From Nannocystis bainbridge (GTDB taxonomy: Bacteria > Myxococcota_A > Polyangia > Nannocystales > Nannocystaceae): 64,000 bases of DNA. A program made the position numbers and the translations under genes. The notes under the pieces are model-generated. The model made no database searches. It saw only the letters and a list, made by a program, of their open reading frames with translations, and was not told the origin of the DNA. Where the stretch lies: contig NZ_JAQNDL010000004.1 in assembly GCF_028368995.1 (NCBI RefSeq), positions 64,001 through 128,000 on the forward strand. Reading direction: 5' to 3'. Position 1 is the first letter of the stretch. Every line of letters begins with the position of its first letter. This document shows, piece after piece, positions 1 to 64,000 of the stretch.

Positions 1-342
1 CACGACGCGGGGGCGGCAGTGGGCGAGCAGGGCGTGCTGCTCGGGCGCGGTCAGCTTGTAGTCGATCGGGACCAGGACGGCGCCGGCCCACAGGGCCCCG
101 GTCGCGCCGATCAGCCACTTCGACTGGTTCTGCATGACGATCGCGCAGCGATCGCCGGGGCCGAAGCCGTGGACCTGCAGGCCGGCGGCGAACCGCTGAG
201 CGGCGACCCGCAGCTCGGCGAAGGTGTGGCGCGAGTTCTCGCGGTGGCGATCGGCCTCGATCAGCGCGGTCCGACTCTTGTACGTGATGGTGGCGTCACG
301 CAGCGCCTCGCCGAGGCAGGACAGCTTTCCCAGGTCGAGCAT
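1..342 (-). CDS. AMP-dependent acyl-CoA synthetase/ligase, N-terminal part (gene continues beyond window start)
   Basis: Minus-strand reading from ATG (cat at 340-342) gives MLDLGKLSCLGEALRDATITYKSRTALIEADRHRENSRHTFAELRV...LVPIDYKLTAPEQ, a typical acyl-CoA ligase N-terminus. The start abuts the ACP stop codon. Confidence 0.55.
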   Translation of the reverse strand, partial: MLDLGKLSCLGEALRDATITYKSRTALIEADRHRENSRHTFAELRVAAQRFAAGLQVHGFGPGDRCAIVMQNQSKWLIGATGALWAGAVLVPIDYKLTAPEQHALLAHCRPRVV

Positions 343-576
343 CTAGCGCCTCGCGTCGATCTTCTGCGCCAGGGCGGCGAACGTCTTGATGCCCTGCAGC
401 TCGTAGTCGGGCAGCTCGACGTCGAACTCGTCCTCGACGTCGGAGATGAGCTCGACGGCCTGGAAGCTGTCGATGCCGAGGTTCTCGAACAGGTCGTCCT
501 CGGCGCGGAGCTTGGCCGGGTCGGCGCCGAAGCGCTTGGCGGCGAGACGGATGAGGGTGCCTACGGTGTCGCTCAT
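343..576 (-). CDS. acyl carrier protein
   Basis: 77 aa with ACP-like LGIDSFQAVELISDVEDEFDVELPD around the phosphopantetheine Ser. ATGA overlap with the upstream gene. Confidence 0.8.
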   Translation of the reverse strand: MSDTVGTLIRLAAKRFGADPAKLRAEDDLFENLGIDSFQAVELISDVEDEFDVELPDYELQGIKTFAALAQKIDARR

Positions 577-1346
577 GGCAGGTACGGTCTCAGGTCGGTG
601 GACTCGACGAAGCGCTGGAGGGCGGCCAGCAGGGCCGGACCCTCGGCGAGGCGGACGAACAGCTCGCGCTCGGCGAGCAGCTCGTCCTTCGGGAGCTTCT
701 TGATGAAGGCCTTGGCGGCCTTGCGCGCGGTGGGATCGAACTTGCCGGTCTGGGCCGCGAGCGCGCGCGCGGCGGTGAGGCCCTCGCCGCTGGCGACGAC
801 CTGGCTGACGAGGCCGGCGGCCTGGGCCCGCTTGGCGTTGATGCTGCGGCCGCTGAGCAGGAGGTCGCGGATGAGGCCGTTGCCGACGTCGCGGCGCAGG
901 CGAGGGATGCCGCCGAAGCCGGGGATGATGCCGAGGCGCAGCTCGGGGAAGCAGAAGCGGGCGGTCTTCTCGGCGATGAGGACGTCGCAGGTGAGCGCGA
1001 GCTCGAAGCCGCCGCCGAAGCAGATGCCGTGCACGACGCCGACGGTGGTCAGCGGCAGCATGTCGAGGTCGTCCATGACGCCGTGGATGGCGTCGATGAA
1101 CTGGCGCAGCTGCGGGCCGTGCTGGTCCCGGGGCGCGTCGCTGAGGCCGCGGTGCAGCTCACGCAGGTCGGCGCCGGCGCAGAAGCCCTGGCGCAGGCCG
1201 CTGCGCACGATCAGGGTGTGCGCGGCCGGATCGACCTGGTCGAGGAAGCGCCGCAGCCCGGCGAGCATGCCGGTGCCGATCTCGTTGCACGGCGGCGCAG
1301 CGAGGGTCAGCTCGTAGACGCCTTCGCTGTAGGTCCAGTCGATCAT
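573..1346 (-). CDS. enoyl-CoA hydratase/isomerase (crotonase family)
   Basis: MIDWTYSEGVYELTLAAPPCNEIG...GFCAGADLRE...GICFGGGFELALTCD crotonase motifs. Start reassigned to internal ATG 1346, which overlaps the upstream stop (ATGA). The upstream Arg-rich extension of the ORF is an artefact. Confidence 0.85.
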   Translation of the reverse strand: MIDWTYSEGVYELTLAAPPCNEIGTGMLAGLRRFLDQVDPAAHTLIVRSGLRQGFCAGADLRELHRGLSDAPRDQHGPQLRQFIDAIHGVMDDLDMLPLTTVGVVHGICFGGGFELALTCDVLIAEKTARFCFPELRLGIIPGFGGIPRLRRDVGNGLIRDLLLSGRSINAKRAQAAGLVSQVVASGEGLTAARALAAQTGKFDPTARKAAKAFIKKLPKDELLAERELFVRLAEGPALLAALQRFVESTDLRPYLP

Positions 1347-2977
1347 GACGCGTAGACCTTGTCGATCTCGGCGCGGTAGCGCTGCTCGACGGCGCGGCGG
1401 CGCAGCTTCTGGTTGGCGGTCAGCAGGGCGTTCTCGATCGTGAACGGCTCGGCGACGCGGACGAAGCCGCGGACCTTCTTGTAGTGCGGGACGCTGGCGT
1501 TGACGACCTCGAGCGCGGCGTCGATCGCCTCCTTGGGCACGTCGCCGGGCACGATGATGCTGAGGTACGGCCGCGCGTGGCCGACGAGCATGCACTGCTC
1601 GGCCTTCGGGCACGCCGCGAGGAACTTCTCCTCGATCGGCTCGGGGGCGATGTTGTGGCCCGACTCGGGGACGAGGATGTTCTTGACGCGGCCGATGATG
1701 CGGACGTTGCCGGTGGCGTCGAGGTCGCCCTGGTCGCCGGTGTGGAACCAGCCGTCCTTGATGGCCTCGGCGGTGGCCTGCTCGCGGCCCCAGTAGCCGG
1801 CGAAGATGCCAGGGCCGCGCACCAGCAGCTCACCCTCGTCGGAGATCTTGATCTCGCAGCCGCCGATGGCGTGGCCGACGTAGCCGGGGCGCACGCCGCC
1901 GGGCTGGTCCATGGTGACGATCGCGGTGGTCTCGGTGAGGCCGTAGACCTGGTAGACCTGCACGCCGACCAGCTCGAACCACCACTGCGTCTCCTCGGCC
2001 AGCGCCGCCGAGCCGCAGATCAGGAACTCGAGGCTGGGGCCGATCTGCTGCTTGATCTTGCTGAAGACCAGCTTCTTGGCGGCGGCCAGAGTGAGCTTGT
2101 CGACGAGGCTCGCCTTGCCCTCGCGCACGGCGCGGAAGGCCGCCTGGCCGCGGTTATAGAGGGCGAGGGCGAGGCCGCCGCGCTCGCCGATCTTCTTGCC
2201 GACGCCGGTCTTGATCCGCTCGAGCACCGCGGGGACGTTGAGGTAGTAGTGCGGGTCGGCGGCGCCCATCTCGGCGACGAGCTGCTGCAGGTCGGTCGAC
2301 AGCAGCAGCGGGTTGCCGCGGTACAGCTGCGTCCACAGCATGATGCGCGAGCCGGCGAAGCAGAACGGCAGGAAGTGGAACACCTTGTCGGCCCGCTGCC
2401 CGCCGGTGATGCGGTCGACGCTGCTGCGGGTCTGCGGCAGCATGTAGTCGACGTTGGCGCGGGTGAGGACGACGCCCTTGGGCTCGCCGCTGGTGCCGGA
2501 GGTGTAAATGATGGTGACCGGGTCGGCGGGCGCGACCGGGCGCGGGGGCTCGTGCACGGGCTCGCCGCGGAGGACGTCGTGGAGGTCCTCGATCGGGCAG
2601 TGCTCGGGCCAGGCGTCGCGCAGGCCGGCGGCGAGCTCGGGGCCGTCGGCGACGACCAGCACCGGCGCGCAGTCCTTGACCATCACCGCCAGCTCCTTGG
2701 GATCCTGGCGGCTGTAGAGCGGGACGACGATGGCGCCCTCGAACAGGATGGCGAGGTCGGCGGCGATCCAGCGCGCCGAGTTGGGCGCGAGCAGGGCGAC
2801 GCGGTCGCCGGGCTTGACGCCGCGGCCGCGGAGGAAGCCGCGCGCGTGAGCGACGAGGTGCAGCAGCTGCGCGGCCGAGGTGGGCCGGCGCTCCTTGCCG
2901 TGGAGCTCGACGAGGAGCTGGTCCTCGCGGGTCTTCTGGATCGCGGCGTGGATGACTTCGAGGAAGTTGTCGCTCAT
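1343..2977 (-). CDS. AMP-dependent synthetase/ligase (long-chain fatty acid-CoA ligase-like)
   Basis: The real protein starts MSDNFLEVIHAA at 2977. Motifs TIIYTSGTSGEPKGV and YGLTETT are present. The N-terminal 440 aa of the 986-aa ORF is an Arg/Pro-rich artefact in the frame of neighbouring genes. Confidence 0.85.
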   Translation of the reverse strand: MSDNFLEVIHAAIQKTREDQLLVELHGKERRPTSAAQLLHLVAHARGFLRGRGVKPGDRVALLAPNSARWIAADLAILFEGAIVVPLYSRQDPKELAVMVKDCAPVLVVADGPELAAGLRDAWPEHCPIEDLHDVLRGEPVHEPPRPVAPADPVTIIYTSGTSGEPKGVVLTRANVDYMLPQTRSSVDRITGGQRADKVFHFLPFCFAGSRIMLWTQLYRGNPLLLSTDLQQLVAEMGAADPHYYLNVPAVLERIKTGVGKKIGERGGLALALYNRGQAAFRAVREGKASLVDKLTLAAAKKLVFSKIKQQIGPSLEFLICGSAALAEETQWWFELVGVQVYQVYGLTETTAIVTMDQPGGVRPGYVGHAIGGCEIKISDEGELLVRGPGIFAGYWGREQATAEAIKDGWFHTGDQGDLDATGNVRIIGRVKNILVPESGHNIAPEPIEEKFLAACPKAEQCMLVGHARPYLSIIVPGDVPKEAIDAALEVVNASVPHYKKVRGFVRVAEPFTIENALLTANQKLRRRAVEQRYRAEIDKVYAS

Positions 2978-4455
2978 GCGTGGCGGTCCAGCAGGCGCTG
3001 CACGTTGGCCGGCAGCGGCGGGAGGTGGGCTTCCCAGGTGCGCGGCAGGTCGCGCCGGGGGAACTGGGGATAGACGCGCACGACCTCGTCCATGAAGTCG
3101 ATGCCCATCTGGCCCATGAGCCGCAGCTGGGCCGGGACGGCGCGGGCGATGTCGGCGCTGATGCCCTCGGCGTCGCGCCACAAGCGGCGCAGGGTGTGCA
3201 GCAGCTTGTCGCCGAGGCCCTCCTCGTCGACCTCGAAGAACATGTCGGGGTGGCCGCGATCGTTCATGAGGTTGCGGATGCGCTCGTCCATGGTGACGCC
3301 GGCGGACGGCACGAGGCCGGGCATCGAGGTGACGATCGCGTGGAAGCGCGAGCTGATCATCATGCTGCAGTTGCGCAGCACGCTGACGAGGTCGTACATG
3401 TCGTGCTCGTCGCTGATGAACAGCGCGCCGCCGCGGTCGAGCCGGGGCAGCAGGTCCTCGCAGGCATGGCGATCGAGCTGCTCCATGCCGACGAGGATGG
3501 TGAAGAAGTCGCGCTCCTGGGCGAACGCGTTGACGCCGTCGGCCAGGGCCTGGATGTACGCGTTGTACTTCTTGTCGGCCGACTCGCTGTGGTGGTGGAA
3601 GTAAAAGGCGCTGTAGTGCTCGTGCTTGTACTGACCGCCGAGCTTGTAGGCGGCGTACTTGAGCAGGTCGGGCTTGACCGGCCACCAGAACGGGTTGATC
3701 GGGCAGACGACGAGGACCTTCTGGCGGCCGTCCCAGCCGGCTTCGCGCAGCAGTTGGGCGCCGCGCGACAGCGGCGCGGGGTCGAAGGTCCAGGCGGTGT
3801 CGGCACCGGAGGTGGTGCGGATGCCGAGCTCGCCGAGGACGTTGCGCGAGGGCTCGTTGCGGCAGATGACCAGAGACTTCTTGCAGGCGTCGCGCACGAA
3901 GTCGCGGAGCGCCGGGGTCATGTTGCCGGCCTCGGCGCCGTAGCCGACGCTGACCTTGTTCTCGGCGTTGGCCAGCCCGAGCGCGCCGGCCATGAAGCAG
4001 GTCAGCGCGCTGGCGAACTTCGACTTGAACATCGAGCCCTCGCAGGCGATGACGCCGTGGTGCTTGGGCACCTCGGTGGCGAGGAACTTCGGGAACACCG
4101 CCGGCATCTCGATCTGATGCACGGTCCGGAAGTAGCCGCGCGTCAGCTGCTCGTCGACGGTCATGATCGACAGCTCGAGGTCGTCGTCGCCGACGACGTG
4201 ACGCAGCTGGCGGATCATCTCCTCGACGCGGACGTCGGCGCCGGTGTTGCGCGTGCCGACGTAGCCGGCGAGCAGCAGCTTGAGCGGCTTGCCCGGCTTC
4301 CACAGCTCGGGCGACATGCCGAGGACGTGGCGGACGGCGACGCCCTCGATGGCGGCGGCGACGGTGGCCTGCAGGGCGCGGTCGGGGTCGACGACGTCCT
4401 TGACCTTGTCCCAGATCTTGCTGGTGGTCTTCTTGACGGGTGCGCTCTTGGACAT
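2974..4455 (-). CDS. polysaccharide pyruvyl transferase family-like protein
   Basis: 493 aa. The N-terminus LLAGYVGTRNTGADVRVEEMIRQL fits the GY.G..N.GD signature of CsaB/WcaK pyruvyl transferases, and the C-terminal SRFHAIV is RLH-like. ATGA overlap with the ligase gene. Confidence 0.5.
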   Translation of the reverse strand: MSKSAPVKKTTSKIWDKVKDVVDPDRALQATVAAAIEGVAVRHVLGMSPELWKPGKPLKLLLAGYVGTRNTGADVRVEEMIRQLRHVVGDDDLELSIMTVDEQLTRGYFRTVHQIEMPAVFPKFLATEVPKHHGVIACEGSMFKSKFASALTCFMAGALGLANAENKVSVGYGAEAGNMTPALRDFVRDACKKSLVICRNEPSRNVLGELGIRTTSGADTAWTFDPAPLSRGAQLLREAGWDGRQKVLVVCPINPFWWPVKPDLLKYAAYKLGGQYKHEHYSAFYFHHHSESADKKYNAYIQALADGVNAFAQERDFFTILVGMEQLDRHACEDLLPRLDRGGALFISDEHDMYDLVSVLRNCSMMISSRFHAIVTSMPGLVPSAGVTMDERIRNLMNDRGHPDMFFEVDEEGLGDKLLHTLRRLWRDAEGISADIARAVPAQLRLMGQMGIDFMDEVVRVYPQFPRRDLPRTWEAHLPPLPANVQRLLDRHA

Positions 4456-4465
4456 GTTCGAAGGG

Positions 4466-5611
4466 CTAGGCTACCTGCCGCACCTGGGCGCCGCCGGGCC
4501 AGGGCTTGTACGGGTAGCTGAAGTTGTTGTCGACCGCGAAGCGGTAGAGGCCGTAGGCGTAGCGGTCGAACGGCGCCGGCGCTTCGCCGAGAGCGTCGAC
4601 GACCCGGCGGTTGTCGAACACGGTGTCGAAGGTCAAGTAAGGCAGGAACACCTTGAGCAGCGAGGCGGGCAGCGACAGGCCCCAGCCGCGCGGGGTGTTG
4701 GAGGCGGTCTCGACGACGCGGTTGAAGGCGCCGTTGAGGCCGGGGACGAAGCGGTGCTTGACCGGGTGGCCGGCGCGCCGCATGGCGTCGACGACCTGGC
4801 GGTAGGTCAGCGAGGCGGTGCCCGAGCTGAGGCTGTAGGCGTCGTGCTCGAGCTTGTCGCGCTGGTGGAGGGTGACGATCGCCTTGGACACGTAGTCGGC
4901 CGGGACGATGTCGAGCCGCCAGTCGGGGTGGAACGGCAGCACCGGCAGCTTGGCGAGCATGACGAAGGCCCGCACCATGTCGAACTGCACGGTCTCGGGG
5001 AACCGGCTGTCGCCGAGCACGATCGACGGGCGCAGGACCAGCTGCTGCACGTCGGGCAGCAGCTCGTGCAGCATGTGCTCGCAGAACTTCTTGGTCCGCG
5101 CGTACGGGTCGTAGTCGGACTTGTCCCAGTCGATCGTGTTGTCCTCGGTGACGACCTCGTGCTTGCGCTCGCCGGCGACCGCGACCGTGCTGATGTCGGT
5201 GAAGCGGCGCAGGCCGTGCAGGTCCCGGGCGTCGCGCGCGAGCTTGAGGACGCTCAGCGTGCCGCGCAGGTTGACGTTGAAGCACGCCTTGGACGACTTG
5301 CGGTTGAGCGACGCGGCGCAGTGGATGACCGAGTCCATGGTCCGGACCAGCCGCTCGCGCGCCTCGGCCTCGAGGCCGAGGCCGGGGAAGGTCAGGTCGC
5401 CGAGGTAGAGGTCGCAGCGGGTGCGGACGAGGTCGAGGAAGCGCGGGAAGTCCATGTGCAGCTGCATGGACTTCCACAGCCGCTGCTCGGCCTCGGCCGG
5501 GTCCTTGGCGCGGACGAGGAGGGCCAGCCGCTCGCTCGGGTACTCGTCGAGCAGGCCGGCGGCGACGTACGAGCCGATGTATCCGGTGGCTCCGGTGAGG
5601 AAGATGGCCAT
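4466..5611 (-). CDS. NAD-dependent epimerase/dehydratase family protein, thioester/acyl reductase-like (NAD_binding_4)
   Basis: [16 protein letters not shown] Rossmann motif and [10 protein letters not shown]. Overall similar to fatty acyl-CoA reductase / male-sterility domain proteins. Confidence 0.75.
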
Positions 5612-5615
5612 GATG

Positions 5616-7301
5616 TCAGACGACCTCGGCGTGGGGCGCGGGCGCGGCCTCGGGGGAGCGCAGGCGGAAGGGGTGGCGCGGAGCGTAGCTCTCGGGGGTC
5701 TTGTTCTCGAACAGCGGGAAGCACCACTTGCGCAGCCCGGGGATGTGGACGTCGATCCAGTAGTGGCGCCAGTCGATGCTGCGCGGGTCGCAGTCCCACT
5801 CGGGCTCGAGCACGGGGTGCCGCAGCAGGTTGCGGGTCACGAACGCGAAGTGGTTGTCGTGGATGAACGGCAGGTAGAGCTCGCACATGCGCTCGATCTT
5901 GTCGATCGACTCGAGCGCGCCCTCGGTGTGCTCGACGAGGTCGCCGAGGCGGCGGCGCACGAACTCCGGCCAGCCCTTCGGCGGGTCGCGCAGCCACTCG
6001 TCGACCGACTCGGTCATCTTGCGGATGTTCTCGATCCGCATCGGGTGCTCGGGCGTGACGGCGATCGCGTCCCAGCGCGACTTGACGACCCGATCGAGGG
6101 TGGTGTCGCCGCGGGTGCGGAGGTGCTTGCGGTGGGCCAGCGCGACCAGCTCGACGGCGCGGTCGATGGTCAGCAGGTTGAGGTCGGAGCTGCCGCTCTG
6201 GTAGACCGGCGCGTGCTCGCCCCGCATCAGCGCGGCGCCGGCGACGGTCATGCCGCGGCAGACGTAGTCGACGGGGATGATGTCGAACGGGTTGCCGCGC
6301 TTGCACGGCAGGTGGCGGAACCAGCTGCCGAGCGCGTAGCTCAGCGGGCCGCAGGTGTTGAAGCCCTGGTTCCACCCGGGGAACGGGTAGCTCATCGAGC
6401 TCTCGACGATCGCCGGGCGGAACATGGTCCAGCGGCCGGGATCGAGGCGGCGGGCGATCCACGCCTCGGCCATGCTCTTGGTGAACGTGTAGATGTTGGT
6501 GAAGCCCCAGCGGCCGGCGCGGCGCTGGCCCTCGGCGACCATCGCGTCCTTGAGCAGGTTGCGCTTGATCCGGCGGGCGGTGTTGCGCACCAACATCGCG
6601 TTGTTCTCGTCGCCGCCCTTGTCGCGGATCTGCTTGACCGCGTCGTCGTGGGCGCGCTTGTCCATCTCGGGCGACTCGTGCTCGGCGAGGATGGCCTCGA
6701 TGCTGGCCTGGATCTCGACGGACTCGGCCTCGACGTCGAACGGGTCGCCGGACGGCGAGAGGTCGGGGCGGATCTCCTCGGGGATGAGGCCGTTGCGCTT
6801 GCCGGTGACGTAGCAGGTCGAGACGTGCAGCATCACCGCCTTGTCGCAGGCGGCGACGAAGTTGGCGGCGTTGCGGGCACCCTCGACGTTGGTCGTCATG
6901 GCGTCGCGCAGGTCGGGGTCGAAGTCGACGAGGCCGGCGCAGTTGATGACGAGGTCGATGTCGCGGCGCAGGCGGGCCAGCACCTCGGGGTCCTCGACGC
7001 CCATGTCGGGCAGCGAGACGTCGCCGGACACGACCTCGATGCGCTCGCTGATGAAGCGGCTCATCTCGGGGCCGTACTTCTCGTGCAGCGGGCGGAAGCA
7101 GGGCGAGGTCTGGACCTGGCGCTCGAACCGGTCGGCGGCCGGGCGCAGGGCCTTCTTGCGGGTGAGCACGTAGACCTTGCCGATGTCCGGCACGTGCTGC
7201 AGCAGCATCGCCAGCCAGACCTTGCCGAGGAAGCCGGTGACTCCGGTGAGCAGGACGTGGCGGCCGGCGTAGCTGTGCTTGATCGAGAGCGGCGTGTTCA
7301 C
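5616..7301 (-). CDS. fatty acyl-CoA reductase (FAR, alcohol-forming)
   Basis: [15 protein letters not shown]...LVINCAG...YTFTK, with a sterile-type C-terminal domain. Start reassigned to GTG 7301, preceded by GGAGGA, because the ATG-extended ORF would overlap the HAD gene. Confidence 0.8.
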
Positions 7302-7329
7302 GGGTGTCCTCCGGTTCCTGTCCCCAAGG

Positions 7330-8007
7330 TCAGTCGCGATAATCGATGATCGGCCAGTCGGCGTCCTTGGCGCTGCGGCGCAGGACGAAGTCGGGGTTGA
7401 CCGCGCACGGGCCACCGACGCGCGACAGCAACAGCATGTCGGGGCCGTGGGCCCCGTAGGCGCTGCAGCGCGCCAGCTCGAGGTCGTGGGCGGCGGCGTA
7501 GTCGTCGAGCCAGCGGCCGCCGACGTTCGAGCCGATGACCGGATCGAGCAGTCTGCCGGTGGCCTCGCTGTCCTCGAACTCGATGCGGTTGTAGACCAGC
7601 TCGTCGTAGTGCTTGAGGTGGCGCGAGAGCGGCTTCATGATCGGCTCGATGCTGTCGGACAGCAGCACGACCCGCCGACCCTCGGCCTTGAGGCGCTTGA
7701 GCAGCTCGACGCCCTGATCGAGGATGGTGTCCTTCAGGACGTCCTCGGCGTACTCCTCGCACAGGACCTCGACGCGGTCCTGGCTCATGCCGCGGATGGC
7801 GAGGTGGGCCAGGCGGTGGGCCAGGGCGCGGTCGGTCTGCCCGAGCAGGCGGTGGACCGGGGCGGCCAGACCGACGAGGCCGAGGCGGACGGCCCGCTCG
7901 CCGAACTTCTTGGCGTTGCCGGCCAGATAGGCCGCCGCGCTGAGCACGCCGCGGGCGAGCAGGATGCCTTCGACGCGGACGAATGCTGCCGTGTTGGTTT
8001 GTGTCAT
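7330..8007 (-). CDS. HAD-IB family hydrolase (phosphoserine-phosphatase-like)
   Basis: MTQTNTAAFVRVEGILLARGV...VVLLSDSIEPIM...AYGAHGPDMLLL HAD motifs. The long upstream ORF extension is discarded. Confidence 0.75.
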   Translation of the reverse strand: MTQTNTAAFVRVEGILLARGVLSAAAYLAGNAKKFGERAVRLGLVGLAAPVHRLLGQTDRALAHRLAHLAIRGMSQDRVEVLCEEYAEDVLKDTILDQGVELLKRLKAEGRRVVLLSDSIEPIMKPLSRHLKHYDELVYNRIEFEDSEATGRLLDPVIGSNVGGRWLDDYAAAHDLELARCSAYGAHGPDMLLLSRVGGPCAVNPDFVLRRSAKDADWPIIDYRD

Positions 8008-8316
8008 CGACCAGGCTCGCGGCCTAGTTAGCGCACCCGAGGCCGGCGTTACAAGCATGCGCGAGGTGACTCGAATGCCTGCGAAGGCCGCTGCGCAGGC
8101 CGGTTTACGCGTGCACGAGGCTTCGCAGGAAGGGCCGTAAACGGGGCCTGGCGCCCTCTCGCGCGGCTTTGGTGGCCTCGGTCGCGTGCGGCCGAGATAG
8201 TTGTGCGCTTGACTAAATAGTTGGTGATGTCGATTGATCGCGCGTTTAAGAAATTCCTTCGCCGTCGCGGCGGTCGGGGCATCACCGGTGGGACGCGCGT
8301 CGAGGTGCGCTATCGT

Positions 8317-8952
8317 GTGGCCGTGACCGCCCCGCTGCTCGTGTGCGCCGCCGAGGTCGAGGGCCGCGGGCTGGCCTCGCCGCTGTACCTCGGGGTCGGC
8401 AAGGTCGCGGCGGCGGTGGCGATGACGCGGGCGCTGCTCGAGCGGCGGCCGGCGTGGGTGCTGCTGTTCGGGGTCTGCGGCGCCTATCCCGAAGGACATG
8501 GCCCCGGGGGCAGGCTCGACGTCGGCGACGTGTGCCTGGTCGGCGACGAGTGGCTGGGCGACGAGGGGGTCGCGGTCGACGACGGGTTTTTGACGCTGGC
8601 GCAGCTGGGCCTGGGCTCGGTCGGGCCGCTCATGGCCGATGGCGGGCGCACGGCCGCGGCGGCGCGCTCGCTCGGGGCGCCGATCGTGCGCGGGGCGACG
8701 GTCAGCGGCTGCAGCGGGACGGACGCGAGCTCGCGGGCGCTGGCCGGGCGGACCGGGGCGACGGTGGAGACGATGGAGGGCGCAGCGGTGGCGTGGGCCT
8801 GCGCGGCCGCGGGGGTGCCGTGGGTGCAGCTGCGCTGCGTGAGCAACCGGACCGGCCAGCGCGCCGCTGGCGGGTGGGACCTGCCGCGCGCGGTGGCCGG
8901 GGTGCAGGCGGCGCTGCAGCGACTGCAGGCCGCAGACTGGGGGAACGAATGA
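8317..8952 (+). CDS. mqnB: futalosine hydrolase (MTA/SAH nucleosidase family, MqnB)
   Basis: MTAN-like ...VAVTAPLLVCAAEVEG...TMEGAAVAWACAAAGVPWVQLRCVSN. Start is uncertain. GTG 8317 follows GAGGTG; the alternatives are TTG 8221 or ATG 8227. Confidence 0.65.
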   Translation: MAVTAPLLVCAAEVEGRGLASPLYLGVGKVAAAVAMTRALLERRPAWVLLFGVCGAYPEGHGPGGRLDVGDVCLVGDEWLGDEGVAVDDGFLTLAQLGLGSVGPLMADGGRTAAAARSLGAPIVRGATVSGCSGTDASSRALAGRTGATVETMEGAAVAWACAAAGVPWVQLRCVSNRTGQRAAGGWDLPRAVAGVQAALQRLQAADWGNE

Positions 8953-9767
8953 GCGAGCCGCTGCCGATCGGGTTCTCGCCGTGTCCGAACGACACGTGGA
9001 TGTTCGACGCGCTGGTCCGGGTGCCGGAGTTCGTGCCGGGGCTGCGGCCGCTGCCGTGGCTGGCCGACATCGAGGCGCTCAACGAGCGCGCGCTGGCCGG
9101 CGAGGCGCCGCTGCCGGTGACGAAGCTGAGCGCGCACGGGCTGTATTGGGTCGAGCGCGACTACCTGGTCTTGCGGACAGGTGCGGCGCTGGGCCGCGGC
9201 TGCGGGCCGCTGGTGGTGGCCCGCGAGAAGGCCGAGCTGGCGGCGCTGGCCGGGCGCAAGATCGCCATCCCGGGGGCCTATACGACCGCGCACCTGCTGC
9301 TCCGCTGCTTCGCGCCGGCGTCGGCGACGGTGGTGCCGATGCGCTTCGATCGCATCATGCCGGCGGTGGCGGCCGGGGAGGTCGACGCGGGGCTGGTGAT
9401 CCACGAGGCGCGGTTCGTGTTCCGCGACCACGGGCTCGAGCAGGTGGCGGACCTCGGCGAGGTGTGGGAGGCGGCCACGGGGCTGCCGCTGCCGCTGGGG
9501 GTGATCGCGGCCCATCGCTCGCTGCCGGCCGGGCAGGTGCGCGCGGTCGAGGAGGCGATCGCCCGCTCGATCGCGGCGGCGGAGGCGGACCCGGCCGCGG
9601 CGTGGCCGTTCGTCAAGGCGCACGCGCAGGAGCTGAGCGACGAGGTGTGCCGGCAGCACATCGCGCTGTACGTCAACGAGTTCTCGCGCGACATGGGCGC
9701 GGAGGGCGCGGCGGCGCTCGAGGAGCTGCGGCGGCGCGGGCAGGCGGCCGGGCTGCTGCCGCGCTGA
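8949..9767 (+). CDS. mqnD: 1,4-dihydroxy-6-naphthoate synthase (MqnD)
   Basis: MSEPLPIGFSPCPNDTWMFDALV... MqnD signature. ATGA overlap with mqnB. The long ORF 8343-9767 upstream of the ATG is artefactual. Confidence 0.8.
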   Translation: MSEPLPIGFSPCPNDTWMFDALVRVPEFVPGLRPLPWLADIEALNERALAGEAPLPVTKLSAHGLYWVERDYLVLRTGAALGRGCGPLVVAREKAELAALAGRKIAIPGAYTTAHLLLRCFAPASATVVPMRFDRIMPAVAAGEVDAGLVIHEARFVFRDHGLEQVADLGEVWEAATGLPLPLGVIAAHRSLPAGQVRAVEEAIARSIAAAEADPAAAWPFVKAHAQELSDEVCRQHIALYVNEFSRDMGAEGAAALEELRRRGQAAGLLPR

Positions 9768-9816
9768 GGGGGCGAGGTTGTCGCGCCGGGGGGCGGACCT
9801 CGGCGAGGCGAGCGTC

Positions 9817-9906
9817 ATCGGGCATATCGCCGAGGACATGCCGTCGGGGCATGCTCCTCAGGACATGATGTCGAGGACATGTCGCGCGGGACATGTCCTG
9901 AAAGGA
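9817..9906. repeat. cluster of GGACATGTCC-family palindromic repeat units
   Basis: gaggacatgcc / ggggcatgctcc / aggacatgatgtcgaggacatgtcgcgcgggacatgtcctgaaagg, in the convergent junction between mqnD and the ABC ATPase. Confidence 0.8.
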
Positions 9907-9907
9907 C

Positions 9908-10678
9908 TCAGGGGGCCAGGGCCTCGAAGTAGAGGCGGCCGTCTCGCTCCTGGGCCTGCACGCCGAAGGCCGCGCCGAGGAGCTCGGGGCTGAAGACGTC
10001 GCCGCAGGGGCCGACGCGGGCGCGGCCGGCGGCGAGCAGGATGGCGTCGTCGGCGTGGCGGCGGGCGAGGTCGAGGTCGTGCTCGGCGACGAGCACGGCC
10101 ACGCCCTCGCGCGCGAGGGTCCGCAGGTGGCGGTAGAGGCCGAGCGCGTGGCCGATGTCGAGGCCGGCGGCCGGCTCGTCGAGGATGACCACGGCGGCCT
10201 CGGCGGCGAGCATGCGCGCGAGCATGACGCGCTGGCGCTCGCCGCCGCTGAGCCGGCCGATCGGGCGGTCGGCGAAGGCGGTCAGGCCGAGGCGCGCGAG
10301 CGCGGCGTCGGCGGCGTCGGCGTCGGCGGCGCGCGGCGGACCGAAGCGGGGAAGGTTGGGCAGACGGCCGAGGAGGACGACCTCCCGCACGTGGAGGTCG
10401 AACTCGACGGGGGAGTGCTGCGGCAAATAGGCGAGCCGGCGAGCGCGAGCCGACGGGGCGAGCTCGGCGAGGCGGTCGCCGAGCAGCTCGACGTGGCCGG
10501 CCTGCGGACGGTCGAGGCCGGCGAGGGTGCGCAGCAGGGTCGACTTGCCGGCGCCGTTGGGGCCGGCGACCACGCAGATCCGTCCCCGGCGGAGATCGAG
10601 GTCGAGGGCCTCGTAGAGGACCCGCTCGGCGAGCCGACAGGTCAGGCCGCGAGCGGCGAGGGCGGGCGCCTCGGTCAT
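9908..10678 (-). CDS. ABC transporter ATP-binding protein (FecE/HmuV-like)
   Basis: Walker A GPNGAGKST, signature LSGGERQRV and Walker B ILDEPAAGLD. Start at MTEAPALAARGL, ATG 10678. Confidence 0.8.
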   Translation of the reverse strand: MTEAPALAARGLTCRLAERVLYEALDLDLRRGRICVVAGPNGAGKSTLLRTLAGLDRPQAGHVELLGDRLAELAPSARARRLAYLPQHSPVEFDLHVREVVLLGRLPNLPRFGPPRAADADAADAALARLGLTAFADRPIGRLSGGERQRVMLARMLAAEAAVVILDEPAAGLDIGHALGLYRHLRTLAREGVAVLVAEHDLDLARRHADDAILLAAGRARVGPCGDVFSPELLGAAFGVQAQERDGRLYFEALAP

Positions 10679-10787
10679 GCAGGGCATTAATAGGAGGGAG
10701 GTGGGGGGGCCGGGCAAGCCCGCAGGCAAGAGGTGGCGCACGCGCGGGTGCGGGCGCGGCGGCGCGGGATCGACTAGTGTTCGCCGC

Positions 10788-12731
10788 ATGTCGCTCGTCC
10801 AGCTCAGGGCCAGCAAGACGGCGCCGCCGCGAGACCTGCGGGCGTTCCTGCCGATGACGCGCGAGGAGATGGACGCGCGCGGCTGGGACGAGCTCGACGT
10901 GCTCCTCATCAACGGCGACGCCTACGTCGACCACCCGGCGTTCGGCGGGGCGCTGATCGGGCGGTTCCTCGAGGGCCGCGGGCTGCGGGTCGGGATGATC
11001 GCGCAGCCGCGCTGGGATGACCCGCAGGACATCTCGCGGCTGGGCCGGCCGCGGCTGTTCGTCGGCATCACCGCCGGCAACCTCGACTCGATGCTGAACA
11101 AGCTGACGGCGCAGAAGAAGATGCGCGGCGAGGATCAATACTCGCCCGACGGCGCGCTCGAGCAGCGGCCGAACCGCGCCAGCATCGTCTACTCGAACCT
11201 GGCCCGGCAGGCGTTCCCGGGGCTGCCGGTGGTGCTCGGCGGCATCGAGGCGAGCCTGCGGCGGATCGCCCACTTCGACTACTGGAGCGACCAGGTGCGC
11301 CGCAGCGTGTTGGTCGACAGCAAGGCCGACTTGCTGATCTTCGGCATGGGCGAGCGGCCGGTGTGGGAGGTCGCGCGGCGGCTCAAAGCCGGCGAGGACA
11401 TCAGCACGATCCGCGACGTCCGCGGCACCGCGGTGATGCTGCCGAAGGGCCAGTGGGAGAGCCTGCCGAAGAGCCGCTACGTGCGCGACGGGCTGACGCT
11501 GCACCTGCCGAGCTTCGAGGCGGTGAGCGTCGACAAGGACGCGTTCCTCGAGATGTCGCGGGCGTTCCAGCACGAGACCAACCCGGGCAACGGGCGGCCG
11601 ATGATCCAGCCGCACGGCGACCGGGCGCTCTACTGCAACCCGCCGGCGTACCCGCTCGAGATGCGCGACATGGACGCGCTCTACGACCTGCCGTTCGTGC
11701 GCCGGCCGCACTGGACCTACGCGGGCAGCAAGATCCCCGCGTTCGAGACGGTCAAGCACTCGATCGTGACGATGCGCGGCTGCTTCGGCGGCTGCACGTT
11801 CTGCTCGATCACCGAGCACGAGGGCCGCATCATCCAGTCGCGCTCGGCCGAGAGCGTGCTGCGGGAGATCCGGACGCTGCGGCGCATGGACGACTTCCGC
11901 GGCGTGATCTCGGACGTCGGCGGGCCGACGGCCAACATGTACCGGATGCGCTGCAAGAGCGAGCAGATCGAGAGCGCGTGCCGCAAGCTGTCGTGCGTGC
12001 ACCCGGGCGTGTGCGAGAACCTCGACACCGACCACGGGCCGCTGGTCGACCTGCTGAAGAAGGTGCGCAAGTCCGAGGGTGTGCGGCGCGTCTTCATCGC
12101 CTCCGGCGTGCGCTACGACCTGGCAGAACGATCTCCGGCGTTCATCCGCGAGCTCGCCACGCATCACACCGGCGGACAATTGTCCGTGGCGCCCGAGCAC
12201 GTGAAGGACGACGTGCTCGCCAAGATGAAGAAGCCCGGGGTCGCCAGCTACGAGCGCTTCGCCGAGCAGTTCACGTGCGCGAGCGAGGCCGCGGGCAAGG
12301 ACCAGCACCTGGTGCCGTACTTCATCTCCGGGCACCCCGGCAGCACGCTCGACGACATGGTCGATCTCGCGCTGTGGCTCAAGGCGCGAGGCGTACGGCC
12401 ACGGCAGGTCCAGGACTTCATCCCCACGCCGATGAGCATGGCGACCTGCATGTACCACACGGGCCGCGATCCGTTCACGCGCGAGCCGGTCTACACGGCC
12501 AAGGAGCTGCGCGAGAAGAAGCTGCAGAAGTCGCTCCTTCTTTACTGGGATCCAGCGCAGCACCACCTCGCCCGCGAGGCGCTGCGGCGAGCGGGACGGC
12601 AAGGGCTCATCGGTCACGCGCCGTCGTGTCTGGTGCCGCCGGAGGGAGGAGGAGCGACGCGTACACACGGCGCGTCGTCTGTCCCCAACACCAGGCGGCC
12701 GCGGCGCGGGCTCGGGGCCGCCGGGCCGTGA
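10788..12731 (+). CDS. ygiQ: YgiQ family radical SAM protein (UPF0313)
   Basis: FLPMTREEMDARGWDELDVLLINGDAYVDHPAFG... and the CFGGCTFC radical-SAM cysteine motif. Start at ATG 10788, MSLVQL. Confidence 0.85.
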   Translation: MSLVQLRASKTAPPRDLRAFLPMTREEMDARGWDELDVLLINGDAYVDHPAFGGALIGRFLEGRGLRVGMIAQPRWDDPQDISRLGRPRLFVGITAGNLDSMLNKLTAQKKMRGEDQYSPDGALEQRPNRASIVYSNLARQAFPGLPVVLGGIEASLRRIAHFDYWSDQVRRSVLVDSKADLLIFGMGERPVWEVARRLKAGEDISTIRDVRGTAVMLPKGQWESLPKSRYVRDGLTLHLPSFEAVSVDKDAFLEMSRAFQHETNPGNGRPMIQPHGDRALYCNPPAYPLEMRDMDALYDLPFVRRPHWTYAGSKIPAFETVKHSIVTMRGCFGGCTFCSITEHEGRIIQSRSAESVLREIRTLRRMDDFRGVISDVGGPTANMYRMRCKSEQIESACRKLSCVHPGVCENLDTDHGPLVDLLKKVRKSEGVRRVFIASGVRYDLAERSPAFIRELATHHTGGQLSVAPEHVKDDVLAKMKKPGVASYERFAEQFTCASEAAGKDQHLVPYFISGHPGSTLDDMVDLALWLKARGVRPRQVQDFIPTPMSMATCMYHTGRDPFTREPVYTAKELREKKLQKSLLLYWDPAQHHLAREALRRAGRQGLIGHAPSCLVPPEGGGATRTHGASSVPNTRRPRRGLGAAGP

Positions 12732-12880
12732 ACCACTCGGACCGATGGCCGCGCCGGCCGGGTCCGAACGCCGCGCCGACGTCGTCCGAAGAGGTTCGCC
12801 CGCGCCCCCGCTAGATCACGTTCAAGCGCGAGGACGGTAGTTCCGCGTCACAGCCGAGATGGCTAAGATGCCCCAACTTT

Positions 12881-13654
12881 ATGACGATGATGCGGCGTGC
12901 GACGCGAGTGTTGGCGACTGTCACTGTGATCTCGAGCCTGGCTGCCTGTGAATCGCTGCTCGAGCCGAAGACCAAGGTCGCGCTGGCCATTTCGCATCAC
13001 GGCACGCGCAACACCAGCGGGGTCCTGCCGAACTACGGCGAGCCCGACGCGGCCCGCGTGTTCGTCAACGACATGGGCTGGGAGGTCAACCTCGCCGAGG
13101 GCGTCATCGTGATGACCGCGGCCCAGGTCGAGTCGTGCGCCGGCGAGAGCTTCGACTTCGAGCTGCCGTACGGCCCGTTCCCCGAGTACCAGCTGTCGCA
13201 GGATCAGGACCTCGTCGACTTCGCCTCCGTCGAGCTGCCCGAAGGGACATATTGCAAGCTGCGCGTCGAGTACGGCCGCTACCAGTCGTCGCTGGCCGAG
13301 CAGGCGTTCGACACGCCGTACGCGCTCAAGGGCCACGCGCAGGTCGAGGGGCTGACGGTCTATCTGGCCGGCACGGCGAAGGATCCGTCGGGCAAGCACG
13401 AGGGCGCCAACTGGAAGTTCCAGACCAACCAGACCAGCATCGTCGAGCTCGACCTCAGCAAGGCCGAGGACGGGCGGCCGTTCGCGATCACGGGCAAGGA
13501 GCCGGGCGGCAGGGCGCTGACGGTCGCCAAGACCTATGACGCGTTCTTCCGCGGGATCGATTTCGCGGACTACGACACCGAGGCGGTGAGCGGCCGCCTG
13601 CTCGAGGTGCTCAACGCCGACACGTACGTGCGCGTCGGCTCCCAGATCTTCTGA
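12881..13654 (+). CDS. hypothetical lipoprotein
   Basis: Signal peptide with lipobox (LAAC). No recognised domain. AT-richer 5' region. Confidence 0.55.
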   Translation: MTMMRRATRVLATVTVISSLAACESLLEPKTKVALAISHHGTRNTSGVLPNYGEPDAARVFVNDMGWEVNLAEGVIVMTAAQVESCAGESFDFELPYGPFPEYQLSQDQDLVDFASVELPEGTYCKLRVEYGRYQSSLAEQAFDTPYALKGHAQVEGLTVYLAGTAKDPSGKHEGANWKFQTNQTSIVELDLSKAEDGRPFAITGKEPGGRALTVAKTYDAFFRGIDFADYDTEAVSGRLLEVLNADTYVRVGSQIF

Positions 13655-14528
13655 GCCCGGCCAGCGCCATCAGCACGCACAGGCCGAGCGCGCCGCCGGT
13701 GTCACCACCGGCGGCGCAGCTGCATCCGTCGTCGCGGTTCGGGTCGGTGACCAGGCAGTCGCACGCCTCGCAGGTGTCGGTGCGGAGGTCGACACCTGTC
13801 TCTTGGTTCAGCCAGCACAGGGCGGCGTACGGGATGGCGTAGAAGCCGCCCTTGCCGCACGTGTAGCCGCGCGAGGTGACGCCCGCGAGCACGACCTCGC
13901 CGGTGCGGAGGGTGACGAACGCGGGGCCGCCGGAGTCGCCCTGGCACGAGTCCTGGCCGTCGCCGCCGGCCTGAAACTCGAGGCCGGTCGCGCTGAAGCG
14001 GACGATCTCGACCTCGACCTGGCGCTTGAAGCCGTTGAGGTTCTTCTCGTCGTCGCCGAAGCCGACCACGGTGATCGGGGCGCCGATGTACATGGCGTCG
14101 TCCCAGTCGGCCTGGGCGGTGAGCGGCCGCGTCGGCGAGACGCCGGCGAGCGGCTCCTCGAGCTCGACGTAGCCGTAGTCCCAGATGTCGACCTTGCACA
14201 CGTCGGTGTCGGTGCCGCAAAACTCGGGATGCGAGCCGTGGCCGGCGACGGCGACGACCTGCTGGAAGTCGGACCACACGTCGTCGCCGACGACGACGTG
14301 CATGCGCGCGGGCGAGGGGTTGCTGTCGAGGCAGTGCGCGGCGGTCAGCACGATCGTCGGGCTGACGAGCGTGCCGGTGCACATGGTGTCGCCGATGAGG
14401 ATCGCCACGGTGCTCGACCACGAGCCCGGCGCGACCTTCTCCCCGCCGTAGATCGGCGTGGGCGCGGGCACGGGCGCGGTCCACGGAGTCGGCGAAGCGA
14501 GGAGGGCGACGAGGCCGAGCTGCAACAT
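13611..14528 (-). CDS. secreted trypsin-like serine protease (S1) with MYXO-CTERM-like tail
   Basis: Signal peptide. TAAHC (His) and GDSGGP (Ser) catalytic motifs. The C-terminal DDGCSCAAGG...LGLCVLMALAGLRRSGSRR matches the Cys motif, hydrophobic stretch and basic tail of the MYXO-CTERM sorting signal. Confidence 0.8.
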   Translation of the reverse strand: MLQLGLVALLASPTPWTAPVPAPTPIYGGEKVAPGSWSSTVAILIGDTMCTGTLVSPTIVLTAAHCLDSNPSPARMHVVVGDDVWSDFQQVVAVAGHGSHPEFCGTDTDVCKVDIWDYGYVELEEPLAGVSPTRPLTAQADWDDAMYIGAPITVVGFGDDEKNLNGFKRQVEVEIVRFSATGLEFQAGGDGQDSCQGDSGGPAFVTLRTGEVVLAGVTSRGYTCGKGGFYAIPYAALCWLNQETGVDLRTDTCEACDCLVTDPNRDDGCSCAAGGDTGGALGLCVLMALAGLRRSGSRRARTCRR

Positions 14529-14697
14529 GCGATAAGAATAACCCGGGTGGGCGGCGATCCACGGCGATCTGCGGCGATCCGGCCCGCGTACCGCGCAAAC
14601 GGTGTCGCGGATCGAAAATGCCCGGAGGCGCGAGCATGGACCCGGGACAGCGCCGCTGCGATCTGCTACCGATCGCCAGACCGACCCGGGGAGGCGC

Positions 14698-15966
14698 GTG
14701 CCGACGAATCTCTTCGCTTATCCGAACCTGGTCTCGGAGCCAGGTCAGCTCCCGCTTCGCTCGCAGCTCGACCACGACTTCACCGACGCGCTGGCCCACA
14801 TCGCCCGGATCCGCACCCGCCGGCGGCTCGAGCGAGACCCGGTGTTCCGCACGATCCGCCCGCAGCTCGATCGGGTGCTCCGCGGCTTCGAGTGGGACCT
14901 GGAGCCGACGCTGGGGCACTCGCTGGCGCCACGACGGCCGGGGCTCGTGCGTGCGGTGGCGTGGAATGTCGAGCGCGGCAAGCGCTTCGAGGGCCTGCAC
15001 GCGCTCCTCACCGGCGACCCGGAGCTGTCGGCCGCCGACCTGCTGCTGCTGACCGAGGTCGACATCGGCATGGGTCGCTCGGGCAACCGCAACGTGCCGA
15101 AGGAGCTCGCCCACGCGCTCGGCATGGGCTACGTGTTCGCCAACTATCACCTGGTGCTGGTCGAGGGCGATCGCGGCGAGCGCGGCCACGGGGTGCCCAA
15201 CACCAAGGCGATGCACGGCTGCGCCCTGCTGACGCGCTTCCCGGTGCTCCGCTTCGAGGCGGTCGAGCTGCTGGAGCGGCGCGACAAGTTCCACGCGACC
15301 GAGAAGCGGATCGGCAACAAGCGCGCGCTGCTGTGCGAGCTGCTGCTGCCCGACGGGCCGCTGACGGTGGCGCTGGTCCACCTCGATCCGTTCGCGGGGC
15401 CGCGCGACCGGGCCCGCGACATCCGCGAGATCGTCACCCGCCTGCGTGAGTTCGGCGGCGAGCGCATGCTGCTCGGCGGCGACCTCAACACCAATACGTA
15501 CGACCTCAGCAGCGGCCGCGGCCTGGCGTACAACTTCTTCTACAAGCTGACGCGCTTCGGCATCGAGGGCATGGCGGCCCAGTACATGAAGCCGGAGGAG
15601 CACTTCGAGCGGGCCGTGTTCGCGGCGATGCGCGAGGGCGGGTTCGAGATCGACGGCTTCAACGACTTCACCCGCGGGACCATCTACTACGACATCTACG
15701 ACCCGGAGATCTTCCGCAAGGCGCTCGACTACATGCCCAAGGCGATGCGCCGGGTGATGTGGACGTACCTCGAGCGCCGATTGGCGCCGTGGGGCGGGCG
15801 GGTGCCGCTGCGCGTGGACTGGTTCGCGGGCAAGGGCCTGCGCCCGCGCGAGCCGCAGGTGATCGAGCGCCCGGTGGCCGACGGCAAGCTGGTGTCGGAC
15901 CACAACCCGATCGTGGTCGACCTCGAGCTCGGCGCCATGGCGCCCGGCGACGAGCCGGAGGAGTGA
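14698..15966 (+). CDS. endonuclease/exonuclease/phosphatase (EEP) family protein
   Basis: WNVERG...LLLLTEVD...GDLNT...SDHNPIVVDLEL EEP motifs. Start proposed at GTG 14698, which follows GGGGAGG. Confidence 0.7.
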   Translation: MPTNLFAYPNLVSEPGQLPLRSQLDHDFTDALAHIARIRTRRRLERDPVFRTIRPQLDRVLRGFEWDLEPTLGHSLAPRRPGLVRAVAWNVERGKRFEGLHALLTGDPELSAADLLLLTEVDIGMGRSGNRNVPKELAHALGMGYVFANYHLVLVEGDRGERGHGVPNTKAMHGCALLTRFPVLRFEAVELLERRDKFHATEKRIGNKRALLCELLLPDGPLTVALVHLDPFAGPRDRARDIREIVTRLREFGGERMLLGGDLNTNTYDLSSGRGLAYNFFYKLTRFGIEGMAAQYMKPEEHFERAVFAAMREGGFEIDGFNDFTRGTIYYDIYDPEIFRKALDYMPKAMRRVMWTYLERRLAPWGGRVPLRVDWFAGKGLRPREPQVIERPVADGKLVSDHNPIVVDLELGAMAPGDEPEE

Positions 15967-15973
15967 GACCGAT

Positions 15974-16052
15974 CGGGCATGTCCAAAGGGGCATGTCCGA
16001 ACAGGAATGTCTGAAGGGGCATGGTCTTCGGGAAATGTCCTGAAGACCATGC
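15974..16052. repeat. tandem array of GGRCATGTCY units, period about 14-15 bp
   Basis: gggcatgtccaaag gggcatgtccgaaca ggaatgtctgaag gggcatggtcttcgg gaaatgtcctgaag, in the convergent junction between the EEP and band-7 genes. Confidence 0.8.
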
Positions 16053-16093
16053 GCGGTGCGGGCAGGCAGGGGCGCCAACCCGCGGGCGACAGG

Positions 16094-17596
<1,503 letters not shown>

Positions 17597-17617
17597 CGTT
17601 CGACTCCTGCGCGAGTC

Positions 17618-17640
17618 CCCTTAGCAGGCGCCGTGCCAGC
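17618..17640 (-). promoter_or_regulatory. candidate sigma-54 (-24/-12) promoter
   Basis: The minus strand reads TGGCACGgcgccTGCt against the consensus TGGCACG-N4-TTGCW. It lies about 20 nt upstream of the band-7 start codon and directly downstream of a sigma-54 activator gene. Confidence 0.4.
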
Positions 17641-17779
17641 GGCCGTGACGGGCCCGTGACGCGGTGTCTCTGGCGTGGAGGCCGGTCGTCAGGCTCGCGA
17701 CGGTGGGGCGGGGGTGTATCGAAACGAGACGGGTGGATCGTTCTGAGGCACCTGCTGCGAACGGCCGATGCGGACCGGC

Positions 17780-19330
<1,551 letters not shown>

Positions 19331-19488
19331 TCGAGCGAGTGTATCAGAATGAGACGGTGGCTCAAACCGACGCGTGGGTTCGCGCACCGGGCTTCGCGCG
19401 CATGGATCCGCGAGAGCGGCGCATGGAGCCGCGCCGCACGGATGCAGGCGGTTGACGTCCGCGCAGGCGCCACGCGATAAAAATCGCC

Positions 19489-20418
19489 ATGCGAAAGATT
19501 GAGAGCTTGAAGGTGCTGGGGATCGGGGCGCTCGTGGGCGCGCTCCTCGTGGTGGGGTGCGGCGACGACAAGAACGGCGACACGACCGCGGACACGATCA
19601 CGGAGACCGGCACGCCGACGGGCACGGAGAGCGGCACCTCGACGAGCACGGAGACCGGCGTGCCGACGGGCACGGAGACCGACACTTCGACGGGCACCGA
19701 GACCGAGACGGGGACGAGCACCGACACGCCGACGACCTCGGACACCGAGGGCGGGGCGATGTGCAACCCGAAAGTCCAGGACTGCCCGAGCGGCCAGAAG
19801 TGCGTGGCCTTCGACTCGATGGCGATGAACTACTGGGACGCCAACAAGTGCGTCGAGGAGCCGATGAACGGCGGGGCGGTCGGCGACCCATGCAACATCA
19901 ACATGGGCGAGTCGGTGTTCAGTGGGCTCGACAACTGTTCGAAGGGGACGATCTGCCTCAACTTCGATTTCGCCACCGGCCAGGGCGGGACGTGCACGGC
20001 GTACTGCGGCGAGGGCAACACCTGCGGCGACGGTGAGCTGTGCCTCGAGTCGGCGAACGAGGGGGTGCTGCCGGTCTGCCTGAAGTCGTGCGACCCACTG
20101 CTGCAGGACTGCGGCGACATGCAAGGCTGCTACGGCGACCCGTCGTTCGGCGGCTTCATCTGCTTCGCGCCCGACCCCGGTGAGAACATCGGCGACGACA
20201 ACTCGCCGTGCGAGTACACGAACGCGTGCCTGGCAGGCTTCAGTTGTCAGGCAGCCGAGACGGTCGAGGGCTGCATGGGCGCGATGGGCTGCTGCACGCC
20301 GTACTGCTCGATCGCCGACGGCGACGCGGACTGCGCCCCGAGCGAAGACTGCGTGGCGTTCTTCGCCGACCCTCCGCCCGGTACGGAGGATGTCGGGGTG
20401 TGCGTGATCCCGAGCTGA
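19489..20418 (+). CDS. Cys-rich secreted lipoprotein with Thr/Gly-rich linker
   Basis: Lipobox LVVGC, then a TGTETxTGT low-complexity linker, then about 30 Cys in the C-terminal domain. Confidence 0.6.
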   Translation: MRKIESLKVLGIGALVGALLVVGCGDDKNGDTTADTITETGTPTGTESGTSTSTETGVPTGTETDTSTGTETETGTSTDTPTTSDTEGGAMCNPKVQDCPSGQKCVAFDSMAMNYWDANKCVEEPMNGGAVGDPCNINMGESVFSGLDNCSKGTICLNFDFATGQGGTCTAYCGEGNTCGDGELCLESANEGVLPVCLKSCDPLLQDCGDMQGCYGDPSFGGFICFAPDPGENIGDDNSPCEYTNACLAGFSCQAAETVEGCMGAMGCCTPYCSIADGDADCAPSEDCVAFFADPPPGTEDVGVCVIPS

Positions 20419-20457
20419 GGAAGCGCGAGGCGTGAGCGCCTCGTCGGAGCGATCGAA

Positions 20458-20492
20458 GGAGCCGCGACGAGCTCGTCGCGGCTCTTTTGTCG
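20458..20492 (+). terminator. rho-independent terminator
   Basis: Hairpin GGAGCCGCGACGAGC / GCTCGTCGCGGCTC followed by TTTTGTCG, 40 nt after the stop of the 19489-20418 gene. Confidence 0.6.
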
Positions 20493-20573
20493 TGACGCCT
20501 CGTCGGTGAGAGCGCAGGGTCGCGACGAGGAGCACCGCGGATCTCGGAGTGCGTCGCGGGGCGTCGGGATCGA

Positions 20574-20609
20574 GGAACGCAAAGAGCCGCGACGAGGATC
20601 GTCGCGGCC
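20574..20609 (-). terminator. probable terminator hairpin (minus strand)
   Basis: GCCGCGACGA-gga-TCGTCGCGGC hairpin followed on the minus strand by TCTTTGCGTT, 30 nt after the stop of the 20640-21023 gene. Confidence 0.4.
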
Positions 20610-20639
20610 CCGGGAGCGCGCGTCGTGACGCGATGACGA

Positions 20640-21023
20640 TCAGTTGGCGGCGCGCGCGTTGGGACGAGCGAAGATCCGGTCGAAGGCGTCCTGGACCTCC
20701 TCGGACATGTCGGTGGGGGCACCGAAGCCGATGAGGTAGAAGGGACGGTCGCGCACGGTGACGCGCCAGACTTGCATCGGCTGGCCGTCAGTCAGCTCGT
20801 CGATGAGGCCGGCGCGCAGAGTCGCGGGCTCCTCGACGTAGAGGGGGGCGACGGCCGCGACGCGGCTGCCGAGGTCCTTGTCGCCGGTGCCCGAGAGGAA
20901 CAGACCCTCGTGCGTGGCGAGCGTGAGGTGCTCCAGGCCGGTCCGCTGGGCAACGGCCCGAAGGTAGAGATCCCCGGCGGTCCAGGGGCTTTCGCTGCGA
21001 TCTTGGCGTCGTTCGTGCGTCAT
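20640..21023 (-). CDS. hypothetical protein (possibly roadblock/LC7-like)
   Basis: 127 aa starting MTHERRQD. The upstream region is AT-rich. The domain call is weak. Confidence 0.45.
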   Translation of the reverse strand: MTHERRQDRSESPWTAGDLYLRAVAQRTGLEHLTLATHEGLFLSGTGDKDLGSRVAAVAPLYVEEPATLRAGLIDELTDGQPMQVWRVTVRDRPFYLIGFGAPTDMSEEVQDAFDRIFARPNARAAN

Positions 21024-21103
21024 CCGACAAAAACTCCGGTGTGGGTGATGTAGGATAAACGCCGACCGACGCCGGGACAAAATTTCGGCGGAACGTGAGG
21101 CGC

Positions 21104-21307
21104 TCAGGGCGAGCGCCGCGCGCTTTTGCCCGTCTCGGGCTTCGGCGCCTCGCCAAACACCTCTCGCAGCACCTGGTCGGCCGGGATGAGCTCGACCTCG
21201 TCCCGATCGAGCTCCGCCATCCGCTGCTTCAGCGCCTTGCCCAGGGGGACCTCGTCGGCGTCCGTGAGCATTCGCGAAGGGCGCCTTGCAAAAGAATCGC
21301 TCGTCAT
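21104..21307 (-). CDS. putative addiction-module antitoxin-like protein (TIGR02574-like C-terminal half)
   Basis: KALKQRMAELDRDEVELIPADQVLREVF resembles the C-terminal W..E.ERR..E.D.G....IPAEEVF motif of RelE/ParE-associated antitoxins. The N-terminal half is atypical. Confidence 0.4.
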   Translation of the reverse strand: MTSDSFARRPSRMLTDADEVPLGKALKQRMAELDRDEVELIPADQVLREVFGEAPKPETGKSARRSP

Positions 21308-21321
21308 TGCGATTCCGTAGC

Positions 21322-21630
21322 ATGACGCGCGATGTTGAGCTGGGAAAAAGTGTCGGTCTCCATCCCGACGCCCGAAGAGAGACCGAAGAGGCGTGCGCTT
21401 TTGCCGCGCAACTCGGGCCCTTCCACGTGCGGCGGCTCGAGCTGGCCATCCGCCATGCCTTCGAAGCCATGGCCCGATTCCCCAGCGCCTGGCCGCCGTA
21501 CCTCTTCGGCACCCGGCGCTGTTTCCTCCTCGGGCTGCCGTACTTCTTCGTCTACCGCAAGCGGCGGCGCGTCGAGGTGGTGGCGCTTTGCCATCACCGG
21601 CAACGGCCGGGGCTGTGGCGGCAGCGGCTG
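21322..21630 (+). pseudogene. ParE/RelE-family toxin-like ORF without a proper stop (relic)
   Basis: ARRETEEACAFAAQLGPFHVRRLELAIRHAFEAMARFPSAWPPYLFGTRRCFLLGLPYFFVYRKRRRVEVVALCHH matches the ParE core (FP..G...YR....V.ILR..H). The frame has no stop until 22512 and would run antisense through ung. Confidence 0.4.
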
Positions 21631-22317
21631 TCAGAAGATTTGCCAGTCGATCGCCGGGTGGCCGATGTCCTCGAGAGCGGCGTTGATGGCCGAGAACGGC
21701 CGGCTGCCGAGGAACTTTGGGCCCTTGCCGAGGATCGGCGAGGGGTGGGGAGCGACCAGGATGCGGTGGCGGCGCTCGTCGATGAGGGCGGCCTTCTTCC
21801 TGGCGAAGTCACCCCACAGCGCGAACACCAGCGGCTCGCTGCGGCCGCTCAGGGCGCGGATGACGGCGTCGGTGAACTTCTCCCAGCCCTTGTTCTTGTG
21901 CGAGCCAGGCGTGTGGGCGCGGACGGTGAGGACCGTGTTGAGCAGCAGGACGCCCTGCTCGGCCCACGACTGCAGGTTGCCGTGGGTCGGGACGCCGGCC
22001 CCGAGGTCCGCCGCCAGCTCCTTGAAGATGTTGGCCAGCGAGGCGGGAGGCTTGACCCCCGGCAGGACCGAGAAGCAGAGGCCGTGGGCCTGGCCCTCGT
22101 CGTGGTACGGGTCCTGGCCGAGCACCACGACCTTGACCTGCTCGAACGGGGTCAGCTCGAAGGCGCGAAACAGGTCTTCTTCGGGTGGATAAACCGTATT
22201 GTTTTCGCGGTCATGGCTGACGAAGTCGACGAGGTCCTTGAAGTATGGCTTGGCCATCTCCTCGGCCAGTACGCCGTGCCAGCTGCCAGGCAAGGTCCAG
22301 TTGCCGTAGCCGTACAT
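21631..22317 (-). CDS. ung: uracil-DNA glycosylase (family 1)
   Basis: WHGVLAEEMAKPYF...VLGQDPYHDEGQAHGLCFSV...LLLNTVLTVRAHTPGSH...HPSPIL, co-linear with E. coli Ung. Start reassigned to ATG 22317, preceded by AGGAGG. Confidence 0.9.
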   Translation of the reverse strand: MYGYGNWTLPGSWHGVLAEEMAKPYFKDLVDFVSHDRENNTVYPPEEDLFRAFELTPFEQVKVVVLGQDPYHDEGQAHGLCFSVLPGVKPPASLANIFKELAADLGAGVPTHGNLQSWAEQGVLLLNTVLTVRAHTPGSHKNKGWEKFTDAVIRALSGRSEPLVFALWGDFARKKAALIDERRHRILVAPHPSPILGKGPKFLGSRPFSAINAALEDIGHPAIDWQIF

Positions 22318-22327
22318 GCGGGACCTC

Positions 22328-23800
<1,473 letters not shown>

Positions 23801-23931
23801 GCCACAAGCCGTCGACCGCGTCGTCCCGCGCCTCTACGCGCGCGCCATTGCGGCGACTGCCGCCGGGTTTTGCCGAAGACGCGCAAGACCGGGGGAAGGT
23901 GTGTTAACGTCACAGGGTCCCCCGAGAAGCC

Positions 23932-25995
23932 ATGAGCAAACCGGAAGACCAAGCACAAGCAGACCCCCTGCTGGGGACGACTTTCGCTCGGCGCTATCTG
24001 ATCGAGCGCCGGCTCGGCCGCGGTGGGATGGGCGTCGTGTACCAGGCGACGCAGATCGATCTGAATCGTACGGTGGTCCTCAAGGTGCTGGCGCCCGATT
24101 GGGTCGGCGACTCGGAGGCCCTGGCCCGCTTCGAACGCGAGGCCCGCGGGCTGTCCAGCCTGCAGCACCCGAACATCGTGACCATCCACGACTTCGGCAA
24201 GGTCGACGGCCGGGCCTTCATCGTCATGGAGTACGTCCAGGGCGAGACGCTCGACCGCTTTGTCCGCCGCCGCAACCACCTCGTGCTTGGCGACTTCGTG
24301 CCGATCGCGGCGCAGGTGCTCAAGGGCCTCGGCGAGGCTCACTCCCGCGGCATCATCCACCGCGACATCAAGCCCGCCAACATCATGCTGTGCGAGCGGC
24401 AGGGGCGGGCCAACTACGTCAAGATCCTCGACTTCGGGCTCGCCAAGCTGGTGTCCGGCTCGTCCGACATCACCAAGCAGAACGTGCTCGGGACGCCGAC
24501 CTGCCTGTCGCCGGAGCAGATCCTGGGCGAGAAGATCGACCAGCGCGTCGATGTTTACGCGGTCGGCATCCTGTTCTACTTCATGCTGACGGGCGTGATG
24601 CCGTTCCAGGCCGACAACGACGCGTCGGTCCTGTACAAGCACGTCCACGAGAAGCCGCAGCCGATCCAGGATCTGCTGCCGGCCGACAGCGGGGCACCCG
24701 AGGGGGTGCTGGAGCTCATCAGCCGGTGTCTCGAGAAGAGCCGCGAGCGCCGGCCCCGCGACGCCAACGAGGTGGTCGAGGGGCTCATCGATCAGGTGCC
24801 GTTCTCGATGTTCCGCCTGCCGCGGGCGCAGCCGCGGACCGAGCCGCTGGAGCCCGAGGAGCCGCAGAGCAGCACCGAGCACAGCAAGCCGATCCCGTCG
24901 CCCGAGAACATCGTGGTCGGCACGTTCGGCCGGCCGCGGTCGGCACCGGCCGCGGCGGCCGCGCCGCTTGCGCAGGGGATCCCGGGTGGGCCGCAGACGA
25001 TGCCGTCGTCGGTGATGCCGATCACGGCTCAGTTCCCGCAGGCCACGCTCGACCAGCTCAAGGCCCAGGGTATCCCGCTCGAGGGCGGCAGCCTGGTGCA
25101 GAGCCAGGACGGGCGCACGCTGCTGGTGGTCGGACCGCAGGCGCAGGAGGCCGCGGCTCGGCAGCGCACGCTGAACCTCGTCTACGGCGGGGTCGCGGCG
25201 CTCACGGTGATCGCGCTGCTGGTGTTCGTGTTCGGCGGCGGGCCAGGCGAGGCCGAGGCCGACCGCCCGGAGGTGGCGACCCGCGACGAGGGCGGGCGCG
25301 AGCAGCTCGAGGGCAACCTCGACAAGATCGCGCAGCTCATCGACGAGGGCAAGCTGCCGCAGGCGGAGCGCAAGCTCGAGAGCGCGGAGGAGGAGTTCGC
25401 CCGCGACCCCGAGCTGTCCGACCGAGCCGACGAGCTGCGGTCGCGGCTCGAAGTGATGAAGGCGCTGGCCAGCGCCCGCAAGCACGAGCGCGACGGCGAT
25501 CGCATCAGCGCGGTCAAGGGCTACCGCGACGTGCTGGCGCTCGACGCCGGCAACGGCGAGGCCAAGCAGCGGATCAAGGGGCTCTACCCCAACCTCAACC
25601 CCGACATGGGGTTTGCGATCATCACGATCCGCTCGGCGCCGGTGACCGCGGAGGTCACGCTCGACGGCGGGCCGCTCGGCTCGACCCCGATCGAGGTGCC
25701 GCTGCACGCCGGCAAATACACCATCTCGCTCACGGCGCCGGGGTATGGGCCGATGCAAACCGCGCTGAGCGTCAGCGCGGCCAAGGACCAGCCCTACGAT
25801 TACATGCTCAGCAAGTCGGGGGCGCCGGCGAACCCCCAGCCGCAGGTCGAGCAGCCCAGGCAGCCCACGGGCGGCGGGACCAAGCGGCCCGTGGGCGGCG
25901 GGACCAAAAAACCGCCCGACGGGCAGGTCAAGCCGCGGCCCAACCCTGCGCCGGACGACGATTTGTTGCCGGTCGGTCCCAGCAAAAAGCGGTAG
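23932..25995 (+). CDS. Ser/Thr protein kinase with TM segment and C-terminal PEGA-like domain
   Basis: GRGGMGVVY...K (VAIK-like VLK), HRDIKPANIM, DFGLAK, a TM helix AALTVIALLVFVF, and a PEGA-like C-terminus (GKYTISLTAPGYGP). Confidence 0.85.
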   Translation: MSKPEDQAQADPLLGTTFARRYLIERRLGRGGMGVVYQATQIDLNRTVVLKVLAPDWVGDSEALARFEREARGLSSLQHPNIVTIHDFGKVDGRAFIVMEYVQGETLDRFVRRRNHLVLGDFVPIAAQVLKGLGEAHSRGIIHRDIKPANIMLCERQGRANYVKILDFGLAKLVSGSSDITKQNVLGTPTCLSPEQILGEKIDQRVDVYAVGILFYFMLTGVMPFQADNDASVLYKHVHEKPQPIQDLLPADSGAPEGVLELISRCLEKSRERRPRDANEVVEGLIDQVPFSMFRLPRAQPRTEPLEPEEPQSSTEHSKPIPSPENIVVGTFGRPRSAPAAAAAPLAQGIPGGPQTMPSSVMPITAQFPQATLDQLKAQGIPLEGGSLVQSQDGRTLLVVGPQAQEAAARQRTLNLVYGGVAALTVIALLVFVFGGGPGEAEADRPEVATRDEGGREQLEGNLDKIAQLIDEGKLPQAERKLESAEEEFARDPELSDRADELRSRLEVMKALASARKHERDGDRISAVKGYRDVLALDAGNGEAKQRIKGLYPNLNPDMGFAIITIRSAPVTAEVTLDGGPLGSTPIEVPLHAGKYTISLTAPGYGPMQTALSVSAAKDQPYDYMLSKSGAPANPQPQVEQPRQPTGGGTKRPVGGGTKKPPDGQVKPRPNPAPDDDLLPVGPSKKR

Positions 25996-26053
25996 TCTCC
26001 AGCTCTCGGGTTCGCGAGGGTCGCGCGCGTCGACCCGCCCTGAAGGCCCCCCA

Positions 26054-26917
26054 ATGAACAAGCCGATCGTCACTCTCGTGGCCGCTGCTGTCCTCGCCTC
26101 GAGCATGCCCGCCCGCTCGGCAGCGGCTGCGGTGTACGTCCCGATCGCCGTGCGCGCGGCGCTGGCCCAGCCGGCGCCGACCGACGCGAACGGCGAGACG
26201 TTCGAGAGCCTGGCCGAGCAGGCGCGGGCCAAGTACCGCGAGAAGGACTACGCCGGCGCGGTCGTGCTGTTCGAGCGGGCCTACGCGCTCCAGCCCGACC
26301 CGGCGATCCTCTTCAACATCGGCCGGATCCAGGAGCAGGCGAACAACGTCGACGCGGCGATCGCCTACTACCAGAAGTTCATCGCCGACGAGTCGGTCGA
26401 CATCGGCTTGCGCGACACGGCGCTGCAGCGGCTCGCCACGCTCGAGAAGATCGTCGAGATCCGCGAGAAGGAGTCGGCGAAGTCCAAGCCGAAGCCCGAG
26501 CCGAACAAGCAGCCGGAGACCGACCAGCCGGTCGGACCGCAGGTGGGGCCGCAGACGCCGCCGAGCGACGACAAGGCGGCGCAGAACCGGGCCAAGATCA
26601 TGCGGCCGATCGGCTACACGATGGCCGGCGTCGGCGCGGCGCTGCTGATCGGCGGCGGGGTCGCGGGTGGCCTGGCGAAGGGCCAGGAGAACAATTTCGA
26701 GGGCGCGGAGACGCTCGACGAGCAGCGCGAGGCCGGTCGAAAGGGCAGGTCGCTGGCGGCCACCGCCGACGGGCTGTTCATCGCCGGCGGCGTGCTCGCC
26801 GTGGTCGGCCTGGTCCTCATGTTCGTGCCCAAGGCGCGCAAGTCGAAGGCCGTACAGGCGATGCAGCCCAAGGTCTCGCCGAGCCAGCTCGGGCTCGGTT
26901 ACGTCTATCGGTTCTGA
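26054..26917 (+). CDS. TPR-repeat membrane-anchored protein
   Basis: Signal peptide, TPR-like repeats (AYALQPDPAILFNIGRIQEQANNVDAAIAYYQKF), a Pro/Lys-rich linker and a C-terminal TM segment. Confidence 0.6.
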   Translation: MNKPIVTLVAAAVLASSMPARSAAAAVYVPIAVRAALAQPAPTDANGETFESLAEQARAKYREKDYAGAVVLFERAYALQPDPAILFNIGRIQEQANNVDAAIAYYQKFIADESVDIGLRDTALQRLATLEKIVEIREKESAKSKPKPEPNKQPETDQPVGPQVGPQTPPSDDKAAQNRAKIMRPIGYTMAGVGAALLIGGGVAGGLAKGQENNFEGAETLDEQREAGRKGRSLAATADGLFIAGGVLAVVGLVLMFVPKARKSKAVQAMQPKVSPSQLGLGYVYRF

Positions 26918-26943
26918 GCCGCGAACGCTGGAGCTTTGCGACC

Positions 26944-28506
26944 ATGTCGTCTGTCTTCTCGCATCTGCTGGTCCGGTTCTCTGTCTGCGGCGCTCTCGGG
27001 GTGATCGCGGGCGCGTGCTCGGCAACCCTCGACTTCACCGAGTGCTACGACGACGCCGACTGCGCGTCGTTCTTCGACGACGACAAGCCGATGTACTGCG
27101 CAGGCAGCGTCTGCCAGACGCGCGAGAAGGGCTGCGACGCCAACTCGCAGTGCGCGGGCCTCGGCGAGGCGTTCATCTGCGCGACCTCGAGTGCGCCGCG
27201 CAAGTGCGCGTCGACGACGTCCGACGAGTGCGGCGCGCCGATCTATCCCGGCGGGGAGGTCAGCGACGACGTCGCGTTCATCGGCGTGATGCTGCCGAAG
27301 ACCGGCGCCGACGCCGAGCTCGGCGAGGCGATGGAGAAGGGCGTGCTGGCGGCGGTCGAGGAGTTCAACGCCAGCGGCGAGCTGCCGAACGGCGACAAGA
27401 TCGCGCTGGTCGTGTGCGACACCAAGGGCGAGGTCGCGTCGGCGACGTCGGCCGCGCGTCACCTCGGCGACACGCTGACGATCCCGGTCCTCATCGGCCC
27501 GGTCGACGACCTCGAGTTCACCGCGGTCGTCGATCAGGTGACGTTCGCCCAGGGCGTCAACGCGTTCACGATGGGGCCGATGGTCACGGCCGACATGACC
27601 GAGCTCGACACCACGACCGGCAGCGGCCTGGTGTTCCAGGCGATGGCCGGCGCCAAGTACCAGGGCCCCGCGCTGGGCGCCCGGATCGGGGCCGACTTCA
27701 CCGGCGACCCGACGGCCGACGCGGTCCTGCTGCTGTCGGAGGACGCCTACGGCTACGGGCTCTACAACGCGGTGGCGACCGAGGACACGAGCCCCAAGCA
27801 GATCCCGCAGGTCCCGGGCAGCCAGTTCATCGCCTCGTACCGCGGGCTCGACGACGCGGCCAAGGGCGCCAAGGGCAAGCTCGACACGGCGCTCAAGACC
27901 TTCCCGGCGCCGCCGATGCTGATCCTGCTCGGACGCTCCGAGGTGGCCGAGATCATCAAGCACTACAAGTCCACCGGCGCTCCGCTGCCGCAGAAGATCT
28001 ACGTGCCGAAGCGGGCGATGCCGGCGGTCGCGGCGCTGAAGGATCCGGAGCTCGTCGACATCGTCGTCGCCATCGCGCCGGAGCTCGACACGCCGCAGCT
28101 GGCCAAGCTGCGGACCCGGCTCGGCGAGTCGGACCTCGCGCCCGAGGCCGCGCTGGCGTACGACGCGACCATGGCGTCGCTGTTCGGCATGGCCGCGGTG
28201 AAGGCCGACATCATCGTCGGCCTGCGCGTCGCCGACGCGTTCAAGAAGCTGTCCGACAAGGCCGGCGCCGCGATCGATTTCGGCACCGGGCCGAAGATGT
28301 TCGTGCCCGCGGCGCTCACGGCGTTCCAGTCGAACAAGACCGTCGACCTGGTCGGCATCACCGGCGCGCTCGACTTCGACACCCGCGGCGAGGTGTGCAG
28401 CCCGATCGCCGCCTACAAGCTCGACGGCAAGGGCGGCTGGACGAAGACCGCCGTGTACACGCCGGCCTGCCCGGATGCCTCCGGCACCTGGGCGCCCGCG
28501 CCCTGA
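26944..28506 (+). CDS. periplasmic-binding-protein type-1 (Leu/Ile/Val-binding-like) lipoprotein with Cys-rich N-terminal module
   Basis: Lipobox IAGAC, an N-terminal 10-Cys module, then a PBP1 fold (IGVMLPKTGADAELG...). Confidence 0.65.
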   Translation: MSSVFSHLLVRFSVCGALGVIAGACSATLDFTECYDDADCASFFDDDKPMYCAGSVCQTREKGCDANSQCAGLGEAFICATSSAPRKCASTTSDECGAPIYPGGEVSDDVAFIGVMLPKTGADAELGEAMEKGVLAAVEEFNASGELPNGDKIALVVCDTKGEVASATSAARHLGDTLTIPVLIGPVDDLEFTAVVDQVTFAQGVNAFTMGPMVTADMTELDTTTGSGLVFQAMAGAKYQGPALGARIGADFTGDPTADAVLLLSEDAYGYGLYNAVATEDTSPKQIPQVPGSQFIASYRGLDDAAKGAKGKLDTALKTFPAPPMLILLGRSEVAEIIKHYKSTGAPLPQKIYVPKRAMPAVAALKDPELVDIVVAIAPELDTPQLAKLRTRLGESDLAPEAALAYDATMASLFGMAAVKADIIVGLRVADAFKKLSDKAGAAIDFGTGPKMFVPAALTAFQSNKTVDLVGITGALDFDTRGEVCSPIAAYKLDGKGGWTKTAVYTPACPDASGTWAPAP

Positions 28507-28530
28507 GGCGAGGCGCCCGCAGGAGGTGAC

Positions 28531-28672
28531 CGCCAGGACATGTCCTGGCGGTCATGCTGCTTTCGGGCACCGTGTCGCGCGGTCGCCGAGGCGCGCTCGG
28601 CGGCCATGGCTCAAGGGACATGCTCGAACGGGCATGTCCGCTCGGACATGCCCGTGTGGACATGCCTCGAAG
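28531..28672. repeat. cluster of GGACATGTCC-family units
   Basis: ccaggacatgtcctggcggtcatgc ... gggacatgctcgaacgggcatgtccgctcggacatgcccgtgtggacatgcc, in the convergent junction between the PBP and acyl-CoA dehydrogenase genes. Confidence 0.8.
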
Positions 28673-28673
28673 G

Positions 28674-30482
28674 TCAGCCGAACAGGCTCGGGTCGAGCGC
28701 GCTCTCGTCGTTCGACTGGATGCTCTTGCCGAGGGCGATCGCCTGGGGGAGCAGGGCGGCGACGAAGAACTCGAGGTTGCGCTGCTTGCCGACCAGGAGC
28801 GGCTCGTCGCCGCGGGTCTCGCGGAGGCGGGCGGCGACCAGCGCCTGCTCGACGGTCTCGAGGGCGAGCAGGACCAGGCCGAACATGCGGGTGAACGGGA
28901 CGGCCTGCGTCATCGCGGCCTCGACCTTGCGCGCCTTGCCGAGGCCCGCGAGGTGCATCGCGCTGGCGGCCAGCAGCTGCACGGCCTTGCCGATCGCCTC
29001 GGCGGGGCCGGCGAGCCCGGCCTCGGCGGCGACGGTGAGCCGGCCCTGGGCCTCCTGCATCCAGTCGATGAACAGCGCGCCGCCGCTGACCCGCAGCTTG
29101 CGGCCGACCAGGTCCATCGCCTGGATGCCGTTGGTGCCCTCGTAGATCGAGCAGATCTTGACGTCGCGGACGAGCTGCTCGACGGGGTACTCGCCGATGT
29201 AGCCGTAGCCGCCGTAGACCTGGACCGCGCTGACTGCGACCTCGAAGCCGAGGTCGGTGCAGGTGGCCTTGAGGATCGGCGTGAGCAGGTCGACGCGGCC
29301 GCGCAGGCGCTCGCGCTCGGCCGGGTCCTCGGCGGCGTGCTCGCGGTCGACGACCAGCGCCATGCGCAGCAGCAGCGACCGCATCGCCTCGACGTAGACC
29401 TTCTGCGTCATCAGCATGCGGCGGACGTCGGGGTGCTGGACGATCGCCACGCTCGGCGCGTCCTGGCTGCGAGCCTCGCGGATCGACTGGCCCTGGATCC
29501 GCTCGTGGGCGTAGCCGCGGGCGAAGTTGTAGGCCGCGGCCGCGATCGCGTGGCCCTGCACGGCGACGCCGAGGCGCGCCTCGTTCATCATCAGGAACAT
29601 CAGCTCGATGCCCTGGTTCTCCTGGCCGAGCAGGACGCCGCGGCACGGGGCGTCGCCGCCGAGGCCGAGCACGCAGGTCGAGGAGCCGTGGATGCCCATC
29701 TTCTCCTCGATGCGCAGGACGGTGGCGCCGTTGCGGGCCCCGAGCGCGCCGCCGGCGTCGAACTCGAACTTCGGGACCATGAAGAGCGACAGGCCCTTGG
29801 TCCCCTTGCCGGCGTTCGGGGTGCGGGCGAGCACCAGGTGGACGATGTTGGCGGTGAGATCCTGGTCGCCGCCGCTGATGAAGATCTTCTCGCCCTCGAG
29901 CAGATAAACGCCGGGCTCATCCGTGGGGGTGGCACGACAGCGGTTGTCGCCGACCGAGCTGCCGGCGCCGGCCTCGGTGAGGCACATGGTCCCGCCCCAC
30001 TCGCCGGTGAACATCTTGCGGGCGACCATCTCCCGCGTGGCCGCCGGGCCGTGGTCGACGATGACCCGCGCGGCGCCGACGGTGAGGCCGGGGTACATCA
30101 TGAACGCCATGCAGGCGCCGCACAGCATCTCGCTCAGGCTGAGATGGATGGCGAAGGGCAGGCCGCTGCCGCCGAGCTCGCTGGGCGCCGAGGGCGCCAG
30201 CCAGCCGCCGTCGCGCAGGACCTCCCAGGCCTCGCGGTAGCCCTTCGGGGTCGTCACGTTGCCCTGGCCGTCGAAGTGGCAGCCCTCGCGATCGCCCGGG
30301 GCGTTGATCGGCGCCAGGACCTCCCGCGCCAGCCGCTCGCCCTCGGCGAGGGTGGCCTCGTAGACCTCGCGGTCGAGGTCGGCGAAGCGGGGGATCGCCG
30401 CGAGCTGCTCGTGGGCGGCGAGTTGGTCGAAGAGGACGAAATGGAGATCGCGGAGGTCGACGGAGAAGCTGGAGGTGCTCAC
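28674..30482 (-). CDS. acyl-CoA dehydrogenase (long form, about 600 aa)
   Basis: ACAD N, middle and C domains plus a C-terminal extension. Confidence 0.85.
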
Positions 30483-30636
30483 GATTCCTCGCTTTGGGCC
30501 GCGGCGCGCAGGCGCCGTCGCACTGTGTTACTTCCTCGAACCGAGGGCGTCCAGGCCACAGGCACGGGCTCGCGCCGAAGTTCGGGGGATCGGGCCCCCA
30601 AAGCGGGCGGGCCTCGCTTCCACGCGGTTCGTGAGG

Positions 30637-31284
30637 ATGCAACCGTCGGCGACGCGCCCCCGAGCGACGAGGACCGCCAAATTGTCACGCGTGGCGCAGG
30701 TGCTCCTGTTCAACAAGCCCTACGGGGTGCTGACCCAATTCACGGATCGCGAGGGGCGGCCGACGTTGGCGAATTTCATCGAAGTCCCGGGCGTCTACGC
30801 CGCCGGGCGCCTCGATTTCGACAGCGAGGGCCTGGTGCTGCTGACCGACGATGGGGCCTTGCAGCACCAGCTCAGCGATCCGCGCCACAAGTGGCCGAAG
30901 ACGTATTGGGTGCAGGTCGAGGGCACGGCCCAGGAGACGGCGCTGGACCGCCTGCGGGCCGGGGTGGTCCTGCGTGACGGCCCGACCGCGCCCGCCGAGG
31001 TGAGGCTCATGGACCCACCGCCATTGTGGGAGCGAACGCCGCCGATCCGCACGCGGCTGTCGATCCCGACCTGCTGGTTGGAGCTGGTGCTGCGCGAGGG
31101 CCGAAACCGCCAGGTGCGGCGCATGACGGCCGCGGTCGGGCTGCCGACGCTGCGTCTGGTTCGCTGGGCGATCGGACCCTGGACGCTCGAGGGTCTCGCG
31201 CCAGGGCAGTGGCGGGCGCTCACGGCCGAGGAGGCGCGGTCCCGGGGTCCGCGCCAGCTTTTCCGCCCGCGGCGGCCGTGCTAG
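30637..31284 (+). CDS. rluE: 23S rRNA pseudouridine synthase (RluE/RsuA family)
   Basis: [16 protein letters not shown]...[21 protein letters not shown]...YWVQVEG, co-linear with E. coli RluE. Start at ATG 30637. The upstream ORF part is discarded. Confidence 0.8.
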
Positions 31285-31299
31285 CGTCCGACGAGCGCG

Positions 31300-33354
31300 A
31301 TGGCGACGAACGAAGGGAGCCGCGACTCCGGCCAGGCTGGCGAGGATCGATCGGGGCCGCGGTTGACCGCGGTCATCGTCGATCCTCCGGACTCGCTCCC
31401 GTCGGCGCCCGTGGTCGTGCCCGGCGGCGACGACGATTTCGCGGAGGAGTACGAGGCGGCGCTCGAGAACCAAATCTCGGCGGCGCACTTCTCGATCGAG
31501 CTCGGTCGGGTATCCCAGGAGGTCGAGAGCGACGGAGCGCCGACCAGCGTGGACGGCGAGCCCCAGGGCGAGGACGTCGAGACCGTCGAGCGCACCGCGG
31601 CCCAGAGCCTCAGGGGCAAGGCGGCGGCCAAGCGTGACGGTCTGTTCGGCCAGGTGCTGGCCGACCGCTACCGGATCCTCGATCTCATCGGCAAGGGCGG
31701 GATGGGCAAGGTCTACCTCGCCGAGCACGTGGCGCTCGGCAAGAGGGTCGCCGTCAAGGTCCTGAACCCGGCCTATACCAACCGCCCCGATCAGGTGAAG
31801 CGGTTCCTCCGCGAGGCCCGGGCGGCGTCGACGATCGGCCACGAGAACGTCATCGACATCACCGACTTCGGGGCGATGCCCAACGGCCAGGTGTTCTTCG
31901 CCATGGAGCACCTGCAGGGCGACGACCTCGGCAAGATCCTCAAGAAGGGGCCGATGACGTGGGCGCGGGCCCGGCGGGTGATGCTGCAGATCTGCCGCGC
32001 GCTGCAGGCCGCCCACACCCACGGGATCATCCACCGGGACATGAAGCCGGAGAACTGCTTCCTGATCCAGCGCAACGGGATCCGCGACTTCGTCAAGGTG
32101 CTCGACTTCGGGATCGCCAAGTTCCTCGAGGAGAACCGCGACGGCGGCACCAACCCGCTGACGCAGGTGGGGGCGCTGATCGGCACGCCGGAGTACATGG
32201 CGCCCGAGCAGATCCACGGCGACCCGGCCGACCAGCGGATGGACATCTACGCGGTCGGCTGCATCCTCTATCAGCTGCTCACCGGCAACCTCCCGTTCAC
32301 CGACAAGACGATGTACGGGGTGCTGTCGCAGCAGGTGAACGCCAAGCCGGTGCCGCCGCGGCAGCTGGCGCCCGACGCCGACATCCCGGTCGAGGTCGAG
32401 GCGGTCATCCTCAAGGCGATGGAGAAGGACAAGACCCAGCGTTATCAGACGATGGGCGAGCTGATCGAGGCGATCGTCGCCACGCCGCGCGGGACCGCCG
32501 TCGACGCCGGGCGGACGACGACCAACCTCGAGGCGGCGGCCCAGGCGGCGCGCCTGGCCGTGGGCATGGGCATGGGCGGGTCGCTGAGCGCGGGCCCCAA
32601 CCCGGTGACGCCCGACGATTCGTTGCTGACGCAAGGACTCAGCAGCGCCTCGGGCCTGCGCCCGACGTCGCTGTCGCTGCCGTGGCGCGGCGGGACGATG
32701 GACGCGCAGATGCTGACGCGCCTGGTGTTCGGCCTCGGCGCGGTGGTGCTGGCGCTGGTGGTCGGGCTGGTGTGCGCGCTCAACCGCGGCGACGACCCGA
32801 AGCCGCCGGTCGACAAGCCGAGCGAGCTGGCGGCGGCCTCGGCGGGCGCGCCCGAGGCGGTGAAGCCGGTCGAGACGGCGCCCGAGACCCAGATCGAGGC
32901 CAAGCCGGACACGAAGGTCGAGCCGACGGCCGAGCCGAAGAAGCCGGACGACGAGCCGCCGATCGTGGTCGACGACGAGGCCAAGAAAGATCCGGCCAGC
33001 AAGAAGCCGGTCGAGGCCAAGAAGCCGCCGCCGGTCAAGAAGTCCGAGCCGGCCACGCCGAAGAACGAAGAGGCGTCGGCCAACTGGCCCGAGCTGCTGG
33101 GGCCGATGGAGCGCTCGCAGGCGCTGAAGAGCTATCGCGCCGAGTTCGAGACCTGCCGGACGATCAGCACCCCGAAGGGCAAGACCTACAAGCTGCGGCT
33201 CAAGGTCGACGGGCCCAAGGGTCGGGTCACCGACGCGACCTCCGACGACACGAGCGCGGAGGCGAAGTGCCTGGCGCGGGCCTTCAAGACCAAGGTCCGG
33301 TTCGTGAACTCTCGCAAGACGCCGCAAGAGTTCACGATCGTCGTGCCGCTCTGA
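31300..33354 (+). CDS. Ser/Thr protein kinase with TM segment
   Basis: GKGGMGKVY, HRDMKPEN, DFGIAK and APE motifs. TM helix VFGLGAVVLALVVGLV. Lys/Pro-rich tail. Confidence 0.85.
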   Translation: MATNEGSRDSGQAGEDRSGPRLTAVIVDPPDSLPSAPVVVPGGDDDFAEEYEAALENQISAAHFSIELGRVSQEVESDGAPTSVDGEPQGEDVETVERTAAQSLRGKAAAKRDGLFGQVLADRYRILDLIGKGGMGKVYLAEHVALGKRVAVKVLNPAYTNRPDQVKRFLREARAASTIGHENVIDITDFGAMPNGQVFFAMEHLQGDDLGKILKKGPMTWARARRVMLQICRALQAAHTHGIIHRDMKPENCFLIQRNGIRDFVKVLDFGIAKFLEENRDGGTNPLTQVGALIGTPEYMAPEQIHGDPADQRMDIYAVGCILYQLLTGNLPFTDKTMYGVLSQQVNAKPVPPRQLAPDADIPVEVEAVILKAMEKDKTQRYQTMGELIEAIVATPRGTAVDAGRTTTNLEAAAQAARLAVGMGMGGSLSAGPNPVTPDDSLLTQGLSSASGLRPTSLSLPWRGGTMDAQMLTRLVFGLGAVVLALVVGLVCALNRGDDPKPPVDKPSELAAASAGAPEAVKPVETAPETQIEAKPDTKVEPTAEPKKPDDEPPIVVDDEAKKDPASKKPVEAKKPPPVKKSEPATPKNEEASANWPELLGPMERSQALKSYRAEFETCRTISTPKGKTYKLRLKVDGPKGRVTDATSDDTSAEAKCLARAFKTKVRFVNSRKTPQEFTIVVPL

Positions 33355-34661
33355 TGCGGGTCGCGTTCAGCACGCTCGGCTGCCGCCTCAACCAGTTCGA
33401 GTCCGACGCCCTCGAACAGATGGCCCGCGCGGCCGGCCACACGGTCGTCGACGCCGAGGCCGCGCCCGAGGTCGTGGTCGTCAACACCTGCACGATCACC
33501 CACGAGGCCGACGCCGACGCCCGTCAGCACGTCCGCCGGGCCGCGCGTGCCGGGGCTCGCGTGGTGGTCACCGGTTGCTGGGCGACGGCCGCCCCGGCCG
33601 AGGCGGCGGCGCTGCCCGGAGTGGCGTTGGTGGTCGGCAACCGCGAGAAGGAGCGGCTCTTCGACATGCTCGGAGAGACATGTTCTGAAGAACATGTCCC
33701 GGAGATCCACGTGGCGCCGGTCGACCTGCTGCGGCGGGTCCGCGTGGCCCGGCTGCGCCCGGCCGCCGACCCGCGCCGCAGCCGGGCGTACCTGAAGATC
33801 CAGGACGGCTGCGACTACCGCTGCAGCTTCTGCGTGGTGCCGCAGGTGCGGGGTCGCAGCGCGAGCGTGGCGCCGGACGAGGTGCAGGCGCAGCTGCGGG
33901 AGCTCGTCGCGGCCGGGGTGCCGGAGGTCGTGCTGACCGGGGTGCACCTCGGGATCTACGGCCGCGACCTGCGGCCGCGCGCGACGCTCTCGGGGCTGGT
34001 AGAGGGCCTGCTGCCGCAGCTCGGCGCGGCGCGGCTGCGGCTTGGTTCGGTCGATCCGCACGAGGTCGACGAGCGGTTGATCGCGCTGCTCGCGAGCGAC
34101 CCGCGGCTGTGCCCGTACCTCCACTTGCCGGTGCAGAGCGGCGACGACGACACGCTGCGTCGGATGCGACGGGCGCACACCGCCGCCGACCTGCGGGCGC
34201 TGGTGCCTCGCCTGGCGGTCGCGGTGCCGGGCATCGGCGTGGGCACCGACGTGATCGTCGGCTTCCCCGGCGAGTCGGACGAGGCGTTCGCGGCCACCCA
34301 CGCGCTGCTGGCCGCGCTGCCGCTGGCGTACCTGCACGTGTTCGCTTACTCGCCGCGCGCGGGCACCGATGCGGCCTGTCTCTCGGGACAGATCGATGCG
34401 GCGGTCAAGCAGACGCGGGGTGCGGCGCTGCGGGCCCTGTCGGCGAGCAAGCAGCGGGCGTTCGCGGCCGGGCAGGTCGGTCGCACGCTGGCCGCCGTGA
34501 TCCACCGGACGCGCCACCGCCGGACGGGGCTGCTGGTCGGTCGCGCGGGCAACGGGCTGACGGTGCTGCTGCCGGGCGGCGAGGCGCTGCTGGGCCGGGC
34601 GGTGCACGTCGAGGTCGAGCGCGCCGAGGGGACGCTGGCGGTCGGTCGCGCGGTCGCGTGA
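33354..34661 (+). CDS. mtaB: tRNA methylthiotransferase MtaB-like (MiaB-like radical SAM)
   Basis: MTTase N-terminal domain, radical-SAM CDYRCSFC and a TRAM-like C-terminus. TGATG junction with the kinase gene. Confidence 0.85.
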   Translation: MRVAFSTLGCRLNQFESDALEQMARAAGHTVVDAEAAPEVVVVNTCTITHEADADARQHVRRAARAGARVVVTGCWATAAPAEAAALPGVALVVGNREKERLFDMLGETCSEEHVPEIHVAPVDLLRRVRVARLRPAADPRRSRAYLKIQDGCDYRCSFCVVPQVRGRSASVAPDEVQAQLRELVAAGVPEVVLTGVHLGIYGRDLRPRATLSGLVEGLLPQLGAARLRLGSVDPHEVDERLIALLASDPRLCPYLHLPVQSGDDDTLRRMRRAHTAADLRALVPRLAVAVPGIGVGTDVIVGFPGESDEAFAATHALLAALPLAYLHVFAYSPRAGTDAACLSGQIDAAVKQTRGAALRALSASKQRAFAAGQVGRTLAAVIHRTRHRRTGLLVGRAGNGLTVLLPGGEALLGRAVHVEVERAEGTLAVGRAVA

Positions 34662-34690
34662 GCGTGCGTGGCGCTGATGATCGCGAGCTC

Positions 34691-34806
34691 GCGGTCGCGT
34701 GCGAGCTAGCGAGGCCGCGCGACTCGGCGGTCGCGTGCGAGCTAGCGAGGCCGCGCGACTCGGCGGTCGCGTGCGAGCTAGCGAGGCGACGCGACGCGGT
34801 GGTCGC
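34691..34806. repeat. 38-bp tandem repeat, about 3 copies
   Basis: GGTCGCGTGCGAGCTAGCGAGGCCGCGCGACTCGGC is repeated directly, and the third copy is degenerate. It lies in the convergent intergenic region between mtaB and the MBL gene. Confidence 0.7.
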
Positions 34807-34840
34807 GTCGTCACGAGCCGAGCCGGGGCCAGGCTGGCCG

Positions 34841-34866
34841 CGAGGACATGTCCTGGCGGCCAGACG
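34841..34866. repeat. single GGACATGTCCTGGCGG unit
   Basis: cgaggacatgtcctggcggcc is almost identical to the unit at 28533-28553. It sits immediately 3' of the MBL gene. Confidence 0.7.
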
Positions 34867-34869
34867 GGC

Positions 34870-35685
34870 TCAGAGCTTCAGCTTCATGCCGTCGCGGGCG
34901 GCGACGGTGCCGGGGAACGCCTCTTGGGCGGCCGCCTCGATCTTGCGCAGCATCTCGTCGTCGTGCGCCGGGTCGTGGCTGTAGAGGACGAGCTTGCCGA
35001 CGTGGGCGGCGCGGGCCAGCTTGACGGCCTCGGCGAAGGTGCTGTGGCCCCAACCCTGCTTGCCGGCGCTGTACTCCTCGGAGGTGTACTGGGCGTCGTA
35101 GATCAGCACGTCGGCCCCTTCGGCCAGGTCGCGCAGGGTCTCGTTGATGTGGTCGGGGGCGTGCTCGGTGTCGGTGGCGAACACGATCGACTTGCCGCGC
35201 TCGTCGACGCGGAAGGCGGTGCTCTCCTGCGGGTGCGGCAGCGGGATGTGCCGCAGCGTCGCCTCGGCGATCGTCGTGACCTCTTGCGGCAGCAGGTGAT
35301 GGAAGTGCTTGGTGGAGCCCATCACGTCGAGGCCGACCGGGAAGAACGGCGTCGACATCTGCCGGTCGAGGACCGCGCGCGCGTCCTTGGTGCAGTAGAT
35401 GTGGAGGCGGAAGTCCGGCATGAAGGCCGGCGGGAAGAACGGGAAGCCCTGGATGTGATCCCAGTGTGCGTGGGTCAGAAACAGGTGAATGCACCGCGAG
35501 TGCGCGGCTCGGGTCTGCACGAGGCGGATGCCGAGCTCACGGATGCCCGAGCCCGAGTCGAGGATGACGGTGTCCGTCGTGCTCTCGAGCGAAATCTGAA
35601 GGCAGGGCGTGTTGCCGCCGAACTCTGCGTACCGCGGCCCGGAAACTGGAATGCTGCCCCGGGTGCCCCAGAAAGTCACTTCCAT
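34870..35685 (-). CDS. MBL-fold metallo-hydrolase
   Basis: HxHxDH motif (LTHAHWDHIQG). Confidence 0.8.
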   Translation of the reverse strand: MEVTFWGTRGSIPVSGPRYAEFGGNTPCLQISLESTTDTVILDSGSGIRELGIRLVQTRAAHSRCIHLFLTHAHWDHIQGFPFFPPAFMPDFRLHIYCTKDARAVLDRQMSTPFFPVGLDVMGSTKHFHHLLPQEVTTIAEATLRHIPLPHPQESTAFRVDERGKSIVFATDTEHAPDHINETLRDLAEGADVLIYDAQYTSEEYSAGKQGWGHSTFAEAVKLARAAHVGKLVLYSHDPAHDDEMLRKIEAAAQEAFPGTVAARDGMKLKL

Positions 35686-36074
35686 GGGGCGCTATCCTTC
35701 GCTGGCTGCATGTTTCGCCGATGATAGGGCAGAACAAATTCGGCTGGCAAGCACGGGCCCATGGCACCTCGGAGGTCGGACGGAGATGATATCGCAGTCC
35801 GGCCGCCGAGGGACAGGCGCACCAGGCGTTCGCGAGCCGGATCGCGTGGCGCGGAGAGCCTGCGGGGGAGTCGGGAAACGCCGGGGTTTTTCGCCGTCCG
35901 CGGGGCCCAGGGCGCGGCGAAGCCCCCGGGAGGCCGGCTATGACGGCGAGCCAGGTGGGGGCGACAGCGGCCCACATGGCGCACGGCGCGTGGGGCGGCG
36001 CCGCCGATTTCGCGCGTGGCTGCCGGTTCATGGCGAGGCGCACGGGTTTATTTGCGGGGCCGATCCCCGCCGAG

Positions 36075-37282
<1,208 letters not shown>

Positions 37283-37286
<4 letters not shown>

Positions 37287-37576
37287 GGCGAGGGGTCCTC
37301 CGGGACTTCCGTGGCACCGGCCGCGAGGGCGCCGAAGGTGACGGGCTCGACCGGCGGGCGGGCGGTGAACGGGCGCAGCGCGGCGGGCGAGATCAGGCCG
37401 CGGGCGACGAGCAGCCGCCCGAGCGCGGACAGGCACTCCTTGCCCTGGCACGGCCCGGTGCCGAGGCCGGTGTAGCGCTTGATCTCCTCGACGTCGGACA
37501 GACCGGCGGCGATCGCCCGCTCGATCTCCGTCAGCGTGACGTCCTCGCAGCGACAGACGAAGGTGCGCGCGGTCAT
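37283..37576 (-). CDS. (2Fe-2S)-binding protein, BFD-like
   Basis: CRCEDVTLTEI...GTGPCQGKEC BFD-like [2Fe-2S] motif. Start moved to MTARTF (37576), because the annotated N-terminal extension is encoded by a repeat unit. Confidence 0.7.
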
Positions 37577-37852
37577 GGCAGGGTCCGGAGCGGCAGGGCG
37601 AGCGAGGATGTCCGCGAGGACAGATCGCAAAACGCGAGGATGGGGCGACGTCCGCGGAGCGACGGCGAGGATCGGAGGATGCGCGGCGACGCGAGGCCAC
37701 GCGCGTCTCCGGGGGCTGCCCGTAGGGACAGGTGGTGAGGAGTCGAGAGGTCGAGGCGACGCGGGCGGGACGATGGCGTACGCGAGGCGAGGTCGCGCGG
37801 GCCGGCGGTGGATGTCCGCGAGGACAGGTGGTACGGCCGGCGGCCGGCGGCT

Positions 37853-39154
37853 TCAGGCGCGGGCATGGCTGTCCTTGGGGGCAGGTGAGTCGGCGAGCGC
37901 GCGCAGCAGGGCGGCGGCGCAGCGAGCGACGGTGCCGCGGATCTCGGCCGGGGTGGTGGCGCCCGCGAGCTCGCCCACGGCCCACAGCGTCCACGGCGGG
38001 GGCGGGGCGGTCTGGGCGTCGGCGGCCTCGAGCGGGTGGGCAGCCGGGCCAGCGGCGATCCGGCCGTCGGCGTCGCAAACCGGGGCGAAGCCGGCCCCGG
38101 TGAACTGGATCGGCGCGCCGGCCTGGGCGGCCAGCTCGAACGCGGGGGCGGGATCGGGGGCGAGGGCGACGAGGTCGCAGCGGAGGGTCCGGCCGTCGAC
38201 CAACTGCACGCCCTTGACCCGCCGCGCGCCGAGCAGCTTGCGCACCTGGGCCGGGGCGACTCGCTCGGCCGCCAGCGTGCCGGCCAAAAGCTCGGCCCGG
38301 GCGCCCTCGCCGATGACGACGACGCGGGCGTCGAGGCGACGACCTGTCTGTTCGAGCATGTCCGCGAGGCCACGCGCCGAGACGACCCCGGGCAGGTCGT
38401 TGTTGGCCAGCGGGATGGTCGGCTCGTGGGCGCCGACGGCCAGGACCACGTGGCGCGGGCGCAGGCGGTGGAGCACCGGCGGCTGCTCGGAGGCGGCCGC
38501 CCACAGCCGCTCGTGCGGGTAGCAGGCGAACACGCCGACGCCGGCGAGGAGGTCGGTCGGCAGGTCGGGGCCGGCGAGGGCGGCGGCGGGCCGGCGCTCG
38601 ACCACCAGCGGCGGGTGGCCGGCGGCGGCGAGGGCGGCCGCGAGCGCGCGCCCGGATCGACCTGCCCCAATGACCATGACCTCGGGGACATGGTCGATGA
38701 GACAGGCGGCCTCGGCGGGCGGGGCGTCGGGCAGCTCGCCGAAGCCGGCCAGCTCGCGGGCGACGCCCTGCATCACCTGGTTGGCGATCCGCGGGTAGAC
38801 GACGAGGTGGTGATGGTCGATGCCGCGGCGGAACACCTGGTCGACGAGGGCGGTCGGGTCGAGGCCGCCGTAGGTGTTCTGGGGCTCGACGAACATGTCC
38901 TCGCGGACAGGTGTGAGGCAGGCCCGCTGGTTGGGCCGGCCGTCGACGCGCACGAGGCAGGTGCCGCAGCCGCCGTGCAGGCAGGCGGGGCCGCGCAGCC
39001 GGCGGTACTTGGCGCTGCGGCTGGTGGCGAGCTCGCCGGCGGCGATCAGGGCGGAGGCGACGGTGTCGCCCGGACAGGCGGGGATGGCGGCGCCGTCCCA
39101 GCGGAGCGTGAGCGTCGGCGGCCCGGGCGGCGCGAGCAAGGGTGCCTTGGGCAC
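37853..39154 (-). CDS. NAD(P)/FAD-dependent oxidoreductase with N-terminal 2Fe-2S domain (HcnB/SoxA-like)
   Basis: LTLRWDGAAIPACPGDTVASALIAAGE...CLHGGCGTCLVRVDG, then VMVIGAGRSGRALAAALA. Start is uncertain. GTG 39154 is proposed, with ATG 39274 as the alternative. Confidence 0.7.
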   Translation of the reverse strand: MPKAPLLAPPGPPTLTLRWDGAAIPACPGDTVASALIAAGELATSRSAKYRRLRGPACLHGGCGTCLVRVDGRPNQRACLTPVREDMFVEPQNTYGGLDPTALVDQVFRRGIDHHHLVVYPRIANQVMQGVARELAGFGELPDAPPAEAACLIDHVPEVMVIGAGRSGRALAAALAAAGHPPLVVERRPAAALAGPDLPTDLLAGVGVFACYPHERLWAAASEQPPVLHRLRPRHVVLAVGAHEPTIPLANNDLPGVVSARGLADMLEQTGRRLDARVVVIGEGARAELLAGTLAAERVAPAQVRKLLGARRVKGVQLVDGRTLRCDLVALAPDPAPAFELAAQAGAPIQFTGAGFAPVCDADGRIAAGPAAHPLEAADAQTAPPPPWTLWAVGELAGATTPAEIRGTVARCAAALLRALADSPAPKDSHARA

Positions 39155-39547
39155 GCGCCTGCGATAGCACGCCGGACCGCGGGAGGACACGGGACCCGAC
39201 GCCGGCGCGGCTTGCCCTCGGTCACGATCGCCGGCGCAGGGGCGAGAATTCCGAGGCCGCGACCGGCGATGCACACCCGGTCGGCGCGACCGGAGGGCGG
39301 GGCGACGCGGCGCGGCGGCGGATGCGAGACCGAGGACAGCGCGACGCGGTGCGGGGGTGGATGCGGGCCCCGGTGCGCGCTCGCAGAGGTGGTCACGTCG
39401 GTTCGGGATCGCGGGGCGAGGCGAGCCGAGGCGCCCGGCACTGCGGCGGGCACGGTCTGGCGGCCGCGTCGCGTCTGTGGCGATGTCGGTCTCGCCTCGT
39501 GCAGGGGTATGCGCGCCCGAGGATTCGGACCGCGGGTTCGACCGGGG

Positions 39548-40279
39548 TCAGGCGCGGGGCGGGCGGGCGCCGAATATGGCGGTGCCGACCCGGACCATCG
39601 TCGCGCCTTCCTCGATCGCGACCTCGAAGTCGGCGCTCATGCCCATCGAGAGGTGGACCAGGTCGACGCCCGGGCGCGCGATCGCGGCTTCACGGCGCGC
39701 CAGCTCGCGCAGGCGGGCGAAGTGGGGCCGGGTCTGCTCCGGATCGCCCTCGGGCGGGATCGCCATCAGGCCGACGCAGCGCAGCTCGGGCCGGGCGGCC
39801 ACCCGATCGAGCAGCGCCGGCAGCTCGCTCGCGGTGACCCCGGCCTTTTGCGCCTCGTCGCCGACGTTGACCTCGACCAGGAGCTCGAGCGGGGTGGTGG
39901 CGCCTCGACCGGCGCGCAGGCGCGCGACCTCGCGGGCGAGCTCGTCGACGAGGGTGGGCCGGTCGACGGTGTGGACCAGGGCGCCGACGCCGACGACCTT
40001 GCGCACCTTGTTGGTCTGCAGCGGGCCGATGAAGTGCCAGCGGGGTGGCGTGACGGCGACGTCGACGACCTCGACCTTGGCCACCAGCTCCTGGGCGTAG
40101 TTCTCGCCGAAGTCGCCCAGGCCGGCGTGGCAGGCCGCGATCACGGCCTCGGGCGGCTGCTTCTTGCTGACGCCGATCAGCGTCGGCACCGGACCGGGGC
40201 CGCGCCGGGCCACGGCGGCGGCGACCCGGGCGCGCACGGCGGCGAGGTTGGCGGCGATGTCGTCTGGCGTCAAGGACAT
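39548..40279 (-). CDS. yggS: YggS family pyridoxal-phosphate homeostasis protein
   Basis: MSLTPDDIAANLAAVRARVA...LIGVSKKQP...GENYAQEL. The start codon is embedded in a repeat unit. Confidence 0.85.
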   Translation of the reverse strand: MSLTPDDIAANLAAVRARVAAAVARRGPGPVPTLIGVSKKQPPEAVIAACHAGLGDFGENYAQELVAKVEVVDVAVTPPRWHFIGPLQTNKVRKVVGVGALVHTVDRPTLVDELAREVARLRAGRGATTPLELLVEVNVGDEAQKAGVTASELPALLDRVAARPELRCVGLMAIPPEGDPEQTRPHFARLRELARREAAIARPGVDLVHLSMGMSADFEVAIEEGATMVRVGTAIFGARPPRA

Positions 40280-40366
40280 GGCGTGAAGGACATGTTGGAA
40301 AGAGAAGGTCGAGAGCGCGGAGCCGCGGGGCGATGTCTCGAAGGACATGGCGCGAGAGACAGGTGA
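40272..40366. repeat. cluster of AAGGACATGGCG units
   Basis: aaggacatggcgtgaaggacatgttggaaag ... tcgaaggacatggcgcgagagacagg, overlapping the yggS start codon. Confidence 0.7.
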
Positions 40367-40371
40367 GTCGG

Positions 40372-41337
40372 CTACTGCGGCAGGCAGACGCTCGGCGCGG
40401 CGGCGCCGGCGAAGGTCGGGCCCATGTCGCGGTAGGTGTGGGCGCGCCAGAAGTCGCGCGGGTCCTCGGCGAGCTGCAGGGTGCGGTCGTCGCCGCTGCC
40501 GGTGACGGTGATCGCGGTCTCGAGCCCGTCGTGACGCAGCGGGAACGCCAGGGCCAGGCGATCGCCGCGCTGGCGGAAGGTCAGGGTCTCGGTGGTCCAC
40601 TCGTCGTAGTCGCCGCGGTGGTGCCAGCCGACGCCGCGGCCGTCGATCGCCTGCGGCTGGAACTGGTAGATCGAGAAGCCCATGCCGCCGGTGGCGTAGC
40701 GGACCTCCTCGCCCCACAGGCGGCCGCCGATCCGCTCGGCGGCGGCGGGCTCGGCGGCGATGAAACCTGGCTCGCGGGACAGGTCGATCGCGGCCGGGGC
40801 GGCGGCGGTGATACCTGGCTCTCGGGACAGGTCGTTGGCGAGCGCTCCGGGGGCGCGCGGCAGGTCGCTCGTGGGATCGAAGCAGGGGGCGCCGGTGGTG
40901 GCGGCCGCGGGGGCCTTGAAGTAGCGGGCGCCGGGCTCGCGTGGGTCGTCGTCGAGGACCAGCCAGGTGCGGCCGCTCTGCGCCTCGTAGCGATAGGGGA
41001 CGGTCCGCCGCTCGCCGGTCTTGCGGAAGGTCAGCTCGAGCACGCCGGCGTCGGCCCGGTAGTCGAAGCTGTGGGTGTTGGTGAGGCCGACCTTGCCGTA
41101 GCGGTAGAGGCCGAAGCCGCCCTCGTGAAAGAACCAGAAGCGCATGGGGTCGCCCTCGGCGAGGGCGTCCCAGCGGTGCCACACGCCCAGGAGCTCGGGG
41201 TCGACGGCGTCGGCGGTGCAGCTGTCCTCGGGGACAGGTTGCTCGGCGACCTCGGTCGCCTCGACGGCGATGAACGGGGCCGACAGCGCGAGGACCGCGA
41301 GGAAGTAGACGCTCGAGAAGCAGAAGGGGCGCCGCAT
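40372..41337 (-). CDS. secreted hypothetical protein
   Basis: Signal peptide MRRPFCFSSVYFLAVLALSAPFIA. Contains an internal 13-aa tandem duplication, DLSREPG(I/F)xAAxPAA. Confidence 0.55.
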   Translation of the reverse strand: MRRPFCFSSVYFLAVLALSAPFIAVEATEVAEQPVPEDSCTADAVDPELLGVWHRWDALAEGDPMRFWFFHEGGFGLYRYGKVGLTNTHSFDYRADAGVLELTFRKTGERRTVPYRYEAQSGRTWLVLDDDPREPGARYFKAPAAATTGAPCFDPTSDLPRAPGALANDLSREPGITAAAPAAIDLSREPGFIAAEPAAAERIGGRLWGEEVRYATGGMGFSIYQFQPQAIDGRGVGWHHRGDYDEWTTETLTFRQRGDRLALAFPLRHDGLETAITVTGSGDDRTLQLAEDPRDFWRAHTYRDMGPTFAGAAAPSVCLPQ

Positions 41338-41460
41338 GCCGGGATGGTAGCACGCGCGGCCGCCAGGCCCGCCGGGGCAGGGATGGGAGCAGCCGGCCGG
41401 AGTGCCGCGGCCGGGCCCGGGCGGGATCGAAGGCGAATGCGGCGGGGGCGTGCGAGCGAG

Positions 41461-41701
41461 GCGAAGCACACGAGGCAGCGGCGGCGTTGGCCGCGACGGG
41501 CGTTCGAGAGTCGGCCGCGAGGCGAAGCACACGAGGCAGCGGCGGCGTTGGCCGCGACGGGCGTTCCTGAGTGGGCGGCGAAGCGAAGCACAGAGGCAGC
41601 GGCGGCGTTGGCCGCGACGGGCGTTCCTGAGTGGGCGGCGAAGCGAAGCACAGAGGCAGCGGCGGCGTTGGACGCGACGGGCGTTCCTGAGTGGGCGGCG
41701 A
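41461..41701. repeat. 60-bp tandem repeat, 4 copies
   Basis: GCGAAGCACA(C)GAGGCAGCGGCGGCGTTGGCCGCGACGGGCGTTCCTGAGTGGGCGGCGAA repeated head-to-tail with period 60-61 and more than 95% identity. It lies in the divergent intergenic region between the 40372-41337 gene and maf. Confidence 0.85.
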
Positions 41702-41823
41702 GGCATGCGAGGTAGCGGAGGTCGCGGGAGGCGGGCGAGCGAGGCGAAGCGCACGGGGCCGGGTTCGGTGCGGGAGGGACGCGAGGTTGCGGGCGCGGCC
41801 GCGATCCGGCAGACAGGCGGACC

Positions 41824-42423
41824 ATGACCGAGCTCGCTCCGCCCAGCCCGCCCATCCTCGTGCTCGCCTCGGCTTCGCCGCGCCGGGCCGAACTGCTCCG
41901 CTCGGCGGGGATCGCGTTCACGCAGGCCCCGGTCGACTGCGACGAGGCGTGGCTGCCCGACGAGCGGGCGCCGGCGTACGTCGAGCGGGTGGCGCGGGCC
42001 AAGGCCGACCTGGCCTTGCGGCCAGGTGCAGTGGTGCTGGCGGCCGACACGACGGTCTGGATCGAAGACCAGGTCGCGCCGCTGATGAAGGCGGAGAGCC
42101 GCGAGGAGGCGGCGACGATGCTGAAGCGGCTGGCCGGGCGCTCGCACTTCACGACGACGGCGGTGGCGATCGCCGACACACGCGGGGCGGAGGTCCGCTG
42201 GCACCCGTTCGCGGTGACGACGCGGGTGTGGTTCCGGCCGCTGACGGCGGCGCAGATCGGTCGCTACCTCGACACCCAGGAGTGGCGCGACAAGGCGGGG
42301 GCGTACGGGATCCAGGGGGCGGCGGCGGGGCTGGTGCGCCAGATCGAGGGCAGCTACACGAACGTGGTCGGGCTGCCGCTGGCGGAGGTGGTCGAGCTGC
42401 TCGAAAAGCTCGGCGTCGGTTGA
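41824..42423 (+). CDS. maf: Maf-like nucleoside triphosphate pyrophosphatase
   Basis: LVLASASPRRAELL...AADTTV...AGAYGIQG Maf motifs. Confidence 0.85.
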   Translation: MTELAPPSPPILVLASASPRRAELLRSAGIAFTQAPVDCDEAWLPDERAPAYVERVARAKADLALRPGAVVLAADTTVWIEDQVAPLMKAESREEAATMLKRLAGRSHFTTTAVAIADTRGAEVRWHPFAVTTRVWFRPLTAAQIGRYLDTQEWRDKAGAYGIQGAAAGLVRQIEGSYTNVVGLPLAEVVELLEKLGVG

Positions 42424-42544
42424 GGCGAGGGCGGAGCCTCGGGGGCGCGAGCTGTCGCTGAACCGGGGCCCGGGGACCGATGGGGGTCCGAGCGGCGGGA
42501 GAGGTCAGCCGATGACACGCCGCGGCTCGCCGGCGCTGATGTCC

Positions 42545-42730
42545 CTTCGACCATGTCCAGAAGGACAGCGAGGTCTCCGCGGTCGGCGTACCCGCCGGCT
42601 CGCAAAGTGCTGGCCAAACGGACATGTCCTCACGGACATGTGCGGTTCACGTCGGCGGGCCGAGCTTGTCGCCGACTTCGTACAGGAAATGAGCCGACCG
42701 TGAGGACATGTCCTCGAGGTCAGCCGCGGT
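42545..42730. repeat. GGACATGTCC units interleaved with a 47-bp direct duplication of the adjacent gene's 3' end
   Basis: ccatgtccagaaggacag ... aaacggacatgtcctcacggacatgt-[47-bp copy]-atgagccgaccgtgaggacatgtcctcgaggtcagcc-[47-bp copy, the true CDS end]. Confidence 0.8.
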
Positions 42731-43957
42731 TCACGTCGGCGGGCCGAGCTTGTCGCCGACTTCGCACAGGAAGTGCGAGCTGCTGGCGCCCTTGCCGTTC
42801 ATCGGGAAGGCGAAGTAGCCGGTGAGCACGGGGGGCTGGACGTCCAGCTTCCAGTCGTAGAAGAGCGAGCAGCCAGCGCAGTTGGTGGTGCCGGGCTGAC
42901 CGGCGAAGATCTTGTCGGAGACCCAGTAGGGCTGGTCGAGGTCCGGGTTCGCGGGGTCGGGCTTGAGGGCCCACTGCGGGCAGTCCTCGCTGTTGAGCGG
43001 CTTGCCCACGCAGCTCTGGCCGGGGGTGACGGGGTAGATGCCGAGGATCGAGAGGTAGCCGGCGACGTCGCTGTCGACGTCGAGGTTCGGGGTGTAGTCG
43101 CCGGTGTCGTGGACCGCGCCGAAATCGGTTGCGCTCGCGGCGATGAAGGCGGCCCGCAGGTGCCGGTCGCTGCGCGGCGCGAGCAGCCGCAGGCCCCAGG
43201 TAGCGCACTTCTGCTCGGCCTCGGCCGCGGTGAGCGGCTGGGGCAGGAAGGTGTCGAGGTCGAGCACGGTGCCCGAGGCGTATTTTAGAAAGGAGTAACC
43301 GCCGCCGTCGGCCTCCATGTCGCACCAGGCGGTGAACATCAGGTCTTCGCGGCGGAGGACGTAGAGGCCAGTCGGGACCGCGTCGCCAAACGAGTTCTTG
43401 ATCTCGAGGCACGAGCTGGCGCGGGAGCAGTCGGCGAGGCAGCCGTAGTGCGGGTTGGGGTCGTCGCAGGTCTCGCCCTCGTCGGCCTGGACCATGGAGT
43501 CGCCGCAGCGCGGGGCCCAATCGTCGCAGTAGCGGCCGCACTGGCCGTACTTGCCGTTCTTGTGCTTGCCGTCGTCGCACAGCTCGTCGCCGGCCTTGAT
43601 CAGGCCGTCGCCGCAGACGTTCCAGCGGCAGGCGGAGGTGCACTCGGCGTCGTCGGCGTTGGCCTCGCCCTGATCGCAGAGCTCGGGCGGATCGATCTTG
43701 CCGTTGCCGCACGGGTCGGGCCCGGCGTCGGTGGTCGAGCCGCTGTCACTGTCGCCGTGGCCCGGGTCGACCGTGGTGGTCATGATGCCGGGGTAAGTGG
43801 TCGAGCCGTCGCTGCCGGGGCCGCTGCTGGTCGAGGACGCGGGCAGGGTCGGGTCGTTCTGGCCGGCGTTGCGATCGAGGCAGCCCGCGAGCAGCAGCGC
43901 CAACCCGCAGCGGCCCAAGACTCCGATCTGGACGCGAGGAGAGATGCGTGGGTGCAT
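42731..43957 (-). CDS. secreted lipoprotein with Myxococcus-type Cys-rich repeats and a fibrinogen-like C-terminal domain
   Basis: Lipobox LLAGC. Repeats CGNGKIDPPELCDQG and CGDGLIKAGDELCDDG are TIGR02232-like. The C-terminal LYVLRREDLMFTAWCDMEADGGGYSFL is fibrinogen-related-domain-like. Start ATG 43957. Confidence 0.65.
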   Translation of the reverse strand: MHPRISPRVQIGVLGRCGLALLLAGCLDRNAGQNDPTLPASSTSSGPGSDGSTTYPGIMTTTVDPGHGDSDSGSTTDAGPDPCGNGKIDPPELCDQGEANADDAECTSACRWNVCGDGLIKAGDELCDDGKHKNGKYGQCGRYCDDWAPRCGDSMVQADEGETCDDPNPHYGCLADCSRASSCLEIKNSFGDAVPTGLYVLRREDLMFTAWCDMEADGGGYSFLKYASGTVLDLDTFLPQPLTAAEAEQKCATWGLRLLAPRSDRHLRAAFIAASATDFGAVHDTGDYTPNLDVDSDVAGYLSILGIYPVTPGQSCVGKPLNSEDCPQWALKPDPANPDLDQPYWVSDKIFAGQPGTTNCAGCSLFYDWKLDVQPPVLTGYFAFPMNGKGASSSHFLCEVGDKLGPPT

Positions 43958-44118
43958 GCGGCTCGTCCCGACGCAGGAAGAGAACAATGGGCGCGACCGA
44001 ATTGCAATGCTTGCACACGCAAGCACCGCACGTCGCGGCGCCGCCGGGCTCGGCCGTCAGCAGCCGCGAGGACAAACCCTTGCTGACGAGAGTGCGAGCT
44101 GGCTTACAAAAATTGCAG

Positions 44119-45318
44119 TTACTCGTTCGGGGTCGTCACGCGCTGCGGCTGGACACGAGAGCCGCGGAGCATGTCCTGGAACGGGTTGTCGTCGCGCCAC
44201 ACGTCGCCGGCGAGCATGCTGATGAGGCCCTTGCGCAGCATCGGGTCGGGGGTGCGGGCGAAGAACAGGTGCGACACCATGCGCGTGTGATAAAAGCGGC
44301 GGATCAGCTGTTCGAAGCTGACGTAGGCGACTTCCATCGACGCGTGCACGGGGGCCATGAGATCGGCCGCACCCTCGCGCCCAGCGGCGAGCGCGGGGAC
44401 GAGGGCGTCGACGGTGCGCTCGGCGCCCAACATCGCCAGCGAGACGCCGGAGGAGAACACGGGATCGAGGAAGGCGCAGGCGTCGCCGACGCAGGCCCAG
44501 CGCGGGCCGGAGGGGCGGGTGTTCTTGTAGCTCCAGTTGCGGATCGTCCGCGTGTCGCTGCGCCGGGCCCCGGCGGTGAGGCGGCGACACAGCGGGGAGG
44601 CGGCGAGCGCGGCCTCGAAGGCGTCGTCGTCGAGCTTGCCACGCCACTTGACGAGGCCGACGCTGAGGCGCCCGCCGTGCATCGGGATCAGCCAGTGCCA
44701 GCCGTCCTCGACGATCAGGACCTTGATGTTGCCCTGGTCGCCGAGCTCCTGGCGGACGTCGGGGGCGAGGTCGTCGAAGTGACAGAAGACGGCGGCGCGC
44801 CCGAGCTCGTGCAGCGGGGCGATCGTGCGGGCGCCGCGGCCGAGCATGGCGTCCTGGCCGGTGCAGTCGAGGAGGAAGCGGGCCCGGTGCTCGCCGCGGT
44901 CGCTGGTGACGCGCACGTGATCGTCGGCGATGGCGATGTCGGTGACGCGCTCGCGGAAGCGGATGTCGGCGCCGCGGCTGACGGCGACGTCGGCGAGCAT
45001 CTTGTCGAAGGCGGCGCGGTCGACCTGCCAGGCGTGCGCGGGGGTGCCGTCGAGGCCGTCGGCGAAGCTGAAGAACGCGTACTCGCCGGTGCGCTCGTCG
45101 ATGAACTCGGCGCCCTGCTTGTACTGCCAGCGCGTGCGATCCATGGCGACGCCGAGGCGGGCGAAGATCGGCAGGTCGATCGGCAGCAGCGACTCGCCGA
45201 TGTGGAAGCGCGGGAACACGTCCCGGTCGAGCGTGACGGCCCGGACGCCCGCCTGCGCGAGCAAGTTGGCGGCGGTCGAGCCGGCCGGGCCGGCCCCGAC
45301 GATCAGGACGTCGTGCAT
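44119..45318 (-). CDS. FAD-dependent halogenase (flavin-dependent, Trp-halogenase family)
   Basis: GAGPAGS FAD motif, halogenase WxWxIP motif (GWHWLIPM) and FxDPxFSxG (FLDPVFSSG). Confidence 0.7.
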   Translation of the reverse strand: MHDVLIVGAGPAGSTAANLLAQAGVRAVTLDRDVFPRFHIGESLLPIDLPIFARLGVAMDRTRWQYKQGAEFIDERTGEYAFFSFADGLDGTPAHAWQVDRAAFDKMLADVAVSRGADIRFRERVTDIAIADDHVRVTSDRGEHRARFLLDCTGQDAMLGRGARTIAPLHELGRAAVFCHFDDLAPDVRQELGDQGNIKVLIVEDGWHWLIPMHGGRLSVGLVKWRGKLDDDAFEAALAASPLCRRLTAGARRSDTRTIRNWSYKNTRPSGPRWACVGDACAFLDPVFSSGVSLAMLGAERTVDALVPALAAGREGAADLMAPVHASMEVAYVSFEQLIRRFYHTRMVSHLFFARTPDPMLRKGLISMLAGDVWRDDNPFQDMLRGSRVQPQRVTTPNE

Positions 45319-45325
45319 GACCGGG

Positions 45326-46048
45326 TCATACCATGCCGCCGTTGATGCCGATCACCTGACCGGTGATGTACGCGGCGGCGTCGCTGGCGAGGAAGGCGAC
45401 CACGGCGGCGACTTCGGGGGCGGTGCCCAGCCGCTGCGCGGGGATCCGCGGCATGACGTGCTCGAGCGGGACGTCCTTGATCATGTCGGTGTCGACGAGG
45501 CCGGGGGCGACGGCGTTGACGGTGACGCCCTTGCGAGCGAGCTCGAGCGCGAGGGATTTTGTCGCGCCGATGACGCCGGCCTTGGCCGCGGCGTAGGCGA
45601 CCTGGCCGCGGTTGCCGAGCTGAGCCGAGACGGAGCTCATGGTGATGATCCGGCCCCATTTGCGCCGCACCATCGGCATGATCACGGGGCGGGTGACGTT
45701 GTAGAAGCCGCCGAGGCTGGTCCGAAGGACAGCCTCCCAGTCGGCCCGCTCGAGCGCGGGGAACGGGGCGTCGCGGGCGATGCCGGCGTTGTTGACGACG
45801 ACCCCGAGCGGGCGCGGGTCGGCCAGGATCGCGGCCATGGCGGCGTCGGCGGCCGCGTCGTCGCCGACGTCGAAGCGGCTCAGCACGGCCTCGCCGCCAG
45901 CGGCGCGGATCCGGGCGGCGACGGCCTCGGCGGCGGCGTCGTCGCTGCGATAGTTGAGGACGATCGGGTGACCGGCGGCGGCGAGGGCCTCCGCGATCGC
46001 GGCGCCGATCCCTCGACTGGCGCCGGTGACGAGCGCGCGCGGCTTCAT
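45326..46048 (-). CDS. fabG: 3-oxoacyl-ACP reductase (FabG-like SDR)
   Basis: TGASRGIG, NNAG and the catalytic YAAAK. Confidence 0.85.
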   Translation of the reverse strand: MKPRALVTGASRGIGAAIAEALAAAGHPIVLNYRSDDAAAEAVAARIRAAGGEAVLSRFDVGDDAAADAAMAAILADPRPLGVVVNNAGIARDAPFPALERADWEAVLRTSLGGFYNVTRPVIMPMVRRKWGRIITMSSVSAQLGNRGQVAYAAAKAGVIGATKSLALELARKGVTVNAVAPGLVDTDMIKDVPLEHVMPRIPAQRLGTAPEVAAVVAFLASDAAAYITGQVIGINGGMV

Positions 46049-46500
46049 GCGGGGCTCCCTGCGGGGGTGGTGACGGTGGTGACGGGGGTGGTGGTCACGA
46101 CGGAGAGGATGGCCTCGGCCAGCGGCTGACCGCGGCGGGTGACGGCGGCCCGGTACTCGGCCATGGCGCCGGCGAACACGCGGGTGGCGACGATCTGCAG
46201 CGGGTCGCCGACGGCCAGGTGTTCGGCGTGCAGCTCGAAGTTGCGGCAGGCGGCGATGAGGCCGACGGCCGGCGGCTGACCGCTGGCGCGGGCGCCGAGG
46301 CCGGCGAAGGCGGCGATCGCCTGGGCCATGTACTCGAGCAGGGCCGAGGCGTGGACGCGGCCGTCGACGAGGAACAGGTTGCCCGGGTGGACGACGGCGG
46401 CGCAGGTGATGCCGTCGTCGTCGGCGGCGACGACCTCGTCGAGCAGCAGCATCGGCGGGCGCTGCGGGACCAGCTCGGCCACCGGCGGGAAGGCGGTCAT
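46045..46500 (-). CDS. hotdog-fold 3-hydroxyacyl-ACP dehydratase (FabZ/ApeP-like)
   Basis: 151 aa, PPMLLLDEVV...HPGNLF hotdog dehydratase pattern. Overlapping start and stop with its neighbours. Confidence 0.65.
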   Translation of the reverse strand: MTAFPPVAELVPQRPPMLLLDEVVAADDDGITCAAVVHPGNLFLVDGRVHASALLEYMAQAIAAFAGLGARASGQPPAVGLIAACRNFELHAEHLAVGDPLQIVATRVFAGAMAEYRAAVTRRGQPLAEAILSVVTTTPVTTVTTPAGSPA

Positions 46501-47297
46501 GCGCCGGCTCCGAGCGCGCACTGCCAGCCGACCGCGAGGTGCGGCTCGAGGGCGACGCGCGCCGCGGCGCCGGCGGCCAGGGCGTCGAGCAGGGCGATCG
46601 CGGGGGCGCACGGGCTGGCGGCCAGGGCGGCCGGGATGACGCGTGGCCCCGGGGACATGTCGCAGGGGCCATGTTCGAGGCGACATGTCCTCGCGGGCAT
46701 GTCGCTCGGGCCAGCCGCGGACAGGGCGAAGGCGGCGGCGAACGGGTCCCAGCGGCGGCCGGCGGCCAGCGGCTCGGGCAGCGGCTCCTCGGCGATCACG
46801 AGCACGACGTCGCCCTCGCCGGCGGCGACCAGGGCGGCGCACTCGAGCAGGCCCATGGCGAGGGTCGAGGGCCCGGCCGAGATGGCGGCGTTGCCGGCCC
46901 GGTTGCCGGTGGCGATCGAGACGTAGCCGGCGGCCGTGTTGTGGACGCTGTTGTGGAATTTGGTCGGCGACAGCGGCTCGCCGGCGACCAGCAGGGCGGC
47001 GAGCAGGTCGAGGGTGGTCCGGATCTCGCCGTAGACGGAGCCGTAGACGAAGGTGGCGGCGGCGCGATCGAGGCCGCCGTCGTGCAGGGCCTGGGCGGCG
47101 ACCTCGGCGGCCATGCGGGTGAGCAGGCTGGTGCGCCGGCGCATCATCGGCGGCAGCAGCTCGGCTCGGGGGGCGGCGTCGGCGGAGGTGACCTGTCCTT
47201 CGGGACAGGCGTCGGGCCGGGCCCTCCAGGCGGCGACGTCGGGGTAGCCGGGCGACCAGAAGCCGAGGCCGCGGACGGAAAAGGCGAGCGCGCTCAT
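46497..47297 (-). CDS. beta-ketoacyl synthase N-terminal-domain protein (chain-length-factor-like)
   Basis: KS-like fold with no active-site Cys context, 266 aa, translationally coupled to the KS gene. Carries an in-frame repeat-encoded segment, DMPARTCRLEHGPCDMSPG. Confidence 0.65.
   Translation of the reverse strand: MSALAFSVRGLGFWSPGYPDVAAWRARPDACPEGQVTSADAAPRAELLPPMMRRRTSLLTRMAAEVAAQALHDGGLDRAAATFVYGSVYGEIRTTLDLLAALLVAGEPLSPTKFHNSVHNTAAGYVSIATGNRAGNAAISAGPSTLAMGLLECAALVAAGEGDVVLVIAEEPLPEPLAAGRRWDPFAAAFALSAAGPSDMPARTCRLEHGPCDMSPGPRVIPAALAASPCAPAIALLDALAAGAAARVALEPHLAVGWQCALGAGA
46652..46706. repeat. GGACATGTCC-family units inside a CDS, in frame
   Basis: gggacatgtcgcaggggccatgttcgaggcgacatgtcctcgcgggcatgtcgc sits within the CLF-like KS gene. 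Confidence 0.7.
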
Positions 47298-48475
47298 GCC
47301 GGGCCCCCGACGAGGACGCTGCAGTTGCTGCCGCCGAACGCGAACGAGTTGCTGAGGGCGGCGCGGGTCGGGACGTCGCGGCGGGCGGTGACGACGTCGA
47401 CGGCGAGGCTGTCGTCGAGCGGGTCGGCGCCGACGCTGGCGGGCAGGTAGCCGCCGGCGATGGCGTCGACGACGAAGGCGACCTCGGTGGCGCCGGCGGC
47501 CCCGAGCATGTGGCCGGTGTAGCCCTTGGTGGCGACCACGGCGGGCGCGCGGGCGCCGGCGAACACGGCCCGGATCGCGGCGCTCTCCATGCTGTCGTTC
47601 TGCTTGGTGCCGGTGCCGTGGGCGTTGACGTGGTCGACGTCGGCGGCGGACAGGCCGGCGTGTTGCAGGGCGCGCTCCATCGCCATGCGGGCGCCGAGGC
47701 CCTCGGGGTGCGGGCTGGTCATGTGGTAGGCGTCGGAGCTCTCGCCGACGCCGAGCAGGCGGGCCGGGCCTTCACCTGTCCTTTCGACCAGGAGCAGGGC
47801 GGCGCCCTCGCCGATGTTGATGCCGGCGCGCTCGCGCGAGAAGGGGCGACATGGCTTCGAGGACAGGACCTCGAGGCCAGCGAAGCCGCGCACGGTGAGG
47901 CGACACAGGCTGTCGACGCCGCCGACGAGCACGGCGTCGCAGAGGTCGGCGGCGAGCAGGCGCTGGGCCGAGGCGAACACCTTGGCGCTCGAGGAGCAGG
48001 CGGTCGAGACGACGTAGGCCGGGCCGCCGAGGCCGCCGCCGAGCACGCGCGCGAGGTGGAGGACGGCGTCGAGGGCGTGCGAGTGCTCGACGTCGTAGTG
48101 GGGCGGGAGGGCGCCGCCGTGGGCGTGAGCGTGGGCGTAAGCGGTCTCGCTGGCCTCGATGCCGCCGGTGCTGGTGCCGAGCACGATGGCGACCCGATGG
48201 GCGCCCCAGCGAGCGCTCGCGCGGGCGAGCGGGGCCTGCAGCTCGGCGAGGGCGACGGCGGCGATGCGCGCCTGGCGAGTGTCGCGGACGACGCCGAGAG
48301 ACGCGGGCAGCGGCGGCAGCGGGGTCGGGATGGCGCCGACGACCGCGTCGAGCTCGAACTCGGCCGGGCACGGGCCGAGGCCGGAGCGACCGGCCCGCAG
48401 GGCGGCGAGCACGGCGGCGGTGCTGTCGCCCATGCCGTTGCAGAGGGCCATGGCGGTGATCGGGAAGGGCTGCAT
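47294..48475 (-). CDS. beta-ketoacyl-ACP synthase (KAS I/II-like)
   Basis: Active-site VVSTACSSS, HGTGT and the Gly-rich C-terminus NSFAFGGSN. Confidence 0.85.
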   Translation of the reverse strand: MQPFPITAMALCNGMGDSTAAVLAALRAGRSGLGPCPAEFELDAVVGAIPTPLPPLPASLGVVRDTRQARIAAVALAELQAPLARASARWGAHRVAIVLGTSTGGIEASETAYAHAHAHGGALPPHYDVEHSHALDAVLHLARVLGGGLGGPAYVVSTACSSSAKVFASAQRLLAADLCDAVLVGGVDSLCRLTVRGFAGLEVLSSKPCRPFSRERAGINIGEGAALLLVERTGEGPARLLGVGESSDAYHMTSPHPEGLGARMAMERALQHAGLSAADVDHVNAHGTGTKQNDSMESAAIRAVFAGARAPAVVATKGYTGHMLGAAGATEVAFVVDAIAGGYLPASVGADPLDDSLAVDVVTARRDVPTRAALSNSFAFGGSNCSVLVGGPA

Positions 48476-48502
48476 GGCGCGGCGAGGCGAAAGGCGCGGC
48501 GG

Positions 48503-49762
48503 TCAGAGGCCGGGGGCCGGGAAGGCGCGCAGGAACTCGCGCACGCGGCCGCGGTGGACGTCGCAGCGAGCGTCGTCGGCCTTCTCGACGGCGAGGGTGA
48601 TGGCGTCGGCGATCAGGTCGGCGACGACGGGCATGTGGTGGGCCTCGATGCCGCGCGAGGTGATGGCGGCGAGGCCGATCCGCAGGCCCGAGGGATCGAA
48701 CGGCTTGCGCGGGTCGAAGGGGATGGCGTTGGCGTTGAGCTCGATGCCGCAGCGGTTGAGCACGCGGGCGACGTGGCGGCCGCCTTGACCGGTGGCGGTG
48801 AGGTCGAGCAGCAGCAGGTGATTGTCGGTGCCGCCGGAGACGAGCGTGTGGCCGCGCGCGATCAGGGCCTCGGCGAGGGCGCGGGCGTTGGCGACGATGT
48901 GGTGGGCGTAGTCGCGGAAGCTCGGCTGCAGCGCCTCGCGGAAGGCGACGGCCTTGGCGGCGGTGGCGTGGCAGTGCGGGCCGCCCTGCAGGCCGGGGAA
49001 CACGGCCTTGTCGATCGCGGCGGCGTGCTCGGCCTTGCTGAGGATCAGGCCGCCGCGCGGGCCCCGGAGGGTCTTGTGCGTGGTGGTGGTGACGACGTCG
49101 GCGTGCGGCACCGGGCTCGGGTGAGCGCCGCCGGCGACGAGGCCGGCGATGTGCGCGATGTCGGCCGCGAGGTAGGCCCCGACCTCGCGCGCGATCGCGG
49201 CGAAGCCGGCGAAGTCGAGCTGGCGCGGGTAGGCGGAGTGACCGACCCAGATGAGCTTGGGCCGGTTGGCCAGCGCGAGGTCGCGGACCTCGTCGAGGTC
49301 GATGCGGTGGTCGTCGCGGCGGACGCCGTACTGGACGGCCTTGTAGTAGATGCCGGTGGCGCTGACCTTCCAGCCGTGGGTGAGGTGACCGCCCGCGGGG
49401 AGGGCGAGACCCATGATGGTGTCGCCGGTCTGGCACAGGGCCAGCAGCGCGGCCAGGTTGGCCGGCGAACCGCTGTACGGCTGGACGTTGGCGTGATCGG
49501 CCCCGAACAGCTCGCGCGCGCGGGCGACGGCGAGCGACTCGATCGGGTCGATGAAGTCCATGCCCTCGTAGTACCGCTTGCCCGGATAACCCTCGGCGTA
49601 CTTGTTGGTGAGGCTGGTGCCGGTGGCCGCGAGCACGGCCTTCGACGCGTAGTTCTCGCTGGCGATGAGGCGCAGGCTGTCGCGCTGACGCGCGTCCTCC
49701 TGCTCGATCAACGCGAAGATCTCGGGGTCGGCGGCGGAGAGCTCGGGATCGCGGGCGTGCAT
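48503..49762 (-). CDS. glyA: serine hydroxymethyltransferase
   Basis: SHMT signature TTTTHKTLRGPRGG. Confidence 0.9.
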   Translation of the reverse strand: MHARDPELSAADPEIFALIEQEDARQRDSLRLIASENYASKAVLAATGTSLTNKYAEGYPGKRYYEGMDFIDPIESLAVARARELFGADHANVQPYSGSPANLAALLALCQTGDTIMGLALPAGGHLTHGWKVSATGIYYKAVQYGVRRDDHRIDLDEVRDLALANRPKLIWVGHSAYPRQLDFAGFAAIAREVGAYLAADIAHIAGLVAGGAHPSPVPHADVVTTTTHKTLRGPRGGLILSKAEHAAAIDKAVFPGLQGGPHCHATAAKAVAFREALQPSFRDYAHHIVANARALAEALIARGHTLVSGGTDNHLLLLDLTATGQGGRHVARVLNRCGIELNANAIPFDPRKPFDPSGLRIGLAAITSRGIEAHHMPVVADLIADAITLAVEKADDARCDVHRGRVREFLRAFPAPGL

Positions 49763-49871
49763 CGACCGAGGTTTTCAGGCCCGGAGGGCCGCGGAGTCAA
49801 GCCTCCCGGCGCGCCGCGTCGGCCGGGGCCGCGACGCGGCGTGGGCCGATCGCCGCGGGCCCGGACGGCGA

Positions 49872-52955
<3,084 letters not shown>

Positions 52956-52967
52956 GGCTGCGTGGTT

Positions 52968-53025
52968 CGAGGACATGTCGCATGAGACATGTTCGATAGA
53001 GCATGTTCAATGGGTCATGGGACAG
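52968..53025. repeat. cluster of GRCATGTYC units
   Basis: gaggacatgtcgcatgagacatgttcgatagagcatgttcaatgggtcatgggacag. Confidence 0.75.
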
Positions 53026-53180
53026 CGCCACGGGCGCCTCGCGCGGGCGATCCTGCGCCGGCGCGCCAGCGCGCGCGCGACGTAACGCGATTGTATGGAC
53101 GCGCGACTGATCCATTCCCCGGTCGAGTTACGCTCAATCGGTGGGGGATCCGGGCGACGAACACCCGGGCGATAGACACC

Positions 53181-53816
53181 ATGCCGACACCGAAGATGAG
53201 GCGAGATCTGGTCCTGAAGACGGGGGTCACCGCGGGTAACGTGGCCCAGCTCGACATCGACATGATCGGGTCGTTCACGACCGCGCTGACCGGGACGACG
53301 ATCAAGTGGGAAGACGAGAGCTCGGGCAACCCCGAGGAGAAGTCCAAGTTCAAGATGGCCTTCCTCAACGTCGGCGGCGCCAACGTCGGCGCGCTCACCG
53401 TCAGGCTGGTCGGCAACCCGTGCCCCGACGTGCCGGCGACGGTGACCAAGACCGCCCGCCAGGCCTGCGACCCGACGGCCACCACCGGCAGCGTGACCCT
53501 GCTCGACCCGGCCGATCACAGCTTCGAGCGCGTATGGCGGCAGGCGGTGAGCAACGCGCGGGTGCAGGTGCTCGACAACGTGGCCAAGATCGACGTCCGC
53601 GTGAAGGCCGAGACCGGCTACACGGTGAACCAGTCGGTCGGGACCGCCACCGACAACCAGCTGATCGTCAACTACGCGTTTGTCGACGCGACCGGGACTT
53701 CGGTGGTGGCGGGTAGCGTCCGGTTCGACACCGTGGCCACCGCCGCCGCGGGCTACACGCTCGGCAACATCCGGATCGTCGACACCGACTCCGGCCAGCC
53801 CACCCGGCGCCGCTAG
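53181..53816 (+). CDS. hypothetical protein
   Basis: Start reassigned to ATG 53181 (MPTPKMRRDLVLK). The upstream ORF part lies in a repeat cluster. No recognised domain. Confidence 0.45.
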   Translation: MPTPKMRRDLVLKTGVTAGNVAQLDIDMIGSFTTALTGTTIKWEDESSGNPEEKSKFKMAFLNVGGANVGALTVRLVGNPCPDVPATVTKTARQACDPTATTGSVTLLDPADHSFERVWRQAVSNARVQVLDNVAKIDVRVKAETGYTVNQSVGTATDNQLIVNYAFVDATGTSVVAGSVRFDTVATAAAGYTLGNIRIVDTDSGQPTRRR

Positions 53817-53969
53817 CGTCGGCGCGGGCGGACCTCGGCGGCTGCGCGATCGGACAGGCTCCGATGCGCGGCCGCGCGAGGGCGCCTGGGCGGCGAGGAC
53901 ACGTGTCCTACCTCGGGGCTCGATCTGCGCCGTCGATCGCGTCGGCCCGCGCGGTGTATCCTTGCCGGG

Positions 53970-55583
53970 ATGATCGCGGGCCCGCCCTTGATTGAGCCAG
54001 CGTCCCCGCGGCTGGTGCCGGTGTGGCGCGAGCTGCTGTGTGACGGCATCACCCCCATCGAGGTCTACGCCCGCTTGCGGGCCTACGCGCGCGGCGGCGG
54101 CTCCGGGCCGCCCGACCTGCCGGGCGTAAGCTTCTTGCTCGAGAGCGCGGGCGGGGCCGGCGAGCGGTGGGCCCGCTACAGCGTGGTCGGCGTCGGCGCG
54201 CGGGCCCACGTGCGCGGGGTGTGGAACGGCTACGACCTCGACGTGACGATCACCCCGGGGCCGGGCTTCTCGCTGCCGCCGGGGGTCGAGGCCAAGAGCC
54301 GCGGGCTGGCCGGCATCGCCGCGCTGCAGCGGGCCTACGAGAGCCCGCCGCGGCCCGATCTGCCGCGCTTCTGGGGCGGGCTCGTCGGCGTGTGGGGCCA
54401 CGACGCGGCGCGGGTGTTCGATCCGATCCCGGCCGTACCTGGCCTTTCGGTCATGTCGAGCGATCTGCCGGCGGTCGAGCTGGTGGCGAGCGACACGCTG
54501 GTGGTGTTCGACAACTTCTCCAACCGCGTGCGCGTGCTGGCGACCGCCTGCGCCGACAGCGAGGGCGGGCCGGAGGCGGCCGAGGCGGCGGCGCGGGCCC
54601 GCGTCGACGCGGTCGCGCGGGCGCTGCACGGGCCGACGGTGCTGGGGCCGCGGCGCGTGCCCGAGGTGGCGGCGCCGGCGACCGAGGTGGCGGCGCCGTG
54701 GTCGCGCGAGAAGTACCGCGCCTCGGTGGCGGAGGCGCGCGAGCACATCATGGCCGGCGACATCTTCCAGGTCGTGCTGTCGCAGCGGTTCGTCAGCCGG
54801 CGCGACGGCATCGACCTGCTCGACGTCTACCGCATGCTGCGGGTCGGCAACCCGGCGCCGTACATGTACCTGTTCGACCTGCCGGCCGCGGCGCTGACGG
54901 GCGCGTCGCCGGAGGTGCTGGTCCGCTGCGACCGCGACGCGCTGGCGCCGGCGGTGACGGGGGCGGCGAGCGGCGAGGTGCCGCCGCAATCGGGCCTGCG
55001 CGTGACCGTGCGGCCGATCGCGGGCACGCGCCGGCGCGGCGCCGACGCGATCGAGGACGAGGCGCTGGCCAGCGAGCTGCTCGCCGATCCGAAGGAGCGC
55101 GCCGAGCACCTGATGTTGGTCGACCTCGGGCGCAACGACCTCGGGCGCGTCAGCGTGGCCGGCAGCGTGCGGGTGTCGGAGTCGTTCTCGATCGAGCGCT
55201 ACAGCCGGGTGATGCACATCGTCAGCGAGGTGCAGGGCGAGCTGCGGCCGGAGCTGACGGCGCTCGACGCCCTGCGCGCGACCTTCCCGGCGGGCACGCT
55301 GAGCGGGGCGCCGAAGATCCGCGCGCTGCAGATCATCGACGCGCTCGAGCCGGCGCCGCGCGGCTGGTACGGCGGCGCGGTGGGCTACCTCGGCTACGAC
55401 GGCGGAGCCGACTTCGCCATCTGCATCCGCTCGCTGGTCGCCGTCGGCGAGGAGTTCCGGGTCCAGGCCGGCGCGGGGGTCGTGTACGACTCGTCGCCCG
55501 AGGGCGAGGACAACGAGTGCCACGTCAAGGCGAGCGCGGTGCTGCGCGCGATCGCGGCGGCGGCCGAAGGAGGTGCAGCGTGA
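53970..55583 (+). CDS. trpE: anthranilate synthase component I
   Basis: Chorismate-binding enzyme motifs (LLESAGG, GAVGYLGYDG). Confidence 0.9.
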   Translation: MIAGPPLIEPASPRLVPVWRELLCDGITPIEVYARLRAYARGGGSGPPDLPGVSFLLESAGGAGERWARYSVVGVGARAHVRGVWNGYDLDVTITPGPGFSLPPGVEAKSRGLAGIAALQRAYESPPRPDLPRFWGGLVGVWGHDAARVFDPIPAVPGLSVMSSDLPAVELVASDTLVVFDNFSNRVRVLATACADSEGGPEAAEAAARARVDAVARALHGPTVLGPRRVPEVAAPATEVAAPWSREKYRASVAEAREHIMAGDIFQVVLSQRFVSRRDGIDLLDVYRMLRVGNPAPYMYLFDLPAAALTGASPEVLVRCDRDALAPAVTGAASGEVPPQSGLRVTVRPIAGTRRRGADAIEDEALASELLADPKERAEHLMLVDLGRNDLGRVSVAGSVRVSESFSIERYSRVMHIVSEVQGELRPELTALDALRATFPAGTLSGAPKIRALQIIDALEPAPRGWYGGAVGYLGYDGGADFAICIRSLVAVGEEFRVQAGAGVVYDSSPEGEDNECHVKASAVLRAIAAAAEGGAA

Positions 55584-56290
55584 GCGCGAGCGACAACACC
55601 GCGGGCCCGGCCGTCGACACCGCCGCCCCGCCGCTGCCGGGCGGCCAGCGCCTGCGCCCCGGCGGCGCGGCGCGGCCCGGCTGCCGCGTGCTGGTGATCG
55701 ACAACTACGACTCGTTCACCTTCAACCTGGTGCAGTACCTGCTGCAGCTGGGGGCGGTGGTCGATGTCCACCGCAACGACGCGGTCCAGCTCGAGCAGGT
55801 GCTGGCCGACGCGCCGAGCCACATCGTCCTGTCCCCGGGGCCAGGTACGCCGGCCGACAGCGGGGTGTGCCAGGACCTGTGCCGCCGGCTGGCCGAGGCA
55901 GACGCGCCGGCGATCCCGGTGCTCGGGGTGTGCCTCGGCCACCAGACGATGTGCGAGGTGCTGGGCGCGCGGGTCGAGCGGGCCGGGCGGATCATGCACG
56001 GCAAGCTGTCGCCGATGCTGCACGACGGCACCGGGGTGTTCGCCGGGCTGCCGTCGCCGTTCATGGCCACGCGCTACCACAGCCTGGTCGCGGTCGAGAG
56101 CACGCTGCCGGCCTGCCTGATCCCGAACGCGCGCACCGACGCCGGCGAGCTGATGGGCGTGCGCCACGCGACGCGGCCGATGCACGGGGTCCAGTTCCAC
56201 CCGGAGTCGGTGCTCAGCGAGCACGGTCACGCGATGCTGCGCACCTTCCTCGAGATACATGTCCCATCGAACATGGCGGTAAAGACATGA
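55580..56290 (+). CDS. trpG: anthranilate synthase component II (glutamine amidotransferase)
   Basis: VIDNYDSFTFNLVQYL, GVCLGHQ and HPES. GTG start in a GTGA overlap with trpE, preceded by GAAGGAGG. Confidence 0.9.
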   Translation: MSASDNTAGPAVDTAAPPLPGGQRLRPGGAARPGCRVLVIDNYDSFTFNLVQYLLQLGAVVDVHRNDAVQLEQVLADAPSHIVLSPGPGTPADSGVCQDLCRRLAEADAPAIPVLGVCLGHQTMCEVLGARVERAGRIMHGKLSPMLHDGTGVFAGLPSPFMATRYHSLVAVESTLPACLIPNARTDAGELMGVRHATRPMHGVQFHPESVLSEHGHAMLRTFLEIHVPSNMAVKT

Positions 56291-57354
56291 CCGAAGGGGC
56301 AGGGGCAGGGGCGCTGCGGCGCGGGCTGGGCCGCCTGACCCGCGGCGAGGCGCTGGACGAGGCCGAGGCGCTGGCGATCTTCCGCGAGATCGTGGCCGGC
56401 GCGGCCGACCCGGCGCAGATCGGCGGGCTGCTGGTCGGACTGGCGATCCGCGGCGAGACGGCGGCGGTGATCGCGGGCGCGGTGCGGGCGATGCGAGAGG
56501 CGGTGGTGCCGGTGCCGCTGCGCGAGGCCGGGGCGATCGACACCTGCGGGACCGGCGGCAGCGGGGTGGCCCGGCGCAACGTGTCGACGGCGGTGGCGAT
56601 CGCGGCGGCGGCGTGCGGGGTCCGGGTGGCCAAGCACGGCAACCGCGGGATCTCGAGCCCGTGCGGCTCGGCGGACGTGCTGGCGGCGCTCGGCGTCGAC
56701 ATCACGGCCCCGCCCGAGCGCGTCGGCCGGTGCGTCGACGAGGTCGGCGTCGGCTTCATGTTCGCGCCGAACCTGCACCCGGCGATGCGCCACGCGGCCG
56801 GCCCGCGCAAGGCGCTCGGGCTGCGCACGCTGTTCAACCTGGTCGGGCCGATGTGCAACCCGGCGGGGGTGCGCCGGCAGGTGATCGGCGTGTTCGACCC
56901 GGGCAAGGTCGAGGCGATGGCGGCGGCCCTGGGCGCCCTCGGCAGCGAGCGGGTGTTCGTGGTCCACGGCCGGTTCGGGGGCGCGGACCGGCCCGGGATC
57001 GACGACCTCAGCCCCGAGGGCCCGAGCACGATCGCCGAGTGGCACCGCGGCGCGCTGCGCACGTACACGCTGCGCCCGGCCGACGCCGGACTGCCGGAGG
57101 TGCCGATCGCGGCGATCGCCGGCGACGACGCGGCCGGCAACGCGAGCGCGCTGCGGGCCCTGCTGGCCGGCGAGCCGGGGGCCTACCACACAAGTGTGCA
57201 GTACAGCGGCGCGCTGGCCCTGCTGGCGGCCGGGGACGACGATATCTCGACGCTGCCGGCCAAGGCGGGGGCGATCGGCGCGGCGCTCGAAGACGGGCGG
57301 GCCGCGGCGGTGCTCGACCGACTCGTCGCCGCCAGCCGCGCTGCGCTACCCTGA
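56287..57354 (+). CDS. trpD: anthranilate phosphoribosyltransferase
   Basis: DTCGTGG and NLVGPMCNPAG. ATGA overlap with trpG. Confidence 0.9.
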   Translation: MTEGAGAGALRRGLGRLTRGEALDEAEALAIFREIVAGAADPAQIGGLLVGLAIRGETAAVIAGAVRAMREAVVPVPLREAGAIDTCGTGGSGVARRNVSTAVAIAAAACGVRVAKHGNRGISSPCGSADVLAALGVDITAPPERVGRCVDEVGVGFMFAPNLHPAMRHAAGPRKALGLRTLFNLVGPMCNPAGVRRQVIGVFDPGKVEAMAAALGALGSERVFVVHGRFGGADRPGIDDLSPEGPSTIAEWHRGALRTYTLRPADAGLPEVPIAAIAGDDAAGNASALRALLAGEPGAYHTSVQYSGALALLAAGDDDISTLPAKAGAIGAALEDGRAAAVLDRLVAASRAALP

Positions 57355-57362
57355 GGCAGGTC

Positions 57363-58169
57363 ATGAGCGACAAAGGCAGCACGTACCTCGACAAGATCCT
57401 GGCCGCCAAGCGGGCCGAGCTCGCCGCCCCCCGGGCGACCCGCTCGGGGGCGCTGACCGACCGCGAGCTGCTCGAGCTCGGGGCCCGGCTGCCGCGCCCG
57501 CGCGACTTCATCGGCGCGCTGCGCGAGGGCCCGCGACCGGGCATCATCGCCGAGTTCAAGCGCGCGTCGCCGAGCGCGGGGGCGCTGCGCGAGGGCGCCG
57601 ACGCGCGCCAGATCGCGATGCTCTACGCGGCGGGCGGCGCGGCGTGCATGAGCGTGCTGACCGACAAGCACTTCCAGGGCTCGCTCGACGATCTCCGGTC
57701 GGTGCGCCAGAGCGTGTCGCTGCCGCTGCTGTGCAAGGACTTCATCCTCGAGAAGACGCAGATCGTCGAGGCCAAGCGGGTCGGGGCCGACTGCGTGCTG
57801 CTGATCGTGGCCGCCCTGCCGGTGCCGCAGCTGCGCCAGCTGATCGAGTTCGCCCACACGCTCGAGCTGCAGGTGCTGTGCGAGACCCGCGACGAGGCGG
57901 AGATCGATCGCGCGATGGCGGCCGGGGCCAAGCTGATCGGGGTCAACTCGCGCGACCTGCAGACGTTCGAGCTCGACCCGGACCGCGCGGCCAAGCTGCG
58001 CAAGTACGTGCCCAAGAGCTTCACGTACGTGGCCGAGAGCGGGGTGCGCAGCATCGACGACGCGCTCCGCCTGCGCGACTCGGGCGCCGACGCGCTGCTG
58101 ATCGGCAGCTACTTCATGACAGCCGAGGAGCCCGGCGAGGCGCTGCGCGAGCTGGTGATGGCGCTGTGA
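57363..58169 (+). CDS. trpC: indole-3-glycerol phosphate synthase
   Basis: IIAEFKRASPS and GINSRDL. Confidence 0.9.
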   Translation: MSDKGSTYLDKILAAKRAELAAPRATRSGALTDRELLELGARLPRPRDFIGALREGPRPGIIAEFKRASPSAGALREGADARQIAMLYAAGGAACMSVLTDKHFQGSLDDLRSVRQSVSLPLLCKDFILEKTQIVEAKRVGADCVLLIVAALPVPQLRQLIEFAHTLELQVLCETRDEAEIDRAMAAGAKLIGVNSRDLQTFELDPDRAAKLRKYVPKSFTYVAESGVRSIDDALRLRDSGADALLIGSYFMTAEEPGEALRELVMAL

Positions 58170-58233
58170 GGCTGGCGCTGGGGACATGTTCGCAAGGACA
58201 GGCCCTGCGGGACAGGTCGGTGCCGGCGTGGCG

Positions 58234-58860
58234 GTGAAGCTCAAGGTGTGCGGGGTGACCCGCGCCGAGGACCTGGCCGCCTGCGTCGAGCTGGGGGTCG
58301 ACGCGGTCGGGATCAACCTGTGGAGTGGGTCGCGCCGCGGGCTGACGCTGGCCGAGGCGCAGGCGCTGCTGCAGGCGGTCGATCCGCCGCGCTCGCTCGA
58401 GCGGGTCGGGGTGTTCGTCGAGCCGACCGCGGAGGAGGTGCGCCGCGCGGCCGAGACGCTGGCGCTCGACCTCGTGCAGATCGTCGGAGCGCAGGAGGTC
58501 GCAGGCTTCGGGCTGCCGTACCTGTGGGTGGTCCGCGGGACGCCAGCGCTGGCAGAGCTGCTGCCGCCGTCACCAGGCCCGGCGCGGGCGCTGCTCGACG
58601 CCGCGGTGCCGGGGTACGGGGGCGCGGGCCAGACGACCGACTGGGGCTGGGCCGCGGCGGCGGTGCAGCAACTGGCAGGGCTCGAGGTGTGGCTAGCGGG
58701 CGGGATCACGGCCGAGAACGCGGCGCAGGCGATCGCGCAGGTCCGCCCGGCGGGGCTCGATGTGGCCAGCGGGACGGAGCTGCCAGGAGCCCGCCGCGGT
58801 GAGAAGGACCGCGTCGCCATCGCGGCGCTGCTGGCAGCCTGTCGCGGCGAGACGGGCTGA
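58234..58860 (+). CDS. trpF: phosphoribosylanthranilate isomerase
   Basis: VKLKVCGVT...DAVGINL. Start is uncertain: GTG 58234, GTG 58228 or ATG 58186. The upstream ATG lies in a repeat cluster. Confidence 0.75.
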   Translation: MKLKVCGVTRAEDLAACVELGVDAVGINLWSGSRRGLTLAEAQALLQAVDPPRSLERVGVFVEPTAEEVRRAAETLALDLVQIVGAQEVAGFGLPYLWVVRGTPALAELLPPSPGPARALLDAAVPGYGGAGQTTDWGWAAAAVQQLAGLEVWLAGGITAENAAQAIAQVRPAGLDVASGTELPGARRGEKDRVAIAALLAACRGETG

Positions 58861-58865
58861 GCGCT

Positions 58866-58990
58866 GGACATTCTTTAAAAAGGGGCATGCCCGAAAGGGA
58901 ATGTCTGAATGAGCATGTCTGAAAGGGAATGTCTGAAAGGGCATGTCTGAAAGGGCATGCTCGTCTGCACATGTCCGGATGGGCATGAGG
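58866..58990. repeat. tandem array of GGRATGTCTGAAAG units, 14-bp period, 6-7 units
   Basis: ggggcatgcccgaaag ggaatgtctgaatg agcatgtctgaaag ggaatgtctgaaag ggcatgtctgaaag ggcatgctcgtctgcacatgtccggatgggcatgagg, located after trpF. Confidence 0.85.
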
Positions 58991-59243
58991 TTTGAACTGG
59001 GCGAGGGTCGGTCGTGGCGCGAGGCGAGTGGCGAGGTGCGATCGCGCGATGTGAACCACGAGCGAGGCGCCGAGTGCCGAGCGCCGAGGTGCGGTCGCGC
59101 GACATGAGCGGCGCGGGCGAGCGAAGGAGCCGCGAGCGAGGGGCGGGCTGCCGTTGTTCGAGGCGCCACGAGTCGATTGCAGGCGCGCTCGGCGGTCTGG
59201 GCCGCGCGAGACGGGCGGCGGGGGCTCGGGCTATGATCGGCGG

Positions 59244-60479
59244 GTGACGAGCTTCTCGCGACCGATCGCGGCGGCGGCTCCGTGGGCGGAGTCGATGTTC
59301 TCGTTCGGGGTCACCGGCACCAACGGCAAGACCTCGACGACGTGGATGATCGCGGCGGCGGTGCGCGCGGCCGGGCTGTCGGTGCTGCGGGTGTCGACGC
59401 TCGGGGTGGCGTTCGACGACGAGGCGTGGCCGCGCGGCAAGCGGTTCGCCGACTTCGTCGCCACGCTCGAGCGGGCGGCCGCGCGCGGGGCGAGGCACGC
59501 GGCGATCGAGACGACCAGCCACGCGCTGGCGCAGGGCTACGCACGCAGCTGGCGGTTCGACCTCGGGGTGTTCACCAACCTGTCGGTCGACCATTTCGGC
59601 ACGCACGGCAGCTGGGAGCACTATCTGGCGGCCAAGGCCCAGCTGTTCATGCACCTGGGCCCGGGGCACACGGCCGTGCTCAACGCGGCCGACAAGCACG
59701 CGCTGTTCATCGACCAGGCGATCCCCGCCGATGTCGAGCGACGGTGGTTCGCGGCGCCGGGCCGCGGGCCGCGGCTGCGCGCGGCGGACCTCGAGGCGGA
59801 GGCGATCGAGGTCGGGCCGACGGGGACGCGGGTGACGCTGCGGCCGTCGCCCGTGGCGGCGGCGCTCGGCGGGCAGCTGACGACGCGCATGGTCGGCGAG
59901 GTGTTCGCCGAGAACGCGCTGGCGGCAGCGCTCGCGGGGCTGTCGGCGGGGCTGCCGGGCGAAGCGGTGGCGCGCGGGATCGCGGCGTGCCCGGTGGTGC
60001 CGGGAAGGTTCGAGGTGCTGGCGCATGGCGAGGGCCGGCCGACGATCGCCGTCGACTACGCGCACTCGCCCGACGCGCTGACGCATACGTGCGCGACGGC
60101 GCGGCGGCTGGCAGGGCCGCAGGGGCGCGTGCTGGTGGTGTTCGGCGCCGGCGGCAACGCGACGCCGGAGAAGCGCGCGCCGATGGGCGCTGCCGTGGCC
60201 GCGCTGGCCGACGTGGCAGTGGTGACGAGCGACAACCCGCGCGACGAGGCGCCGGAGGCGATCGCGGCGGCGGTGGTGGAAGGCTTGCGCGGGGGCCGAG
60301 CGACGTGGACGACGGAGCTCGATCGCGGGCGGGCGATCGCGGCGGCGATCGCCGGGGCGCGGGCGGGCGACGTGGTGGTGATCGCCGGCAAGGGACACGA
60401 GGAGGGGCAGACGGCCGGCGGACAGACGCGGCCGTTCTCCGACGTGGCCGAGGTGCGGCGGCTCGTCGGCGACGCGTAG
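59244..60479 (+). CDS. Mur ligase family protein (MurE-like, lacking N-terminal domain)
   Basis: GVTGTNGKTSTT P-loop within 25 aa of the start, then DVAVVTSDNPRDE and VIAGKGHEEGQ, typical of MurE/MurF. Start at GTG 59244 or ATG 59295. Confidence 0.65.
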   Translation: MTSFSRPIAAAAPWAESMFSFGVTGTNGKTSTTWMIAAAVRAAGLSVLRVSTLGVAFDDEAWPRGKRFADFVATLERAAARGARHAAIETTSHALAQGYARSWRFDLGVFTNLSVDHFGTHGSWEHYLAAKAQLFMHLGPGHTAVLNAADKHALFIDQAIPADVERRWFAAPGRGPRLRAADLEAEAIEVGPTGTRVTLRPSPVAAALGGQLTTRMVGEVFAENALAAALAGLSAGLPGEAVARGIAACPVVPGRFEVLAHGEGRPTIAVDYAHSPDALTHTCATARRLAGPQGRVLVVFGAGGNATPEKRAPMGAAVAALADVAVVTSDNPRDEAPEAIAAAVVEGLRGGRATWTTELDRGRAIAAAIAGARAGDVVVIAGKGHEEGQTAGGQTRPFSDVAEVRRLVGDA

Positions 60480-60619
60480 AGCCCAGGGCCGCGGTGGCAG
60501 GGTGAGCGGAGGCGGCGGGACGCGAGCGGCACGGATGGGGCAGGTCCCCGGCACTGGTGACGCGGAGGACGCCGGCGGGCGACAGGCGCAGGGCTGCGGA
60601 ACAGATCGGACCGGCCGCG

Positions 60620-60716
60620 CGGGACATTTTCGAGAGGACATGTCCGCGAACTAGTCATAAAGGACATGCTCGAGAGGACATGCTTTTACGAGCATGTCCT
60701 CTCGAGCATGTCCGAA
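60620..60716. repeat. GGACATGTCC-family cluster containing a 16-bp-stem perfect hairpin
   Basis: gggacattttcgagaggacatgtccgcg ... ctcgagaggacatgc-ttttac-gagcatgtcctctcgag-catgtccgaaactg, in the convergent junction between the Mur ligase and the LDLa lipoprotein genes. Confidence 0.8.
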
Positions 60717-60728
60717 ACTGAAAAGAGG

Positions 60729-61346
60729 TCAGCAGTCGAGCTCGTCGGAGCCGTCGGGGCAGTCCGGGGCCATGTCGCACTTCCAGGACGCCTGGATCTC
60801 GGTGCCGTCGGTGCAGGTGAAGGCCTCGAGGCCGCAGCCGGTGACCTCGTCGGAGCCGTCGGCGCAGTCGGGGACCTCGTCACAGGCCCACGCCTCGGGG
60901 ATCTCCTTCTTGTTGTCGCCGGTGCAGGTGAAGGCCGCGAGGCCGCAGCCGCTGACCTCGTCGGAGGCGTCGGGGCAGTCGGGGTTCTCGTCGCAGACCC
61001 AGGCGGGGTTCTCGAGCAGGGTGCCGTCGCTGCAGACGAAGCCCTCGCCAGTGGTGCCGGCGGTCGCGTCGGTGGAGGAGTCGGTCGCCTCGCTGGTGCT
61101 GGTCGGCGCGTCGGTGGTGGTCGGCGCGCTGGTGCCCGAGTCCGTGCCGGTCGAGTCGTCCGTATCGGCGCTGGTGCCGGTGGTCGCTTCGTCGGTGGTG
61201 CCGGAGGTGCTCGTGGTCGTGCTGGTCTGCGGGCCGATGTTGGTATCGGTGAATCCGTCACCGAGGTTGATCGTGCACCCGGCTGTCGCGAGGCCCTGGC
61301 TCATGAGGGCGGCGACGGACAAAAATTTGGCGAGGTCGATGTTCAT
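60729..61346 (-). CDS. lipoprotein with three LDL-receptor class A-like repeats
   Basis: Lipobox ATAGC, a Thr/Ser-rich linker, then three copies of C.DG..I...W.CD...DC.DGSDE..C. Confidence 0.65.
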   Translation of the reverse strand: MNIDLAKFLSVAALMSQGLATAGCTINLGDGFTDTNIGPQTSTTTSTSGTTDEATTGTSADTDDSTGTDSGTSAPTTTDAPTSTSEATDSSTDATAGTTGEGFVCSDGTLLENPAWVCDENPDCPDASDEVSGCGLAAFTCTGDNKKEIPEAWACDEVPDCADGSDEVTGCGLEAFTCTDGTEIQASWKCDMAPDCPDGSDELDC

Positions 61347-61424
61347 CGTGGCGGGGAATGTGCCACGGGCCGGCGCGCAGGGGCGCGCGCGGCCCACGAG
61401 CACACGCCCGCACGCGCGCGCGAT

Positions 61425-61925
61425 TCAGGCCGGTACGAGGCGGACGGTGACCTCTGCGCTCGGATCGAACGGCGAGCCCTTGACGTCGGCGATGCACTTG
61501 ACGACGAGCCGCACGCCCGGGTCGCGCGTGGCAGCGTTGGGGTCGGGGAAGCCGTTGCTCGCGAGGATCTTGGCGAGGTCGACGTCGCTCACCAGCCACG
61601 GCTGGGTGATGACCTGGCCAGGCTTGAGGTCGCACGGCATCTTGAGGCAGCCGTCCGAGTAGCTGACCTTCGGATCGGGATCCTTCTCGGCGACGGCGAG
61701 GAAGGGCGACTCGACGTCGTCCTTCTTGATGTACAGCCACACCTCGTATTTGGTCGCCAGCAGGGTGCAGTCCTGCTGGGCGGTGATCACCATCGTGCCC
61801 TTGAGCACCGAGTCGGTGACCGGGAAGGTGGCGGTCGCCGCGGGTTGACGCTCGATGACGGTGATGGCGACGCTCGCCATGTTCTTGCCGCCGAGGAACT
61901 GCTTGGCCTTGTCGAAGAATCCCAT
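61425..61925 (-). CDS. hypothetical protein
   Basis: Starts MGFFDKAKQFLGG. Lower GC than its surroundings. No confident domain. Confidence 0.45.
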   Translation of the reverse strand: MGFFDKAKQFLGGKNMASVAITVIERQPAATATFPVTDSVLKGTMVITAQQDCTLLATKYEVWLYIKKDDVESPFLAVAEKDPDPKVSYSDGCLKMPCDLKPGQVITQPWLVSDVDLAKILASNGFPDPNAATRDPGVRLVVKCIADVKGSPFDPSAEVTVRLVPA

Positions 61926-61999
61926 GGCGCCGAGAGGTACCACGCGGGACGATTCCGCGCCGCGGCCAGGCAGCGCGCTTCGCCGCGGTCACGCGCCGC

Positions 62000-63088
62000 T
62001 CAGCCGAGGGCCACGCGGATCGGCGGGGCGTAGGCGGGCGATCGGTCGCGGACGTCAGCGCCGTGCAGGAAGCCCTGGTAGCGGTCGCCGAACATCGTGT
62101 AAGGGGCGAGCACCGCCGGTGCGCTGGCCTCGTCGAGCCGCTGCAGGAGCGCGGCGGGGATCTGGAGATCGAGGGCGCCGAGGTTGTCGTCGAGCTGCTC
62201 GGGCCGGGTGGCGCCGACGATCACCGAGGTGACGCCGGGTCGCGTGAGCAGCCACTGCAGCGCGACCTGGGCCATGCTGCGCCCGAGCTCGGCGGCGACG
62301 CCCTCGAGCGCCGAGACGATCCGCCACTCGCGTTCGCCGACGCCCTCGACGGTCGGGCCGACGCCGGAGGTGAGCCGGCCGGTAGCGGTTTGGCCGGTGG
62401 AGGGGCGGTACTTGCCCGAGAGCAGGCCGCTGGCGAGCGGACTCCAGGCGGTGATGCCCATGCCGAGGTTGGTAGCGAGGCCGGAGAACTCGGCCTCGAT
62501 GCCGCGCTCGATCAGCGAGTACTGCAGCTGCAGGTTGACGAAGGGCGTCAGGGCGTGCGCCTCGGCGAAGGTCTGCGCCCGCGCGGCGTACCAGGCGGGC
62601 ACGTCGGAGAGGCCGGCGTAGCGGATCTTGCCGGCGCGCACGAGGTCGTCGAAGGTGCGCACGACCTCCTCGGCGGGGGTGATCCGGTCCCAGGTGTGCA
62701 GCAAGTAGAGGTCGAGGTAGTCGGTGCCGAGCCGCCGCAGCGAGGCCTCGACGGCGCGGATCATGTTCTTGCGCCCGTTGCCGCCGGCGTTGGGATCGCG
62801 CTCGGCGAGGTTGTAGCTGTACTTGCTGGTGAGCACGAGGCGGTCGCGGCCGGACTCGGCGATGAACTCGCCGAGCAGCGACTCGCTGGTGCCGCGGGTG
62901 TAGAGGTCGGCGGTGTCGATGAAGTTGCCGCCGGCGCCGACGTAGCGGTCGAACACGGCGCGCGCGGCCTGCTTGTTGGAGCCCCATGCGCCGTGCGTGC
63001 CGTCGGTGCCGAAGGTCAAGGTGCCGAGCGCGAAGGGGCTGACGCGCAGGCCGGAGCGGCCGAGCAGATAGTATCGATCGAGAGACAT
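62000..63088 (-). CDS. aldo/keto reductase
   Basis: AKR motifs (IDTADLY, LHTWD). Start ATG 63088, preceded by CAGGAG. Confidence 0.85.
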   Translation of the reverse strand: MSLDRYYLLGRSGLRVSPFALGTLTFGTDGTHGAWGSNKQAARAVFDRYVGAGGNFIDTADLYTRGTSESLLGEFIAESGRDRLVLTSKYSYNLAERDPNAGGNGRKNMIRAVEASLRRLGTDYLDLYLLHTWDRITPAEEVVRTFDDLVRAGKIRYAGLSDVPAWYAARAQTFAEAHALTPFVNLQLQYSLIERGIEAEFSGLATNLGMGITAWSPLASGLLSGKYRPSTGQTATGRLTSGVGPTVEGVGEREWRIVSALEGVAAELGRSMAQVALQWLLTRPGVTSVIVGATRPEQLDDNLGALDLQIPAALLQRLDEASAPAVLAPYTMFGDRYQGFLHGADVRDRSPAYAPPIRVALG

Positions 63089-63140
63089 GACGAAGGACTC
63101 CTGACGACGACGGCCATGAAGGTCGTCGCGGGCTTGCATG

Positions 63141-63410
63141 CGGATGGAAGGACGACCGCGCAGGTGCGGGCGTCGCAGGTTGCTGACGAGGCGAGGATGA
63201 CGACGGCCGCGTAGGGGCGGACGTCGCGGGTTGATTTGAGTCGTGGATGACGACGGCCGCGTAAGTGCGGAAGTCGTAGCGGGGACGGCCGCGAAGTCGC
63301 GGACGCCTGGTGCTGTCAGAAGGGTGGACGACGACGGCCGCGCAGGTGCGGCTGTCGCGGGATGCTATGGGCCGCGCACGACCGCGAAGTTGCGGCGCGT
63401 CGGCGGGGAA
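63141..63410. repeat. imperfect about 52-bp tandem repeat, 4-5 copies
   Basis: Unit GGATGACGACGGCCGCGTAGGTGCGG..GTCGCGGGTTG recurs at about 63141, 63193, 63244 and 63322, with a degenerate copy near 63376. It lies between the AKR start and the TetR stop. Confidence 0.6.
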
Positions 63411-63466
63411 GTCGTGGCCGGGGGCCGCGGACTGCGGGCGTCGAGGACGAGTTCAGGACTACGCAG

Positions 63467-64000
63467 TCAAGAACTGGCGGAGGGCGGTGTGGGCCGGAGG
63501 GCGGCGATGGCGAAGCCGGCGACGGCGCGCAGAGACTCCGGCGCGGCCCCGGTGCGGGCGCTGATCCGCAGGCCCTGCAGGGTGGTCAGGAGGAAGCGGC
63601 CGGCGTTGCGCTCGTCGACGTGCGGGCCGACCTCGCCGCGGCGCTTGGCCTCGGCGACCATGCGCTCGAAGGCGGCCTCGCACAGGGCGGTGCCGCTGCG
63701 CGCCAGCAGCACGACGTCGGGGTCCCGGCCGGCCATCTCGACGATCGACTGGATGCCCATGCAGCCGCGTGCGCGGCCCTCCGGGGCGTCCGCGGCCACG
63801 GCGAGCAGGATGTCCTCGATAGCGGCGAGCGGCGAGCTGACGGCGCGCAGCCGCTCGAGCAGGGCGGCGTTCTGGCGCGCCTGGTAGCGCTCGAGCGCGG
63901 CGAGGTAGAGGCCGTGCTTGTCGCCGAAGGCGGCGTACATGCTCTGACGACCGATGCCCATGGCCTGGAGCAGCTGCTCGGTCGAGGTGGCCTCGTAGCC
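63467..64000 (-). CDS. TetR family transcriptional regulator (C-terminal part; the N-terminus lies beyond the window end)
   Basis: TetR_C-like ligand-binding domain. The ORF is open to the window end. Confidence 0.55.
   Translation of the reverse strand, partial: GYEATSTEQLLQAMGIGRQSMYAAFGDKHGLYLAALERYQARQNAALLERLRAVSSPLAAIEDILLAVAADAPEGRARGCMGIQSIVEMAGRDPDVVLLARSGTALCEAAFERMVAEAKRRGEVGPHVDERNAGRFLLTTLQGLRISARTGAAPESLRAVAGFAIAALRPTPPSASS

Follow-up and report, generated by a model that had tools for sequence, protein, structure and literature searches.

Repeats that lie in frame in bacterial genes are commonly taken for insertions of selfish DNA that the protein surface tolerates. A short palindromic array inside a chain-length-factor (CLF) gene of Nannocystis, a genus with large genomes that is rich in natural-product clusters, has the same look, and the question it raises is whether anything was inserted there at all. 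A first-pass annotation of the window, the 64,000-nucleotide stretch of DNA analyzed here, had proposed an in-frame, tolerated insertion in the style of Rickettsia palindromic elements (RPEs) that added ~19 amino acids (aa) to the protein. As set out below, the array sits on residues that all homologs possess, including a core β-strand, and its nucleotide motif is better conserved than the amino acids it encodes, which points to a different history.

The host gene and its operon

The array lies in a gene on the minus strand (46497..47297) that encodes a protein of 266 aa. The annotation of this product as a CLF-like ketosynthase holds up, as it matches Pfam PF13723 (Ketoacyl-synt_2; E=1.3e-38, 133.2 bits against a gathering cutoff of 25), and a Foldseek search with its AlphaFold (AF2) model (pLDDT 88.7) returned ApeC as the top match (6qsp_B, E = 2e-11, TM 0.69/0.76). 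Homologs named "beta-ketoacyl synthase chain length factor" in Nannocystis radixulma and N. pusilla are 85% and 83% identical, respectively. In its Pfam family, fold, and neighbors, the host gene resembles the ApeC/ApeO pair of aryl-polyene clusters (PDB 6QSP). The likeness is confined to the host gene; the Xenorhabdus ApeC, at 22% identity to the CLF of the window, carries no array. By homology to ApeO:ApeC, the product would form a heterodimer with its partner ketosynthase (KS) and control chain length.

The surrounding genes, all on the minus strand, are tightly packed. The gene of the ApeO-like partner KS (47294..48475; PF00109/PF02801) keeps its synteny at every orthologous locus, and its stop codon overlaps the start of the CLF gene (ATGA). 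The start of an ApeP-like dehydratase gene (46045..46500; PF22817) overlaps the CLF stop, and the operon therefore has no intergenic room. A FabG-type ketoreductase gene (45326..46048; PF13561/PF00106) belongs to the same operon, and a FAD-dependent halogenase-like gene (44119..45318; PF04820) is the last in the block. The neighborhood of KS, ApeP-like dehydratase, and FabG around the CLF gene is kept in 12 loci. We found no promoter or terminator within 45800-47600.

A four-unit array read in frame

The array occupies 46650..46707 and codons 197-216 (PSDMPARTCRLEHGPCDMSP) of the 266-codon open reading frame. Its CATG cores lie at 46656, 46670, 46684, and 46698 on the plus strand, at a spacing of exactly 14/14/14 bp. 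The coding strand reads gcGACATGCCCgcgagGACATGTCGcctcGAACATGGCCcctgcGACATGTCCccgg, translated as ...PSDMPARTCRLEHGPCDMSPG..., and re-reading confirmed the strand, frame, sequence, and translation previously given for 46652-46706. Repeat units are indeed present, but there are four centered on CATG, not the three consecutive ones described before. The reading frame is continuous, with no stops in the array and with homology in the same frame on either side. The TC..EH peptide pattern remarked on earlier has the full form DM..TC..EH..DM, and it arises because 14-bp-phased units are read in three successive frames. A tryptic peptide across the array-encoded segment would span TCR/LEHGPCDMSPGPR.

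The array belongs to a dispersed family with a 14-bp period

The repeat unit is a 10-bp palindrome, GGRCATGYCC, followed by a 4-nt spacer (consensus rrGGR-CATG-YCC, period 14 bp). Neighboring units are mutually complementary and able to form hairpins. Across the window, chains of at least three CATG cores number eight at period 14 and zero at all remaining periods in the range 8-23, and a relaxed definition gives 15 arrays. The sequence GACATGTC occurs 12 times in the window against 0.54 expected, and ACATGTCS occurs 34 times against 2.3 expected. Eleven of 12 perfect units lie outside genes, in the noncoding ~10% of the window. The CLF array is a member of this family. Its in-register identity to the intergenic arrays (including 28605-28672) is 56-68%, compared with 30% for random sequence, which bears out the earlier remark that it resembles intergenic clusters such as 28614-28672. 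With 279 CATG sites in 64 kb, a chain of four at one fixed spacing is expected ~2e-5 times by our own arithmetic, and a chance origin of the resemblance is excluded.

The extragenic arrays occur in convergent gaps and directly past stop codons, mostly at gene 3' ends, and their orthologous positions are conserved. Our reference array, with five units (28599..28670), lies between two convergent genes, comes to within 4 bp of the stop codon of the one on the minus strand, and folds as RNA with z = -3.6 and -4.6, one value per strand. The largest in the window (58883..58993) has seven relaxed units and then four exact ones. RNA folding of a four-unit array (60659..60716) gave a perfect 24-bp hairpin at 60662-60713 in which the spacers are complementary too (-49.2 kcal/mol, z = -12). 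A further array (52968..53025) stands directly past the stop of a Ser/Thr kinase gene and has orthologous counterparts, with differing unit numbers, at loci L081, L082, and L086. Fold z-scores overall range from -2.4 to -12, the CLF array giving -3.7 for the plus strand and -2.4 for the mRNA strand. Extragenic arrays grow via tandem duplication, reaching up to eight identical 14-mers at loci L096 and L116. The comparisons drew on the window and on orthologous loci of 2.4-21 kb.

Several other descriptions of the family were considered and set aside. A phage or mobile origin was rejected, as the three-unit pattern had 0 hits in the viral contigs searched. A gathering-threshold scan of the whole window against Rfam also gave 0 hits. 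Arrays inside coding sequence are not the common state: a coding-frame filter flagged only 3 of the 48 exact arrays of at least three units from all loci (one in an MtaB gene and two in CLF orthologs), although it narrowly missed the CLF array of the window itself, and it flagged 0 of 33 metagenomic arrays. On the plus strand, central spacer positions hold 22 A against 11 T, which is suggestive and not significant; we did not read an array orientation from this asymmetry, which within one window is also inseparable from replication direction.

Homologs without the array carry an equivalent segment

The insertion proposal could be checked by looking for a gap of about 19 aa in homologous proteins. 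There is no gap at the array in a 34-sequence alignment (A1), and in a hidden Markov model (HMM) built from 48 distant homologs, residues 4-261 of the window protein align end to end with zero insert states at 197-216. In all, ~80 homologs were examined, and none shows an element-sized gap at the array site. Array-free homologs carry an equivalent segment instead, such as TLARVGALRRGRG at L006 and ARARLSGLRRGTA at L011, whose loci have no trace of an array. The first-pass annotation had itself named this outcome as the one that would speak against an RPE-like insertion, and for that reason the insertion reading fails. Between conserved anchors, the segment measures 30-31 residues in array-free outgroups, 34 in the window, and 32-36 in array bearers. 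The residues A, R203, L207, and G210 are common to the window and the outgroups (ARTCRLEHG versus ARLSGLRRG), and "PAR" is also found in the neighboring KS paralog.

A second check asked whether the segment forms a surface loop. The AlphaFold model instead places RTCRLEHGP (residues 203-211) in a confident β-strand (pLDDT ~93) paired with the strand at 186-193. In the thiolase half-fold, these residues are thus predicted to belong to the β4-β5 hairpin and not to an extra loop. Units 2 and 3 encode the β5 strand, which is present in all homologs of the 48-homolog HMM.

Core codons are retained at the nucleotide level

The cores of the CLF array are written in rare codons, AGG ACA TGT and GAA CAT. 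Within their synonymous sets, ACA accounts for 2.1%, TGT for 8.2%, GAA for 5.2%, CAT for 8.6%, and AGG for 3.6%, and the choice of AGG ACA TGT GAA CAT, with the amino acids given, has a probability of ~3e-7 by codon usage. These rare A/T-ending codons are retained at the nucleotide level. Third positions with A or T are kept in 14 of 16 ortholog comparisons for the cores and in 139 of 435 for the background (Fisher p = 1e-5); counted by column, they are fully kept in 3/4 core columns versus 11/62 elsewhere (p = 0.03), both statistics coming from four codon columns in related sequences, which are not independent samples. Amino acid identity among orthologs is 65% in the array segment versus 85% in the rest of the gene, and the nucleotide cores persist through residue changes (E to V, R to T, P to S). 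The E-to-V change from GAA to GTA, itself a codon with a share of 1.0%, preserves "A CAT G". The peptide RTCRL is conserved across the clade. In 50 kb of confident coding sequence, GRCATGYC occurs at five sites, three of them within the CLF gene, and the KS gene also bears conserved unit-like rare-codon patches.

The array is found at the same codons in 12 orthologs, and every Nannocystis ortholog has it there. Among the 12, cores survive in 9/12 for unit 1, 8/12 for unit 2, 5/12 for unit 3, and 4/12 for unit 4, with erosion running from A/T to G/C. On a neighbor-joining (NJ) tree, the distribution can be explained only if units 1-4 were all present in the Nannocystis ancestor. A sister clade still shows units in decay; such units are seen at L090-L092 and L003. 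ACA TGT is kept in L091 and L092, whose loci have almost no other arrays. Judged from these orthologs, the array is old and vertically inherited and not a recent arrival. Across the tree it mostly erodes and seldom regenerates, as would be expected no less under purifying selection on a functional site than under self-correction.

Two other arrays overlap coding sequence

A second in-frame array, with three units (33659..33702, plus strand), encodes part of the MtaB linker, FDMLGETCSEEHVPE (codons 102-117 of 33354-34661). In N. pusilla MtaB, SEE has become GKG, yet ACA TGT and CAT GTC are kept, and the segment shows an A-rich, array-type spacer plus a perfect GGACATGTCC unit. In this comparison, the MtaB array appears to behave like the CLF array, with amino acids changing while the nucleotide cores stay. 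A three-unit array on the plus strand (56252..56295) makes up the last ~11 codons of TrpG and includes both the stop codon of trpG and the start codon of trpD (ACATGA). L088 carries a single unit at this junction. Three are present in the window, L081, and L082, together with 24 additional bp, and the TrpG tail has gained eight codons.

Origin and maintenance of the array

We propose that existing codons of the CLF gene were rewritten long ago into a Nannocystaceae palindrome array, which now serves as protein code and DNA palindrome at once, and we give this reading a probability of about 55%. In terms of the thiolase half-fold, the array covers the turn, the β5 strand, and the loop after it. 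Every ApeC-type CLF possesses these codons, which argues that pre-existing codons were rewritten and no block was added. The rewriting would date from an ancestor that Nannocystis shares with its sister clade, and it would have altered the length by just ~+2 to +5 codons net. Since then the segment would have been in dual use, with CATG cores that are maintained as DNA despite strong GC3 pressure and amino acids that drift.

As to how the rewriting came about, we favor local hairpin-templated copying, that is, quasi-palindrome template switching together with small slippage events. It may have started from a unit present by chance, for instance RTC = (G)G ACA TGT C, and only protein-compatible outcomes, in a hairpin tolerant of indels, would have survived. 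The one unit of L088 versus three elsewhere at trpG/trpD supports seeded local growth, and quasi-palindrome template switching is an established and largely length-neutral mutational mechanism (PMC7202029). Local templating alone falls short as an explanation of the core that is common to all arrays. Maintenance of the array may be due to templated correction of this kind, or to selection for the role that the extragenic arrays have as DNA or RNA hairpins. A broader proposition, which we hold only tentatively, is that Nannocystaceae extragenic arrays can write over coding sequence where it stands, with no gain in length, and then persist for very long as dual code, through either a needed cis-element or hairpin-templated regeneration.

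The best-surviving alternative, to which we give perhaps one chance in a few, is that the array is a selected cis-element, either a set of binding sites for a putative Nannocystaceae protein or an RNA/DNA hairpin signal, needed in an operon whose ATGA overlaps leave zero spacer, and that it was built by point mutations under ordinary selection in a tolerant segment. The longevity of the rare A/T-ending core codons, including ACA TGT in L091 and L092, would fit this, as would the conserved positions of the extragenic arrays, mostly 3' to genes or between convergent ones, the strong hairpin potential, and the unit-like patches in the KS gene. However, the operon region contains no promoter- or terminator-like site and the window no Rfam family. 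RNAalifold on eight orthologous 60-mers found trivial core pairing only and zero compensatory pairs, a point against our own proposal too; taken alone, this neither supports nor refutes a conserved RNA structure. Units 1, 3, and 4 are freely lost in several lineages. A REP-like role at the mRNA 3' end or as a stabilizer would moreover truncate the CLF message.

Insertion could be rescued by supposing that a mobile palindromic element of ~56 bp entered the ancestral CLF gene and was tolerated, and that the length was regained through a later loss of about as much sequence. We regard this as improbable, the missing gap having already largely refuted insertion. The family is dispersed and otherwise extragenic, array bearers exceed the outgroups by 2-5 aa, MtaB bearers are 4 aa longer, the TrpG tail has its additional codons, and RPEs provide a precedent for palindromic elements in frame (PMC10969869). 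The β4-β5 turn is also indel prone, with extra insertions of 12-13 aa in L086 and L090. Nevertheless, ancestral residues are conserved around a universal strand that units 2 and 3 encode, neither target-site duplications nor terminal repeats are present, no presence/absence polymorphism is seen among orthologs, and the viral contigs hold zero copies.

Conserved rare-codon clusters are a known phenomenon, and RTCRL is conserved as a peptide, but the idea that selection sees only the amino acids (D-M, T-C, E-H) or a rare-codon pause cluster, the likeness to the repeat being incidental, is essentially refuted by the phase statistics and is further opposed by the codon-choice probability, by the residue changes beneath intact cores, and by the recurrence of the pattern with other amino acids in N. 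pusilla MtaB, so that we regard it as very improbable.

Comparison with known repeat families

RPEs are dispersed palindromic repeats translated in frame within otherwise normal, conserved proteins (PMC10969869). The CLF array shares with them the dispersal of its family and its read-through in an intact conserved protein. RPEs, at ~100-150 bp, add a block of residues that orthologs lack, typically at the protein surface; the CLF array, by contrast, is made of 14-bp units, shows neither an ortholog gap nor a surface appendage, lies over a core β-strand, and is fixed and ancient, not lineage specific. The array family also resembles the REP/BIME elements of E. coli and other proteobacteria, which are short imperfect palindromes, overwhelmingly extragenic and often past stops or between convergent genes, in tandem clusters whose neighboring copies can pair. 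It differs in its far shorter unit (10-bp palindrome plus 4-nt spacer) and strict 14-bp period, and it lacks the 5' GTAG/GTGG head of the ~20-40-nt REP units. REPs are not known to have been kept within a gene over the codons of a structural β-strand. Mycobacterial MIRUs, with units of 46-101 bp, are junction tandem repeats that overlap flanking stop and start codons, as the trpG/trpD array does, whereas the CLF array is gene internal and away from any junction.

HIP1 (GCGATCGC) of cyanobacteria is a short palindrome conserved at orthologous sites beyond codon-usage expectation, which arises by substitution, not insertion, and coexists with coding function (PMC5861425, PMC4390886). The CLF array shows the same site-specific conservation across orthologs beyond codon expectation. 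HIP1, however, is hyperabundant in genes as single octamers, whereas in-gene copies of the array are rare and phased. Synonymous-codon shuffles of the coding sequence rejected a general, HIP1-like enrichment in genes (CATG z = -1.3; GRCATGYC 5 versus 4.0 expected); ACATGT, at 12 versus 6.3 expected, is in excess largely because of the two in-CDS arrays.

If the nucleotide-level constraint is real, it is the sign either of a function exerted as DNA or RNA or of a mutational process that maintains itself, in a Nannocystis repeat family so far undescribed. The locus would then be a compact, testable case of dual coding, in which synonymous changes to ~five codons would tell the role of the protein apart from that of the motif. 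It would also be a warning to annotators and for evolutionary analyses that repeat biology may have shaped rare-codon patches and fast-evolving loops in Nannocystis genomes. Overwriting in place, if true, would be a form of repeat-driven protein sequence change distinct from the insertion of mobile elements.

Crude start calls also put several gene starts in the window on array ATGs (52989, 58186, and 60694), and at least the one at 52989 is probably too early, judging by the gene calls of L081.

Host gene and array

The ORF at 46497-47297 (minus strand, 266 aa) encodes an ApeC-type chain-length factor (CLF; Pfam PF13723, E = 1.3e-38). Among solved structures, its sequence is closest to 7f28_A and 6qsp_B, and its AlphaFold model (pLDDT 88.7, pTM 0.90) is best matched structurally by ApeC of the ApeO:ApeC complex (6qsp_B, TM 0.69/0.76). 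CLF forms a translationally coupled block with a ketosynthase (KS, 47294-48475), an ApeP-like dehydratase (46045-46500), FabG (45326-46048), and a halogenase (44119-45318), and this block is syntenic in each related locus retrieved. The window is 72% G+C, and its proteins are closest to those of Nannocystis, with CLF 85% identical to that of N. radixulma and 83% to that of N. pusilla, and MtaB 92% identical to that of N. punicea.

Codons 197-216 of CLF read gcGACATGCCCgcgagGACATGTCGcctcGAACATGGCCcctgcGACATGTCCccgg on the coding strand, translated as PSDMPARTCRLEHGPCDMSP. The first-pass annotation had counted three units here; we find four CATG-centred units, spaced at exactly 14/14/14 bp. Because 14 = 15 - 1, the units are read in three successive frames, giving DM (GAC ATG), TC (ACA TGT), and EH (GAA CAT G), and then DM again, and this rotation explains the TC..EH peptide pattern that had been remarked on.

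A family of 14-bp-phased arrays

The kinship proposed earlier between the CLF stretch and the intergenic clusters is borne out, with in-register identity to extragenic arrays of 56-68% (random, 30%), and they belong to one real repeat family. Of the periods from 8 to 23, only 14 gave chains of at least three CATG in the window, eight in all, and GACATGTC was observed 12 times where 0.54 would be expected. Units follow the consensus rrGGR-CATG-YCC, with a 4-nt spacer. Eleven of the 12 perfect units lie in non-coding DNA, which makes up ~10% of the window; they usually sit directly past stop codons and between convergent genes. The sole perfect unit in confident coding sequence of the window is a single GGACATGTCC at 50642-50651, at about codon 258 of a Ser/Thr kinase gene.

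Adjacent units pair, with folding z-scores of -2.4 to -12 across the arrays folded. At 60662-60713, four units fold into a perfect 24-bp hairpin (-49 kcal/mol, z = -12); the spacers are also complementary (GAGA/TCTC), and the layout suggests that a two-unit arm was duplicated in inverted orientation. No array in the window is longer than that at 58883-58993 (~7 relaxed and 4 exact units, with a recurring spacer TCTGAAAGGG), which is flanked by two genes on the same strand. From 9820 to 60716, nearly all arrays are rich in A at the central spacer positions of the plus strand (22 A versus 11 T), regardless of which way the neighbouring genes run. The skew, which does not reach significance in a single window, may reflect an array orientation linked to replication and not to transcription.

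Other Nannocystis genomes carry arrays at orthologous positions with varying unit number, as at the kinase 3' end, which bears an array in the window and in the related loci L081, L082, and L086. A search of metagenomes for three perfect units returned 35 stretches, 33 of them on contigs of 67-77% G+C. Two of the scanned contigs (L096:10-130 and L116:4002-4120; 71-73% G+C) hold eight identical 14-mers (GGGGCATGTCCTGC x8), indicating that the unit has recently expanded in tandem; extragenic arrays thus grow via tandem duplication. Two others of ~60% G+C (L111 and L122) consist mostly of another repeat, of 7/14-bp GGGGCATGCCCCAT type, which is probably an unrelated satellite that happens to fit the search pattern. 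The three-perfect-unit pattern had no match in viral contigs, the array repeat had no Rfam family, and we found no description of the array family in the literature searched. As a whole, the family behaves like REP/BIME elements, but its unit is much shorter and strictly phased.

The CLF array overlies codons that its homologues have

The CLF stretch had been read as an in-frame insertion adding ~19 aa, in the manner of Rickettsia palindromic elements (RPEs). An alignment of 34 sequences showed no gap at the array site in any homologue. In an HMM built from 48 distant homologues only (at most 52% identity, from Anaeromyxobacteraceae, Sandaracinaceae, and Gamma- and Betaproteobacteria), positions 2-258 cover CLF residues 4-261, with the array segment aligned to match states. 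Outgroups without the array carry an equivalent segment of 30-31 residues between the anchors …FALSA and …PCA, compared with 34 in the window and 32-36 among array bearers. The outgroup sequence A-R-L-S-G-L-R-R-G matches A-R-T-C-R-L-E-H-G, with A, R, L, and G in common, and 'PAR' is common to the segment and the adjacent KS paralogue (…GEGPARLLG…). The suggested surface loop is not what the model predicts: residues 186-193 pair with 203-211 in a β-hairpin, and RTCRLEHGP is a confident strand (pLDDT ~93). This hairpin is the β4-β5 pair of thiolase-fold ketosynthases, so units 2-3 encode a core strand and units 1 and 4 the flanking loops. Judged from the alignment and the predicted fold, the array is not an insertion, and the equivalent segment in outgroups is the finding that the first-pass annotation had named as refuting one. 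It resembles RPEs in outward form only and lacks both of their defining features, the gap and the appendage.

Age, erosion, and probable nucleotide-level constraint

In codon alignments, 12 orthologues (58-87% aa identity) have the array at identical codons. Cores survive as a mosaic (unit 1 in 9/12, unit 2, ACATGT, in 8/12, unit 3 in 5/12, and unit 4 in 4/12), and a neighbor-joining tree built with the array segment left out requires all four units in the Nannocystis ancestor. The direction of erosion is from A/T to G/C (ACATGT to ACCTGT three times, CATG to CAGG three times). In the sister clade L090-L092, unit 2 and/or unit 1 persists and the remaining units have decayed, and a deeper MAG (L003, 48% identity) has a decayed 14-bp-phased triplet, ATG TCC AAG GAG ACC TGT TCC AAC AAT CAT GTC; no array trace was found at CLF in the compared loci L001, L006, L009, L011, and L013. 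A second array-like stretch of two units, AGA CAT GTC CTC GGG GAC AGG TCT, occurs near the 5' end of the gene in the L090 clade (L090:10073-10096, CLF codons ~25-32), and its peptide RHV..GD is common to the homologues P0021, P0023, P0030, and P0040.

Genome GC3 is ~95%, and the core codons make up small shares of their synonymous sets (ACA 2.1%, TGT 8.2%, GAA 5.2%, CAT 8.6%, AGG 3.6%, GTA 1.0%). Glu changed to Val in three lineages via GAA to GTA, preserving 'A CAT G'. The A/T third positions of the window were retained in 14/16 comparisons within the array versus 139/435 (32%) in a background of 7 genes with 2-4 orthologues each (Fisher p = 1e-5), and a column-wise count gave full retention in 3/4 array columns versus 11/62 (p = 0.03), both from few columns and related sequences. 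Amino acid identity was 65% in the array and 85% outside it. These results are indicative of, though they do not prove, constraint on the array cores at the nucleotide level. The case is of moderate interest, as a repeat that overlies a core structural element is conserved better as DNA than as protein.

Arrays in other coding sequences

An MtaB gene (33354-34661) has three in-frame units at 33659-33702, reading FDMLGETCSEEHVPE, in the linker that joins its UPF0004 and radical-SAM domains. This array is common to close Nannocystis relatives. Relative to other Nannocystaceae MtaB proteins, those with the array have 4 additional aa; more distant relatives read FALLGEPAAE--RVHV. In N. pusilla, SEE has become GKG, yet ACA TGT and CAT GTC are kept, together with an A-rich spacer of the array type and one perfect GGACATGTCC unit. 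At 56252-56295, three units form the last ~11 codons of a TrpG-like amidotransferase (tail IHVPSNMAVKT*, with the rare codons ATA, CCA, and GTA), the last unit, ACATGA, containing the trpG stop and the trpD start. This junction has one unit in the related locus L088 (…FLAMGT*) and three, with 24 additional bp, in the window, L081, and L082. Arrays can thus grow from a seed unit within coding sequence, with small in-frame length changes.

Such in-CDS arrays are rare: a coding-frame filter, which narrowly missed the window's own CLF array, flagged 3/48 exact arrays across all loci (one MtaB, two CLF orthologues), and the unit motif showed no general enrichment in genes. HIP1 shows similar in-gene conservation at single sites (PMC5861425), but the Nannocystis motif is without genome-wide enrichment in genes.

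Origin and maintenance

The best-supported reading is that existing codons were long ago rewritten in place into the array, which was then inherited vertically with its cores kept at the DNA level. As origin we favour hairpin templating, in which neighbouring quasi-palindromic units would be copied by template switching, a mutational mechanism described between quasi-palindromes (PMC7202029), along with small slippage events. The seed would be a chance unit, for example (G)G ACA TGT C, which encodes RTC; copying of this kind would be largely length-neutral and would naturally yield a period made up of a 10-bp stem and a 4-nt loop.

On maintenance, the main rival is that selection preserves a cis-function in an operon without intergenic room; the erosion in several lineages, and the survival of unit 2 where genomes have few arrays, fit this at least as well. 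A REP-like role at RNA 3' ends seems unlikely within a reading frame; a DNA-level role (protein binding or topology) would be compatible with the site. An ancient insertion with a compensating deletion is possible but weaker; the β4-β5 turn is prone to indels, but this route must account for the conserved ancestral residues and strand. Chance, or selection purely at the protein level, is excluded by the phase statistics and codon choice.

It is also worth pointing out two rare-codon patches in the KS gene, at 47849-47854 (codons 208-209, CCA TGT CGC) and 47771-47785 (codons 231-235, GAA AGG ACA GGT GAA). Both are kept in four Nannocystis orthologues and absent in L090 and L091, and they look like single or decayed units. 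The second lies in the KS β4-β5 turn, the position paralogous to the CLF array.

Follow-up and report, generated by a model that had tools for sequence, protein, structure and literature searches.

The 14-bp tandem array that follows trpF is built from the same palindromic unit as arrays behind many unrelated genes of Nannocystis. Our preferred reading, held with about even confidence, assigns it to a dispersed, REP/BIME-like family found at gene ends, whose stem-loops in the transcript would stabilise or insulate it and whose units would also be read by a partner protein. Each unit of the family consists of a 10-bp palindrome, GGRCATGYCC, and four variable bases, giving a period of 14 bp; one unit written out reads GGGCATGTCCGAAA. 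Arrays are composed of two to eight head-to-tail units in strict phase. The family is apparently undescribed and is very abundant in the genus Nannocystis: extrapolation from the 64-kb stretch of Nannocystis DNA analysed here (the window) puts the number of arrays per genome at roughly a thousand. No description of the Nannocystis family was found in the literature, where GGACATGTCC was met only in p53 papers.

The array behind trpF and its locus

The array lies between trpF (58186..58860, + strand; Pfam PRAI, E = 3e-24; stop codon TGA at 58858-58860), the last gene of trpE-G-D-C-F, and a Mur-ligase family gene (59244..60479, + strand; Pfam Mur_ligase_M and Mur_ligase_C; 89% identity to N. pusilla P0001). 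The identities of trpE, trpG, trpD, trpC and trpF are backed by Pfam, and the GTG start of the Mur-ligase gene at 59244 was set through alignment with the N. pusilla orthologue (L001). The gap from the trpF stop to this start measures 383 bp (58861-59243), in agreement with the roughly 380 bp after trpEGDCF given in the first-pass annotation.

Tandem Repeats Finder reported 58883-58959 with a period of 14, 5.5 copies, 84% matches and a score of 112, which makes it the top-scoring period-14 array in the window and bears out its earlier description as the most ordered copy there. Together with a reading of the register and the direct-repeat family D1, this gives eight in-phase 14-bp units at 58883..58994 (listed, like the other repeats below, without strand): GGGCATGCCCGAAA (58883), GGGAATGTCTGAAT (58897), GAGCATGTCTGAAA (58911), GGGAATGTCTGAAA (58925), GGGCATGTCTGAAA (58939), GGGCATGCTCGTCT (58953), GCACATGTCCGGAT (58967) and GGGCATGAGGTTTG (58981). 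The head-to-tail arrangement with a 14-bp period was thus correctly recognised at first, but the count of six to seven units becomes eight in phase, and the unit, slightly mis-transcribed before, is to be read GGG(C/A)ATGTCTGAAA. Here the core GGRCATGYCC is followed by a 4-nt spacer that is mostly GAAA, and the centre is CATG in six units and AATG in two. A degenerate leading unit, TGGACATTCTTTAA at 58866, together with an A/T-rich run, TGGACATTCTTTAAAAAG, precedes the array (58866..58882), and its 3' flank is GAGGTTTGAAC, with no T-run. Allowing up to three mismatches, the 14-mer occurs 13 times against 2.1 expected, a count reached in none of 100 shuffles.

The array had first been taken to stand where trpBA would be expected. 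The absence of trpBA from the window is real: the TrpB and TrpA Pfam families gave no match among the called genes of the 64-kb window, and signature patterns for the two proteins were not found in its six-frame translation. However, the order trpE-G-D-C-F followed by the Mur-ligase gene is common to the orthologous loci L001 and L002, from two N. pusilla genomes. In N. pusilla as well, trpF directly precedes the Mur-ligase gene, with an array in between; this gene order is ancestral in Nannocystis, and nothing is missing behind trpF in place of trpBA, which are expected at another place in the genome, as in N. pusilla.

A trp-specific element has two points alone in its favour, that the array stands behind trpF and that the window lacks trpB and trpA, be it an attenuator, an array for a TRAP-like protein or a remnant of trpBA loss. 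A TRAP site consists of 9-11 (G/U)AG triplets with 2-3 nt between them and belongs to the trp operon leader. The array lies downstream of the operon rather than in the leader, and its period is 14 nt rather than that of spaced (G/U)AG triplets. Arrays of the same family also stand behind genes for an ABC ATPase, a kinase, an acyl-CoA dehydrogenase, a Maf protein and others, which removes the supposed link to the trp operon; the shared N. pusilla arrangement points the same way. Rfam returned nothing on the array, either in the whole window at the gathering threshold or in a permissive search of 58700-59400. We give a trp-specific element next to no credence.

The array is kept in place among species, with 8 units in the window, 4-6 in L001 and 2-4 in L002. 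The gap between trpF and the Mur-ligase gene shrinks in the same order from 383 to 182 to 57 bp, and in L002 the array fills the 57-bp gap and touches the Mur-ligase start codon. Among the arrays in corresponding gaps, only the G-CATG-T columns are invariant, and the proteins of the three genomes with arrays in matching gaps are just 85-89% identical. The differing gap lengths indicate that indels are common outside the arrays, and the intact phase indicates that they are excluded inside. Absence from closely related strains had been named as the outcome that would speak against a role for the array; the array was present in both relatives examined.

A second repeat lies further downstream in the G+C-rich spacer, where two copies of 37 nt each (59018-59054 and 59071-59107) are 78% identical and 53 bp apart. 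The direct repeats noted there earlier (about 27 bp, 59030-59110) are real. A 22-nt core of this 53-bp-period repeat occurs twice against 0.07 expected. The repeat is specific to the window and was found in neither of the orthologous spacers, L001 or L002, which leaves its proposed link with the 14-bp array unsupported; 59018..59107 is a local duplication outside the 14-bp family.

Anatomy, phase and distribution of the family

The logo of the unit is mirror-symmetric with the central CATG best conserved, and the edges of arrays retain the half-site that faces the array. Chains of at least three CATG at exactly 14 bp number 74 in 410 kb of Nannocystis DNA, compared with 0-1 chains for each other period from 8 to 21. 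Between good units, the centre-to-centre spacing is 14 bp in 181 cases, 13 bp in five, 12 bp in one and 15 bp in none, and the longer distances of 28 and 42 bp occur 112 and 75 times. The spacers of a typical array are unrelated: neighbours have a median identity of 0.45, random pairs one of 0.41. Of the 231 inter-core 10-mers, 223 are distinct. A test of the spacers for GNRA/UNCG tetraloop motifs gave no signal (16 observed, 12 expected). The 8-mers ACATGTCC and AGGACATG exceed expectation about 30-fold, solely in Nannocystis sequence. Since the spacers are unrelated, the core is the same at all loci and the 14-bp phase is fixed and nearly inviolable, a specific protein that reads the sequence of the units is predicted.

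Besides the one behind trpF, phased arrays occupy about ten further places in the window. Several directly follow the stop codon of a gene: that at 9820..9903 lies immediately past the stop of a - strand ABC ATPase gene, that at 40274..40367 immediately past the stop (40372) of another - strand gene, and that at 52971..53020 begins 15 bp past the stop of a Ser/Thr kinase gene, whose orthologous gaps in L001 and L002 also contain units. Four units at 28616..28672 lie 6 bp from the stop of a - strand acyl-CoA dehydrogenase gene, with two extra units nearby at 28536-28559. Others occupy convergent gaps. The array at 15975..16058 (Tandem Repeats Finder period 14, score 63) starts 8 bp past a stop and confirms the earlier assignment of 15974-16052 to the same family; that at 60622..60717 lies between the Mur-ligase gene and an LDL-A repeat gene; and units at 42620..42717 lie between a Maf gene and a DUF4215 gene, enclosed by an 84-bp (6 x 14) tandem duplication (42620/42704). 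Units also make up long perfect inverted repeats at 60665-60710, with a 20-bp stem, and at 28630-28653.

Two arrays lie inside coding sequences, three phased units in mtaB (33662..33704) and four in a ketosynthase chain-length-factor gene (46653..46708). In-frame insertions resembling Rickettsia palindromic elements were considered for these two; the orthologues are nearly equal in length, so the arrays are not simple insertions.

The position at gene ends is a general feature. By gap type, 39 arrays are in convergent, 44 in tandem and 7 in divergent gaps, against 48, 108 and 41 gaps in the baseline, and the distance from array edge to stop codon is mostly 0-30 bp. In the window, all five convergent gaps and 0-1 of the five divergent gaps contain units; gaps hold 4.2 units per kb, the rest of the sequence 0.5 per kb.

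The family is restricted to the genus. In a scan of the genome collection, 41 of 108 stretches came from six Nannocystis genomes, and the remaining matches were perfect 7-mer or 14-mer satellites unrelated to the family. The same scan returned STRR-like heptamer repeats of cyanobacteria, (GGGCATG)n, and simple satellites, which also match GRRCATG at 14-bp intervals, but they are perfect 7- or 14-bp repeats with identical "spacers" in genomes of 35-55% G+C. Five outgroup loci, taken from Nannocystaceae outside the genus or from other Myxococcota, had no arrays, and Myxococcus xanthus lacks the family; chains of CATG with a period of 15 in the outgroup loci, considered as a shifted form of the family, lie within coding sequence and show codon periodicity. 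Searching a plasmid collection by blastn with the trpF array and viral contigs for three phased strict units gave no match.

Some of these properties would also be expected of selfish or neutral minisatellites that grow by 14-bp slippage and survive where they are harmless, past stops and off promoters, with no function for the cell. As in variable-number tandem repeats, head-to-tail copies of high identity vary in number (84% matches; 8, 4-6 and 2-4 units), the species differ by whole units, and the 84-bp duplication is a multiple of the period. Neighbouring spacers resemble each other slightly more than random pairs do (identity 0.34 against 0.27). Internally, the trpF array and a few others (L041, L066, L001) are homogeneous, a sign that their units were amplified recently; whole units that are alike including their spacers are found in these arrays but not in the typical one. 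However, slippage alone would seed no common unit at many hundreds of loci, and conserved cores with unrelated spacers and an intact phase need purifying selection or a sequence-specific process. The occupation of matching gaps in three genomes despite the protein divergence given above, and the retention of the family in six species, likewise argue against passengers without function, a reading that we consider unlikely.

Predicted transcript folds and a putative reader protein

Both mechanisms suggested at first for the array, cooperative binding of a protein and a structured RNA, remain live, the former through the strict phase and conserved core and the latter through the predicted fold of the sense strand. 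For RNA of 58861-59000, the + strand folds with -53.4 kcal/mol (z = -4.6), compared with z = -0.44 for the - strand. The orthologous trpF arrays show the same bias between sense and antisense, with -29.4 versus -16.0 and -12.6 versus -6.2 kcal/mol. In the minimum-free-energy structure of the + strand, the leading element at 58866..58882 pairs with the unit at 58897. More generally, the 80 nt after a stop codon have a mean z of -3.4 with an array and -1.0 without, and divergent 5' regions have a mean z of -0.2. Spacers two positions apart are complementary at 1.39 of 4 bases, against 1.08-1.18 by chance (p < 0.0005), and for adjacent spacers complementarity falls below the chance level, as two-unit hairpins with extended stems would yield.

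In the reading based on transcript structure, transcription of the trp operon would allow each unit to pair with its neighbour in 10-bp stems with 4-nt loops, because every unit is approximately its own reverse complement. The 3' end of the trp mRNA would then bear a stack of three strong stem-loops, which would mark and protect the end of the transcript and hinder read-through into the unit that follows. Where genes converge, such stem-loops would act in both directions. A sequence-specific factor, probably dimeric, would also read the units. We infer that the structure of the transcript is what matters, by stabilising or insulating it, and that a partner protein exists.

Several observations count against a model of RNA structure. 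A hairpin alone explains neither the common core nor the near absence of 13- and 15-bp spacing among unrelated spacers. Two arrays lie inside coding sequences, and variable core positions of adjacent units show no covariation beyond the consensus (z <= 1.5). The family-wide preference for the sense strand is weak: by minimum free energy it is favoured in 27 arrays against 18 (p = 0.08), and G-U versus A-C counts give a weak trend that is not significant. The missing U-tract and the position of the L002 array, both described in the next paragraph, count here as well.

The G+C-rich stem-loops directly past the last gene could also suggest an ordinary Rho-independent terminator of the trp operon. 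A terminator scan of 58000-61500 returned one site, a hairpin with a T-run on the - strand of the neighbouring array (60665-60710), and a promoter scan of the same region returned no promoter-like site. However, the T-run is missing after the trpF array, and a U-tract (at least 4 T in 6 bases) followed none of the 28 sense-side flanks in tandem context and 5 of the 78 convergent flanks; the arrays are therefore not canonical intrinsic terminators. In addition, ordinary terminators do not share a single core and phase genome-wide, and in L002 the array abuts the Mur-ligase start and so cannot be an efficient terminator there. This explanation is thus very improbable.

The arrays may instead act as double-stranded DNA, which we regard as possible though not the expected outcome. 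A compact dimeric protein, of the ribbon-helix-helix kind for example, would bind each dyad and form a cooperative filament at 14-bp intervals behind genes. The filament would be a roadblock or insulator separating transcription units, or else would anchor topology or the nucleoid, much as gyrase and IHF bind at BIMEs, and the RNA folds would be a by-product of the palindromes. The mirror-symmetric logo with its most conserved CATG centre is consistent with such binding, as are the 181 in-phase against 6 off-phase spacings despite near-random spacers, the exclusion from inside arrays of indels that are frequent outside them, and the edges with their array-facing half-sites. The lack of covariation between units, the absence of strand polarity in the family as a whole and the occurrence of arrays inside coding sequences also fit. 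On the other hand, complementarity of spacers two apart is unexpected for a pure protein site, and both orthologues repeat the strong bias of the trpF array towards the sense strand. The binding protein is hypothetical; sites at 3' ends rather than promoters mean that it would be no ordinary transcription factor, and the 57-bp gap of L002 would suit a roadblock poorly.

A more specific version, which we put forward tentatively, is that a dedicated Nannocystis protein polymerises on phased GGRCATGYCC dyads behind stop codons and so forms an orientation-independent gene-end system. Such a system would terminate transcription by a roadblock, insulate it, or hold back supercoils where genes converge. 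In a genome of 72% G+C it would stand in for hairpin terminators or add to them, a form of genome punctuation not known to have been described in bacteria.

To our knowledge, little is understood of the ways in which bacteria with very high G+C content, and hence few U-tract terminators, end and insulate their transcription units. In Nannocystis, a single rigidly phased palindromic word marks a large share of gene ends, including every convergent gap in the window. Myxobacteria are important producers of natural products, and if the arrays stop or insulate transcription both ways, they would provide compact, portable boundary parts for myxobacterial engineering. Even as REP-like passengers they would matter for annotation, since they mimic regulatory arrays beside operons, as at trp. 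Because unit number differs between close relatives, the arrays are also ready-made strain-typing loci.

Relation to known repeat systems

REP, BIME and REPIN elements of Enterobacteria and Pseudomonas are short palindromes present in high copy and nearly all extragenic (Bertels & Rainey 2011, PMC3116915; PMC3337134). The Nannocystis family is likewise high-copy, dispersed, largely extragenic and clustered at gene 3' ends, and resembles them in its regular clusters past stops or between convergent genes, its vertical inheritance within a lineage and its predicted stem-loops in transcripts. In E. coli, REP/BIME sequences stabilise upstream mRNA and bind gyrase, IHF and Pol I. The family differs in that its unit has just 10 bp plus 4: a single unit is a 10-bp dyad and a pair of neighbours would form a 24-nt hairpin, compared with the imperfect palindrome of about 20-40 nt in REP. 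As the unit is its own inverse, tandem and alternating arrangements coincide. Copies share the core and phase alone rather than near-identity throughout, a pattern that speaks against copying and pasting from a master sequence, and some arrays are inside coding sequences; a GTAG-type motif is a REPIN trait. REPINs go with a cognate Y1 transposase, RAYT, whose gene usually has the repeats on either side. No transposase domain was present in the approximately 50 called genes of the window, and no link of RAYTs to Myxococcota was found in the literature searched.

The tandem operators of ribbon-helix-helix proteins, such as MetJ metboxes, omega heptads and ParR/ParG centromere repeats, are also short dyads with the best-conserved centre, arranged head-to-tail in 2-8 copies. 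These proteins read the centre of the palindrome, and neighbouring dimers in tandem operator arrays are expected to touch. The family shares the dyad unit at a rigid period, but its units recur every 14 bp, those of the operators every 7-11 bp. Operator arrays occur at promoters or plasmid centromeres and are few per genome, whereas the Nannocystis arrays lie past stops at many hundreds of loci; operators overlap the promoter of the gene that their cognate repressor controls, but the Nannocystis arrays avoid divergent, promoter-only gaps (7 arrays against 41 such gaps) and have their edges by stops.

Bidirectional intrinsic terminators likewise place a symmetric hairpin between convergent genes that serves both strands. 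However, they need flanking A- and U-tracts and have sequences unrelated from locus to locus, in contrast to the single core, single phase and missing U-tract seen here. DNA uptake sequences (Neisseria DUS, Haemophilus USS) are also words of 10-12 bp over-represented in one lineage, and form terminator-like hairpin pairs behind genes. They differ in being asymmetric, single or in inverted pairs, often inside genes and never in phased tandem arrays. The GTCTGAA of the trpF array resembles the Neisseria DUS, a resemblance that the family consensus does not share.

The array behind trpF and its surroundings

A period-14 array was found by Tandem Repeats Finder at 58883-58959 (5.5 copies, 84% matches, score 112), the top score among the period-14 arrays of the window. 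Read in register, it comprises eight units (58883-58994), centred on CATG in six and AATG in two, and is preceded at 58866-58882 by a degenerate unit and an A/T-rich run. With up to three mismatches, the array 14-mer matched 13 times compared with 2.1 expected, and none of 100 shuffles reached 13. The 14-bp tandem array reported after trpF by the first-pass annotation is thus confirmed; the repeat it described stands, but its spelling of the unit had lost one base and should read GGG(C/A)ATGTCTGAAA.

Genes were called by third-position G+C (window G+C, 71.8%). Pfam identified trpE (53970-55583), trpG (55517-56290), trpD (56287-57354), trpC (57363-58169), trpF (58186-58860) and, past the gap, a Mur-ligase family gene, whose GTG start at 59244 was set by alignment. 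The array lies, as first described, in the approximately 380-bp gap after trpEGDCF, which measures 383 bp. The reported absence of trpB and trpA from the window also agrees with our analysis: neither TrpB nor TrpA matched any of the approximately 50 genes called, and their approximate signature patterns did not occur in the six-frame translation. The array had been placed where trpBA would be expected, which is not supported, since two N. pusilla genomes have the same order, trpE-G-D-C-F followed directly by the Mur-ligase gene. This arrangement is ancestral in Nannocystis, with nothing missing behind trpF. The Mur-ligase of the window shares 89% identity with its N. pusilla counterpart, and MtaB shares 92% with the N. 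punicea protein, which places the DNA in a Nannocystis species.

The same gap contains a 53-bp-period repeat with two 37-nt copies (59018-59054 and 59071-59107; 78% identical, 53 bp apart), so the second set of direct repeats noted downstream of the array is real (59018-59107). It was not found in the orthologous spacers of the two N. pusilla loci, L001 and L002, and is treated as a local duplication unrelated to the 14-bp family. Single GGACATG units at 58182-58188, 23795, 4450 and 8494 coincide with gene start codons, their ATG serving as the start, as at 58186 for trpF. The product of the minus-strand gene at 60729-61403 carries LDL-receptor class A repeats (Pfam PF00057, E = 2e-23), a domain of eukaryotic type found here in a myxobacterium. 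Coding repeats of 111 bp span 60741-61017, and N. pusilla has homologous genes in the corresponding position.

A dispersed repeat family of Nannocystis

The motif recurs in the same 14-bp register at 9820-9903, 15975-16058, 28616-28672, 33662-33704, 40274-40367, 42620-42717, 46653-46708, 52971-53020 and 60622-60717, with single units at 20703, 28536, 34844 and 50642; the array noted earlier at 15974-16052 therefore does belong to this family. One genome from each of 185,579 species was searched for runs of four GRRCATG spaced 14 bp apart, and at least 108 stretches matched. Among the matches listed, 41 came from six Nannocystis genomes (N. exedens DSM 71, N. pusilla Na p29, N. punicea FL3, N. 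radixulma, Nannocystis sp. RBIL2 and one metagenome-assembled genome), and all 41 had variable spacers. The non-Nannocystis matches listed were all perfect (GGGCATG)n heptamer satellites, mostly from cyanobacteria and Bacteroidota, or perfect 14-mer satellites, and were rejected as unrelated.

No family array was found in five outgroup loci of 19-21 kb each around the Mur-ligase gene (Nannocystaceae strain ST9 and four other Nannocystaceae/Myxococcota assemblies; protein identity 62-79%), each of which contained 0-2 copies of the 10-mer. In the window and both N. pusilla loci, the most over-represented 8-mers, at approximately 30-fold, are ACATGTCC and AGGACATG; they are among the top 8-mers in no outgroup locus. 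Since 106 kb of unselected sequence holds 13 arrays of at least three units, extrapolation suggests that a Nannocystis genome of 11-13 Mb would hold of the order of 1,000 arrays. Genes before arrays are mutually unrelated (ABC ATPase, exo/endonuclease-phosphatase, acyl-CoA dehydrogenase, Maf protein, Ser/Thr kinase, TrpF and Mur ligase). We regard it as secure that the trpF array belongs to a dispersed family found across the genus, and an element specific to trp is almost certainly not what it represents. Seen against that family, the trp-linked array as first noted is ordinary.

The array was rightly called the most ordered copy of the family, being internally homogeneous and the best-scoring period-14 array in the window. 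Homogeneous arrays are few (the trpF array, its L001 orthologue and arrays in two further loci, L041 and L066) and look like recent amplification of one unit, whereas typical spacers are unrelated; the order of the trpF array thus reflects youth, not typicality.

Among close relatives, an array behind trpF is present in both N. pusilla loci. Arrays occupy the same gaps in all three sequences (behind the kinase gene, behind trpF, and between the Mur-ligase gene and the next gene), and gaps empty in one are empty in all three. The trpF arrays align in register with G-CATG-T as the only invariant columns, and contain eight units in the window, 4-6 in L001 and 2-4 in L002. The gap measures 182 bp in L001 and 57 bp in L002, compared with 383 bp in the window, so indels are frequent in this intergenic DNA; despite this, adjacent units are almost never off the 14-bp phase. 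We infer that purifying selection probably maintains core and phase, while whole units are gained and lost. It is unlikely that the arrays are a neutral or selfish minisatellite.

The whole L002 gap (9946-10003) is filled by four units, the last of which overlaps the GTG start of the Mur-ligase gene; there, trpF and the Mur-ligase gene must presumably be co-transcribed, or a promoter lie inside trpF. The window also contains other G+C-rich intergenic tandem repeats at 41456-41704 (60 bp x 4.1, 95% identity), 34682-34808 (36 bp x 3.5, 93%), 20431-20544 (59 bp x 1.9) and 63151-63276 (50 bp x 2.5); the 36-bp array adjoins a family unit in a convergent gap. An 84-bp (6 x 14) tandem duplication at 42620-42775, 89% identical, copies one family unit and the last ~45 nt of a DUF4215 gene (42731-43987, minus strand), which suggests unequal recombination between units.

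Core, phase and position relative to genes

The logo of 305 units reads GGRCATGYCC followed by four variable, slightly A/T-rich positions. Its base frequencies are mirror-symmetric within noise, and the family as a whole is without strand polarity. Chains of at least three CATG numbered 74 at period 14 and 0-1 at each other period from 8 to 21. The distance between good units was 14 bp in 181 cases, 13 bp in five, 12 bp in one and 15 bp in none, with further peaks at 28 bp (112), 42 bp (75) and 56 bp (20); only 11 in-phase units inside arrays lacked CATG. The inter-core 10-mers were nearly all different (223 distinct of 231), and spacer identity was 0.34 between neighbours compared with 0.27 for random pairs. 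The family is striking chiefly for this near-inviolable phase combined with unrelated spacers. At the edges of 81 arrays (the window and loci L001-L109), the outside unit tends to retain only its array-facing half-site, which reads ..CCTGYCC at the left edge and GGRCAGG.. at the right edge. Arrays are often flanked by A/T-rich runs, which are unusual at 72% G+C (for example TTTAAAAAG at 58874-58882).

Of the arrays located relative to genes, 39 lay in convergent gaps, 44 in tandem gaps and 7 in divergent gaps, against a baseline of 48, 108 and 41 gaps. Only the ratios are informative, because the choice of loci depended in part on their carrying an array. The window was not chosen by the genome scan; in it, units were present in all five convergent gaps, approximately 4 of 19 tandem gaps and 0-1 of five divergent gaps, at a density of 4.2 per kb in gaps compared with 0.5 per kb elsewhere. 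The array edge is usually 0-30 bp from a stop codon, most commonly 6 bp, and 31 of the 44 arrays in tandem gaps lie nearer the upstream gene's stop. Two arrays of 3-4 phased units lie inside coding sequences, at 33662-33704 (mtaB) and 46653-46708 (a chain-length-factor gene); since 14 is not divisible by 3, the encoded pattern is DM..TC..EH in both. Simple insertion was rejected for these two, since their orthologues are nearly equal in length.

Folding of the transcript and a putative reader

Because a unit roughly equals its own reverse complement, pairing is possible between any unit and a neighbour, giving a 10-bp stem with a 4-nt loop. The predicted RNA fold of 58861-59000 contains three stem-loops on the plus strand (-53.4 kcal/mol, z = -4.6), whereas the minus strand gave z = -0.44, because the units (GGGCAUGUCU) pair via G-U wobbles, whose minus-strand equivalents are A-C mismatches. 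For both orthologous trpF arrays, the sense strand is likewise predicted to give the more stable fold. The mean z of the 80 nt after stop codons was -3.4 with an array and -1.0 without, compared with -0.2 in divergent 5' regions, so predicted gene-end hairpins seem to be a general feature here, of which arrays are the strongest. Spacers two positions apart, which flank a two-unit hairpin, were complementary at 1.39 of 4 bases compared with 1.08-1.18 by chance (p < 0.0005 against global and within-array shuffles), and adjacent spacers fell below chance. Long perfect inverted repeats occur among the arrays at 60665-60710 (20-bp stem) and 28630-28653. A canonical intrinsic terminator would share such hairpins, but none of 28 arrays was followed by a U-tract, and this identity is very improbable.

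Several results argue against folding as the full explanation. Between adjacent units, the variable core positions showed no covariation beyond the consensus. The sense-strand preference across the family was weak (27 compared with 18 arrays, p = 0.08), counts of G-U against A-C pairs gave a similarly weak, non-significant trend, and no tetraloop preference was found in the spacers. Together with the missing U-tract, the array abutting a start codon in L002, the arrays inside coding sequences, and the fact that a hairpin needs neither one fixed sequence at every locus nor a loop of exactly four bases, these results indicate a putative reader that would recognise a specific sequence in a fixed geometry. 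Rigidly periodic 10-bp palindromes with a best-conserved centre are a hallmark of sites for compact cooperative dimers, as in MetJ metboxes, omega repeats and ParR repeats, and the family architecture may be likened to these sites. The family shares the architecture of tandem operator arrays but not their promoter location. It is possible, though we consider it the lesser prospect, that the array acts purely as double-stranded DNA, on which a cooperative protein filament would form a roadblock, insulator or topological anchor.

We favour, at about even odds, the reading of the trpF array as a REP/BIME-like gene-end element in which a stem-loop transcript and a protein reader would act jointly. 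The transcript would form stacked stem-loops that mark or protect its 3' end and reduce read-through, acting both ways where genes converge; a putative protein would read the conserved, phased dyads. In concrete terms, the family predicts the existence of a reader protein. REP/BIME/REPIN elements are the closest known systems (PMC3116915, PMC3337134); the Nannocystis family resembles them in being extragenic, high in copy number, palindromic, regularly arrayed behind genes and vertically inherited. It differs in its self-inverse 10 + 4 bp unit, in copies that share core and phase only and so do not look copied and pasted, and in lying occasionally inside genes. No RAYT transposase was found among the approximately 50 window genes. 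The literature searched gave no description of the family, and matches for the core string GGACATGTCC were p53 binding studies only, because the core GGRCATGYCC happens to fit the p53 half-site consensus RRRCWWGYYY; this identity is probably a coincidence.
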